Source: Prorocentrum cordatum (taxonomy: Eukaryota). Taken from it: 64,000 nucleotides of DNA. Shown piece after piece: positions 1 to 64,000 of this stretch (positions within the stretch are counted from its first letter, which is position 1; each line of letters starts with the position of its first letter). Location: assembly GCA_963575745.1 (NCBI GenBank), contig CAUYUJ010000059.1, positions 186,001 through 250,000 of the forward strand. Direction: 5' to 3'. The notes under the pieces were generated by a model. The model was not told the origin of the DNA. It saw only the letters and a program-made list of their open reading frames with translations, and ran no database searches. A program made the position numbers and the translations under genes.

Positions 1-249
1 GCCCCGCCAAGGCAACATCAGCCGTCGGCGCTGCGAGCGGTGGATGGGGTGAACTCGTTACGTTCCAGGTGCCCTCTGGTCTCTCTCTCTCTCTCTCTCC
101 CTGGGTCTCTCTCTGGCTCTCTACTATATACACATATGAAGCTACATTGCGGTGCATTGGCGCCCCCCGCTGGGGCTAAACCTCGCCCCCCTTCCTGGGC
201 ATGTGTCGCAGGGGAGACCTCACCACCTCTCTGAGCCCCTTCCACTCGA

Positions 250-1269
250 CGTCGCCGTCGTCGTCGTCGCCGTCGTTGCCGCCGTCGTCGCCGCCGTCGT
301 CGTCGTCGTCGGCGTCGTCGACGTCGTCGTCGTCGTCATCGCCGTCGTCACCGCCGACGTCGACGCTGACGCCGGCCCTCCCCCCCTGCCTTGGCATCGC
401 TCGGACGTGTGCATGTTTCCTTCCTCTTCTCCTCCTCCTTCTCCCTCTTCTCCTCCTCCTCCTCCTCCTCCTCCTCCTCCTCCTTCCTTCTCCTCCTCCT
501 CCTCCTCCTCCTCCTTCTCCTCCTCCTCCTCCTCCTCCTCCTCCTCCTCCTCCTCCTCCTCCTCCTCCTCCTCCCCCTCCTCCTCAAAACCGGAAAAAGC
601 TCAGGGAAGGGACGTCCGAGCGATGGCGGGCTGTTGCGCGCGGCCCGGCGGCAGGCCTCCTCGCGGCCGGCGCCGCCGCCGCGGGAGCCGCCGCCCCCGC
701 CGCGGCGGGGCCCCGCCTGTGGCCGGCCCCTCGGCCTCCGGCCGCTGCCAAAGAGAGGAGGAGTGAGGAGGAGAGGAGGAGGAGGAGGAGGGGAGGGGGA
801 GGAGGAGGAGGAGGAGGAGAGGACGACGAGGAGGAGAGGAAGGGAGGGAGGAGGAGGCGGAGGAGGAGGAGGCGGAGGAGGGAGGAGGAGGAGGAGGAGA
901 CGAGAGGAGGGAGGAGAGGGGAGAGGAGGAGGAGGCGGAGGCGAGGAGGAGGAGGAGGAGGAGGAGGAGGAGAGGAGGATGAGGCGGAGAGGAGGAGGAG
1001 GAGGAGAGGAGGAGGAGCAGGGTGATGTGGGAGGAGGAGGAGGAGGAGGAGGAGGAGGAGGAAGGAGAGGGAGATGGGGGAGGGGAGAGGGAGGAGGGAG
1101 GAGGAGGAGGAGGACAGGAAGGAGGAGGAGGAAGGAGGAGGAGGAAGGAGGAGGAAGGAGGGGAGGGAGGAGGAGGAGGAGGAGGGGGGGTGAGAGGGGA
1201 GGAGGAGGACGAGGAGGAGAGGAAGGAGAGGAGGAGGAGGAGGAGGAGGAGGAGGAGGAGGAGGAGGAG
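250..1269. repeat. Compound microsatellites (GTC)n, (CCT)n, (GAG)n
   Basis: Direct reading; they explain the homopolymeric ORFs here. Confidence 0.95.
605..757 (+). CDS. Possible 5' exon of the host 'HPGC/DFSPKGGP/FPDGNxW' gene (Ala-rich, targeting-peptide-like)
   Basis: GC-rich island between (CCT)n and (GAG)n tracts. Reads EGTSERWRAVARGPAAGLLAAGAAAAGAAAPAAAGPRLWPAPRPPAAAKE. It has a CAG|G acceptor at 604/605, and an AG|GA donor at 757/758 would join in phase to the exon at 4300. Boundaries are tentative. Confidence 0.3.
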
Positions 1270-1288
1270 TTGGGGAGGCCAGGCACCA

Positions 1289-1488
1289 GTCGGGCCGGAC
1301 GAAAGGGGGGGATTGGGAAAGGGGGGGTTGTACGAAATTTGCTGCGCGCAGCTGGTTTCGGCCTCACCGAGGGGCCCAGTCCTCGATACATAGCCGCCTC
1401 CGGCGCTGGGAGGCGCCGGGAAAATCAGCTACGTGAGCCGATTCTCAAACCCCCCCTTTGCTATTCCCCCCCTTTCGCCCGGCCCGAC
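1289..1488. mobile_element. 200-bp MITE-like foldback element with 23-bp TIRs
   Basis: GTCGGGCCGGACGAAAGGGGGGG at 1289 versus CCCCCCCTTTCGCCCGGCCCGAC ending at 1488 (22/23 inverted match). The GTCGGGC terminus is shared with the MITE family below. No clear TSD. Confidence 0.7.
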
Positions 1489-1510
1489 AGGGGCAACGCT
1501 GGGGCAACGC

Positions 1511-1660
1511 TCAAGTCGGGCACGTCCCTCCACAGGAGGAAGATCCAAAACGAGTCAAAAAAACTGTCGGGGGACGAGTTGTGTTGGGCATGTTTTGCCA
1601 TTTGGGGGTATGTTTTGACTATGTTTTATTTGTCGTCCAAAATCCCCCTGTAGGGGGATT
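1511..1660. mobile_element. GTCGGGC-family MITE copy, right end degenerate
   Basis: Starts TCAAGTCGGGC. The internal sequence (caggaggaagatccaaaa...catgttttg...tttgggggta...aatccccctgtag) aligns by eye with the copies at 15179 and 28070. Confidence 0.65.
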
Positions 1661-2543
1661 TGGGACGAAAAACGCTCGACCTCGAGGTTCGAAAAGAGTT
1701 CCGGACGTCTTCGGCGGTCCTCGGCGGTCTTTTGGCCTCGGGACGCGTTGCGGCGGCTGCGTCTCGCAGAGGGCGCTCCCGGGGGCGCCCGGACGCTCCC
1801 CGACGGCCGCCGGAGACCCGAGTCATGACCCGAAAACCAGAGGTCAGGGGGATCAGGGTCGGAATCGAAGATGAGAGACGACAAGGGGCAGCGTTGGGGG
1901 GGGGAACAGGCTCGGGGGGAGACGCAGCGACCCCGAATCGCCCACTCGTCGCCGGCAGGGGCCCGAGGAGCGGATTCGCCATCGGGGGCCGATCGCCAAT
2001 CTATCGGCGACGCATCGCCGGTCACAGTGTCGACGTTTCCCCAGTGGGCTGGGTCCCCCCCAGAGCGTTCCCCCAGGAGGCCAGGCAGCCGGCTCCTCCT
2101 GGGAGTCGAGGGTCGATGGAGACGAGGAAGCGTCGAGGATCGGGCAAGTTCGGACGCTCTGTTTCGTCTTCGTGCTCCACGAGGCCGCCTGCCTTGCTGC
2201 CTCATACGTCCGTGCGGACGATGAGGCGTCTGCTCTTGCCCGCCTGCCGTCGGCAGGCCCCTGACGCCACAGGTGTGATCGCTTGGCGGCCTGCGCAGAA
2301 ACGAAGGCCTGGGGGGCTCTGGGAGGGGCCAGGAGGCCGCACCCCCAGTGGCCTCGTGGTGATCCTCCTTGGCACTGACTGCCTGGACTCAGGAGGCGTG
2401 CCCTGGAGGCGGTGTCGACGACCACCGCGTCGGCGGCCTCGTTCCGAAGGTCTTCAGGCGCTTCTGGCTTCTGGAGGCTTTCGTCGCCACGGCTGGACGC
2501 AGCTCGAAAGACTTGCCAGGACGGACCCCTCCCGAGGACGAGG

Positions 2544-2545
<2 letters not shown>

Positions 2546-2606
<61 letters not shown>

Positions 2607-2690
2607 GTGGTGATGGTGATGATGCTGATGCTGATGCTGATGCTGATGCTGATGCTGATGATGATGATGATGATGAGTATGATGCTAATA

Positions 2691-2721
<31 letters not shown>

Positions 2722-2864
2722 GGATGACGCTAACGATGATGAGGATGACGATGACGATGACGATGAGGATGATGACGAGGATGATGATGCTGATGATGAT
2801 GACGATGATGATGACGATGATGATGATGATATTGATGGTGATGATGATGATGATGATAATGATA

Positions 2865-2938
<74 letters not shown>

Positions 2939-3068
2939 CAGGACGGGGATGATGATGATGATGCTGATGATGGTACTGATGATGGTGATGGTGATGAAGA
3001 AGATGAAGAAGATGCATAAGACGATCATGATGATGGTGATGATGGTGATGATGATCATGATGATCATG

Positions 3069-3134
<66 letters not shown>

Positions 3135-3175
3135 GTGATGGTGATGATGATGAGAAGGAGATGATTATGATGATG
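2546..3175. repeat. (GAT)n degenerate microsatellite
   Basis: Direct reading. Confidence 0.97.
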
Positions 3176-4299
3176 AGAAGGAGGAGAAGGAGGGGGCAAA
3201 GATGCTGTTTTTTTCCGCGTTTCCTTGGACCTCCGAGGGGGCCCTTGTCGCGACGGCTGGACTCGCCTCGAGACCATGGCCAGAACGCGCTCCAGGTCCA
3301 CTGCTCTGCTCGACAACTGCTTCCGCCCCATACTGGACAGGATTCGCTGCCGGTGTCTCCGCGGACATTGTCCATTCGAAGTACATGCCGCCAACCCCAC
3401 AGCGACTAGTAGATCGGTGTTGGACGAGGTCTGCTGCTGGGCATCGTCCCCATGGTTCCCTCCACCCTGGGCGTGACAGGGGAGGGCGAGGGAGGAGCCT
3501 GGATTTCACCGTCGAGAGACATCAGGGCGGCCTGTCCTGTCTACGCACGGCCTTGTTCCCCCCGAGAGCCCGCAACATTCACTGTCCGCAGCGCAAAAAA
3601 GAAGAGCACGACGGGTAGTTTTACTTCGTTATGGGCCCCAGGGTTCTCACAGATAGATCCAGTCCAAAGCATTGCGCACTGATAAGTTCAATGGCTCCAG
3701 TTGTTTGATTGTTTATGCTGTCGTCGTGATTTCCAACGGCGGGTGTCTGGGGATGGATGAGAGAGTTCGACGCCAGACTCCGATGTATTCATAAGGGAGG
3801 GGGCTCGGGGATACCTCCAGGAGGGTCCCCTCCGCTTTCAACCGGGGTTTTAGTGTTTCATGACTGCGTTGAGGTGGAAGAAGGGAAGGGAGGGGAAGGG
3901 AAAGGAAGGGCCCCCATCCACCCATCATCCTTCGCCCCCCCCTCCTTTTTTCTCCATCGTTCTCCTCCTACTCCTCCGTCCTCCTCCCTCCTGTTCCGCC
4001 TCATCCTTCTTTCTCTTGTTCGTCTTCCTCCCCATCCTCCTCTCCCCCCTGTGCCCATCCGCATCCTGTTCCCTCTCTCCCTTCCCTCGCAGACTATTGC
4101 AATACGTTGCCTTCATGAGAAGTGGAGGTTGAGAAAGTGAGACCGCGAGAGACAGAGGGAGACAACAAAATAACGATAGCACATCGCGCAGGGGGGGCGT
4201 CTGCGGTCATAGGTTGTCGCTTTCTGTCGACGTACCATCATACATGAAATCTTTCGCTGTGCACAAGTTGAGATGCGTGTTCCAATGTGATTTACTCAG

Positions 4300-4354
4300 G
4301 TCGGGCAAGTATATCGACGACAAGCACCCTGGATGCGAGCGCCAGATCTTGAAG
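4300..4354 (+). CDS. Host gene exon: SGKYIDDKHPGCERQILK
   Basis: CAG|G acceptor and AAG|GC donor. The Y-x-D-x-x-H-P-G-C-x-R motif joins in phase 0 to the exon at 25828. Confidence 0.75.
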
Positions 4355-4412
4355 GCGTGCCGTGTGCCTCATGCGTGCGTCCAGTGTGTTGTTCGTTTTG
4401 TTTCCTGTATGT

Positions 4413-4444
<32 letters not shown>

Positions 4445-4722
4445 TCCTTAATCTCGTCATGTGCTCTGGCCCCTACACATACGTACACAGAGGTACACAT
4501 GCGTGTGTGCTCGCATGCTTATTTGCATATATCGATATATCAGCCCGTGTGGACCCCACATTGTGTGTTTGGAGCAACCTATGTTGTGCAGTCTATATAC
4601 ATATATACATATATATATATATATGTTTACACATGTGCAGCATACTATGTGGTGCAGCATACGTGTTGCAACCTAGGTTGCGCAGTCTAAGTGGTGCAGT
4701 CTGTGCTCCGTAACAATTGTGG

Positions 4723-4744
4723 TCCGTAGCCATTTTGGCTCAAG
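4723..4744 (+). other. Genomic copy of the dinoflagellate spliced leader (DinoSL)
   Basis: TCCGTAGCCATTTTGGCTCAAG is an exact match to DCCGTAGCCATTTTGGCTCAAG. It is followed by CC rather than GT, so it is not an SL-RNA donor gene. Confidence 0.97.
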
Positions 4745-4999
4745 CCGTTTCCTGGGGTCTTCGCCTTCCCGAGGGTTGGGGTTCGAAGTAGTCCAGGGCG
4801 ACCCGCGCGATCCTCTTTCAATTGCCCTGCCAAAATATGGATATGTTTCCTTCTTCCCACACAGACGTTGGGTCCCCCGCTTTCTTCCGCAGTCATGGGC
4901 GATGCTCCCGAGTGGTTCAAGGCTTTCACGATGGGGTAGTTCACTGCGGCTTCCGAGCAAATTGCAGACACGAGCGTTGCGCTCACGGGACATATCAGA

Positions 5000-5722
5000 T
5001 TGCTCTACGGTAAGATCTCGGCGTTCAACATCAATGTCCAAGAGTTGGAGGCCAGACAGCGCGCCACGAAGGATGCATTGAAAGCATCTACATCGTCATC
5101 TATTTCGATTGGGTATGGGGTCGAACGCCCAACAGTCGCGGGCAGAATGGTTTTCGGATTAAGCTGCGCTGACCCGTGCCGTCTGTGGGTGAGCGGTTAC
5201 CCACGCGTTGTGGTTGACAGCGCCCGGCAAACTACTTGGGATCCATTTCGAAGGCAGGTTAAATTTCATTTTTACGTGGATATCCATGCACAACTGGCCA
5301 AGGCCAGCCAGAGTTGTTCGATCCTCTGCGTGACAGAAACCATCACCACGGATTCCAAGCTTTGGTTCATTGCCCACGGCATCCAATGGACATGCGCCCG
5401 TGACCAATCTAAGCATCATCTCCGCGTGCGTACATCTCTTCACGAATACGCTCGGCATCGCCAACGCTTCATGCCCCACACGTGGACACCTGTCGCGCAG
5501 CATCTCCAGAAAAGCCACAAGAACCGGCCCGACTTCAAGACCGGCGCGAGCGGTTTCCGCAATGAGCTTTCCATCCGCACCCCGAAGGGCTTGTTCATCT
5601 TGGCCAAAGGTGACGCGGACGGCTTGGGCAGAATCGCCCTCAAGCCTAATGAAGGAGACTGCATTTTCAGGGGCATCAGCGTCGACAGAATGAAGAGGTG
5701 GATCACGATTTGCCATGCGTGA
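5000..5722 (+). CDS. LINE ORF1-like protein (coiled-coil followed by an RRM-like segment); possibly a pseudogene
   Basis: 240-aa intronless, non-repetitive ORF (VQELEARQRATKDALK...RLWVSGYPR) lying between the SL and the endonuclease relic. Confidence 0.55.
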   Translation: MLYGKISAFNINVQELEARQRATKDALKASTSSSISIGYGVERPTVAGRMVFGLSCADPCRLWVSGYPRVVVDSARQTTWDPFRRQVKFHFYVDIHAQLAKASQSCSILCVTETITTDSKLWFIAHGIQWTCARDQSKHHLRVRTSLHEYARHRQRFMPHTWTPVAQHLQKSHKNRPDFKTGASGFRNELSIRTPKGLFILAKGDADGLGRIALKPNEGDCIFRGISVDRMKRWITICHA

Positions 5723-8700
5723 CGGGGCACAGTGCAAGCTACTTCGGCGCATCGTCTCTCGGGGTCCGAGCCAGACGCTCAACGTGCTACCATTATCGCG
5801 CTTCTTCCGGTTATTCATTATTTGCGTCATTCTCGTCAACGGATTATGATTGCGAGCTGGTTGTCACGCCGGCATATTTGCTGCCGGCGGCCCCTTCTCT
5901 GCCCCTGCCGCTGCCTGTCTGGCTTGGCGGCCGCCGCGCAGTGCGCTGGCATGGTGTTCCCCTCGTCTCTCAGCTCGCCGTCGTCGCCTGGAACGCCCGC
6001 GGGGCTCGGTGGCAGGTGAATGCGTCTGCTCGTTTTCGGAAGTCCATGGGATTTGGTCGGAAGCACCAGGTTCCTTCGCGCGAGGGCCCCATGGGCGGCG
6101 GCCGATCTCACGCCCCTTCACAACGAGCTTCGCGATTCAGATGTCGGAGGCACGACGTTTTCTGACATTGCGGCGGCCTCGCCACGCTCATCTCAGCTGA
6201 TCTCGCCCGCGCCCCCCGCGCCATCGCGCGCCGGATTATCCAGGAAGGTCGCGCGTCACTCAGCGCTTTGCAGGGGGGGGGGGGGGGGGGGGGCGGGGGC
6301 CTTGCCGCCGCGCGCGTCCGGGCGCCTAACGCGAGCGAGCCGCCGGGCGCGCACTCCAACTCTCCAATGAGTGATTGGGGGCGCCCCCACCTGCACAGCA
6401 GCGCCATTCTATCACATGGGGGGACTGGAGCTTCACTTTGGAGGCGGAGAGAGGGATGTTTCCCGACGGAAGTGGGCGGTCGCACGGCGACGCGCGCTTC
6501 GATGACCCCCCAATCAGAAGCGCCCAGAATGGCGAGAGTTTTCTCTTGGCGGGCGGATGGTATTCGCTGCGGGATCCGAGACGGGCAACGTCGCAAACGC
6601 GCCCCGACTGGTTCGCATGGATTCTGCCACCCCTGCCGCCTTCGCTGCCGAACGCACGATTCGCGCCTCGGCGATCGGCGAGCTGCGCCGGGTCAGGACG
6701 TCGGGCCACGCCCCCCTACTCGTCGCGACCGACTCGCTTCGCCCCCGCGCTGGAGACGGCGTTCTCGCGCCCATTGGCCGAGCAAACGTTGAGGCCCATC
6801 AGCGGTTGCACGAGAGTGAAACCACTGCCCAAAAAGATCCCCGTGATTCCCTGGGCGCCCCTTCCGCCCTGCAGGCGACCTGGAAAAATGCGCGCGAAGT
6901 CGCAGAGCGCGCTCGATGCCACCTCGCCAATCAGGATGCTACTGCATGCGATGTTCAGCATCATTGGTGCACGCATTTGCTCCGCAGCCCGCGCGGCGGC
7001 CGCGATCGCGCGGCCGGCGAGGCGTTGGCGCGCCCCCCCCCCGCCCTGCAGCAGTTTTTGATCCGGGCGCGATGGCGCGCCGCAACCGCGCGAGCCTGCG
7101 CGCCCTGATGCAGGAGCTCTACCTCAAGCTAGCAGCGGAGGAGGAAGAGGAGATCGAAGGGGATGGCAGCTTGAATGACAGCGCGAGAAAAGGGCCCCGG
7201 CGAAGCTGGGGAGGGGACAGGGAGCGCTTGCTGAAATTTCGGTAGAGGACCCACATAACTGCTGTGCTGGGCCCGATTGGTCTTCCGCGCGCGTCGCAAG
7301 TCGGGCCCCCCAGCAAGAACTCCCACGGCGCGACAGGGCCGCCATTCTGTCGACGGGTTTCGCTGCCGCGCCACCGTCGCTCTTCCGCGCCTGGATGTTC
7401 CAGGTTCTGGCTGCCATGCTGATTCCATCGCCATCATTAACTTTCAGGACGCTTTATAGCAGCAGTAGCGGCGCGGTCGGCCCCCCGTGAAGGCGGTCTG
7501 GGAGATTTGGCTACCCGCAGGGAAGGGGGTTCGCAATCGCCGCGCGTGCGACCTCTCGCCGTGCTCGCGCGGGCGCGGGTTTTTCTCGGCGCGCAGCTGA
7601 ACGTCTGTCAATGCCCAGCCGCCGCGCGGCGGCAACTGTCGACGCTCGGGCGCCGCGCCGGCCCGGCCCTCAACTTTCGCAGGAGCTCGCTGCTAGCAGG
7701 GGGTGGGGGGGGGAAGGCACGTGGATTATTTGGCGAGAGATGATGGAGGTGGAGATGGCGGGGGCCTGCTCTGCTTGAAACTACGCCGGGCAGTTTTATT
7801 GACCCCGGGGCACTGGCGCGGCTTCGATAACCCCGCTGGAGGAGTTGGTCGCTCGCCGCTGCGCGCTGCGCCACCATGCCTCGGGGCGCGATCCGACAGA
7901 TCCCGCGCACGTGATCGCGCGCTTGTTGGCGCTGCATGTCGCTATGGAAATCGCGCCCCTGAATGGCCATGCGAATAAAGTTGACAAGCGCACGCTGCAG
8001 CGCCTGACCTGCGGGCCGCATCGCGCAGGCTCGCGCGGCGCCCCCATATATCTGAAGAAGTTCGACTCCCCGACTGCATCGCCTGACGCCGCCGCCCCGC
8101 CCATTGCCTGCCACGCCCGCCCCTCGCTTGAGCCCCCTTGCATCCGCGAGCGCTGGGGTGAGCTCAATCTCGCGACGAGTGCCGATGCGCCGCGTCATGC
8201 TCCGGCGTCGGAGTCTAGGAGTCGGCGCTGGCGCTTCTCCCGGCCAGATGTTCCAGTCCGCTCCGCACTTTCGCGGAATGCGTCGGCTCACGGAGCTGAT
8301 GCCTGGGGCGTCTCAACGGGCGCTGCGCCGGCAGCTGCGCGCCCCCCCCATCCTGGCCCCACTGTAATTGAAGGCGTGCAATGTCGTTTGGTGAAGTGGT
8401 TTCCTCAAGTTGACTGTTGTGATCTCTCTCGCCTTGTCTTCCAGAAACTTCAAAATGCCGCAGCTGCGTCTCCTTGCCCAGCAATCGGGGCCCCGTGCAT
8501 GCGCGCGCGGCCTCTGCGCAAGCGCCCGCTGCCATTCCCATCCTGTCGGCTGCCCCGTGGCGCGCGCTCGCTCGGAATATGGTTATGATGTTTCCCGGGG
8601 CAGCGAAGATCTTCGTCGCTGCAGATCCTGCCCTCGCTTCCGCGGCACATGCGCCCGATGGGCGGGCTTGTCGCATCCGATTGCTCCCGCGATGATCCCG

Positions 8701-9224
8701 CGGACTGCCCCCGCGATCCAAGTCTACCCTTTCCTTTCAGAGATTTCGCTGCCGCGCGCGCAGGCGCGAGTCGCTCCTGCGCGCCCGCCACCGTTCCCGC
8801 CGGGGCGGCCCGGGCATTCCACCGCCAAGTGTAGAGGCGAGGCTGCGCCCCCTCACAAGACGCCACCCCGTTAGCGCAACGGCGCGGGAGCTTGTCAGAG
8901 CAGGGCCCAGATAGCTTCTGCCCGCCTAGATCGCAGATCGCGAGCTCCGCGACAGCGGGGCGGGCCTGGCCGAGGGGCAACTCAAGACCAGCTTTTCCCC
9001 GTGAGTTCGCGCCGCGGACAGGCCATTTGAGACCGGGCTGGCTTTTGGGCGCCACCTCCGCGTTGGGGGGGGCGCGCGGTGCAATCTCCGACGCGCAGTC
9101 TATGTCGCGCAGCCTCTGCTGCGCAATCTACGCGGCGCAATCCGCGTTGGACGATCTGCGCGGAACAGCCCATGTTGTGCATTATGTAGAGCAATTGATG
9201 TGCAATCTACCTGGTGCAATCAAT

Positions 9225-10420
9225 CACTTGCTCTACTCGAAGCTGTCCTCTCCACTGCTCGCGCAGACATCCCGCCCTCCCACCCGCAACTTGGTCGCAA
9301 GACCTCTTAAGACAGACGGTGGGTACCAGATGGCACCCAGCAGCGACATCGACGCCGACGACGACAGCGACAACGGCGACGACGCCGCCGACAACGACTA
9401 CGACGACACCGACGACGCCTCAACCGACTTCGACGACGACGACAACGCCAACGACGACGACGACGACGACGCTGACGACGACTACGATGACGACGACAAC
9501 GCCGACGGCGACGACGACGCCGCCGCCGACGACGACGGCGACGCCGTCGACGACGACGACGACGGCGGCGACGACGAAGACGACGACGACGTCGCCAACG
9601 AAGACGACGACGACGACGAGGGAGGGAGAGGACGACGACGGCGACGACGACAACGACGAGGGAGGAGGGAAGACGACGACGACGACGACGACGACGACGG
9701 CGACGAAATAGGAGGGACAACGACGAAACGCCGACGAAGACGACGAGGGAGGAAGGACGACCACGGCGACAACGACGACGGAAACGACGACGACGCCAAG
9801 ACGACGACGACGAAAAAAGACAGAGGACGAGGACGGCGACGACGACGACAACGACGACGAGGGAGGAGGGAGAACGGCGACGACGACGACGACGCAAGAG
9901 CGCGCGCGCACGCTTTTGTTGAAAATCCGCGTTGCGAAACCTTGTGTTTTTGTATGTTTTGTTGGGCACGGTTTTGGCAAACCTGCCGAGACCTAAGGTT
10001 GTTGCAGGATTCCGGCATGCGCGCGACGACGCGCGCGTCTGCACCCCGCTTCAACTTTCGCAAAGGATTCTCGCGACGGCACGCGCGCAAGGGCGTTCGA
10101 AAGATTTCGACGCACGCGCGCGCGAAGCCCGTTTGGTAGTACTCTTTGAAACAATTGAAACACCTATGGTTTTCTTACTGAGGTTTCGCAAGAGCACGCG
10201 CGTAAGTTTTTTTTAGGAAAGCAGCGTTACGAAACCATGTGTTTTTGTATGTTTCTAAGGGGACACTCGACTTTGAAACCCTTCCGAAACCGAAGGTTCT
10301 TGAAGGATTCCGGCATGCGCGCGCGACGACGCGCGCGCACACTTCGTCCCATTGTTTTGCAAAGGATTCTTGGAAATTCATGATTTTTGATAAACGAGAA
10401 CGCGCGCATGGTATTTCTGT
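9225..10420 (+). repeat. Dispersed repeat with internal (GAC)n, copy 1
   Basis: gaagctgtcctctccactgctcg...ggtaccagatggcac-(GAC)n-gcaagagcgcgcgcgcacgcttttgttgaaaatcc... is co-linear with 23755-24790. Confidence 0.85.
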
Positions 10421-11269
10421 TGCAGAGGATGGCGGGGGGGAGTGATACCTGTTTGGCTGGGATTGTACGAATTCATATATAGATGGACGAGTGCGTAGAA
10501 TCCATATGAAATCACAATACCCCAGAGGGGGATTGTTAACCCCAGGGGGGTAGAGTTTATTTTCTTATGAGAATTTGGTTTTACCAGCGAGTAGACAAAT
10601 TCCATTCTTGAAAACACCCCACCCACCCACCCGCAACTTGGTTTACAAACCCATGCGGCTGCGATGGCGATGAGTGCTTGGCGTTGGCTGGCGCAGCTCT
10701 GCGTCCGCGCGAGCCCGCGCATGCTCGCGCGCGCAGCGGCCAACTAGTTGGGCGCGACCGACGCCGCCGCGGCGGCGCTCGCCGCCGGGCTCTTCCCAGC
10801 GGGCACTTCGGTGCGAGTGGGCGACATGGGCGGGCGCGGCACCACGGCGACGCCGACAACGGCAGACACAAATATGAGGGCAGCGACGACGGTGACGATG
10901 GTGGCGATGACGACGGCAGGGCCAATTGCGGCGCCGACGTTGGTCGCGCCCGCCGATAACGATGACGATGCTCTCGCGTCGGCGATGAAGGCTTCTTAAG
11001 GACTTCGGCGCTCGCGCGCAGCCGGTCGCGCGCGGCTCGCGCGGAATAGTTTGACGCGGATCGCGCCCCGAGACTAAGGTTTTTTACAACCAGAGCGACA
11101 ACTTCCAACCACAGAACGGTTTTTCACAACGGGAAAAATACTCCGTCGATGCTTCCTTCCAACCAGAAGGGCTTTTTTTACATTTCGATCCGGCATTTTT
11201 GTAACCATATGGTTTTCTTTTGCCACCAGAACAACATTTCACAACCGCGTTTCTGAAAAAGGCCCGTGG

Positions 11270-11520
11270 GCTTCTGAGAGACCTCTGGGAAGCCTCTGAT
11301 AGGCTTCTGAGAGGCTTCTGCGAGGCCTCTGAGACGCTTACGCGAGGCCTCTGAGAGGCTTCTGAAAGGCTTCTGAGAGGCCCCTGGAGGCCCCTGGGAG
11401 GCTTCTGAGGGGTTTCTGAGAGGCTTCTGATAGGCTTCTGAGAGGCTTCTGAGAGGCTTATGGGAGGCCCCTGGGGGGCTTCTGAGAGGCCCCTGGGATG
11501 CCTCTGGGAGGCGTCTGAGA
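11270..11520. repeat. 11-bp minisatellite (GAGGCTTCTGA)n
   Basis: Direct reading. Confidence 0.9.
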
Positions 11521-11562
11521 GAGCAATATTGATGTACGCGCACACACTTATATTATATATAA

Positions 11563-11955
11563 CATACATACATACATACATACATACATACATACATACA
11601 TACATACATACATACATACACACACATACATACATACATACATACATACATACATACATACATACATACATACATACATACATACATACATACATACACA
11701 CATACATACATGCATACATACATACATACATACATACAGACATACAGACACACACACATACATACACACATACATACACACATACATACATACATACATG
11801 CATGCATGCATGCATACATACATACATACATACATACATACATAGCTACATACATACACCCACCCATCCATCCATACATATCTACATATGATTTATATAT
11901 ATGTTATATATAATATATGTGTATATACATATATATATATATATATACATATATA
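11563..11955. repeat. (TACA)n and (TA)n microsatellites
   Basis: Direct reading. Confidence 0.97.
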
Positions 11956-12855
11956 TGTGGGTCAGTGTGTGTTGTTTGCGTGTGTGCCATGTCTGTGTTG
12001 TAGTGACACATAGATGTATGTCCATATGGTCCCTGTTATCGTAGGATTTTCACAAGCAGTCGGAAAGCCGTAGAGATGGGCAGGACGTCTTCTCCTGCTG
12101 TTTCTTGGCGCACCCGAGCGCAGCAGGACTTGGACCATGAGGCTTCTGCCGAAAAGCCTGAGGCCTGGTGCTTCGGTTGGATAAGACCTTCCTTGCTGGT
12201 GTGCGGGGGCGTGCCTGGGTGTCCTGCGAGTGTCGCGGATGAGGAAGAGCTTGCCGGAGCGCGGAGCGAGGACATGCTTGGCACCGCGCAGGGGCGGTCG
12301 CCATGATGCAGCTCGCCAGCGGAGCAGCAGTCTGGTGGTTGCGCCCTGTCCTTCCGTTTTTTCCTCCTCCTCCTCCTCCTCCTCCCTTCTCCTCCTCCTC
12401 CCCCTTCCTCCTCCTCCTCATCTCCTCTCCTCCTCCTCCTCCTCCCTCCTCCTACCTCCTCCTCCTCCTCCTCCTCCTCCTCCTCCTCCTCCTCCCTTCT
12501 CCTCCTCTTCCTCCCTCCTCCCGACGAGCGTGAAGAGGAATCGCCAGCTCGCGCACGGCCTGCAGGCTTCAGCGGATGCGGCTGCGAACAGGAGTGGCCC
12601 TTCGCCGAAATGATTTCGAGGGCCCACAGGCGTCCCCACGCAGTGCTGGCCTGCGCTCCTGGGAATTAGCCCCCCCCCGCGGCGCCCCCAGAGCCCCGCA
12701 CCAATGGCCATTCCTGCCCAGCTAGGGCCTTTCTTGCGCGAAGCCGGCGCTGGATGCCGGCCCCCTCTCACGCTACGCGCCCCCGCCCCGCCCAGGAGGA
12801 GGAGGAGCAGGAGGAGGAGGAGGAGCATGGCCACAGGATTTCCTCGACCGCCAAT

Positions 12856-14418
<1,563 letters not shown>

Positions 14419-15178
14419 CTGATTAGATTCTTCAATGCTTTGTCCCCTTGTGCAGTTCCTTTGCAAGTCCTTGGGCCCTCCCGCCTGGGACAGTATTTCT
14501 GCGAATAGAGGGCGTTGCCTCGTTTGTTATTCCTTGGCTTGTTTGGGCTCCCACAAGCATCACCCCCACTCGTAGGCGAACAACTGTTAGGCAAGATCTG
14601 CTAATTCGAACTACTCAGCAGAGACTCAGAGCAACTATTTCACAAGATGCAACAAGTAGCACGGTTCAGAACCTCCTCGTTCCTCTCTCGCTTCCTCCTT
14701 GCAGAGGCCGGCACGCTCTAGCACCCGCTTGGCGCCCTGGTTCAGTACCTTCTGGGTAGATCTGGTGGCCACCTTAAGGCCGTCCAGGAGTTCCGTGTGC
14801 CTTCAGGAAGGCACGATGGTCCTGGATCCATGGGGCGGCAAAAACATTAAAATTGCCTCTTCGGAGGAGCTCTGTCGCTACCTCTTCGGCGGAGATCGTC
14901 CGAGACTGTATCGGGCTGGTGGCATGCGCACGAGTTCTGGCAGGCCCACGAGCCCGATGTGAGCCCATCGCGGCTGCGCACTCGGACAGCAGCGGTGAAA
15001 GCTGCCCTCGGGGCCTCGAGGTGGCTCGCGGCGCGGGCACGGGGGTGGGACTGCCGCAGAGTCGTCGCCCTCGGGGCCTCGAAGGCTGGGCTGTGGGGGG
15101 TGTGAGTCCATGAGTTCGGCCGCCCGCCACCGGGCTCTCTTGGTGTCTTGGTGTCCTGTCGGACTCGAGTATGTGGCA

Positions 15179-15327
15179 TTCAGTCGGGCCTGTCCCTCTA
15201 CAGGAGGAATGCTCCAAAATAGTCAAAAACAGTCTGGGGCCATGTTTTGACCATTTGGGGGTATTGTTTGACTATTTTTTATTTTTTTCGTCCGAAATCC
15301 CCCTGCAGGAGGACAGGCCCGACTTCA
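15179..15327. mobile_element. GTCGGGC-family MITE with 8-bp TSD
   Basis: Perfect inverted repeat AGTCGGGCCTGTCC (15182) / GGACAGGCCCGACT (ends 15324). Flanks ATGTGGCA / GTGTGGCA (7/8). Confidence 0.8.
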
Positions 15328-15524
15328 GTGTGGCACCGAGGAGAGCGCGTGGTGGTCGTGGCAGAGCGGCGAGCAGGCTGCCTCGAAGAGGGCCGCGCTC
15401 GCAGGCACGCAGGGGGCCCCGGCCGTGCTCGTTCGGCCGCAGCACGCTGTCTCTGATGACTGGGCGCGGACCATCGACGTAAATAGGGGGCCAAATGCGA
15501 ACCCTACAGCCGGGGCCCTGAAGA

Positions 15525-15685
15525 GGGAACCCTTTTCGTTGGGGAGGGGCTCGGTGTTCCTTGATTGTTCTACAGTTTGCCTTCTGTTTTCCTGAGGTTT
15601 TCCATGGGAAATCGAGGTTTAATCTAAGGGAGAAAGGGGCCTCGTTCCTTATTTTGGATTCCTTAGCTCAACGCCCCGACTGTAT
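15525..15685 (+). repeat. Dispersed repeat (second copy at ~38190-38352)
   Basis: ggaacccttttcgttggggaggggctcggtgttccttgattg...gggcctcgttccttattt...tcaacgcc.cgactgtat occurs at both loci. Confidence 0.85.
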
Positions 15686-16873
15686 CTAATCACTGGACGC
15701 GGACAGTCGACGTAAATAGGTGACCAAATGCGAACCCTACCCCTACCCCCCACGATTTCTGAGGGGGAGGGTGGCGTGCACTTCGCTCGGGAGCCCCCGG
15801 ACGAAGTGAACCCCACCCTCCCACTCAGAAACCAAGCAGGGTAGGGCTAGGGTTCGCATGTGGCCCCCTAGTAAACACGGTAGACCGACGGGGTCCATCG
15901 ATATCTCTCCAGCGTTCTCCCAGCAAGTGTCGTTGATTTGCCGTCGCCGGAGCGCAAGCCGAGCAAGCGCTGCGCCAGCGCAGCCACGACGCTGAGATGG
16001 GGACCGCTTTGGGTTCGGACGGGGTTCGCTGTTCCTTGGGTCGTTCCATGGTTGCTTCTCCAGCCCCATTCGTGCACGGAGGCGATTTTGGCGCCAAAAG
16101 GGGGCTGGCCAATTGTCTAGCGTTCCTTATTGCAGCAGCTTCACTGTGGTCGTGCCACGTATGTTCGTAAATTCTGGAATTGTCATGTCACCAGCTGTTG
16201 TTACCCCCCGTTGTTATCAGTTGCGTCGGTAAGGTACGCTGCATGGTAAATGCGGCACCTCAATAGAGTCTTCACCCATGTTTTCAATCCGCCTCGCTGC
16301 TGCCCCATCCAGAACTCCCCCTTGATGCCAGTTCTGCAGACCGCGTCTCAGAGCCCGAGCGAAAGACGACCCCAAGCCAGCAGCACATGGAAAGAAGAGG
16401 CACGCCACGCCGAAGGATCCACGAGTCCCTTGCGCGGGGAGGCTGAAGCAGACTCCTGAACAGCCAGTGGCACCACCCGTCGGCTCCCCCCTGAGATCCA
16501 GCGCTGCTAATAAAACAGTGCCACCTCGCGAAAAAGCAAGACCAGAGCCCAAGATCCCGTCTTTTTGCTGCATTCCCAGACCCCCGACGTCATGATTTGT
16601 TCATGACGTCGACCCCCAGAAATCTCGACCCATTCCCTGGGACCGGTGTTCCGTCCCGGGGCGTGTTTTCACGGTCCCGAGGCCCCGTGAGAGCCCCCAG
16701 AGGCTGAAAATTGCGAAAAAAAAGATCCCGTCGTGATTTTTGGCATGACTCGAGGGAGTCTGGGCTTTCCGGGCCAGAGCGACCTGCAATCGTCCCTGGG
16801 CCCGACAGCGGGCGCAGCAGCGCCCCGACGCCAGGCTCTCAGGGCCGCGCGCGGCCGCGCGCCGCACGGCCCC

Positions 16874-19800
16874 ATGCGCCCCCCGCGCGCCCGGGCGCGC
16901 CGCCTGCTGGCCGCGGCCGCGGCGGGCGCGGCGGAGGCGCTCGCCCCGGCGCGGCACCCCGCGCTGGCGTGGCTGCAGGGCCACGGCGGCGTCGTCGGGC
17001 CCATCCTCAGGTCGGGCAGGGCCCTCTGCAGGAGGCCTAGAGGTTAACACCAACACCAAGATCGGCGGTTTGGTTCCACCGAGACTCTATCCCGGTCTCG
17101 GTGATGGTGGTAATAGTTTGGTTCCGGGTGACCGAAATATTACCACCAACGCCGTAATCTAGGATCACCTTCCCCACGTGGAGACAGCCCTCTGTATTGG
17201 TGCTGGCGCCCATTTCCAGGCCTCCCAAAGCTTTGCAGGAGGAAGGCTCAAACATAGTCCACACGTGGTCTGGGGGCGATTGGTCGACTCTCTCCTCGGG
17301 TATGTTTTGAATCCTTCCCCTGTACCTCCGAAGTCCGCCTGGGGGAGGGCACGCCCGACCTGAGCCCGTCCGGGTCCGCGGCCCGGAGGAGCGCGGGCCG
17401 CGCGGGCTCGTGACCACGCGCGACGTGGAGGCCGGGGAGCTCCTGCTGAGGGTGCCCTGCGAGCTGGCGCTGTGCAGCGATGGCCGGGTCGGGCGACAGA
17501 GGGGGGGGGATTCTCAGGAGGGGAAGAAACACACACAGAGACACAATGAACCGTCGACTCCCCAGAACATATGGGGAAACTATGGGAAGTGGTGGGTGGG
17601 GAGAAGGCAAAGACCCCGAAAAGATGGGAAAAGATGGGGAATCTTGTTCATTTTGCAGGCCTAGAGGCTGACACCAACACCAATTTCGGCGGTGTGCTTC
17701 CAACGAGGGAAGAAGATCCCGATCTCGGTGATGGTGGTAATATTTTGGCTTCCAAGGTGGCCGAAATATTACCACCAACACCGAAATCTAGGATCATCTT
17801 CCCCCTGTGGAGGCAACCCCCTGTGTTGGTGTTGGTGCCAATTGCCAGGCCTCCAGTAATTGTGTGTGTATCTCTTTGTGTGTCCTGGGGCCCCGTCAGT
17901 CACGAAAGCCTTGCCGCTCGCCGCCAGCTCCGGCCCGGCCGCGGGGCGCTCGCCTCGACGCCAGGCCGCTCCCCGCGCCGCCGGGAGAGCCAGCCGCGTG
18001 CAGCTGCCTCCTCCTCCTCCACGTCCTCCTCCTCTTCCTCCTCCTCCTCCTCCTCCTCCTCCTCCTCCTCCTCCTCCTCCTCCTCCTCCTCCTCCTCCTC
18101 CTCCTCTCCTCCTGCTCCTCCTCCTCCTCCTCCTCCTCCTCCTCCTCCTCCTCCACGTCCTCCTCCTCCTCCTCCTCCTCCTCCTCCTCCTTCTCCCTCC
18201 TCATTCTCCTCCTCCCCGTTCTCGAGGCCGTGCTCTGGCACTCCTGCGTGGCTGCCCTGGGGCGGGGCTAGGGCGAGGAGCAGAGGCGACGACAGGGGCG
18301 AAGAGTCCAGGGGCGTGCAGTTGGTTCTCTGGCACCCCCCGTGGCTGCCCTGGGACGGGGTAAGGGCGAGGATCAGAGGCGACGACAGGGGCGAAGAGTC
18401 CAGGGGAGAGCAAGACTTGGAGGCTGCATCTAAGAAGGCGCCGGCCTTACATTTGTAGACGAGGCCCGCGCCTTCTAAGAAGCAAGGGTGCTTCTAAGAA
18501 GCCTTCCCCCTCCCCATACCCCCCTGTGCGCGCCGCCAAAAGATATGTATTCAGGTGCGCCGACGACATATGTCTCCGAGAAGGCTCCCGGGCGAATGCG
18601 TGTAATGCCCGCCCCTGGGCTCTTCGCCCCGATCGTCGCGGCCGAGAGGAGAAATCCGTTCCAGAGCGTTCCAGAACGCTCTCAGGGCGAGAGCGTTCCG
18701 GAACGCTCTGAGAAGTCCGCGGCGCCCGAGTCATCCCCCGGATCCGCGGGATCTCAGACATGTTCGGTTCATCCTCACCCGAGTTTATCTTCGCCTTTGC
18801 TTCGTCTTATAACTCCCCTGTCCTCTCGTCCGACCCGAGATGACCAGGTCCGCGGTTCCGCGGTCGCAGCGCTCTCGGACACGGCGCAGCTGGCGCCGCA
18901 CGAGCAGTTGTCCTGCTTGCTGCTGGAGAAGAAGGCGCAAGGGCGCGTGGCGCCAGTCTGCATTGAGGCTTTGCCGAGCGATTTCTCCCCTGGCCCGGCC
19001 TGGCTCTGGACGCCGTCGGAGTTGGACCTGCTGTGCAGCCCGCCGCTCAAGGAGCAGGCCCTGCTGCGCGGTAAGCGCGCGTCCTGGCTGGCTGGCGTCG
19101 TGCGCGAGCATTGGGTGAGCCACGGCTGTGGCCCCAGCGCGCCGAACGAGGACGAAGTCAGGTGGGCGCTCACCGCAATCACCAGCAGGGCGCAGAGCTT
19201 CCTCGGCGAGGGCGGAACGGCTGTGGCAGCGTTGCCTCCGATTACCGATTTGATGAACCACGACCCCAGACCGTCGAAGGTTGCGTTCGTGCTCGCGGAT
19301 GGCTCCTATGTGGTCGTGGCGCGCGAGCGGCATGCGGCAGGAGACGAGCTTACCTTCAAATACGGTGACCACCCCGACTCTTACTTGCTGCTGCAGTACG
19401 GCTTCCAGCTGCCAGAGTCAAACCTGTTCACAGAGTCGCTCGTATGTGTGGAGCCATTGTTGGCAAGGTTCGGCGCCGATTCGGAAGCCATGCGCAAATG
19501 CTTGAATTCGCGCTTGCTGCAGACTGACTATGGAGGGCAGGTGGCGGCGTGGCAGCCTGTCGGATCGAACCTGTACTACGCCGTCAGCTCCCTCGTGACC
19601 GCCGCCCTCGGCCCTGTCACACAGGAGGAGACGCTGGCGGAGTGGCAGAGAGTGGTTCAGGAGCTCCTCGGGCGCACGCTGGACAGGATCCCGGAGGGCG
19701 ACGCGGGCGCGGGCGGAGCTCCCGGCGCAGCCGCGGCGGCCGCGGGCAGCGCGGGCACGGGCGGATCTCCCACCGCAGCCGCGGCGGCCCAGGGCGGCGC

Positions 19801-19960
19801 CGGCGCAGGCGGAGCTCCCGGCGCAGCCGCGGCAGCCGCGGCCGCCGCGGCCGCCGCGGCGCTCGCGGCGGCCCGGCGGCGCGAGGCGGCCACGTTCCGG
19901 GCCTCGCAGCGGCGGGCGCTGCTGGGCGAGCTGGACAGGGTCGCGGCTGGGCCCGCCTGA
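16874..19960 (+). CDS. SET-domain protein-lysine methyltransferase (Rubisco-LSMT/SETD3-like), 3 exons: 16874-~16993, 17365-17487, 18848-19960
   Basis: Motifs in order: WLQGHGGV, RGLVTTRDVEAGELLLRVP, VRWALTAITSRA, PITDLMNHD, AGDELTFKYG, LLLQYGF. Intron 2 (17488-18847) is GT-AG and in frame. The intron 1 acceptor is AG at 17364; its donor is uncertain (in-frame GT at 16991 or 16994). Confidence 0.9.
17007..17363. mobile_element. GTCGGGC-family MITE making up almost all of SET intron 1 (introner-like), with a nested ~190-bp element
   Basis: Perfect TIR TCAGGTCGGGC / GCCCGACCTGA; TSD GCCCATCC (16999-17006) / GCCCGTCC (17364-17371). The nested ggcctagagg...ccaggcc unit (~17035-17222) recurs at ~17658-17851. 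Confidence 0.8.
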
Positions 19961-21819
19961 AGACGCAGCAGACTTCTTGACGCCCATCTAAGCCTCCCGG
20001 GTGGGGTCCGAGCAGATGGGGTCGGAGGATCGCGCCGCATCGCCGATGCATCGCAGACGCGGCTCGATGCGGAGCAAGATTTTCTCCGCGCCGACGTCGC
20101 CGATGCGTCGCCGATGCATCGGCGCTGCGGCGTGATCCTCCGACCACGGACCCCGGCTAGGAGGCCTCTATTTCGGGAGCAGCAGGAATTTCTTGACGTT
20201 TCGCGTGCCCTCACCAGTTTCACCGGGCTGGGAGTTTCGTTTCTCGCTCTTCTTCTGAGTGGCTGCCCGAGCGTTCGCTTCGCTTGTCTCTCTTTTCTTG
20301 CTGCCTAGTCGCGGCCCGGCTAGTGTTCGGACGGCTTTCGACCTGCTTCGCGAGCCCGAAGACAAAAAAGTACCCCCACCAGCCTTCTGGCCGGCTGGTT
20401 TACTCAAGAGTGGTTCAGCCTTCTTGATCGGCCATGTGTGCTCCTCCCCGTTGGCCTGCCTAGCACATTGGTCTGTTTATGCAGCCCCGCGCTTCGCCAC
20501 GCATGTGGCGCGTCGACCTCTGGCGCCTGGTGCGACAAGGTCTAATTCATCCATCTCGGTGGTCTCGTCCCTGGGGTGCCTGCGCGCTTGCCCGGCCACC
20601 TGGCAGCCCCCCGCAGCTCTTGCAGCCTCTGCCCTCGGCGCAGCCCAGCCCTCCCCGGCGGTAGCCCGGAGTTGCTCGTGAGCGCGCTAGGTCAATTAGA
20701 TCTGGTCGTAGCCCGAGCCGACCTGTGACGCCGCCGGCGCCTACGCCTGCGGCTGCGACAAAAAAAGTACCGTCACCAGCCCAGCCTGACACAGTGCCCA
20801 GCGGAGCTGGCCTGAACGGAGGAGCGCGGCATCAGCGGGAGATGTCGGGGAGCCTCTGTGGGCCAGAGGCGCTTTAGATGCCTGCCTGGGTCTCTTCGGG
20901 TGTCCGCTTGGCTCTTGGGGGATTTCGATGAGCGCCTTGAGTGCCTCTGCGGGGCCTTTTTCGGGCCGCTTTGGGGGCCGCTCGAAGGCCTTTTGGGGGC
21001 CTCTAAAGTTATCCTGGGGCCCTCCAAGAGCTCTCTTAGAGGCGTTGCGGGCCGTCTTCGGGCTATCTTGGAGCCCGTCGATCACGGAAGCGCGGGGTGC
21101 CGATTAGCCCCGCCCCCCCAGGAGGCCAGTTTTGGCCACAGACCAATGACCCGCAGCGTGGTTTGCAAGACCCATGCGACGGCGATTGTGGTGATTGTTT
21201 CGCGCTGGCTGGTGCATCAGTGCGACTGCGCTAGCGCGCAGGCTCGTGCGCAGAGCGGCCAGGACCGACGCGGCCGCGGTAGCGCTGACCGTTGGGGATT
21301 TCCTAGCGCGTCTCGCAGGCCGCGCTGACGCGCGGGCACTGCAGTGCGAGTCGGTGATTCGGGCGGGCGCGGTATCATCGCGACGTCGACAACGGCAGAT
21401 ACTATGATGCTAGCAGCGATGTTGGTGACGACGATGACGATGACGACGACAAGGCCCATGACGGTGCCGATGCTGATCTCGCTGATGACGATGATGGTGT
21501 CCACGTGTCGGCGATGAAGGTTTTGGAGCGATTTCGGCATGCTCACGCGGCCGACGGGCGCGAGTAGGCCACATGGTATGCTTTGACAAGGGCCGTGCCG
21601 CTCCCGCCCCCAGCACGCGCGCAAGGGCGTCCGAATGATTTCGACATGCGCGCGCAAAACGCCCGCTTAGTTGAAGTTGGATAACAACTAAAAACTCCAG
21701 TGGTATCTTTTTCATGAAAAGAAGAGTAATGAGCAACAGCGCGCACGTTCCTGTTTGACAACACATGTTTCAAAACCAGGTGTGGTCTGTATGTTTCGGA
21801 ACACTCGATCTTCAAGTTC

Positions 21820-23246
21820 GACAGAGCGTGTTCTACCGGTGCTGGCGGAAAACAGGGGGTCACTACCGGTTCGACCCCCCCCCCTCCGAAAAACCGAAGG
21901 GGGTCACTACTGGTTCGAACCCTTCCCCCCACCAGTCCATCATGAAAAGGGGGGGGGGGGGCACTACCAGTTCGAACCCCCCCTTCGAAAACCGGGGGGG
22001 GGTCACTACCGGTTCGAACCCCTCCCCCCCCTCGAAACCGGTGGGGGGGGCCCTTACCGGTTCGACCCCCCCCCCCCCCCTCGCCGCCGGCAAACGATGC
22101 CCGCTCCTCTGGACAGATGGAGAATGGTGGGGATGTTGGGAGAGTGGTGGGAAAGGTGGTGGTGGGGACAGTGGTGGAGGGACAGTGGGGCAGTGGTGCG
22201 GACAGTGGTGGGGACGGTGGTGGTGGGGACAGTGGTGAGGGGACAGCGGGACAGTGGCGGGGACAGTGGGACAGTGGTGGGGACGGTAGTGGTGGGGACA
22301 GTGGTGAAGGCGGTGGTGAGGACAGTGGTGGTATAGTACAGCTCGGAAAGTGGTGGGGACACTGGGGACAGTGGGACAATGATGGGGGCAGTGGGGACAG
22401 TGGGACAGCACAGTGGGGACAACGGCGGGGACAGTGGGACAATGGTGGGAACAGTGGGGACAGTGCGACAGTGGTGGGGACCGTGGGGAAAGTGGGGAGA
22501 GTGGTGGGACAGTGGAGGGTACAGTGGTGGTTGCGACAGTGGTGAGGGCGGTGGCGAGGACGGCGGTGGGATAATGGGACAGAGGTGCAGTAGGGACAGT
22601 GGTGGGGACAGTGGGGACAGTGGTGGGTACAGAGGGACAGCTCAGAGGGACAGCGGCGGGGACAGTGGGACAGTGGGGACAGTGGGACAGTGGTTGGAGC
22701 CGTGGAGAAAGTGGGGAGAGTGGAACCGTGGTGGGAACAGTGGTGGGGACAGTGGGGACAGTGTGACAGTGAGTGGGAGCACTGGTGAGGACAGTGGTGA
22801 CGGTGGTGGGAACAGTGGGGACAGCGGTGGTGAGGACAGTGGTGCTGGGGACAGCAGCAGGGGTTGTGGTGCGGACGGTGGTCGGGACAGGGAATCGCTT
22901 GCTGGCGGTGAGCGTGGGGGGGTGGTTCGAACCGGTAGTGCCCCCCCCCCGGTTTTCCGGAAGGGGGGGGGGAGGTGTTCAAACCGGTAGTGGCCCCCCC
23001 CGGTTTTCCGGAGGGGTAGGGGAGGGGTTCGAACCGATAGTGACCCCCCGGGGGCCCCCCGGTTTTCCGGAGGGGGGGGGCTCGAACCGGTAGTGACCTC
23101 TAACTGGTTTTCTGGGGGGGCAGGGGTTCGAACCAGTAGTGACCCCCCCCGGTTTTCTGGGGGTGGGGGGGGTTCGAACCGGTAGTGATTCCGGAGGATG
23201 AGGGGGGGTAATTTTCCACAGTAAAGCAGCGGTGGATCACGCTCTC
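21820..23246. mobile_element. Foldback non-autonomous transposon, copy 1
   Basis: Ends GACAGAGCGTGTTCTACCG / CGGTGGATCACGCTCTC. The left arm is tandem ggggtcactaccggttcgaacccc, the right arm is its reverse complement, and the core is (GTGGGGACA)n. Degenerate TSD TCAAGTTC / TCAAGTCC. Confidence 0.8.
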
Positions 23247-23754
23247 TCAAGTCCCTACGAAACCGAAGGTGATTGCTTGTATTCGGCTTATCCCACAAAA
23301 AAATAGTATTCTGGCATGCGTGCGCGACGACGCGCGCGTGTGCACTTCGTCCCGTGTGTTCCTGGGGGCCTTTGCAATCAGCGTTGCTTGATAAACGGGT
23401 GCGCGCGCATAAAATTATTTGATGTGGATGATAGGGGGCCAATACTGGTTAAACTGGGACGGTATGTGTTCATTTGAAAAGTGGACGATTGAGCAGAATC
23501 ATGTGTGAATTGCAAATCCCCACGGGGATCGATAATCCCAGCTTCGGGGAAGCGGTAGATCTTAATCGCTGCTTAAACAGGAAGTGTGTGCACACTCTAT
23601 GTGGTGTAATTCATGTGGCGTAAGCCATGCGGTGAAATATCTGCGGTTCAATACCGGTTGCGCAAGCGATGTGTTGCAGTCTAAGTTGCGCAACCGACGT
23701 GGCACAATCTATATATATATATATATATATATTGTGCAGTCTACGTGGTGCAAT

Positions 23755-24790
23755 TCATGCTGACCGTCTTGAAGCTGTCCTCTCCACTGCTCGTGCAAAC
23801 ATCCCACCCTCCCACCCGCAACTTGGTCGCAAGACCTCTTAAGACAAGACCGTGACGGTAGGTACCAGATGGCACTTGGCCACGACGCCGACGACGACAG
23901 CGACAACGACAACGACGACGACGGCGCCGCCGACACCGACGACGACGACACCGACGACGTCTCCAACGACTTCGACGACGACAGCGACCACGACGACGAC
24001 GACACCGACGACGACGACGACGCCGACGACGACGACGATGACAACGACGACGACGACGCCGACGACGACGACGCCGACGACGACGACGACGAGACAACGA
24101 CGACGACGACGACAACGACGTCGCCAACGAAGACGACGACGAGGGAGGAGGGAGGACGACGACGGCGACAACGACGACAACGACGACAACGACGAGGGAG
24201 GAGGGAGGACGGCGACGACGCGAACGACGAAGAAGGAGGAAGGACGGCGACGCCGACGACGACAACGACGAGGGAGGAAGGAAGACGCCGACGACGCAAG
24301 AGCGCGCGCGCACGCTTTTGTTGAAAATCCGTGTTGCGAAACCTTGGGTGTTTGTAGGTTTTTTGGACGCGCGACTTTGAAATCCTTCCGAAACCGATGG
24401 GTTTTGAAGGATTTCGGCCGACGCGCGCGACGATGCGCGCGTCTGCACTTCGTCACATTTTTTGCAGAGGGTTCTCGCGACGGCACAAGCGCAAGGGCGT
24501 TCGACAGATTTCGACATGCGCGCGCGAAGCCCGTTTCATAGCATGTTGTGAAAATATTGAAAAAAACGATGGTTCTCTTAAGATTTCGCAAGAGCTCGCG
24601 CGGAAGTTTGTTTAGCAAATCAGTGTTGCGAAACCCTGTGTGTTTGTATGTTTTTGGGAAACTCGACTGCGAAATCCTTCCGTCACCGAAGGTTTTTGAA
24701 GGATTTCGGCATGCGCGCGCGAGGACGCGCGCGTGTGCACTTGTCCCATGTTTTGCAACGGGTTCGCGAAAAAGTGCGATGTTAGAACAA
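23755..24790 (+). repeat. Dispersed repeat with internal (GAC)n, copy 2
   Basis: Co-linear with 9225-10420. Confidence 0.85.
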
Positions 24791-25827
24791 TAATTGTCAC
24801 CGCGTAGTCTTTCACAAAGGAACCTCAGGGGGGTGAACCCGGCCCCCTTGGGATAGTGCAAATTCATTTTTAGGATGGACATGTGGTCAGAATCATATAT
24901 GATTTACATACCCGGAAGGGGGACCGATAACGCCGGGGGGGGTAGAGTCGATTCTCTTTTTAGACAGGAGAATATATGTATTCCATTGTATGTGGTGTGA
25001 TCTATGTTGTGCAGTTTCTGTTGTGCCGCATATATTGTGCAACCCATGTCTTGCAACCTGTGCGGCTCAACATATTGTGCACAATCTATGTGGCGCAGTC
25101 TAAGTTGTGCAATCTACGCGATGCAACCTATGATGTGCAGCCTATTATGTGCAATAGTTGGTGCAATCTACGTGGTACAAAACATGTTGTGCGCTCCGTG
25201 TGGTGCAAGACGTGGTGTTCCTTATGCGGCGCAGGCTATGCTTTGCAAGTTATGTGGTGCACTCCTATGAGGTGCAACCTATGTAATATCTGTGGTGCAA
25301 TCGATGTGGTGCAATCGATGCTGTGCAACCCATAACGTCGACGAGGCGGCGACGGGGCGGCGACGGTGGCCACATATCTGCCAGACCGAAGACACGGCCC
25401 AGACGACGGGCGGCGACGGGGCGGCGAAGGGGCGGCGGCGGCGGCCACATAGCCGCCAGACCGAAGACGCGGCCCGGTTCCTTGGAACAGAAGTAAGAGC
25501 CCCTAAGTGCAAGCACTGGTTGAGGAATCTCTAATGTTGACGCATATTGGCCGCGCAGACGCTGTTACGTTCTCGGGCTTGCTTCTCGATGACTTGCCTC
25601 TGTAGTCCGTCCGTCTATTCCATCTCTGCCGCCCATCTGGCATTCGCAGCCTCTGCCTCTGCTTTTACAGGACCAGAGGGAGGAGGCACGAGCAGCAGGG
25701 CCATCTCTCTATTTGCACCGCTGTCTCCTGTCCCGTGGCCATCACCTCTGATCGCTTGCGCCCTTGTCGCTCTATCTCTCTGGGCCGTCCTGCTTTTGGA
25801 CGGGAGCCCTCTCCTTGATTGGCTCAG

Positions 25828-25910
25828 GATGGGGACGAGTACTCGATCGTTGGCACGAGCAGCACCGTCAAGGGGCAGAAGGAGTGCAAGAAGGGCGAGA
25901 AGGTTAAGAG
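25828..25910 (+). CDS. Host gene exon: DGDEYSIVGTSSTVKGQKECKKGEKVK(R)
   Basis: CAG|G acceptor and AG|GC donor. It is 83 nt, phase 0 in and phase 2 out, exactly bridging exons 4300-4354 and 27151-27241. Confidence 0.75.
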
Positions 25911-26594
25911 GCGCCGGCTTACCACCCGAAAGTTTGCAGCGGCTCAGGGCCTTTGGAAGGCGGGAGCTTAATAGATAGGCAGGGCTTCATGGAGGGGGAG
26001 GAGAAGGAGGAGAAGGAGGAGGAGCAGGAGCAGGAGCAGGAGGAGGAGGAGGAGTAGGAGTAGGAGTAGGAGGAGGAGGGGAAGGGGGAAGGGGGAGGGG
26101 GAGGAGGAAGAGTAGGAGGAGGTGGTGGTGGTGGAGGTGCTGGAGGTGGAGGGGGTGGAGGTGGAGGGGGTGGTGGAAGGAGGAGGAGCAGGAGAAGGAG
26201 GAGGAGGAGGAGGAGGAGGAGAAGGAGGCGGAGGGCTTCCGAATGCTTGGGTGGAGTTGTGCGGCTCGATGGGATGATCGGAGGTTGGGAAGGTCAATTG
26301 GGCCTTGGAGGCGGAGGAGGGGTAGGAGGAGGAGGAGGAGGCGGAGGAGGAGGAGGAGGAGGAAAAGGGACAGCATGAGAAAGAAAAAGAGGAGGAGGAG
26401 GAGACGAACGAAGGGGAGGGAGGAAGGAGGAGGAGGCGGCGAGGATGGTTTCGGAATGTTTCAGTTGCCTCAGGGAGGTGCAACAGCCCTCCGCGAAGGC
26501 AAAAGCAAGCTTTGCCGACCCCCTTTGCCCCCCCTCCCCCCGGTTTCAATGCTCGCTGACGCGCGCGGCTTGGTCTGCGGGCGCCGACGAAATA

Positions 26595-26777
26595 TACTCC
26601 AGATTTCGTAATAAAGGGAGGGGGGTCTCATTTCGGGGGGGGTCTCTTCCAGGCTGTCTTGGAGGGCCTGGGGGGGTCTGGGGACGATGTGTTGGAGGGT
26701 TCTCCCACGGGGGGGGTCTGAAGTGGCTTGTCTTGGAGGGTCCAGACCCCCTCCCTTTTATTACGAGATCTGGAGTA
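26595..26777. mobile_element. 183-bp MITE with TACTCCAGAT TIRs, copy 1
   Basis: TACTCCAGATTTCGTAATAAAGGGAGGGGG / CCCCCTCCCTTTTATTACGAGATCTGGAGTA; flanks CGAAATA / CGAAGTA. Near-identical copy at 35580-35765. Confidence 0.9.
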
Positions 26778-27150
26778 CGAAGTAACTTGTCTCGGCAGTC
26801 GCGTGGACAAGTGGGGTCTGGGGGCGCCGACGCTGCGGAGTGAGCTTCGCGGAAGGACGTGGGATGTTGGACGTGGTGGTCGGTTTCCTATTGCTCAGCA
26901 TCGTCCGTGCGTGCCCTCCCATCGTCGTTTATTGCCCCTCCTCCTCCTCGTCCTTCTCCTCCTCGTCCCCTAATCCTGCCGCGTCTCCTCCCTCACGTCT
27001 CCCTTGTCTGTCCTCCTGCAAGGTCCTCGTCCTCCCCCCCTTCCTCATACTGACCCCTCCGTTGCCTGATCATCCTCTCTATTCTGCTCCGTGTCCATGT
27101 TCCCATCTTCTCCCCTCCTCCTCCCCCTCCCCCCTGATTCCGTCAACCAG

Positions 27151-27241
27151 GTGGGGGCTCACTGGAACTGTGGACGTGGAGAACACGCCGAACATCATGA
27201 GCGTCGACTTCTCTCCGAAGGGGGGGCCCGTTGATGTGAAG
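27151..27241 (+). CDS. Host gene exon: WGLTGTVDVENTPNIMSVDFSPKGGPVDVK
   Basis: CAG|G acceptor and AAG|GT donor; contains the DFSPKGGP motif; in phase with both neighbouring exons. Confidence 0.8.
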
Positions 27242-28069
27242 GTGGCAGTCGGGGATCGGAAGAGGAGGTCTGAGGGAGGAAGAGGAGGAGGAGGAGGAGG
27301 ACGAGGCGGGGGAGAAGGGAGACGAGGAAAAGGATGAGCAGCAGCAGCAGCAGCAGCAACAGCATCGCGGCGGCGGACGTGGACCTGCTTGCCCCGGGCT
27401 GCGCGCCGACGCTGGCGGAGGCCCGCGTGGCTTGGGGTCGCGCGAGTGGCGCGGTGCACGCTGCCGTGTAGTACGTCAGTCTCATTCGAATACGAATTCA
27501 ACTGTGAAGACTGGCAGTCGTGCGAGCAGCATCAGCAGCAGCAGGAGCAGGAGCAGGAGGAGGACGGTAGGGTTGAGGGCGAGGGGGAAAAGGAGGAGGT
27601 AGTTGAAAGGGTAAGGGGGGGGTCGCGGCTTCAAGCCTGGCTGGGAGGTCACGGCGCTCGCACGGGTGCTCGCGGGAGGAACCTTGGAGGCCTTTGAGGG
27701 GCGCCTCCCAGAGCCTCGGGCGTGTGGAGGGCGTGCGCTCGGCCGAATTCCTCACCGATGGCACGTCGAACAAGAAATCGGCCTGCCAACAGGTGCTCCA
27801 CAGAAATCTCTGATTCCCGATGGCCCCAGGGACCCGCAGAACCTCGAGTGTACCTCGGGAAGCTCGAAGCTCGACGACGACCGCGCACATTTCTTACACC
27901 CACGCGGATGTAACTCCTGGGGGGTCAAGTTCTGTGCGGCTCGACGTGGAGCCCGTGTTCCCCCTCGGCGACGTCCCCGACGCATCGCCGATACGTCGGC
28001 GATGCAGTGGCGATGCGGCGCGATCCTTCTACCCCTTCTGCTCGGATCACATTTAGGAGGCCTCTACTT

Positions 28070-28230
28070 TTAAGTCGGGCCTGTCCTTCTACAGGGGGGA
28101 AGATCAGAAACAGTCAAAACATAGTCCGGGGACTATTGTTTGAGTATGTGTTCGACCATGTTGGAGCATGCTTCGAGTATGTTTTGTCTTTCGTCGAGGA
28201 TCCCCCTGTAGGAGGCCCCGCCCGACTTAA
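28070..28230. mobile_element. GTCGGGC-family MITE with 8-bp TSD
   Basis: Perfect 11-bp TIR TTAAGTCGGGC / GCCCGACTTAA; TSD CTCTACTT / CTCTGCTT (7/8). Confidence 0.85.
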
Positions 28231-28762
28231 CTCTGCTTCGGCGGCGCGGCGAGGGAGCAAGGCCAAAAAGGGGCCGGGCCTGCTCGGCAGGCTCGGGGGC
28301 CTGCCGAGCAGCTTCCTCCGAGCCTCCTCCGAAGCTCCCCCGGGCCGCCGGCTGGGAGGGCCTGCCCCCTCTCGCTTCTCTTCCCCCCTGGGGCGCGCCG
28401 CGGATCCCTGTGAAAGGTGGCGTCGACAGCCTCAAGGGCGCCCTCGAGGGCGCGAAGTGATTCGCGCTTCGCGCTTCGGCTCCGATCCCTCCTCATCCTC
28501 CTCTTCTCCCCTGGGAGGCGGCGCGGGAGCGCGAAGTTGTTCGCACTGCGCGCTTCGCGCAGCGCGAAGCGCAAAGCTGGGAGCCCTTGTTCTTGGGGAC
28601 CTCCGATGGGGCAGAGGGAGCTCAGAATCGAGCGGTCCGTGCTGTGTTTTTGACCGGCGCCCACGTCGTCAAAGCAGGAGCGTGCGGTGGGCACACTGGC
28701 CACGACGTTTGGCCAGTGCATTCCTATTGCGAAGGCTTTACGACCAGTGCCGCCGACATTGC

Positions 28763-28764
<2 letters not shown>

Positions 28765-28814
<50 letters not shown>

Positions 28815-28823
28815 CGATGATAT

Positions 28824-28859
<36 letters not shown>

Positions 28860-29438
28860 CGACGACGACGATGACGATGACGATGACGATGAGGATGCTG
28901 ATGCTGATGATGATGATGCTGATGATGATGATGATGCTGAAGATGATGACGATGATGATGCTGATGATGATGCTGATGCATCTGAGGAGGAGGATGAGGA
29001 TAAGGATGAGGGTGAGGAGTAGGTTCGAGATGATGATGAGGAGGAGGAGGATGAGGATCAGGATCAGGATCAGGATCAGGATCAGGATGTTGGTGATGCT
29101 GATGCTGATGATGATGATGATGGTGGTGGTGATGGGGATGGGGATGGGGATGGGGATGAGGATGACGATGAGGATGAGGAGGATCATGATGATGTCGATG
29201 TTAATGATGTTGATGACGTTGATGATACCAGTGATGGTGATTAAGATGATCATGATCACGATGATGATGACGAAAAGTTGGTGATGAAGATGACGGGGAT
29301 GAGGGGACGATAATGATTATCAGCGTGATGATGATGACGATGGCGATGGCGATGGTGCGGATGATGATGAGGAGGAGGAGGATGATGCGGATGACGATAA
29401 TGTTCAGTTTGATGATGGTGATAATGTTGATGATGACC

Positions 29439-29488
<50 letters not shown>

Positions 29489-29804
29489 GAAGGTGGTGGT
29501 GGTGATGATGATGGTGATAATGATGGTCATGATGATGGTGAGGATGATGATGATGATGAGGAGGAGGAGGAGGTGAAGGATAAGGAGGAGGAGGGGAATA
29601 ATGATAAGGAGGAGGAACATGAGCAAGAGGATGAGGATCAGGATGAGGATGAAGGTTAGTATGAGGATGAGGATGAGGATGATGAAACGGTGATGATGAG
29701 GAGGAGGAGGAGGACGATGGAAGTGGTGATGGCGATGGTGATGATGATGGTGACAGCTGTGGTCATGAATGGCGATGGGGATGCTGATGATGATGATGAC
29801 GACA

Positions 29805-29853
<49 letters not shown>

Positions 29854-29857
29854 CGAC

Positions 29858-29895
<38 letters not shown>

Positions 29896-30050
29896 CAATG
29901 ATGGCGATGCTGCTGATGATGATGGTGATGGTGATGGTGATTGTGATTGTGATGATGTTGATGCGGAGGATGATGATGAAAGTGATGATGCTGGTGTTGA
30001 TGATGGTGGTGGTGATGATAATGATGATGATAGCGATGACGATGACGGTG
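28765..30050. repeat. (GAT)n degenerate microsatellite
   Basis: Direct reading. Confidence 0.97.
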
Positions 30051-30813
30051 ACGATTCTTCTTATTCCCCGCGGCCCACCGTATGTTGTACCTCGTTTTGA
30101 ACGCATCCGCACGCCATTTGTCGCTGCGTGCGCCCGTCCTGTTGGCCCCCCAGCGTCAGAGCCTTAACGGTGGGAACCTTGAGTTAGCGTGTCGCTCCGC
30201 TGTTCTGGCCCACCACACTTCGGTACGACACGCTATCCACGTCCTGGCCCCCCAAACGTCAAAGTCCCGAGCTTTCCCGAGCCTCCCGCCCCGCGGAGCG
30301 GAGCGACACGCTATCCGCTCACATGGCATGGTGGGTCGCCAGGGCCGCCGCGGCGACACGCTAAGCAAAAGTTCATGGCCGTATGCTGTATCTCGGTTTG
30401 AATCGTCTGCGCATGTCACTCGTCGCTGCCTGCGCCAATCCTGTTGGCCGCCCAGCCTCAGAGCCTCAGAGTTCCCAGGGACGGCGCTGGCGACCGGCTG
30501 GCCAGTCTCGTTGGCGGCTCCAGTTGAACAGGAGCGGGTTTGCGGGGTTCATGCCCGTTGATGGTCAGGAGGGAAAGAAACACACAGACACAAAGACGAT
30601 AACCCAGAAAATATGTCAAGATATGCGGAATCTTGGGTTATGTGTGTATTTATTTGTGTGTCCCTGGGGCCCCTTCAGATAGTTCGCATGGTTTGGAAAC
30701 TCAAAGCCATTCAAACCATCCCCGACAGGCAAGTTCGGGCCGCGCGTGCTTTGTTGACGGTGAGCACCATTGCCGTTGCCATCGCCGGCAGTGCTTCCGT
30801 GCGGCCTCCGCAG

Positions 30814-30861
30814 GTGGTCAAGGGCGCCGATTACATCGAGTTTCCGGACGGCAACAGGTGG
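30814..30861 (+). CDS. Host gene exon: VVKGADYIEFPDGNRW (3' boundary uncertain)
   Basis: CAG|G acceptor, phase 0; the FPDGNxW motif completes the domain. It could splice at AG|GT (30857/8) or AG|GC (30863/4), or read through to the stop at 31089. Confidence 0.75.
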
Positions 30862-32059
30862 AGGCTTTTCAAATCTTGGTTGAGTGATCGGGCAAATTGC
30901 ACACCGCAGGCAGAGAGCGATGGATTAGATCAAGTGGGAGGAAGGCTTGTGATCACTGATGCTTCTGAGCTCTCTTTATCCTCCTCTGTGAAGGTTCAGG
31001 TAAGATGCCCGATGCATTTTCGCCATCTCCGTCTGCCCAGATCGTGTCCCCGTTTGCCGTCGTGGCCACCTGAAGATCTTAGGTTTTAGGCTCCTCGTTC
31101 TCCCCCCCCATCTCTCCCGGGCTACTTCTCTGTCTCCTGCTCCTGCCCCTCCTCCTTCCCCTCATGCCTCCATCCCTCCATCTGGGCGAGGTGGAGGAAA
31201 GCGGCAGACCTAAACGGTGTTTGGGCGAATTCGTGGGCCGTTTGCGTTTCGCTTTCGGTTTGCAGCACAGGCGGTTTGAAGGCAAAACGAGGGAACATGA
31301 TAACAAGATGAAAACAGAAACATGTTCAGGTCAATCCCTGGAAGATAAGTAAGGAGGAAAATCATGGGAAGTATTTCCGGGATATTCGCCATCGCACAGT
31401 GATATAACAAGTTGGTAGTTCAGCATTTTAGAAGCAGGTCGCGAGAGATACGGTCGAGTTTCTCGCGCATGGCCTTGGAAGTTGGAAGTTGGGTCTGACC
31501 GGAAAAGACGCAGGTGCCGCACATTAAGTTGTCAGGCCGTGGTGATATAGCAGAGCGCGTGAGGGATGCGCCCGCTCTCTTGCCAGGACAACTTACTGCA
31601 GACATTGCCAACGGATGGGGGGCGGCCAACAAGGGGGGTGATAATTAGGGGGGATGGATGTCATGGCTGGGGCCATGACACCTCCACGGTATTCATGGAC
31701 CCTTCTTCTCATCTTGAAGGCTTTACGGCCATTGCCGCCGACCCAGAAGGACGATGACAACCACGATGACGACGAACACGACGACAACGACCACGACGAG
31801 TTGATGACCCTTCCACAGGCTCGGGACATGGGGCGGGCGGTGGAGGGAGAAATGGAGGAGGAGGAGGAGGAGGAGGAAGCGGAGAAGGAGGAGGAAGAGG
31901 AGGAGGAGGAGGGAGATTGAGGGGGGGAGCGACAAGCTAGGTGCGCTCGCGTCATATCTGACGTCCTACCCCTCCCTCCCATCCCTTACCATGGTGTAGA
32001 TCTCTTCTCTGTTCGCACAGTCGGATATCGAGCAGGGCAGTGATCGCGAGAGGGTACGC

Positions 32060-32235
32060 GATGCATGGTAGAGCACAGCGTGGCATGGCGTAGAAGAGCA
32101 CGGCAGAGCGTAGCATGCCATAGCATAGCGTGGCATTGCGCATTGAAGCATTGCATCACAAAGCATTGCAACGCAAAGCATGGCATCGCACAGCGGCGCA
32201 GAACGCAACATCGCACAGCATGTCATAGCATGGCG
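32060..32235. repeat. Degenerate pentanucleotide satellite (GCATA/GCATG/GCACA)n
   Basis: Direct reading. Confidence 0.8.
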
Positions 32236-33744
32236 CTGGGTTCCTTGGAGGGTAAGTGGATCGTCTTCGAGAGGTCTGGGCCAGTTTGGAGTTCTGGCTC
32301 CATGTCTAGCTCCTTGGGCTCCCCGAGAAGCTGCACACAAAGCGGGGCTGATGGAGAGCACCCGCTGGCTCTGCTTCCAACGTCGCCTTCTCGAAGCAGA
32401 AATGGGGCTCCCGCTTGATACTTCCTGAAAACGACGACGATCCCAAAAAATCAAACAAAAAACCAACGAACCAGCACCGAATGTGTAATCACTTCTGGTG
32501 TTTTTTTCGTGGGGGTATTTTTTAGATTTGGGGGCCTAGCTGGAAGAACCGAAAACGCCTGCGCTGCAGCGGGTGCACGATTTGGAACAACCAGAGGCGC
32601 AGAGATGCGGCAAGCGCTTCAGCGGGAGCAGCGTTTTCAAAACAATAACGAAAACAAAAAGCGAAAACCCTTTTCCAAGGAATCCTCCTTTTAGAAAATA
32701 GGACGCGGAGGGGGGCCGGATATCTCCCGGACGTAATCACGGGAGAGAGGAGATTAGTATTCATTTTGTGGAATTGTAGAAGGAAGGAGGAGAAAGAGGA
32801 GGAGAAGGAGGAGGAGGAGGAGAAGGACGCAGGTGGGAGGAGGGAGGAGGGAGGAGGGAGGAGGGAGGAAGGAGGAGGAGTAGGAGGAGGAGGAGAGGGG
32901 AGGAGTTGTGGAAAAAAGGAGGACGAGGAGAAAGAGGAGAAAGAGGAGGAGGAGGAAGGAGGAGGAGGAGGGAGTTTGGGGAGGGAGGAGGGAGGGATTG
33001 AGGGGTAGAGGGAGGAGGGAGGAGGGAGGAGGGAGGAAGGGAAGGCGGGGGAGGCGGTAGGAGGGAGGAGGGAGAAGGAGGAGGTAGGATGGAGGAGGGA
33101 GGGAGGGGGAAGGGAATGGAGGGAGAAAGGACGAGAAAGGAGAGGATGAGGAGGAGGAGAAAGGCGAAAGGTGGAGACAGGAGGAGAAATGGAGGAGAAC
33201 GGAGGAGAAAGGAGGAGAAAGGGAAGGAGATAGGAGGAGGAAGGCGGAGGAGGAGGAGGAGGAGGAGAGGACGAGGAAGAGGCGGAGGAAGAGGAGGGAG
33301 GAGGGAGGGGAGGAGGAGAGGCGAGGAGGAGGAGGAGGAGGACGACGAGGAGAGGATAGGAGGAAGACGAAGAAGGGGAGGAGGAGGAGGAGGGAGGAGG
33401 ATGAGGAGGAGGAGAGGAGGAGGAGGAGGAGGAGGAGGAGGGAGACGAAAAAAAACAAGGGAAAGCCTCAGCGGGGGAGAGGTCACAACCCTCTGGGACC
33501 AAGGCCGGGGCCGGCGGGGGCTGGAGCCGAGGAGCAGGGGCCGGGCGCGGAATTTGCCAGGGCCCGGGCGGGGGCCAGGGCTGGGCCCAGGGACCCCCCC
33601 GCCGACGACTATTCAAAGGAGGCGGGCGTGCTTCAGTTTGGGTCGGGCTGGCCTCGCGTCGAAGGGCCTCTCACACTCGCGGACTGAGTCGGCGAAGTCT
33701 CATACGTCCCTTGGTAGGGAAACAAAAAGTGGCATAAACATAAA

Positions 33745-33883
33745 AACTCAGAGGTCCGCGCGGATTTCTCGGATCGGCGCCGGACCCCCCTCCCTGGCGC
33801 GCGGAGCGCGCCAGGGGCGGCGCCGGAGGCGCGCCCGGGGGGCCCCAGCGCCGATCCGAGAAATCCGCGCGGACCTCCGAGTT
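33745..33883. mobile_element. 139-bp hairpin/MITE with 36-bp TIRs abutting the gap
   Basis: AACTCAGAGGTCCGCGCGGATTTCTCGGATCGGCGC versus its reverse complement ending at 33883 (35/36). Confidence 0.75.
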
Positions 33884-33983
33884 NNNNNNNNNNNNNNNNN
33901 NNNNNNNNNNNNNNNNNNNNNNNNNNNNNNNNNNNNNNNNNNNNNNNNNNNNNNNNNNNNNNNNNNNNNNNNNNNNNNNNNNN
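33884..33983. other. Assembly gap (100 N)
   Basis: Direct reading. Confidence 1.
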
Positions 33984-34499
33984 CGTTTGCAAGAAGTGGC
34001 TGTTGCGCTGAATTCTCTTTCACCCGTCGAAGTGACAGTGTCGCTTCTGGTTGACGTAGGAATTCTTGTGCCTCTGTATTGGGCGAAATGGAAGCTCGCA
34101 GAATGGACCTCAACAGCAACTGCGGCGCGCACGGGAGTGGCGCGCTTGCTTCTCCTCTTCTTCCGCCTCTTCCCCGTCCTCCTTTCGTGTCTCCCATTTC
34201 TCCACTTCCTGTCAGCATCTGAGCCGCCAGAGGATGAGGAGCAGCCGGAGGGAGGCAGGGAGGGGGAGGGGGCGGAGAGGGAAGAGGAGGAGGTGATGGA
34301 AGAGGAGGAGGTGATGGAAGGAAGGAGCGATGACGGACGAGGAAGGAAGGAGGAGGAGGAGGAGCATGAGGAGGAGGGCGGAGGAGGGAGGAGAAAGAAC
34401 GACGAAGGAAGGAGGAAGGAGGAGGGGTAGGAGTAGGAGAGGGAACCAGTGTCGGATGGAAGAGTGCCTAAACGAAACGGGGGAACTATGATTCCCTTG

Positions 34500-37450
34500 C
34501 AGTCGTTGTTAGGTCGGCCTTGCTCAGGACTTTGTGGGTTAGCCCGTCTCCAATTCGGTCTAAGTGTTCACGGCCAGTATGTGCGGGGGTGATTCAAGGC
34601 TTGCCCAGCGAACGAAGTTGCTTGTCAGCTACCGCTCCCCCACATCGGCCACTATATCATAGCTTCAGCATATGGATCCGACCACCTACCGTTGGGGACA
34701 TCGGCGTGCCATCCACATTCGCCAGAGCAGGGCAAGCCAATCTCCACCATTTGGCAGTCGTGGCAGGTGCGGCCGAACCGATGCACAATCAATGTCCGTT
34801 TGTACTCGGAGCCCATGGGACGACATGAGAGGGGAGATAACAGCAGTTGCAACGGGATGGGGGGAGGGAGGGATGGGGAGTGCCGTTCATGATTTTGTCA
34901 TTACGTCGACCCCCGAGGTCTCGACCTGTTCCCCAGGACCGGTGTTTCATCCCGGGTCGTTTTTTGACGGTCCCGAGGCCAGGTTAGCGAAGCACCTCCT
35001 GTGATGATTTTTTCATTCCTCGAGGGGGTCTGGGTCTGGAGGGACCCTTGGTTTTCCTGTCCCGTGCTTCTCTTACAACCAGTCGAGAGTAGCAGAAAGC
35101 AGGCGAATTCGAACAGGCCTGGCCCTGCGTGCGTGGAGGTGCACCCGCTGTCGGGTCACCTCGGGTCGTCCTACGCATCGTGGCTGCACAGTCGGCGAGT
35201 TTGTTTGCGACGGTGTTGGCTAAAACCAGATTGTTCAAATCACCTGTTGCACACAGGTCCCCCTCGTCTTAGTGGATATGACTCGAAGATCACAGCAACC
35301 TCACGATGGGGGCGGGAGAGCACCAACGTTCCTATAGCGGACCATAAAAAATCGGCATCGCGTCCCTTGGGCGAGTTGCACTCAAGGGTGTGCTAGCTGC
35401 TGGCCAGAGGTTCGACATCGGTGACTTGCGTCACGGAGCCCTGCTCGTAGAAGATCGCGAGCTGCAGGGCCTCGAGCCCTGCGCGTGCCACAACCTGGCA
35501 ATTGCCACTCGAGGAGGCCAGCGGCGGAGGATTCCGGGACGCGGGGGCCGGGAGGTTCAAGCTCGGCCACGGGAAGCCCTACTCCAGATTTCGTAATAAA
35601 GGGAGGGGGGTCTCATTTCGGGGGGGGTCTCTTCCAGGCTATCTTGGAGGGCCTGGGGGGGTCTGGGGACGATGTTTGGGAGGGTTCGCCCACGGGGGGG
35701 GGGGTCTGAAATGGCTTGTCCTGGAGGGTCCAGACCCCCTCCCTTTTATTACGAAATCTGGAGTACTCGTCTGAGGCGGGGCAGCTTGGAGTCCGGGCCA
35801 CCCGACTGCGGGACGGGGAAAGGACCACGGCCACTGCTTCTCGTCTGCGCCGCCTTGCAGCCGGCCGAAGAAGAAGCAGTGGCCGTGGTCATGTCCCTGG
35901 TGCCAAGCTCCAAGGAAATGACCACAGCCACTGCTCTGTTTTTGCGGGCTGGAAGGCGGCGACGAAAGAAAAGCAGTGGCTGTGGTCGTGTTCACGCCCC
36001 CGTGCCGACGCAGCCCCCGGCGCTGAGGATCGCACGGTCGCGAGAGGCGCGCCCGAGGCCTCCGCCCTCGAGCTCATCCACGCCCGTCGCCGCGCACTGG
36101 TCGCCCAGCAGCAGGCTCGGAAGCCCTGGTCGAGGGCTCTCTGGGATTGGGCCTCGGGCCCAGAACTTCGATGCTCGTTTCGGGGACCTTCTTGGAGCCC
36201 ACCTAAAGGATCTGTTCGACCCCAGTTCGACTCAAGTTCGACTCAAGATCGACTCGGGTTCGACTCAGGGTCGACCCAACTCGACTGACGTTCGACGCAG
36301 CTTCGACGCACGAGTGGAGCGAGTGGCTCCAGGAAGGTCCCCAGAATGAGCATCTAACAGAACGCCTCCGCCGTACGGAGTTGGGCAGTGGCCTGGTAGA
36401 CGAATCCCTCGGATGCCTCCCAGACTCTGGAGCCCTGGCTGGCACTGCGCTCACGCTGCCGATGCGCTGGACAGCTTGCCACAGGTGCACGTTCCAGCGA
36501 GAGCCACCTGTCTTCCCTCGGGCCAGCGCCCCACTGCAGCAATCGTTGTCATGGTCGGCCAGTCGATTCCCATTCGGAGCTGCAGAAGATGATTGAATCA
36601 AGTGTCGCCACACATCGTTGTCCATCCCATTCTGCGTTCCTCATCCAGCGTACCGGGTGCTGATTTGTGCCCACACATCCTTGCGGATCGTCGCTTGCAA
36701 CACGCCGTGCAGTGCGTGGTCGTGCAGCCCTGTCAGAATGCCGTTTCGCTTTTGTAAGCTTGATGTGACGTTCTGTTGGCTGTCTGTTTTCCAAAACAGT
36801 TATTCCTTACTTGACAAGTGTTGGTGTTTCTTATCACGCAGTCGTCGAGCCGATCGTGCCAGCCGTCCGCAGCCGAAGTCTACATCCAGATCGGTCGCTT
36901 GAGACACGCCCTTGATGTGGTAATCTCGGGCACCGGCAGCCCCGATTACCGCCCCCGTGCTTTTCATGTTAGAGCACATGGTGATGATGGACGTCGATGC
37001 CACCTCGAGTTGCCGCTGGGCAAGCTGATCGCACGTATGCATCTATGCAGTCCTTACTGCTCCTTCTCGAACAGCTCGTCGTGACCCTCGCACGCATTGT
37101 CTGGGACAGGCAGGCCACCCACGGGCGGTGTGCCAGGGGTAGGGTGCATCGTGGCCACGGTGTCGATCACGCAGTGGGTGAGAGCCTCGGCGCATTTGGT
37201 GCCAGAGCGCACGCCCTGGATCGCGCCGTGGCAAGTCTCGAGGACCTCGGGGGCCGCTCCCGTCTGCTCCAGCGTTCGTGGCGCGACGCGCTGGAGCAGC
37301 CCTGGGTGCCACGCCACTGGCGGAAGCTGCAGTCGAAGCGCCGCTTCCACCTAGCGGCACCCGTGGAGTCGAGCCATCGACAGTTTCGATGTCTAGCATC
37401 GCGTGTCCGTGTTGCAGTCGCAGGGCACGCGCAGTGCCTTCGTCCAACGT
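34500..37450 (-). mobile_element. Degraded LINE ORF2 relic (RT, RNase H, C-terminal Cys region) interrupted by younger insertions
   Basis: On the minus strand, in order: AMLDIE (~37400), GAIQGVRSG (~37215), ATDLDVDFGCGR (~36880), ANTVANKLAD (~35205, RNase H N-x-x-A-D), GAVADKQLRSLGKP (~34620). Multiple stops and frameshifts. Confidence 0.6.
35580..35765. mobile_element. TACTCCAGAT MITE, copy 2 (inside the LINE relic)
   Basis: Same TIRs and body as 26595-26777; no TSD visible. Confidence 0.9.
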
Positions 37451-39688
37451 CCAGCCTGCGCAAGGGCGAGGAGGGGGGGAATAGGCGAGGAAGGGGAACG
37501 AGGAAAAGGAGGTGCAGCCGTCAAGGCAGAGCGTAACCGCCGAGCATGGCGCGGGCAACCTGCCCCCTGGCAAATCTGCCATCGAAACGGCGGCACATGC
37601 CCAAAGGGGTAGCAGGCACAGGCTGGGATCGACCTCTGGCACCCTGCTAGGTCCCGGTAGCGCCGGCAGCGCCATGCCGTAGGGAGGAAACCAGCAGATG
37701 CAAAGCAGACGCCCCGCAAGCCAAATCCTTGGCAACACGCACCGTTGCCCAGCGCCCGAACCCCCAGCATGCACCGCGAGGGTGGTATCCCCCCAGCGCG
37801 ACCCGGGTTCCCAGAGGGGCAAGGAGCTGCGGCCAGGGAGTGCCCATCGGTCGGAAGAAGTAGGTAGAAACATGAAGTAGGAAGGCGTTGGAAATACATT
37901 GGGTTTCCGCCCGCCTCCTGAAGAGGAAGGAAGAGGGAAAACCACTCGACTCTTGAAGTAGGAAGGCGCTGAAAGTAGATTGGAATCTGGGAATCCAAAA
38001 ATGCCTACTTTCAACGACCGATGGGTAGAGTGTCTTGGGCAAGCGTGTGTGCGGCACGGTCCGCGTGCAGAGCACGCTCTGATGACCAGCGGCAGGCGCA
38101 GAGGCCGCAGCAGCAGGGGGAGGGGACGGCTTTGGATGGGGGAGCGCACTCGCTCCCTTGGTATCGCTCGGACGTGTGCACCTATACAGAAGGAACCCTT
38201 TTCGTTGGGGAGGGGCTCGGTGTTCCTTGATTGGTTCAAAATTTGCCTCGGGTTTTCTGAGGTTTTTCCATAGGAAATCGAGGTTGAACTCATGGGAAAA
38301 AGGGGCCTCGTTCCTTATTTAGGGTTCCTGAGGTCAACGCCTCGACTGTATTCTCGGCGGGGGGTATGATTACGGAACATCCTGGATCATCCTGCGAAAA
38401 AAAAGCACGCACGAGACCGAACAAACAGCACACAGGGAATGGACGCCCGAGCGATGGCCAGCTCCAGGCAGGTGCGGACGCGCCCACCTGCTGGCCTTCG
38501 AAGCCGGGGCCGTGCTGCCTCTCGCGCCCTGCCGCCGGGCGCCCCCCGGGCATGGGGAGCGCCCCGGCCCCCACACCACGACATGACAGCGGCCGTCGCC
38601 CGGGAGCGAGGCAGGTCGCTCCACGGCTCGGGGGCGGCAAAGAGGGGGGTGGTGACTAAGGGGGGGGGGGAGGGGGACGTCATGGCGGGGGCCATGATGG
38701 CTCCCCAGATCTCAGGGCGCCTCCTCTTAGTTCATGACGCCCCGGGCCCCCAGCCGGGGCCGCGCACGTGCCGCCGGCCATGATTTGCCCCCCCCCCCCC
38801 CCCCCTCTTGGGCGCCATCCTCCTCGGCCGCCCCCGAACAGCGCTCCTGAGCGTTCCCCAAACGCTCTCGGAGCATTCCGGAGCGCTGTGGCACGGCCGC
38901 GGCACCCGACACAGATTCCAGAACCTCCACATCGCAAGAGATCCTGGCGTCGTCCACGTCCAATGTTGCCAGTCGGGGGTGGACAGACTTCCTACCCTGA
39001 CACGTCGATTGGTGAATTGTCCGTTTTCGGTTCTCGAGCGGGCGCCGGGGCCGTTATTTTCCAGGCTTGCGCCCGCCATGTTTGGGCCCGAGGTCGTTTT
39101 CACTAAACCACGTTTTACTAAAGGGAGGTCTGTCGTCTGTCCATCCCCAAGCCAGGGTCCTGGGTCCGTTGAAGCTACGAACAGGAGTGCACCCGAAGGC
39201 CAGGGGTGGACCTAAACGGTGTTTTGGCGATTTCGTGGCCCGTTTTCGTTTCGATGTCGTCTTGCAGCAAAGACAATACTTATGATGCTCCAACCTACTT
39301 CAGCCTTGATCACCAGGAAGAATTTCGAGCGGCAGAAAAAAGTTCCGAAACTCAAGGGTTTTCACATGTCGGGCCCTGGGAGACACTCGCCCGACACTGT
39401 TTCGACACTCTTTTGACACTTTTCTGGGTGCTCGAAATTGTTTCTGGGATGCGGTCCTGAAGTAGAATGGGAACAGCATAAGACAATACGAGGGACAACA
39501 AACACAAGACCAACATCTAAACATATTGTTTAGATCGATCCCCGCTCAAGGCCAGGAGGAGCCACCAGGCTCCCAGGGCTGCACCTTACCGCCGAGGTGG
39601 CAGAATACTTAAAAGCTCTGACACGGCAGCTGAGGAGGAGCAGGAGGAAGGGGAACGCAGGATAGAGGAGGAGCAGGAGGAGGAGGGA

Positions 39689-39719
<31 letters not shown>

Positions 39720-39904
39720 GAGGAGGAGGAGGAGGAGGAGGAGGAGGAGGAGGAGGAGGCGGAGGCGGAGGCGGAGGAGGAGGAGGAGGATCGACGGCGA
39801 GCGAGGGGGGAAGTGAGAAGGAGGAGGCCCTCTCAGAAGGCGGCGGGACTCCCAAGCGGCCCTCGCGCCTGGCAAGTTTTCTGCGCATTCGGGGCAGGCT
39901 TAAA

Positions 39905-40483
39905 CGAAGGATTGCAAAACGAAGGATTGCAAACAAAAAAAAAAAACTTCGGCGAAGGATCGCAAAACGAAGGGCTTTTTGTTTGCAATCCTTCGTTCGA
40001 GGGATGGCGTAGGCAACTTTTCGGAAGGCCAGGGGGACCTCCGAGCCTTCCGAGCCTGGCCCGCCCCTTCTCGCGGATTTCCCCCCTGGCCTCGCCGCCA
40101 AGGACAAAATGAATGCGTGTGGTCCCTGCGAGAAGCACCGGATGGAGGAACCCAGGACAGGATTTAGGAGGAGGGGGAGGAGGGGGAGGGGGAGGAGGAG
40201 GAGGAGGAGGAGGAGGAGGAGGAGGAGGAGGAGGAGGAGGAGGAGGAGGATTGCAAAACGAAGGGTTTTTTTTGCAATCCTTCGTCCAAGGGTTTTTGTT
40301 TTGCAATCCGTCGCTCAAGGGAAGGCGTAGGCAACTTTCCAGAAGACCAGGGGACGTCCGAGCCTTCCGAGCCTGGCCCGCCCCTTCTCGCATTGATTCC
40401 CCCTGGCCTCGCCGCCGAGGACAAAATGAATGTGTGTGTGGTCCCTGCGAAGCACCGGATGGAGGAGCCCAGGACAGGATTTA

Positions 40484-40485
<2 letters not shown>
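39905..40485 (+). repeat. Local tandem duplication (~240-260-bp units separated by (GAG)n)
   Basis: ggattgcaaaacgaagg...ggcgtaggcaacttt...ccgagccttccgagcctggcccgccccttctcgc...cccaggacaggatttagg occurs at ~39905-40168 and ~40248-40485. Confidence 0.85.
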
Positions 40486-40514
<29 letters not shown>

Positions 40515-41087
40515 GAGGAGGAGGAGGAGGAGGGGAGGAGGAGGGAGGAGGAGGGGGAGGAGGGGGAGAGGGAGGAGGGGGAGGAGGAGGAGGAGAGGAG
40601 GAGGAGGAGGGGGGGGGAGGAGGAGGAGGAGGAGGGAGGAGGAGGGGAGGAGGGGAGGGGAGGAGGAGGGGAGGAGGAGGAGGAGGAGGCGGAGGAGGAG
40701 GAGAGGAGGAGGAGGAGGAGGAGGGAGGAGGAGGGGGAGGAGGAGGGGGAGGGGGAGGAGGAGGAGGAGGAGGAGGAGGAGGAGGAGGAGGAGGAGGAGA
40801 GGAGGAGGAGGAGGGGGAGGGGGGGAGGTGGAGGAGGAGGAGGAGGAGGAGGAGGAGGAGGAGGAGGAGAGGAGGAGGAGGGAGGAGGAGGAGGGGAGGG
40901 GAGGAGGGAGGGAGGGAGGGAGGGAGGGAGGGAGCCAGGCGACTCGAGGAGGGAAGCGGCACTGCAAGAAAGGGAGCCAGCAGGACGAGGAGGCGCCAGC
41001 CAGGAGGCCCGCAGGCCCATGTACGCGCTGTTCTTCTGGGTCCGTCGGAGGACACCTGCCCTGCAGCTGAACGACTTCAAGCTGCGC

Positions 41088-41118
<31 letters not shown>

Positions 41119-42426
41119 GATTACACTCTGGGCGATGCTTAAGCAAACCCAAGTTTTCGGCCAGAGTCTCGATGATTCTTACTGTTTCAATGTAGATCCT
41201 AAGATTTGACTAGACATTCTGGGTTTTTCTCCAAATTCTGAGACTATGAATTTCTTAACCCATGATTTCTTAAGCAGTTCGCAGGGTGCACACCGCTGCA
41301 ATCCGGCCGTGTCCCAGACAACGGCCGCGTGACGGCTGAAATCAATTCTGCCAGGGCGGACAAGAGGGAGGCGGGGGAAGTGAGAAGAAGATTTGTCATT
41401 CTCGGCCTGGCGCCGACAAACAGGACGACGAGGCGGCAGGGAGAAGGGAGCGAGAAGCTTGGCGGCGCACGAGAGTCTCTGCACCGTCGCGGTATTCCGC
41501 AGCAGCTTGCCGTGAGATAAGCGGAAGGTCACACAGTCAAAGCTATTTGTTTGAGTCGTATATGTTCTGCGAGTTCCTCTTCTTCGTCACCCCCCTCACC
41601 TTCCCCCATTCCTCGATGGTATTATCTCATCCTTATCATCCTGCCTTTGCTGCTCATATTCCTATCGGCCCTCCTTCGCCTCCCACCGATGTCTTCTTTC
41701 ATCGTCCCTGGCCTGGTGCAGGCTCACACGTGGTCCAATTCGACCGTCGAACTCGGTTATTCGAGTTGCGGTATGTCTGGGCTATTGGTCCGTGGTCTCC
41801 GAGATGCTTGTCGTCGCCCTCGTGAGAGGCCAGATTGACCGGAGCGTCGAGGAGTAATCGTGGTTGCCAGTCCGCACAGTAGGAAGTAGTCGGGAAAGTA
41901 TAGTCGGAACCAGTTCAGATGGGCAGTTACACGGAACGAGAGTTTCGTACAAGGAATGCCGTTTTTCATCAAATGTTGATTGGTACGAACAGTGGAGATA
42001 TTGCACAGGCCCCCGCCGACGCATTCGAAATCGAATTTGAGGGTGCAGGGTACGTCACCAGCGTGCGTAGTCCCCAGCGCTTCGATCGATAGTTTCATGC
42101 AGGACTCTTCTATCCGCCGTAGCACAAGTACCAGAGGAATTATTGGCAGTGCGCATTGGAAATTGTAGTTTATGGCATCTAGCACTCTTGGTTTTCTTTT
42201 GCATGCGTGCCACCTTTCTGATGAACCATTGCGTGTTGACACAACTATGGGCTGTTAGGCAGTCAGGCAACGGTCACGAAGTACGCGTCTTTTGTACGTT
42301 TCGGAAGTGAACGAAGCCAACGCTGGCTCTCAAGACGAAGCAGCAAATTATCAATGTGTGTGTGTGTGGTAGGCGTCATTGCGTTTCTGTCGCGAAGGCC
42401 CCGAAAACGTTAGTCTCCCATTATTA

Positions 42427-43685
42427 GAAAGAGCGTGTTCTACCGCTGCTGGCGGCAAACCGGGGGGGGTCACTACCGGTTCGAACCCCTCCCCCCCCCC
42501 CCTCCGGAAAATGGGGGGTCACTACCGGTTCGAACCCCTCCCCCCCCCCCCCAAGCTCATCATGAAAAGGGGGGGGGGTCACTACCGGTTCGAACCCCTC
42601 CCCCCCCCCCCTCTCGAAAACCGGGGGGGGTCACTATAGCAGTTCGAACCCCCCCCCCCCTTCGAAAACCGAGTGGGGGTGCGGACAGTGGTGGGGACGG
42701 TGTTGGTGGGGACAGTGGTGAAGGGATAGCGGGACAGTGGTGGGGACAGTGGGACAGTGGGACAGTGGTGGGGACGGTAGTGGTGGGGACAGTGGTGGGG
42801 ACAATGGTGGGAACAGGGGGGGACAGTGGACAGTGGTGGTGACGGTGGTGGTGGGGACAGTGGTGTGGGGACAATGGGAATGAGGTGGAAACAGTGGGAC
42901 AGTGGAGGGTACAATGGTGGTGGGGACAGTGGTGAAGGCGGTGGCGAGGACGGCGGTGGGACAATGGGACAGAGGTACAGTGGGGACAGTGGTGGGGACA
43001 GTGGGGACAGTGGTGGGAACAGTGGGACAGCTCAGTGGGACAGCGGAGGAGTCAGTGAGACAGTGGGGACAGTGGGGATAGTCGGGCAGTGGTTGGGGCC
43101 GTGGAGACAGTGGGGAGAGTGGAACCGTGGTGGGAACAGTTCTGGGGACAGCGGGGACAGTGCGACAGTGGTGGGGCCACTGGTGGGGACAGTAGGGGCG
43201 GTGGTGGAACCAGTGGGGACAGCGGTGGTGAGGACAGTGGTGCTGGGAACACCAGTGGGGGATGTGATGCGGACGGTGGTGGGGACCGGGAGTCGTTTGC
43301 TGGCGGTGAGTAGGGGGGGGAGGGGGGGGGGGGTTCGAACTGGTAGTGACCCCTCCGGTTTTCCGATCCGAAGGGTAAGGGGGGGGGGAGGGGTTCGAAC
43401 CGGTAGTGACCCCCCCGGTTTCCGGATCCAGAGGGGGGGAAGGGGGGGGGGCCGGGGGTTCGAACCAGTAGTGACCCCCCGGTTTTCGAGCGGGAGGGGG
43501 GGGGGGGAGGGGTTAGGGGAGGGGGGGGGTTTTGCCGGGGGAGAGGGGAGGGGGGGGGGGGGGGGGAGGGGTTCGAGGCGGGGGGGGGGGGGATTTTCGG
43601 AGGGGGGGGGGGGGGCGACCCCCGGGTTCCGGAGGAAAAGGTTGGCAATTTTCCACAGTAAAGCGGCGGTGGATCACGCTCTCTC
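42427..43685. mobile_element. Foldback non-autonomous transposon, copy 2, with a perfect 8-bp TSD
   Basis: CATTATTA|GAAAGAGCGTGTTCTACCGC ... GCGGTGGATCACGCTCTCTC|CATTATTA. Same arm/core architecture as 21820-23246. Confidence 0.88.
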
Positions 43686-46600
43686 CATTATTACCACTCG
43701 AATGTTGTATTGATTGCGTGGTGTACAGGTACGAAGCGTTTGCCAATTGACCGTCGAAAGCAACACTGGATGGATAAATCTTGACGCCTCGCGTATCCCC
43801 ACCAGTGGTGCGTCCCAATGAATGCTGAGCATTTTGCTCAGTGCACGTGCATTGCACGCCTCGCGTGGAATTTGCCTGTTCCGCCGTCCCGGACACGCCT
43901 GTTGCCGCCAGACCATTGTCGCGCGGCCGCCGACCAAAAATCCCCACCAGTTCATTCTACGCTGGCGTCCTCATCGGCATCCTTGTGGGCGTTCTCGCGA
44001 TACCTGTGAGGTGCCTCCCGCGCCATTTTGGCTGCGCTTCGCGCTGCTCCGCTCTGTGGCGGCGTAGTTTGCTTCGCTGCTTTTTCCTTCGCTACGGCGC
44101 GGCCCGCCCTAGCGCGCTCGGCGTTCGACTTGCTTCGCGCGCCCGCGTACAAAAAATATCCCCACCAACCCCATCCAGACATGGTGACCACGTACGTTGG
44201 TTCCACCAGAATAAGGAGGGGGGGCAACCAGCAACCCGAATTTCGGGATCAGCGTGAGGAAACGCATAAGTTTGCCAGAAATGCTTCACGATTCGCGCAT
44301 CCCCACCAGCCCATCCAGGAACGATGCCGTGAGGGGCTGCCCTATCATGTGGAGGGTTCGGGGACCCCCCTTGGGCCAGAGGCTTCTTGGATGCCGCTCG
44401 GAGTTTCTAAGGATGTGTGTCGAGGTCATTCGGGGTCTTCTTGGGGCGCTTTGGGGGCCTCATGGCGGTTTTTAGGAGCTTCTTGGGCGCCTTGGGGGTT
44501 TCTTGGAGGTCTTGTAGGACGTCATGGAGCCTCTCGGTGGCCTTCAGAGCCTATTGGGGCGTTTTGGTTTCCTCTTGGAGGCCTCTTGGGGGCCGCCTTC
44601 GGGCCTGTGCCTATTGGGGCCCTCTTGGAGCTCTTTTGGGAGCTCGTCGGGCTGTCTTGGGGCCGTCGTGGAGGCCATCGATCAAAGAAGGGCGGGTCCT
44701 CAATTAGGGTCGCCCCCCCAGGAGGCAAGACTTGGCTTGCAACCAGAAGAAACTCAATGTTGGTTTGCCTTTTCGCTGACGCCTTCCAGGTCGCGCTGAC
44801 GACCGGCGACCCCCCCATCGTGGCTTCCCCTCGGGGCCCGCCATCGTGGCCCCCCGTCGCGGCCCCCCTCGCGGCCTCGCACCGTGGCCTCCTCATCGCG
44901 GCCCCCCAGCCGCGTAAATGCGCAAAGGTGTCTAGGGCATCTTGCCGCAATGGTGGCACTTACGAAGTTTTGAGACAGGGCGGCGCGCATTCGCACCGCT
45001 CCCTCTGGAGCACGGAAAGTCGTCTCTCGGAGCCCTCTTTGGGAGGGTGTCGGAGCGTTCCTGGGGCCGTCTCGGACCTCTTTTGGGTGCCTCTCTTGGG
45101 CAATGTTGGAGCAATCGGGAGGCCCCACGGACACATGGAAAGCGAAGAGGCGAGAAGACATCACACATTGAAGACACATCAGATGGTTGAGTGATGTTGG
45201 TATATCGGGGAACTCTTTGGGAAGCTCCATGGCGACTTGGAGTCGCCTCGGGGTGGCAGTGTGGTTTATTGGAGGCACGTTGTAGGTAATCTTGAACCAC
45301 CTTGGAATATCCCAGGCCCTCTTGGAGTCATTGTGAACCGAAAAGGACCTTGTGACGCCTCGCGCCCCCTCATTCATCCAGACCCAGGGGATGGGGTGGG
45401 GGAAGGGGTAAAACCCTCCACGGAGTAGAAGAGATGGGATGGACAAACATGCGATCTAGGCCACTACCGCCCAGAGGGGTTGGTGGAATTACAATATTGA
45501 TGTGGGCATCTATACGGTACCACAGACATTGAAAATTGTCATGTGATCATGTGTTGGGCCCGGGTGAGTTGCATGTACATGGCACGAGCACGATATCAGA
45601 AGAAGGAGGAGGATGCAGGTGGGAAGTGGAACGCGTTCAAGCTGATTAGGGGCCGTGGTTCTCTCCCGAAAGGCTATTGGGTTATTGGAGCGTTTGCAGC
45701 TTTTGCGATCGGCGAGCTCTATTGCATAGGAAGGGGATGGGCGCATATGCATCTTATAGGGCAACGCAAGACGTCAGGTACGCATGAGCAAGATAACACT
45801 AGACGTGTGTGTATGTGGTGCAGGATGGGCATGTGAAGATGTCGGTGCTCACATGTGCGAAGGTGACGAAGAGAGTTGCAGAAGGCAGTTTTCGATAAGG
45901 GTACTGACGCGAGTGGGCGGCATTATCTCTACTGGTTGTCATTCCTCTCGCTTTCCCCCCCCCTTCGACATCCTGCCTCCTCGTCCCCCTGGTATTACTC
46001 CTCCTCCTCCACCTCCTCCTCCTCCTCCTCCTCCTCCTCCTCTTCCTCTTGTATAGGGCGCTGCCACAAAACAGTAAAGGGTACTGGGGGGGGGCTTGGG
46101 GAGAGCGAGGTCGGATCTTACCCTGGGGCACTTGTAGATATTCACACATGCCCCTCGGAAGCAATCGACTAAGGCTGCAACTTGCCTGGTGCAAGAACTT
46201 ATACGCACATTAAGCACAGGGGCACGGCGCTCCTCTCCTCTCCACTCCTCTCCTCCCCCCTCCTCCTCCTCCTCCCCTCTTCTCGCTTTTCCTCTCCTTC
46301 CTCCCCTCTCCTCTCCTCTCTTCCCATTATCATCCTCCTCCTTCTCCTTCGGCGCCCCCCCGTCTCTCTTCCCATCCTCCCACCACCTGCCATCCCATCT
46401 TCATTCAGTTGACGCTTTGGGTCGTAGTCTGACCCTGCTGTTTTTATTGATATTGGTGTGCCTCCCGATCTCACGTCTCGTCCTACTATTCGTTCGCGTT
46501 CGTACCTGCTCTGTCTGCCCCGTTTCCTCCAGCTTCGCTGTCATCGTGGCGTCTTTGCCCCATCCACCCCCAACCTAGCTCACGAGGGACGACAGCGACG

Positions 46601-47192
46601 ACCAGGGCGACTGCGGCGGCATCGTCAGCGGCAGCGCAGGGACGACAGGAGAGAGGAAGGAGAGAGGAAGGAGAAGAGGGGAGGGCGACAGCGACGACGA
46701 GGGAAACTGCGGCGGCATCGTCGGCGACAGCGCAGGCACGAGAGGAGAGGGGAAGGAGAGAGGAAGGAGAAGAGGGGAGGGGAGGGGCGGGCAGGGGAGG
46801 AGGGGGAGAGAGGAAGGAGGAAATGGGCGAGTGAGGGATGGGCGGGTGGGCGGATCAAGGGCGGAGAGTGGGCGAGAGAGGGGCGGGTAAGATGCTGAGA
46901 AGACAGCCAGCAATGGCTTGTCACAAAGTGCTCACTGGACCCCTCGAGCGTCGCCCAGGCCAGTGCCTCGAGCCTCCGAACTGCTCAGCTCGAACGAGAC
47001 GGGCGGCCCAGGCGCCCCAGAAAAAAAAACGGGAGCGGAGCCGCAGAGCTCTCTCCTGGCCACCGAGTCGGTGGTGTTCGCATTGTCGCATCTATCGTCG
47101 TCGCTGTTCGTAGGTCGCTCGTCCTCCTTCCTATCCTCGTCCTCTCGACTGTGATCTGAGAACCCTCGAGCTCCGAACTCCCAATCCCCGAT

Positions 47193-50100
47193 CTATTGCA
47201 GCGCCTGCGAGCCCTTCTTCTTAAGGGTCGGCCTGTCGCTTGCAGGGGCAGCTGTCGACTTCGACGGGCCAGCACTGCCTCCTGCGATACTCGAGAAGTC
47301 GGTACCACCAACACTGATGTGAGACTTCTCGCCGCTGGTGTCTGGCGGCCTGGCAAGGACGGCTGCAACCCGATCCTGCAAGGCCTGATTCAAATCCTGG
47401 AGCTTCGCATTGAAACGCTTGGGCAGGATGCCCGCAGTCAGCTCCAACGAACGCTGGAGAGCACACGCAGGCGCAGCATTGATGCAGTTAGCCAGCACCA
47501 TCTCCGACAAAGCACTACCAAGCTTCAAAGCAAGCGACGAGCGATTCGCACTGTACTCACTGAGAGACCGAACCACACTCATCTCCTTGTCGTCAGCCCA
47601 CTTGAGCATGGAGACGTTGGAGACCAGGAACTCACATATGCGCTCGGATGTGGGCGTCGTGGCAATGAACGTCTCGAAACGTCTGATCATCGCCGCCCAT
47701 GCCGAGTCGTTGCCGTCCGAGGTGAGAAACGCGAGCTCCCCCTTGAACGACCACTTGTTCAAGGCTTCCTCCAAGCCGCTGCACTTGTCCAAGAACTGTT
47801 GGATTTCTTCCTCCACGTCGGGCTTGGTGAGGTCGCGGGGCGCAAGCCTCCACACCCTGATCAGCTCATTCTCATGCTTCCCGAACGACTCCAGCTCGCG
47901 AACGTCGTTCGTGACGGTGCTCGCGTCCATGAGGGCGGTCGTCAATTCGATCATGCCGATCTGTCTGCCGTCTTTGACCCAGCCGAACGATCTCTCCAGG
48001 GCTTTCATGCTCCGTGCTGACACCAAGAGCGCCTTCACACCATCAGGCACTTTGCTCTCGAACTCCTTCGCAACGGACAAGAATGCGTCAGAACAGAACG
48101 GCGAGTGCACGACGCGTCGGACGTAGGACATCAAGGGGGTGGCCACCTGGACTCCAGCCCAAGCGTGGTTCAGTTTGTGCAAGAAGGTCATGAAGCTGTC
48201 GCCCAAGATGTCGTTCACCTCCTGGTCAGCAGCTGGCTTCAGGCCCGAGTCCATCAAGTGAGCCTTCACCCACTCCCTGAGCCCCGTCGCGCAGTCCTCC
48301 GTGACCGTGGAAGTCGCCATCAGCAGACTCTTGACGTGGTGCGTGAGGATCATCTTCTTGCGCGTGCTCTGGAGGGCCTGGGACTTCGGCGCGAAGTGGG
48401 CGCAGTACTCCAAGACGTTTCCAACCCAGTAGAGCTCGCCCCACGTGTCATCCTCAACCTCGCAGTGCAGGGCGCGTGATAGTTTCCCCTCGAGCTGACA
48501 AACTATCACGTCAGTCGCATGACCTCCATCCCCTCCCTCCCGCCCGAACCCCATCGAAATTCCAGGCCGCCCGATTAGGGTGGAAGAGGGGGATGCAGAG
48601 TCGAGTCGGACCGAGGACCCCATCGGAAAGACCAGCGGTCAGCCGACAGTCGACCTCAAGACCAGATTTAGCGGCCCCCTTGGGGGGCCCATCCCTTCAG
48701 GACGGGGGGGGGGGGGAGCAGCGACGTGAATAGGTTGGCAGCTCGCCTGGAGATCCTCCACGCTGAACCAGCTCATCAACGTATTGCACATGAACGCGTT
48801 CACCACCTTGGCCATGTTCATGTTCTCCGCGTAGACCGTATCCTCGAAGTCACTCGGGTCTGCATTCACGATGCACGTGGCGCAAAATTTCATTGAGATA
48901 TCTTGCTGCTCCTCCTGGCAAACGTCCACGACGGCGTTGTAGGCATCCTCGCTCTTGCCGCTGGGCTCCTTCAAGCCCGTGGCGATACTCAAGACCTTCT
49001 CCTTGAACTGGCTGGCAGCCGCCGCAGCCTCCTTCACGCAATCTGCATTGGCGAGGTTGCCATCAGAGGCGAGCAGCTCGACCAGGTGATCCCACGCGAG
49101 TTTCATGACGTTGCTGTTCGAGAGTGCCCTCACCCCTGCAGCGGTAGCTAGATTCCGTACACGCGTCGAAACTGCGTCGATCTTGGAGAGCATCATTCTG
49201 GACATCTTGCGCAAAGCCCCTGCCACAGGCTTCGCCTCACGAATGCACGTCAACACGTCGCCTGCGACGACGAGAGCGGACACGTCCATGTAGGGCTGCT
49301 CGAAGAGACTGGCCTTCGTGAAAGGTTCCCGCGCGTCGTCACACACGCTGAAGTCGAAAGGCTGGAACTCCTTGCCCAAGTACTCCTTGACGTCGGCAAT
49401 CCTCTTCAGCACCGTCGCCTCGCTCGGACTCTCGATGACGATTCGCTCCACCATGTCGGTCACAAGGCCAGCCTGAGTTCGCACCGCCAGCGAGTCCGCC
49501 ATGATGGCGTCAGCCTTGCACGACGCGGTCTCCCACAGCAGCCCGAGGCACAGAGTCTCGACGCGAGGCCACTCAACTGGTTGAGAATCGCCCTCGGGAG
49601 CAGGAGCCCGGGGGCACATGGCAAACTTGATCATGAGTGGCGGTTCGCTCGTCGCTAGCGTGAAGCAGGCTTGCTGGATGATCTGCGACCTTAAGCTCAC
49701 AGAACAACCGACCATAACCTGGTGCTCCGCGCTGGTGATGGTCCGCTTTGCCACGTCCACGGTCTTGCCCCTGATCTCCTCGAAGAAGATACGCCTGGCC
49801 GAGATCTCCTTGATCACCATCCCTGCTTGTTCCGACTTCGCTGAGAAATCATCGTCTCCAGTGAACCTGGCCATCTCGCGGGCGGATTTGGCCAATGCGT
49901 TGACGGTGGCATCGTGGATCCTGCGCTTCGGGCGCTGCGTCCACTCCTTCTCTGCCGAATGGTGCTCACGAGCCCTCTCCATGACCTTCTCAAACCTCTG
50001 AGTGGCGGACTCCTGCGGCGTGGGCTTGCCCTTCTTGCGAGCAGCGGCGCTGCCGACCTAAGGGCCAGCCGAAACTCACCCTGCCCTGGGACGGGGGGGG

Positions 50101-51460
50101 CATGGCGGTCCTCCGACATCTTCTTCTCTCCCTCATCCCTCATCCTCATTCGCTTCGTCGGGGGCGGCATGAATGCGCGTGCATCTCCACGCTGATCTAT
50201 GGCAAGGGTCGGGCCGTCGAGAGGCCCACCCCTTCCCTTGGCAAGACCAGCACGGAAACCTCAACACGCAGTCATCCCGCCCCTGGAAGGAAGAGGGGAG
50301 GGAATCCGACACGCGGAGGACGAGAAGACGACGGAAGACCACCATACCCCCTCACCCTACTCCCACAGGTAGTTGAGGTTTCGCCAGGCTTGTGCCTCAG
50401 GGCGCCCGCTGCGTGGAGGGCGGCGGCAGTCGCCGTCGGACTCGCCATCCTCATCGATCGGCTCGACGGTGTTGCTCGGGGGCAAGCTGCACTTCGAGCG
50501 CGGCGTCGCCGCCGCCGACGCAGCCCGGCCTCCAGCGGCACCTCCACCACTGCAGATTGCAGACGCAGCCTCCCCCTCCTCTGAGTCCTCCTCGTCCTGG
50601 AGCTGGGCGCGCTGCTCGCCGTCGTCGGAACTCACGTCGCTGAGCATCGCGACGTCGTAGTCGACGTCCCGCGCGCGACCGCCGACATGTCCAGCTGCGG
50701 CAGGGGCCATACCTCGAATCCTCTTGGCCTTCTTGATGTCGGCGATCGCCTCGGCTGCAAGCTCATCGTCCACGGGCTTCTGTCGCTTCTGCAACTGCAC
50801 CTCGCTCTTGACGCCCCTGCGAAACTTGTAGTTGCCCCTGTTCGGGTTCGGGTCGTTGACGTACCAGACACCCACCGATTTCAAACGTGCGTCCCGAGAG
50901 ATCTCAATGTCGGGCCACGTCTTGCGAATCCTCCTCGTCAAGGTGTCGTCTGCGTCGCCGTCGACGCACTTGATCTTGTGGGCCTTGCAGAACTGCTGGA
51001 GAGTGTAGAAGGCACCTTCTTCGTAGGCCTCGCAGAACTCAGACTCCAGCTCGGCCACCCACTGCTCCACTGGCTTCTTCTCTTGATGCGAGAACTCCCC
51101 AGCCTTTGTGCACCTGTCCTTCCTGAGCGCCTCGCAGCGAGCATCGAGAGACGGGCAATCCTTCCTCTGCGCCTGCAAGGTCTCGAAGCTGCAGCCGTCG
51201 AAGAAGCGCCTGCGCATGTCGAAGCAGAGGTAGCACTCGCTGCCTGTCAGGTACACCTCTCCCGTGGTGCGGCTCCTCTCGGCTTTGCTCCACTTCACGC
51301 GGCGCGTCCCGTCCCCGTGCCTGTCCATGTCCTGGGACGTCTGCTTACATGCCTCGCAAGTCCTGGGCGGCGCTGCCAAGATCTCCTCTGCCCAGGTGAC
51401 CTTCTTCTTGATGCTGTGCTTGGCGACGGCCTTCTTGCCACCAGCCGCGGACTTGCCCAT
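47193..51460 (-). CDS. ~1240-aa hypothetical protein (N-terminal Lys-rich segment, CxxC...CxxC zinc finger, long helical region); exons 51460-50396, 50057-48747, ~48536-47193
   Basis: Three long stop-free frames joined by phase-0 AG|GC donors (50396/5, 48747/6) and a TAG|G acceptor (50058/7). The last acceptor is tentative, and a mini-exon near 50190-50111 is possible. Motif CEAC-x~35-GSECYLC. Confidence 0.75.
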
Positions 51461-51571
51461 CGTGCAAGATGGCGCCAGGCTGCCAGCTGCCAGGCTGCCT
51501 GCCGACGGCGGCCCGTCGCTCGGGGAGACTCGAGGACCGAGGAGCCCAGCGCACCCAAGCGCCAGAAATGC

Positions 51572-51593
51572 CTCGAGCCAAAATGGCTACAGA
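51572..51593 (-). other. DinoSL relic (20/22 match)
   Basis: Minus strand reads TCTGTAGCCATTTTGGCTCGAG, ~110 nt upstream of the ATG at 51460. Confidence 0.92.
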
Positions 51594-52343
51594 ACAGGAC
51601 CTGGAGCCGTCGGGGGCCCTGAACGTTTACTAGAGTTGTCGTTCTTTCTTTCGAGGCCCTCAGGGCCCACTGCCCCTCGCCTCAAGGGCCTTCTGGCCCG
51701 CGCGCACTGAGACCCCAAGGGCACTTGGTGTTACAGGAGACCACGTCGAGGCGCTTAAGATCCCTGAGGCTCTTAAAGGCTCTGAATTTTCATGCTGGGA
51801 CTCGGTTTCCCGTTGCCCATGGCCCTAAGGTTTGCAGCTTGCAGACATCTCGAAAGAGTTCGTTAACTCCCCCACTCGCCCAAAGAGCCCGAAGGACCAT
51901 GCAGCCGTTTCTTCGACCAAGTGCAGAGCAGGAGGAGGAGGGCAATGCGCCGATGCGCCCTCGGCAAAGCGACGCACAGCTGACACGAAAAGGCCCTGAG
52001 GAGGAGGAGGAGGAGGAGAAGAAGGAGGAAGAGGGGGGCGGAGGAGGAGGAGGAGGAGGAGGAGGGGGAGGAGGAGTTAAGAGTTAAGAGAGTCTCGGAG
52101 AGTGAGTGGAGCTCCGTCGATCCTGCGATTTCCCCGCTGTGGCTCAAGAGCGGACTGTGTTCAACATGATCCTGAAACTGACGCGGCGCAGGTTGCCTAG
52201 GCTGCGGGCCGCTGGGCCAGGAAACTGAGCAGCAGGCTGAGAGACTGAGCAAGTGGCGGCGCGACTGCACTGCCTGCACGCCTGCACGCCAAGAAACTGC
52301 ACAGGCTGAGACTGCTGAGCCGAGCGATGCATCACGCATCTAC

Positions 52344-52640
52344 TCAGAAAGAGGGTGAGCTGCTCTCCTCTGGCTCATCATCTTGAATCGCAAGCGCTTC
52401 CTGCTGGTCGCTGAGCTGAGAATCGGCATCGAGGGTGTTGTACGCTAGCTCTCTGATCCTCTGAATCTGACGCTTGATCTTGTTGAACCTGCGCTTGAGG
52501 CTCAGAAACCTGTGGAACACATGGCTGCTGTTGCTGAGCACCCTCGTGAGGAACCTCTGCTGGCCTGGAGTCAAGACCCCCATGATGGCTTGCACGCGAG
52601 GCGCAGTCAGCGGCGGCGGGCGCCGAGCCTTGGGAGCCAT
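52344..52640 (-). CDS. 98-aa hypothetical protein: basic N-terminus (MAPKARR), coiled-coil middle, acidic tail
   Basis: ATG-to-stop non-repetitive ORF with GC3-rich codons, preceded by SL 3'-end relics. Confidence 0.65.
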   Translation of the reverse strand: MAPKARRPPPLTAPRVQAIMGVLTPGQQRFLTRVLSNSSHVFHRFLSLKRRFNKIKRQIQRIRELAYNTLDADSQLSDQQEALAIQDDEPEESSSPSF

Positions 52641-52673
52641 GTGTTACACTGCAAACGCGGGAAAGATGTCGGC

Positions 52674-52699
52674 CTCGAGAGCCTCGAGCCTTGAGCCAA
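52674..52699 (-). other. Partial/tandem DinoSL 3'-end relics
   Basis: Minus strand reads TTGGCTCAAG-GCTCGAG-GCTCTCGAG, 35-60 nt upstream of the ATG at 52640. Only 10 nt match exactly. Confidence 0.6.
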
Positions 52700-53044
52700 C
52701 CATATGCCTCTGGAACTGGCCTAGGGGCTGCGGCTCCTACTCGGACTCCTCACCACGGTACAACAGTTATTTCCAATTACCCCCTTCACATTCAGGCTCG
52801 TTGGAACCCCCTACGCCCACGACCACCGCGATGTAGCAAGCAGCGTGCCCATGTTAGACTGCGGGGCTAATGGGAACGTAACTTCGAGAACGTGCTTACA
52901 TTTTCATGCAGACGGCGGGCGCCAACAAATTAAGAGGCTACGCGAATGCCGCGAATGCACCAACCAGTGACGCGAACACCAACTCGATTTGCACCTCCCA
53001 AGCTCCCGCCGCAGGCCGTGCAAATCAGCCATGCACCACCGAGG

Positions 53045-53164
53045 CTCCTGAACAAACGCGTGTTCAGGAGGGGGCTCCTGAACAAATTTTGTTCAGGAAC
53101 CCCAAAAACACAGTGTTCAGGAGGCATCTCCTGAACAAAATTTGTTCAGGAGCTTGTTCAGGAG
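53045..53164. repeat. Cluster of CTCCTGAACA/TGTTCAGGAG inverted 10-mers (three hairpins)
   Basis: Eight copies in both orientations within 120 bp. Confidence 0.9.
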
Positions 53165-53381
53165 CCTGCCAGGCCCCGTGGGACTCCCTGGGACCCCTTG
53201 AAATTCGCTCAGCTGAGCGGTGCAAATCAAGTTGGCCCATAAACAGCGCACACGGCCCCCCGTGCCGACGCCTGGCCCGAGGGTCGCACAGAAGTCTGAG
53301 AATATCGAGGCCCTCCACGATTTCACTTGTCTCCCTCCCGTCTCCCCTCTGCCTCCCGCCTCCATCATATGGGAAAAAATG

Positions 53382-56300
53382 CTAGCCTCCAGAGGATGCA
53401 GCTGCATGGTGCCCCTCCCTGAGCAAATCTGCAAGCTCGTCAAGGAACTCCTGCTCTTCCCTTCCGAGCCCTGGCCTGTTCGACCAATCCTGGGCAACCA
53501 AAAAGTTAGCTCGCTTCAAGCGCTCAGGCAGAGAGGGAACGCAATGCAGGTGGACTCGCCTGACGCTCCACATCGTATCTGCACTCGCAGTATCTGTCAT
53601 GCGGTGCTCCACGCGCCACATGCCCTTGGGAATCCCTTCTCCGCAGACCCCGCACACGGCTCGATTGGTGGGGGCTTTGCCGCATCCAATCAAGCCTGCT
53701 TCGCCGTGCGGTCTAGGGGCCTCGGGCCCCGCAGGGGGGGCAGGGGGCGGCGGCAGCGGAGGCGGAGGAGGGGCGCCTGGCTCATCATCGGGCTCAGGCT
53801 CAGACGACGACCCCTCGGTGGCCTCAGCCGCTGACATCTCAGGACGGATTGATTCGCCTCCAAGGTCGGATGCATCGGACTCGACATCCACTCCAACTTC
53901 AGCGGCGGGCGCACCCCCGTGCCCAAGACCACCCGCAAGACAAGTAACAGGACCATGTGGCAGGGTAGGACTTGTTGTTTCCAGGCTCATTCCAAATGGC
54001 ATCCACTGCTTGGGCTCGTCAACTTTTTTGGTCCCAACCTTGCGGGTTTTGACAAGATCCAAATCTACGCTGAAGAACTCCTCAAGTCGATATGCAAACT
54101 CGATGTCATTTTCACGGGGGGCTTTGAGCAATTTGCTGGCCGTGAGCTTCGCAAGGACAACTGGGCGGCCATCATTGTTTACACGAGCTTCCAAAAGGAA
54201 TTCCCTCAGCAAGCGATGGAATGGTAATGTTACGAGCTTCCCCTGGCAATGTCGTTCAAGCCCCCAGTTACCACTTGGGAACGTCTTGACCCTGGAGACG
54301 GCGAAAAACTCCCCTGCACCAAACTTGAAAGTGAGGGCCACATTTACTTCGACACCAGCAGCCTCCAACTGCAAATGCAACGGTAATGCTACGTGCTTTA
54401 CACCCCTGCTGGCCAAGTGGGCGTGCAAGTTCTTGGCCCCTGAGCGGCACGACGACGGCCATCTTGCTGCCGAGCCCCCTCCCCCCGTGCCTAAACACGT
54501 TCGCTCCCCCCTTTTGTTTTGGGACTCAGCATAAGACGCGCCATTTTATTGTTGCGTTCAGTTATCACCCTATTGGACACGTGCGAAGAGCAGCGCAAGG
54601 TGTGAGAGTAGGTGGCACCCTCGTCGTGTATTTCCGTCAGTCCGCCCTCCCCCTACCATGCCTGCTTGATGATTCCTAAACCTTACGGTTGGACCCACCA
54701 TGCCTATCTTCATACTACAGTAGCCCGAGACATGGCGCGAGGCCTTCTCAAGGAAACCCAACCCCAGGGACCACACAGTTAATGTTAGCAGGGGGGAGGG
54801 TGCGAGACAGCAAGATGCCCTGTCGCCGAGGCCCCTTTAGCTGGCGAAGCTCCTGCTCTCACGTAGTCGTAATAATAATCCTGCGGGCACAAGCCAGACA
54901 AGCAACACACCTGCTCCGCAGCAACCGAGACTCCGTTCGGCACTGGTTCAGGATCATAGGAGAATAGGCGGCGGGCTTCACGCGCGATGTCCACATCTGT
55001 GTCACGCACGTTAACCAGCGACGGCTTCAAACCAAGTCCAGGGCAATCCAGACGAGCTCCACTCTCCCAGAACCTTGGAGCCCCACGTGTTACGATGCAC
55101 TTGTTACTTATTATGTTACATGTGCCTTGGTTGCATTCAAGCCCCCCACCACCCACGGGGTGGAGGGGGGATGACGACGCGTTTGCATGGTGGGCCCTTC
55201 AGGCCATCGCGACGTTGCGACTCTGAAAAATGGAGGTGGGAGGAAGTGGGCAGAGGGAGGAGGAAGGGGAGACGAGAGGCAGGAACAGGAGTAAAGGGTC
55301 CGCATGGGACGGACGCCATTGGGCTACGCGGGCGGCTGAACGAGGAGGAGGAGGAGGAGGAGTGCGACGTGGGGAAGAGGGCCAAGGATTTGGTTCTGCG
55401 GCTACGGGGGTGAGCCCCTGACCAACCCCGAGCTTGACACCTCGAACCTCATGCCAATAGGGATACCACCTCCACTTTACTTGCATTTGCACTGTTCCCA
55501 AATCCGCCAAGTTAGCTAGACTAGACTGCGCCTGTGCCTGGATTCCTGGATCCCGCTGGGCCCGCTAGATATTGGTCCCTGGGCCCCCCATCGCAAGCTG
55601 CGACGCCAGTCACTATTGTTGCGTTGGTGCTTTCGCTGGCCCCAGCCCCTTGAACAAGCACACGCAGCCCTGATCCTGAGAGCACGCGGCGCACTGGCTG
55701 GTGACGCACCTGGCTTAAGTGAGGGGGGGTCTATGGGGGTCCACGCACCTGGCCAATGCTGCGTTACGGTTCCGGATGCCGTGGGAGGGGTGCCCTTTCC
55801 AAATTGCGCGAGCCTTCGGAATGACCCCCGAAAAGGCAGACACCGAGCGTTGGCCACCAGGGCTCGTGAAGAGCCGATTTGGGCACGATTTGTAAGCACA
55901 GGAACGCACAAGTTAGAATTCTTCGCGTGAGCGTCTGATGGGGGGGGGGGCGGTGATGGCCTCAGGCGTTGATGACTGACTGACTGACTGAGCTGACTCA
56001 GACTGAAACCCAAGACGTGTACCAGAATGCTCGATTGCCCTGAGGAACCCCTAGGTCCTAAGTCAGAAAACTCCACGGGGCTCACGCAATGGCAAGACTG
56101 ATTGAATTCATATCGGCGCAGCCGTCTTTACACATTTACATCACTGTACACCTGTGATTTTCGATCGAGGAGATGGCGTCCGAAGCTCGGCGTCGTCGGA
56201 CGCGGCGCTGGAACGCCCTCCCCTCGTGAAGGAGCGGGAGAGCGGTCGCCTGCGAGATCTTCTCCCTGGCGATGCTCTCGTCGACAACGTTCTGGTACAC

Positions 56301-59150
56301 TGCGCGCGCAGCTGCATCCATGCCCCGCCAAATGGCGCCGAGCCTCTTCATGTCACGCTTGTGCTCCTCCGTGCCTGGTCGAACGCCAGGCGTCCGATTG
56401 AGGCCAGTGAATGCCATCCACGCCGACGTCGCCCTGACGCGCCTCTCTTTGAAAGGCACGTCCTCCTTCGCGGTGCGCCTCCGCCCTGTTCTGCCAGCAA
56501 GTCGCTTCATTATACTCGTGAGGTGGATCGGCTTGACCCCATGACGTCTGCAGACGTCCTTCCTGATCTCCGCCATCTTGGCGAAAATCTTGTTCCTCAC
56601 GAACTTCCTGTAAGTCCTGACCGAGAGCTCGAACGGCCCGACTGTGCGACCTCTCTTCCGTTTGATCTCCTGGCCGAGCAAATGTTTGCGCTCTTCGTTC
56701 AGCGAGGTGAGGGGCATGGACGCCAAGCTGTTGTATAAAAAACCGTGCGCGATGCGACTCTGATGACCACTGAGCTTGCCAATCCAAGGCAAAGAAAACG
56801 ATGCATCAACACATGACCTGCAAGCTCGGTAGGTATCACCCAGTGTGTTCATTGTGGCCATAATCGCATCCTCGTTGTAATCCACCACGCACGCACGAAG
56901 TATATCGAACTTGGGCTGGGCAAATCTGAACTCAGTCCTGAAGTATGCCGAACCTGCAGACGAAATGAGCTTCACAGATGCATGGAAGAACTGGTCGTCG
57001 GTCCATCCTCCATCCTGCCAGCCGCTGGACGTGCTGTCGAACAACATATCTGCGATGCCACGCTGTAAGGCCAAAGCGTTGGTGCCGTCCAAGAACTTCC
57101 TGACATGGTCGCGAGCCGTCTTCGAGGCCAACTCGAAGCGCTCAGCGTGATCAGAGGGGCTGTAATGCGGGTGCGTTGGCGGCTGAAGCTCTTGCAATCT
57201 CACGAACTGCTGCCTGGCCTGGTCCGCTTTGAACAGGGTGTTCAGGTAGACCTGGAACGGCGAGTTGCAGATGGCGGCAATGTGCAATGACCTGTTCATC
57301 AGGTCTGCGTCTATGAAGGCAGTGAGCTTCTTCGCCCTGATGCTGTTGTTCGCCGAGTGGTTGATGTCCCCTGCCGCCGCAGCAACTGCGGCCTGAGCCT
57401 CCGCAGCATCCAGCGATTCACCATCACACATGGCGTGCAAACACCGAGGCAGAATCTTGAAGAGAAGCATCCCCCTAAGCATCCAACAACTCGTTTGCTC
57501 GAAACCTTTGAACCTATACATCAAACATACGGGGCAGCCAGCTGAGAATAACATATCAAGCGCTCTCTTGACAGTGTTATGGAAGTGCATTCTTCCACCG
57601 CAGGTGCACCCAGGATGATGCCGATGCACGATGAGCTCATCATCTGGATCGGAGTTCAGAACCATGACAACAAACTCAAGGTCAGTGCTGTCTAAATCGC
57701 GAGCAGGCCTGGTCATCGCAATGATTCCTCGTGTTTTCGCCTTCCACCCACGTATCTGATCAGACTCATCAAAGACATCGCGAAACACTGCTGCGTTCGC
57801 AATCTTATCAACCTGGGTCTGGAAACGATCCCGAAATCGAGCCAACTGCCACAGGTGACCAGCTCGCGTCATCGCTGTTATCGGGTCTGACTGGTGCTCA
57901 AAGTTCGGCCTCATCGACAAAACCAGCTGGTGCGCGAAACACTGAATGCCAATCACAGTGAACGAGTGTGGCGTGCCCTGGGACAAGATCGCCGACCGTT
58001 CAACCTGTCCCTGCAGTAAGCCATTGCATACGTGTGCGTCCTTGGAAAAAAACACCAACTTACTTTCAACGGCATCAACGACAGGACCGCACACATCAGC
58101 ACGATCAAAGCAAGAACCTCTGGTAGGGAAAATACTCCACCTCCTCCACCTGTCGTAGATCGTTCCGAAATTCCCCCTCGGGATGGGCACAGCAGGCGTT
58201 ACTATCTCACAGGCCATGGTCGAGAACGAAGCCCTCGAAAACAAAGGAATCATGTGAACTGTCTGCGAAAGGTTCATGACACAACGGCGCTTATTCGCGC
58301 CACGCTTGGACTCGTGCTTGTCTACGCCAGGGTTGGGCATATCATCAGCAGCAGCAGGTCGCTGAACGTCATTGGGCGCAGAACGAAGCCACATCTCAGC
58401 GTCGTCCATTGTCGCAGTGATCAGCATGCCTGCCTCAGCAGGAGGCGCTGAGGCGATGAAGTCGCGCACGCCTGTGGCCTGGGACAGCACGTGCGACACT
58501 GCGGCCCTGGAGCAATCCTTCTTGGACGTCCTCCTCACGTCCACTGCGATGATCAAACCAGCGGCCTCGAGCTCACTGGTCCTCAACACGGCTTCCTGTG
58601 GACCACAGCCAACCCGCAACCACGACATGATGCCAATGCCGCCCAATCAGACTTGCCCTGCGCCCGCACCTGGTCATTCAGTAAATCTCACGCATTTGCA
58701 GAATCTGATCCATGGCCCAGGGCATGTCTGACTGGGCGGCATCGGCCGCAGGACGGTTGGCGGGCTGGCTCCACAGTCCTTGGCGTCAACAGCGGAGCAC
58801 CCGAAACTTGTGCTCGAGACCGCCCGCGCGAAGGAGCTGCCCGTGTTCCTCAGGGCAGCCCGTGCCCGCCAAGCCTGAAATTTGTGCATGGCGGCGCGGA
58901 TCCGAGCTCTGTGGACGAGCTCCTTCGGCCTGCCTGGCGCGCCGCGACCGTGGCCCGCCCCTGGAGCGGCTGCTGCCCTGCCGCGGGCGCGCCCACGGCC
59001 GCGGCCGCCGCGGCCGCGCCCGCGCCCAGCTGGTGCTGGCGCGGGGGCGGCAGGAGCCAGGGCGGCGGCAGCAGCTGCTGGTGGGGCTGCAGCTCTTGCA
59101 GCACCGTCGCCTGCTCCAGCCCCAGGGCCATCCACCAACAACCTCCACAT
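53382..59150 (-). CDS. Putative DDE transposase (hAT-like motif order) with HMG box and C-terminal PARP-type zinc finger, ~1364 aa; exons 59150-58779, 58595-56152, 55073-54853, 54439-53382
   Basis: Exons total 4095 nt and stay in frame through GA-AG, GT-AG and GA-AG introns, all in AG|G context. Motifs: TMDDAEM (~58405), FFSKDAHVCN (~58040), CFAHQL (~57935), YRF, LTSLNEERKH (~56700), SAWMAF...MKRLGAIWRGMDAAARAVY (HMG, ~56430-56295), APTNRAVCGVC-x3-IPKGMWR...HLHC (zf-PARP-like, ~53680-53545). The exon 1 junction is the least certain. Confidence 0.72.
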
Positions 59151-59176
59151 GCCCGAGGTGCCACAAGATGATAGAG

Positions 59177-59192
59177 TTGAGCCCAAAGTGGC
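59177..59192 (-). other. Degenerate DinoSL relic
   Basis: Minus strand GCCACTTTGGGCTCAA versus SL GCCATTTTGGCTCAA (one substitution, one insertion), 26 nt upstream of the ATG at 59150. Confidence 0.55.
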
Positions 59193-59376
59193 GGAGGGTG
59201 GACACATGGGGGATCGGACAGGCTTGCTGGGAAGGCGGTCATGGCATGAGCTTGCACGCAGAGCGACAAGGGACACATCAGAGGACATCCAAGGGACCAA
59301 GGGACATGCCAGGGACATGCCAGGGGACATACTAGCTGACATAACAAGGGACATAACAACCATAATTTGAAGATAC

Positions 59377-59550
59377 GGGTAGGGGTAGGGGGTAAGGGGT
59401 AGAGGTAGGGGTAGGGGGTAGGGGGTAGAGGTAGGGGTAGAGGTAGGGGTAGGGGTAGGGGGTAGGGGGTAGGGGTAGCGGTAGGCTGTAGGGGTAGGTG
59501 TAGGGGTAGGGGTATGGGTAGCGGTAGGGGTAGGGGTAGGGGTAGGGGTT
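59377..59550. repeat. (GGGGTA)n hexamer array, preceded by ~10-bp GGGACAT-type repeats (59268-59355)
   Basis: Direct reading. Confidence 0.92.
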
Positions 59551-60704
59551 GGGGGGCCGTTGGTCGAGAAATACGTGTGGGGGTGGGGGAGGAGAAATCC
59601 TTCATAACCGCGCGGCCCTATGCGAAGTGCGTGTGCGTCCACCTCCCCCCAGCTATGTCGGCGTTGCTTATTGCCCTGAATTGGTCAGATATTGCCCGTC
59701 CCCCACTCATGTCTCCCGATCGCCCCCCACCAATCCTCGCCCTCATCTCCTCTAGTTGCATCGACCCCGCCCCCATGAAAGAAACGTCGGGCTGTCAGAT
59801 GCCAAAACGTGTTCTTATGTTATGTTTGTACGTGCGATGTTTTCTTTAGTAGGCCAGGGGGCGCACGGATTTTTACAACAGGCGCTATCAGACGTCTTTG
59901 TGTTACCTATACTCACGGTTTGAGGTCCACCAGGTAGTCACGCAATATCCACCGTGGCATTTGTTGTTTATCGGCGCATGCACTTGCGAGCTTGAATGAG
60001 CGACATGGTGCGAGTTCGTCGAGTGGTAACAAAGGCGGTGCGAAACTGGCCCTTGTTCGTACCGTTGGGCGGGGCAAACAATGCTGACACATATGCCCCA
60101 CCAACGCAGTCGAACACCGCACATGGATGCACCTCCAAGTACTGATACTACTGTAATGTGGACGGTACCAATACAATCTTCCTCCTCCTCGTCGTCCCCC
60201 TCCTCATCGTCCTCCTCGGGCGCCCTCCTCCTGCGCCGCCTCCTCCGCGCCCCCTCCCTCCCTCGATCTCGCGCTCTCTCCCCCGTGGCCCTCCCCCGTG
60301 AAGCGGGCGGGGAGGCACCGACTGGCTCCTCGCGCCCCCGGCCGGCGTCGCGGCGGAGGCCGAGAGGGCCCTGTGGTCCCGCGGGGCGCGCCCCGCCTCG
60401 CCCCGCCACGGACCAACGACGGCGAGGACGACGAGGGCCACGCCGACGGCGGCGACGAAGAGCACGAGGACCACGAGGGTCACGAGGGCCACGGACCACG
60501 ACCACGACGACGGCGGCGGTTGCGCCACCGGCCGTGGCCACGACCTGAGCTGATGTTCATCGCGGCTTCTCTTGCTCCGAACCACACTTTGGTGCTGGGT
60601 CCTCGCTGTGAAGAGAGACAGCGCCCCGCGCCCTCACCGACCTCCTCCCGCTTCATCCTCCCTCATCCCATCCTTGCTTCTGCCCTCCGCATGCTCACCG
60701 TGTC

Positions 60705-62050
60705 GGCACACCCCTCGAATGCCCCAGCGGCAGCGTCCGCATGGCGCACCCGCACCCAATTCGGTCACGACTCACACATTTCGTGGCCCCACAGGGAGCT
60801 CCACCGAGGGCCCCAGCGGCAGCGTCCGCATGGCGCACCCGCACCCAATTCGGCACACCCCTCACACGATTCGTGGCCCTACAGGAAGGCCCCAGTGGCA
60901 GCGTCCGCAGAGCGTACCCGCATTCAATTCGGCACACCTTTCACACGCCTCGTGGTCCCATAGGAAGCTTCACCGAAGGCCCCAGCGGCAGCGTCCGCAT
61001 GGCGCACCCGCACCCAAGTCGGTATACCCATCACACGCTTCATGGACCCACAGGGCCCTCCACCGCAGGCCACAGCTGCAGCGTCCGCGTGCACAAAATC
61101 CCATACACCCTCACACGCTTCGTGGCCCCATAGGGAGCTCCACCAGTGGCCCCAGCGGCAGCGTCCGCATGGCGTGCCCGCACCCAACTCGGCACACCCC
61201 TCACGCGTTTCGTGGCCTCTCCACGGGGAGCCCCTCCGAAGGCCCCAGCGGCAGCGTCTGCACAGGGTACCCGCACCCAGGGCGGCAAACCCCTCACCCG
61301 CTTCGTGGCCCCATAGGGGGCTTCACCAGCGGCAGCGTCCGCATGACGCACCCGCACCCACTTCGGCACACCCCTCACACGTGTGGCGTCCCCATAGGGA
61401 GTCCCACCGAAGGCCTCAGCGGCAGCGTCCGCATAGCGTACCCGCACTCCAGTCGGCACCACTAGCACACGCCTCATAGCCCCACTGGGAGCCCCACCGC
61501 AGGCCCAAGCGGAAGCGTCCTCATTGCGCACCCGCGCTTGAGTCGGCGCACCTCTCACGCGTTCCGTGGCCCCACAATGAGCTCCACCGAAGGCCCCGGC
61601 ACCGTCCGCAGATCGTACCCGCACCCAAGTGAGCACACCCCTCGCACGCTTCGTTGCCCCAAAGGGAGCTCCACCGCAGGCCCCAGTGGCAGCGGCCGCA
61701 TGGCGCCCCCGCGCCCAATTCGCCACACCCCTCACACGCTTTGTGCCCCCGCAATCAAAAGCACAAAAAACGCCCCTACCCTGGTTTACGAGGCGCTGTG
61801 CGCTGAAACTCCTGTGGGTTGACAGGGTAATCCCTGCGTGATGTGCCGCGTCCTGGCGGCTCTAGGCTTTGGGGGTTCCCAGGAGGTTTACAGACCACGC
61901 ACTTGTAACCCAGGGTAGGGCCGTTTTTCATCCCTCAACGAGCTCCACCGCAGGCCCAAGCGGCAACGCCCGCACGGCGCACCCGCACCCCCTTCGGCAC
62001 ACCCCCTTCACACGCTCCGTGGCCCCATTAGGAAGCTCGACCGAGGCCCC
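60705..62050. repeat. ~89-bp minisatellite array, about a dozen degenerate units, interrupted near 61750-61935
   Basis: Unit gccccagcggcagcgtccgcatggcgcacccgcacccaattcggcacacccctcacacgcttcgtggccccatagggagctccaccgaag; first two units start at 60721 and 60810. Confidence 0.92.
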
Positions 62051-62160
62051 CGCGGCCGAAGTCCCTCACTTGCACGCGAGACTCGCAGCTGCACATGGCT
62101 GGGCCCTTCGACAGGAGAATGTGTTTTCAACTGCCCGGTGTTCGGCCAGCAAAAACTCAG

Positions 62161-62335
62161 CGAGCGAAGAACGGTATAAAATAAATTGTTTCGCTGTCGG
62201 GGGCGCCTGTCCCTGGGCGGCTGGAAAGTTTATACCCCTACGGTGCCACCGTAAGGGTATAAACTTTCCAGCCGCCCTGGGGCAGGTGTCCCCGACGGCG
62301 AAAAAGTTTAAGTATTCTATATTGTTCTTCGCCCG
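62161..62335. repeat. ~175-bp imperfect palindrome centred on 62246
   Basis: ...GGGCGGCTGGAAAGTTTATACCCCTACGGTG-C-CACCGTAAGGGTATAAACTTTCCAGCCGCCC... with arms pairing for about 85 bp. Confidence 0.92.
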
Positions 62336-62804
62336 TTAAAAAAACGGACAAACAACAAGGCAGCCAAAGACAAAACGCCATCGGCAGTACAAAAAGCGAA
62401 GCCGAACCGAAGACAGCGCGACAGTCGGACCCGAACATGGCAAAGAAGCCGCCGATCCTCAAGACGGGGGAAAACGCCCCCCCCAAGGGTTTTGAACATC
62501 ACTCAATGTCACGACCACGACGCCAGCGGCGGTGGCCGCGGCAACGACGGCCGCGCGGCGGCGCTGGGTAGAGACGGCGTGGCGCGGCACGGCTTGTGGC
62601 ATTGCGCGGCGCGGTTGACCAGTATGGCGCGGTACAGGCCTCGGAACAAATTAGCGAACCCATGTCACATTAATCCGTCAACGCCCCCCCTCCCCCCCGA
62701 TGTTCAGAGCTGGCGGTGGGTCTGATGAGCTGCACTTCGACCGCAGTCTCCCGCGCGCGTGCCAACATTGAGTTTGGGGGGGAGGCGCTCTACCGTGTTG
62801 AGGA

Positions 62805-63330
<526 letters not shown>

Positions 63331-64000
63331 TTTTCGCGGGGAGGCGCGAGTGTTCAGTAATTGCTGCCCTCTACCGTGTTGCGCATTTGCGGCACTGCGT
63401 TGCGCGGCGTGGTGCGGTGGCGCGTCTCGTTGCGGGTCGAACGCGGGCGCTCGCCTCGAGCGGGCAGCGCTGTCCGGACGCGTCGGCCGTCCGCGCCCCA
63501 TGGGCGCGCCGGCCCTCCAGGCCGCCAGGAGCAGGCGGAGGAGGTGCGAGGAATGAGAGGAGGATGTCGGACTGCCAAGCTGTCGAACCCGATGGCCTGC
63601 CAGCAGAGTGGAGGAGGAGGAGGAGGAGGAGGAGGAGGAGAATGGAGAATGGAGAATGGAGAATGGAGGAGGAGGAGGAGGAGGAGGAGGAGGAGAGAGG
63701 AGAGGAGAAGGAGGAGGAGAGGAGGGAGGAGGAGGAGGGAGGAGGAGGAGGAGAATGGAGAATGGAGAATGGAGAATGGAGGAGGAGGAGGAGGAGGAGG
63801 AGGAAGAAGAAGAAGAAGATGAGGAGCGGGAGAAGTAGGAGGAGGAGAAGGAGGATGAGGAGGAGGAGATGGAGGAGGAGGAGGAGGAGGAGGAGGTGGA
63901 GGAGATGGAGGAGGAGGAGGAGGATGGAGGAGATGGAGGAGGATGAGGTGGAGGAGATGGAGGAGGAATCAGAGGGTGGACCAGGGAGGCGCCACGAGGA

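What the first reader, a model, noticed from the sequence alone, without database searches (positions are those of the whole stretch)
47193..59192. Three-gene, spliced-leader-headed cassette around a putative transposase: candidate new large DNA transposon system
Seen: three co-oriented minus-strand genes packed into 12 kb, with exons up to 2.4 kb and no disrupting stops under my splice model, whereas the host gene here has 50-90-nt exons kilobases apart. They encode a ~1364-aa DDE-like protein, a 98-aa basic/coiled-coil protein and a ~1240-aa Cys4-finger/helical protein. Established: classical hAT elements encode a single transposase, while accessory ORFs are known from CACTA, PIF/Harbinger, Kolobok and KDZ elements. 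Inference: this is a young, multi-gene dinoflagellate element that fits none of these as I know them, with two accessory proteins of unknown function (targeting or chromatin handling are possibilities).
Basis: partly seen in the sequence, partly recalled or inferred. Interest (0 to 1): 0.9.

Follow-up and report, generated by a model that had tools for sequence, protein, structure and literature searches.

The report
Dinoflagellate Hermes-like transposase gene and neighbours
This dinoflagellate DNA stretch holds an intact gene for an unannotated Hermes-like cut-and-paste enzyme beside two genes of unknown function, but nothing shows that the three move together as one jumping element.

Summary
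Window 47193-59192 (minus strand) carries three co-oriented, intron-poor genes. Gene A has 4 exons and about 1,360-1,410 aa, gene B has 98 aa, and gene C has 3 exons and 1,224 aa.

Gene A is real and intact. It belongs to a large family (484 cluster representatives at E<=1e-3) with no Pfam transposase domain. Its AlphaFold model (pLDDT 88.6) matches the hAT transposase Hermes best (Z 14.8, 382 residues). The family keeps a D-D-E triad and a CxxH motif, all present in this copy. An HMG box and a C-terminal PARP-type zinc finger follow the catalytic core.

The three-gene transposon reading is not shown. I found no terminal inverted repeats or target-site duplications and no second copy of the trio. 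No near-identical gene A exists in the protein collections; the nearest are 63-70% identical. B and C have no detectable family. Their GC3 (0.75-0.82) differs from that of gene A (0.56-0.67).

Each gene is preceded by a relict dinoflagellate spliced leader: 19 of 21 bases for C, degenerate for A and B. That is the mark of reverse-transcribed mRNA copies, not of cut-and-paste. No whole genome was held, so copy number, termini and synteny remain untested.

The parts
53382..59150 (-). Gene A: hAT/Hermes-like DDE transposase-family gene with 4 exons. Exon 1 runs from 59150 to 58770 or 58692, exon 2 is 58595-56152, exon 3 is 55073-54863, and exon 4 runs from 54503 or 54431 to 53385, plus the stop. 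The protein is about 1,361-1,411 aa.
   Evidence: ORFs. Family search: 484 representatives at E<=1e-3. Relatives align to all four parts. Fold.
57897..58433 (-). RNase H-like catalytic core (residues 72-250 of the 836-aa frame). D81/D82 lie in strand 1, D203 follows strand 4, and C236-x2-H239 follows strand 5.
   Evidence: Secondary structure of the model. Column conservation: D81 49/49, D82 48/49, D203 59/60, C236 61/61, H239 60/61.
56691..56693 (-). Codon of E652, the likely third catalytic residue. It lies in helix 649-659, after the all-alpha insertion domain.
   Evidence: E652 is conserved in 57/58, H655 in 56/56 and E660 in 50/57. Helix position. The Hermes alignment spans residues 27-691.
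56157..56429 (-). HMG-box-like domain at the end of exon 2 (residues about 740-830).
   Evidence: The family profile hits HMG boxes in the PDB (TFAM 1.2e-06, NHP6A 1.6e-06). Structural matches to SOX/HMG boxes have Z 6.2-7.2. Pfam HMG_box appears in 2 of 47 relatives.
53529..53675 (-). C-terminal PARP-type zinc-finger-like motif (C-x2-C-x30-H-x2-C).
   Evidence: Pfam zf-PARP E 0.0013, 19.8 bits, below the 39.3 cut-off. The same weak hit sits at the same C-terminal place in 5 of 47 relatives. Spacing was read from the translation.
59176..59192 (-). Degenerate spliced-leader-like relict, 26-42 nt upstream of gene A's ATG.
   Evidence: Local score 11 against the leader, fourth best of 7 sites scoring >=10 in 128 kb.
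52344..52640 (-). Gene B: 98-aa basic protein with an acidic tail. No family found.
   Evidence: Translation. GC3 0.745 and best codon score in this frame. Pfam gave only sub-threshold noise.
52690..52701 (-). Partial spliced-leader-like relict (3' part of the leader), 50-61 nt upstream of gene B's ATG.
   Evidence: Local score 10.
47193..51460 (-). Gene C: 1,224-aa protein in 3 exons (51460-50363, 50057-48747, 48458-47193). It has a Cys-rich N-terminal part and then a long helical part. No family found.
   Evidence: Splice model with a single terminal stop. P0153 is 96% identical and spliced alike. GC3 0.78-0.82. No Pfam or PDB match.
51572..51592 (-). Relict dinoflagellate spliced leader, 19 of 21 bases, 112 nt upstream of gene C's ATG.
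   Evidence: The leader sequence is as printed in PMC5585692.
53046..53163 (.). Cluster of 8 copies of a 9-nt motif in both orientations, forming palindromes. It lies 220-340 nt downstream of gene A's stop. It occurs once in the window, and its role is unknown.
   Evidence: 9 matches in the window, 8 of them here; shuffles gave a mean of 0.46. See also (family D16).

Best explanation
The stretch is nuclear DNA of a Prorocentrum-type dinoflagellate. It holds three separate, co-oriented, intron-poor genes.

Gene A encodes an intact member of a large, so far unannotated family of DDE transposases. Their catalytic core and all-alpha insertion domain are built like those of the hAT transposase Hermes. 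An HMG box, a middle domain and a PARP-type zinc finger follow the core.

By analogy with Hermes (inferred, not shown), the D81/D82-D203-E652 site would bind two metal ions, nick the element end, and resolve the break through a hairpin on the flanking DNA. The HMG box would bend DNA for synapsis, and the zinc finger would hold DNA ends or nicks.

Genes B and C are orphan genes with host-like codon composition.

Each gene starts behind a relict spliced leader. The copies at this locus, or their ancestors, therefore entered the genome as reverse-transcribed, trans-spliced transcripts, that is, as dinoflagellate 'retrogenes', which can retain introns. The three are neighbours in a one-directional gene array. 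They are not shown to be one mobile DNA unit.
For: Fold of gene A:
- Model with pLDDT 88.6 and pTM 0.86.
- Foldseek: ranks 1-10 are all Hermes chains (E 1.9e-4 to 5e-3, prob 0.99-1.0), and from rank 13 the probability is <=0.25.
- Search of 48,161 chains: Hermes Z 14.8 (382 residues, rmsd 5.4). Next come ISCth4 at 9.6, P element at 7.4, Tn5 at 7.1 and retroviral integrases at 6.2-6.8.

Catalytic motifs are conserved in the family and present here.

Family size: 484 hits at E<=1e-3, 257 at <=1e-10 and 74 at <=1e-30.

The full architecture is shared with relatives of 1,291-1,402 aa.

Spliced-leader relicts:
- C has 19/21.
- The A and B sites are among 7 sites scoring >=10 in 128 kb, and each lies 26-61 nt upstream of its ATG on the coding strand.
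- In passages I read, Song et al. 2017 report relict leaders before more than 20% of Symbiodinium genes, best kept 50-100 bp upstream of the start. They also report that some retrogenes keep parental introns and insert near their parents (PMC5585692).
- A perfect leader copy at 4724-4744 and another partial one at 44001-44040 show that such relicts are frequent in this window.

GC3 is 0.56-0.67 in A against 0.75-0.82 in B and C.

Most P. cordatum genes are one-directional, and 64.8% are dispersed duplicates (PMC10666404).

No TIR or TSD was found.
Against: - Gene A has three introns and gene C two. A classical processed retrocopy would have none, so the retrogene reading needs retained or later-gained introns.
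- No poly(A) remnant is visible after the stops of B or C.
- The relicts before A and B are weak (scores 11 and 10 of a possible 21).
- Three independent RNA-mediated insertions side by side in 12 kb would be a coincidence unless such copies cluster.
- In run X1 eight contigs cover 47066-58991 at an even word depth of 17-23, while the three bins to the left read 4-9. Contigs of two runs (X1, X2) both begin exactly at 47066. This could mark the edge of a unit that is repeated as a whole.
- Differences between the window and run X1 are 7 non-synonymous to 2 synonymous in A, 5 to 4 in C, and 12 outside coding sequence. That is close to neutral and does not separate a gene from a decaying copy.
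Confidence: 0.5

Rival explanations
1. The 12 kb are one autonomous DNA transposon of a new kind, in which the Hermes-like transposase (A) moves the unit together with two accessory genes (B, C).
For: - A is an intact transposase-family gene.
- The three genes are close together and co-oriented.
- Word depth is even across the whole 12 kb in run X1.
- Contigs of X1 and X2 share a break at 47066, 127 nt past gene C's stop.
- The cluster of C's near-identical relative P0153 lists 7 member sequences, so C may be multi-copy.
Against: - No TIR or TSD was found between 45200-47300 and 58900-60200. The 39 candidates were low-complexity or flanked by no repeat longer than 2 nt. Only (GAG)n/(CTC)n inverted matches appeared.
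- No near-identical A exists elsewhere.
- No diverged second contig path appeared in 4 runs, and no joint skipping the region was among those listed.
- Relict leaders sit before each gene.
- GC3 differs between A and B/C.
- B and C have no similarity to any of the 151 family proteins.
Confidence: 0.12
2. Gene A alone is, or sits in, a cut-and-paste element of a hAT-like superfamily that inserted here as DNA. B and C are unrelated neighbours, and the leader-like match before A is chance.
For: - The fold and the intact catalytic motifs.
- A very diverse family, as expected of transposons.
- Near-neutral substitution pattern, 7 non-synonymous to 2 synonymous.
- A's lower GC3 than its neighbours.
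- A one-off palindromic motif cluster just past its stop could be a binding-site array.
Against: - The motif cluster has no partner at the 5' side.
- No TIR or TSD was found.
- A leader-like site lies 26-42 nt before the ATG.
- No second copy was seen.
Confidence: 0.2
3. Gene A is a domesticated, host-serving member of a transposase-derived gene family, for example in DNA repair or chromatin work. It is not a mobile element.
For: - Complete architecture with DNA-binding add-ons (HMG box, PARP-type finger) kept across relatives of 20-35% identity.
- Introns are present.
- No termini were found.
- Apparently a single copy at 80% likeness or more in four runs.
Against: - Hundreds of deeply diverged members and near-neutral recent change in this copy fit selfish elements better.
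- The catalytic residues are fully kept, which domesticated hAT genes often lose (recalled knowledge, not tested).
Confidence: 0.13

Closest known systems
hAT superfamily transposases (Hermes, the only hAT with solved structures among the matches)
   Same: - An RNase H-like core with D, D and E.
- A CxxH motif right after strand 5.
- A large all-alpha insertion domain before the E-bearing helix.
- The best structural match by a wide margin (Z 14.8 against 9.6 for the next family).
- The stretch around E652 (P-L-T-S-x3-E-R-x5-G) recalls the hAT C-terminal signature around its catalytic E. This resemblance is recalled, not tested.
   Different: - No Pfam hAT dimerisation domain, DUF4413, DUF659 or BED finger in the window's frames or in 47 relatives.
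- The sequence profile does not reach Hermes in the PDB at E<=10.
- Extra features: a conserved His/Cys cluster (H341, C347, C349, C609, C612), an HMG box and a PARP-type finger.
- No 8-bp duplication or short TIRs were found here.
- Superfamilies without solved structures (Kolobok, CACTA, KDZ and others) could not be compared.
Dinoflagellate retrogenes marked by relict spliced leaders (Song et al. 2017, PMC5585692, passages read; Slamovits and Keeling 2008, recalled)
   Same: A relict leader lies on the coding strand 26-132 nt upstream of each start codon and retains the TTT(T/G) or TTGG part. The genes are intron-poor. Introns in such genes are reported in the paper.
   Different: The A and B relicts are degenerate. 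No parent genes are known and no poly(A) trace is seen. That a transposase-family gene is itself such a copy is not described in the papers I saw.
Multi-gene DNA transposons (CACTA/En-Spm, PIF/Harbinger with its Myb/MADF partner, Kolobok)
   Same: A DDE transposase gene lies next to further co-oriented open reading frames.
   Different: Those families are defined by the same gene set recurring between the same termini. Here no termini and no second copy were found. B and C show none of the known partner domains.
RAG1/Transib with HMGB1 as bending cofactor
   Same: A DDE recombinase works with an HMG box. HMGB1 chains from RAG complexes are among the profile's PDB hits (5zdz_N, 6oem_N, 6cg0_N).
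   Different: Here the HMG box is fused to the enzyme. RAG1 itself matched only weakly (Foldseek rank 28, prob 0.07) and was not in the top 50 of the wide search.

Membership tests
hAT superfamily transposase | RNase H-like DDE core interrupted by an all-alpha insertion domain, Hermes-like overall | tested here: met
   Model pLDDT 88.6. Hermes fills ranks 1-10 in Foldseek. Hermes Z 14.8 over 382 residues, next family 9.6.
hAT superfamily transposase | Conserved D, D, E and a C/DxxH motif after the second D | tested here: met
   D81 49/49, D203 59/60, C236 61/61, H239 60/61 and E652 57/58 in alignment A1, all present in the window's copy. Whether they sit together in space was not measured.
hAT superfamily transposase | Sequence signatures: hAT C-terminal dimerisation domain, BED finger or other Pfam hAT models | tested here: not met
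   No such Pfam hit in the 6 window frames (E<=1) or in 47 relatives. The profile did not reach Hermes in the PDB at E<=10.
hAT superfamily transposase | Short TIRs and 8-bp target-site duplication | tested here: inconclusive
   None was found for ends placed in 45200-47300 and 58900-60200 or by the repeat finder. The true ends are unknown, and a gene-A-only element was not searched systematically.
Dinoflagellate spliced-leader-relict retrogene | Relict leader upstream of the start codon on the coding strand | tested here: met
   C: 19/21 at -112. A: score 11 at -26 to -42. B: score 10 at -50 to -61. Only 7 sites score >=10 in 128 kb.
Dinoflagellate spliced-leader-relict retrogene | Loss of parental introns, poly(A) trace, identifiable parent gene | tested here: inconclusive
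   A has 3 introns and C has 2. No poly(A) is seen. Parents could not be sought because no genome is held. Song et al. report retrogenes with retained introns.
Multi-gene DNA transposon (CACTA, PIF/Harbinger, Kolobok type) | The same gene set recurs in several copies between shared termini | not testable with these tools
   No genome is held. The two metagenome loci with A relatives are 4.3 and 4.8 kb with under 1 kb of flank. The cluster listing was switched off.
Multi-gene DNA transposon (CACTA, PIF/Harbinger, Kolobok type) | Accessory protein with a known partner domain (Myb/SANT/MADF, TnpA, THAP) | tested here: not met
   B and C have no Pfam family above noise at E<=5. PDB sequence searches were run for C only and gave no hit of note.
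HMG box | Three-helix L-shaped DNA-binding domain recognisable by profile and fold | tested here: met
   Family profile against the PDB: TFAM 1.2e-06 and NHP6A 1.6e-06. Structural Z 6.2-7.2 to SOX/HMG boxes for residues about 735-825. The Pfam model did not reach the window's own frame.
PARP-type zinc finger (Pfam PF00645) | C-x2-C-x28-30-H-x2-C finger reaching the Pfam gathering score | tested here: inconclusive
   19.8 bits against a cut-off of 39.3. The same weak hit lies at the same place in 5 of 47 relatives. The spacing C-x2-C-x30-H-x2-C was read in the translation.

The most novel reading that the evidence does not exclude
The 12 kb, with one edge at 47066, are one copy of an autonomous element of a new, dinoflagellate-expanded superfamily of Hermes-like DNA transposons. 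Its transposase carries its own HMG box and PARP-type finger, and it travels with two dedicated accessory genes (B, C). The relict leaders would then be traces of RNA-mediated renewal of its genes.
Probability: 0.1. Interest if true: 0.8.

Novelty: new variant of a known kind. Interest (0 to 1): 0.5.

Why it matters
Dinoflagellate genomes are huge and repeat-rich, yet their DNA transposons are barely described. Gene A shows that a large protein family, invisible to Pfam, has a confident Hermes-like transposase fold with intact catalytic residues. It also has two fused DNA-binding modules. RAG recombinases, by contrast, use an HMG-box protein as a separate cofactor.

If the family is mobile, it is a candidate driver of the gene duplication and rearrangement seen in these genomes. 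It would also be a new branch for the evolution of hAT-like recombinases. The relict leaders add a second point: transposase genes themselves may spread by the mRNA-recycling route typical of dinoflagellates.

Tried and rejected
- Whole-genome search: no genome is held for this window.
- Earlier notes of this scan: nothing relevant.
- RNA evidence: no RNA holder was listed among 10 runs, so splice models and leader addition could not be checked on reads.
The shortened stretch was laid. No joint across the 12 kb was among the joints listed (577 more were not shown).
- The search for related loci with the 73-row alignment: no column stretch was conserved enough. With 8 rows it gave 2 metagenome loci of 28% identity with almost no flank, and neither B nor C matched them. 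Viral contigs gave no relative of A or C.
- Word-based searches for near relatives found only P0001 (63%), P0008 (69%), the window's own 93-aa fragment P0025, and P0153 for gene C.
- ESM Atlas for P0153: best score 0.81, at chance level. For the N-terminal part of C the service did not answer or was closed.
- AlphaFold of P0153 with 3 rows gave pLDDT 32.7, which is unusable, so no fold search was made.
- Complex prediction of A with B gave 'no answer' (score 0.00). This is no evidence either way.
- The UniRef name 'Exocyst complex component Sec6' for P0153 found no support: no Pfam family at E<=5 and no PDB hit at E<=10.
- The two introns of gene C show no introner-type terminal inverted repeats.
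- Literature: five full-text searches listed no paper describing this family or a hAT-like transposase with an HMG box in dinoflagellates. I read listings and abstracts only, apart from passages of PMC10666404 and PMC5585692. Supplements were not opened.


Full report
**What is there**

The window is GC-rich (about 0.55-0.67 per 2 kb) and contains copies of the dinoflagellate spliced leader. There is a perfect copy at 4724-4744 (+) and a 19-of-21 copy at 51572-51592 (-); none of 100 shuffles gave 2 matches. A protein 96% identical to gene C is named by its source 'unnamed protein product [Prorocentrum cordatum]'. The window's GC content fits the 59.7% reported for that genome (PMC10666404, passages read). 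I therefore treat the window as nuclear DNA of that species or a close relative. No whole genome is held for it.

**Checking the observation**

On the minus strand the long open frames are 56136-58646 (836 aa), 53382-54545 (387 aa), 50357-51586, 48639-50057 and 47193-48638.

- *Gene A.* Relatives of 1,291-1,402 aa align to four parts: the frame that starts at ATG 59150, the 836-aa frame, a short exon near 55073-54863, and the 387-aa frame. Of the 151 family proteins, 16 hit the short exon and 11 hit the last exon. Frame-keeping splice sites exist at every junction. Two junctions have two options each, which gives 1,361-1,411 aa.
- *Gene B* runs from 52640 to 52344 and encodes 98 aa. Its composition is coding-like, with GC3 0.745.
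- *Gene C*, spliced as 51460-50363 / 50057-48747 / 48458-47193, gives 1,224 aa with one terminal stop. The annotated protein P0153 is joined at the same second intron.

Exons of 1.1-2.4 kb with introns of 0.1-1.1 kb contrast with the published means of 240 bp and 4,709 bp.

**What gene A is**

Pfam finds nothing in the 836-aa frame. An exhaustive HMMER search of 1.84 billion cluster representatives found 484 relatives at E<=1e-3, 257 at <=1e-10 and 74 at <=1e-30. Many of them align end to end.

In a 73-row alignment the best-kept columns are D81 (49/49), D82 (48/49), D203 (59/60), C236 (61/61), H239 (60/61), H341 (70/72), C347 and C349 (72/72), R378 and K380 (72/72), C609 (61/61), E652 (57/58) and H655 (56/56). 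All are present in this copy.

AlphaFold2 with this alignment gave pLDDT 88.6 and pTM 0.86. The model has a strand-strand-strand-helix-strand-helix-strand unit at residues 72-235, followed by helices only.

- D81/D82 lie in the first strand.
- D203 follows the fourth strand.
- CxxH follows the fifth strand.
- E652 lies in a helix after the helical insertion.

This is the layout of DDE transposases of the hAT type. Foldseek ranks 1-10 are all Hermes chains. A search of 48,161 representative chains that does not rely on Foldseek put Hermes first, at Z 14.8 over 382 residues. ISCth4 followed at 9.6, the P element at 7.4, Tn5 at 7.1 and retroviral integrases at 6.2-6.8.

The end of the frame is an HMG box. 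This rests on the profile search against the PDB (E 1.2e-06) and on structural matches of Z 6.2-7.2.

The last exon ends in a C-x2-C-x30-H-x2-C motif. It gives a sub-threshold zf-PARP hit here and at the same C-terminal place in 5 of 47 relatives. None of those 47 relatives shows any Pfam transposase family.

Gene A is thus an intact member of an unannotated, Hermes-like transposase family with fused DNA-binding modules. Superfamilies that lack solved structures (Kolobok, CACTA, KDZ and others) could not be compared. 'hAT-like' here describes the architecture; it is not a proven placement.

**What B and C are**

Neither has a Pfam family at E<=5. PDB sequence searches, run for C only, gave no hit of note. 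Neither resembles any of the 151 family proteins. The Atlas search for P0153 stayed at chance level, and its structure prediction failed with pLDDT 32.7. The source name 'Sec6' for P0153 is not supported by these tests. Their function remains unknown. Their GC3 (0.75-0.82) is close to each other and higher than that of gene A (0.56-0.67).

**Is it one mobile unit?**

I found no terminal inverted repeat with a target-site duplication for ends placed in 45200-47300 and 58900-60200. The repeat finder gave only (GAG)n/(CTC)n matches.

Word-based searches of 5.8 billion proteins found no near-identical gene A. The hits were one 63% and one 69% fragment from metagenomes, plus the window's own 93-aa fragment.

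Contigs of four public runs were laid at 80% likeness or more. They show one path over the 12 kb, 0.25% different in run X1 (28 letters in about 11,050). No listed joint skips the region.

Two metagenome loci with 28% relatives of A are too short to show neighbours.

Two hints favour a unit. Depth in X1 is even (17-23) from 47066 to 58991, against 4-9 in the three bins to the left. Contigs of X1 and X2 both begin exactly at 47066. However, the left flank is low-complexity sequence that the tool partly skipped, so this remains a hint only.

**The spliced-leader relicts**

A local-alignment scan of both strands found only 7 places that score 10 or more against the leader:

- the perfect copy at 4724;
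- gene C's relict (score 17);
- a site at 44001-44040 (score 12);
- the site 26-42 nt before gene A's ATG (score 11);
- the site 50-61 nt before gene B's ATG (score 10);
- two others (score 10).

At the rate of such weak sites observed in the window, finding one within 100 nt upstream of a given start codon on the right strand has a chance of a few in a thousand (my estimate from the counts).

Song et al. 2017 (passages read) report the following:

- Relict leaders lie before more than 20% of Symbiodinium genes.
- They are best preserved 50-100 bp upstream of the start, with the TTT(T/G) part retained.
- Some retrogenes keep introns, and retrogenes often lie near their parents.

A relict leader can enter DNA only through a reverse-transcribed, trans-spliced RNA. 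The 'spliced-leader-headed' feature therefore points to RNA-mediated origin of each gene copy. It does not point to cut-and-paste of a cassette. Against this reading stand the five introns, the lack of a poly(A) trace and the weakness of two of the three relicts.

**Recent change**

Thirty differences between the window and run X1 fall as 12 outside coding sequence, 7 non-synonymous to 2 synonymous in A, and 5 to 4 in C. This is close to neutral and the numbers are small. Some X1 variants are the residues seen in P0153, so the window, X1 and P0153 look like variants of one locus or of very close copies.

**Verdict**

The transposase call is supported and sharpened. The three-gene element is neither shown nor excluded.

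My best reading (0.5) is three neighbouring leader-relict genes in a one-directional array, one of them a Hermes-like transposase-family gene. The rival readings are a three-gene transposon (0.12), a gene-A-only DNA element (0.2) and a domesticated gene (0.13).

The step that would decide is a search of the complete genome for copies, their gene order and their ends.

Noticed in passing
window 4724-4744 (+): A perfect copy of the dinoflagellate spliced leader. By eye the base before it also fits the 22-nt form. It is not followed by a GT donor, so it looks like a very young retrogene head and not a leader RNA gene. A 260-aa open frame without a Pfam family follows at 4940-5719.
   Followed up: partly
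window 60700-62000: A tandem array of units of about 90 bp (9.8 copies). Its word depth in four sequencing runs is thousands of times that of the neighbouring 12 kb (up to about 149,000 in X1), so it is a very abundant satellite.
   Followed up: partly
window 44000-44623 (+): A high-copy repeat (word depth about 3,500 in X1 against about 20 for the genes). It begins with a partial spliced-leader-like stretch (score 12) and may be a repeated retro-element or retrogene family.
   Followed up: no
window 53046-53163: Eight copies of a 9-nt motif in both orientations form two near-identical palindromic units 53 nt apart, just downstream of gene A. It is unique in the window and not of raised depth in run X1. 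It could be a hairpin signal or a protein-binding array.
   Followed up: partly
window 45998-46048 and 51998-52076: (CTC)n and (GAG)n microsatellites flank gene C as a 40-44-nt inverted pair, 90-95% complementary. Similar triplet runs are common elsewhere in the window (40166-40907, 62806-63329, 63610-63967), so this is probably chance.
   Followed up: no
window 18479-19957 (+) and 1856-3505 (-), 27914-29281 (+): Further long open frames with coding-like GC3 (0.74-0.77). The first has a sub-threshold SET-domain hit (E 0.0038); the other two have no family. The window thus holds several other intron-poor genes of unknown function.
   Followed up: no
window 33884-33983: An assembly gap of 100 N.
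   Followed up: no
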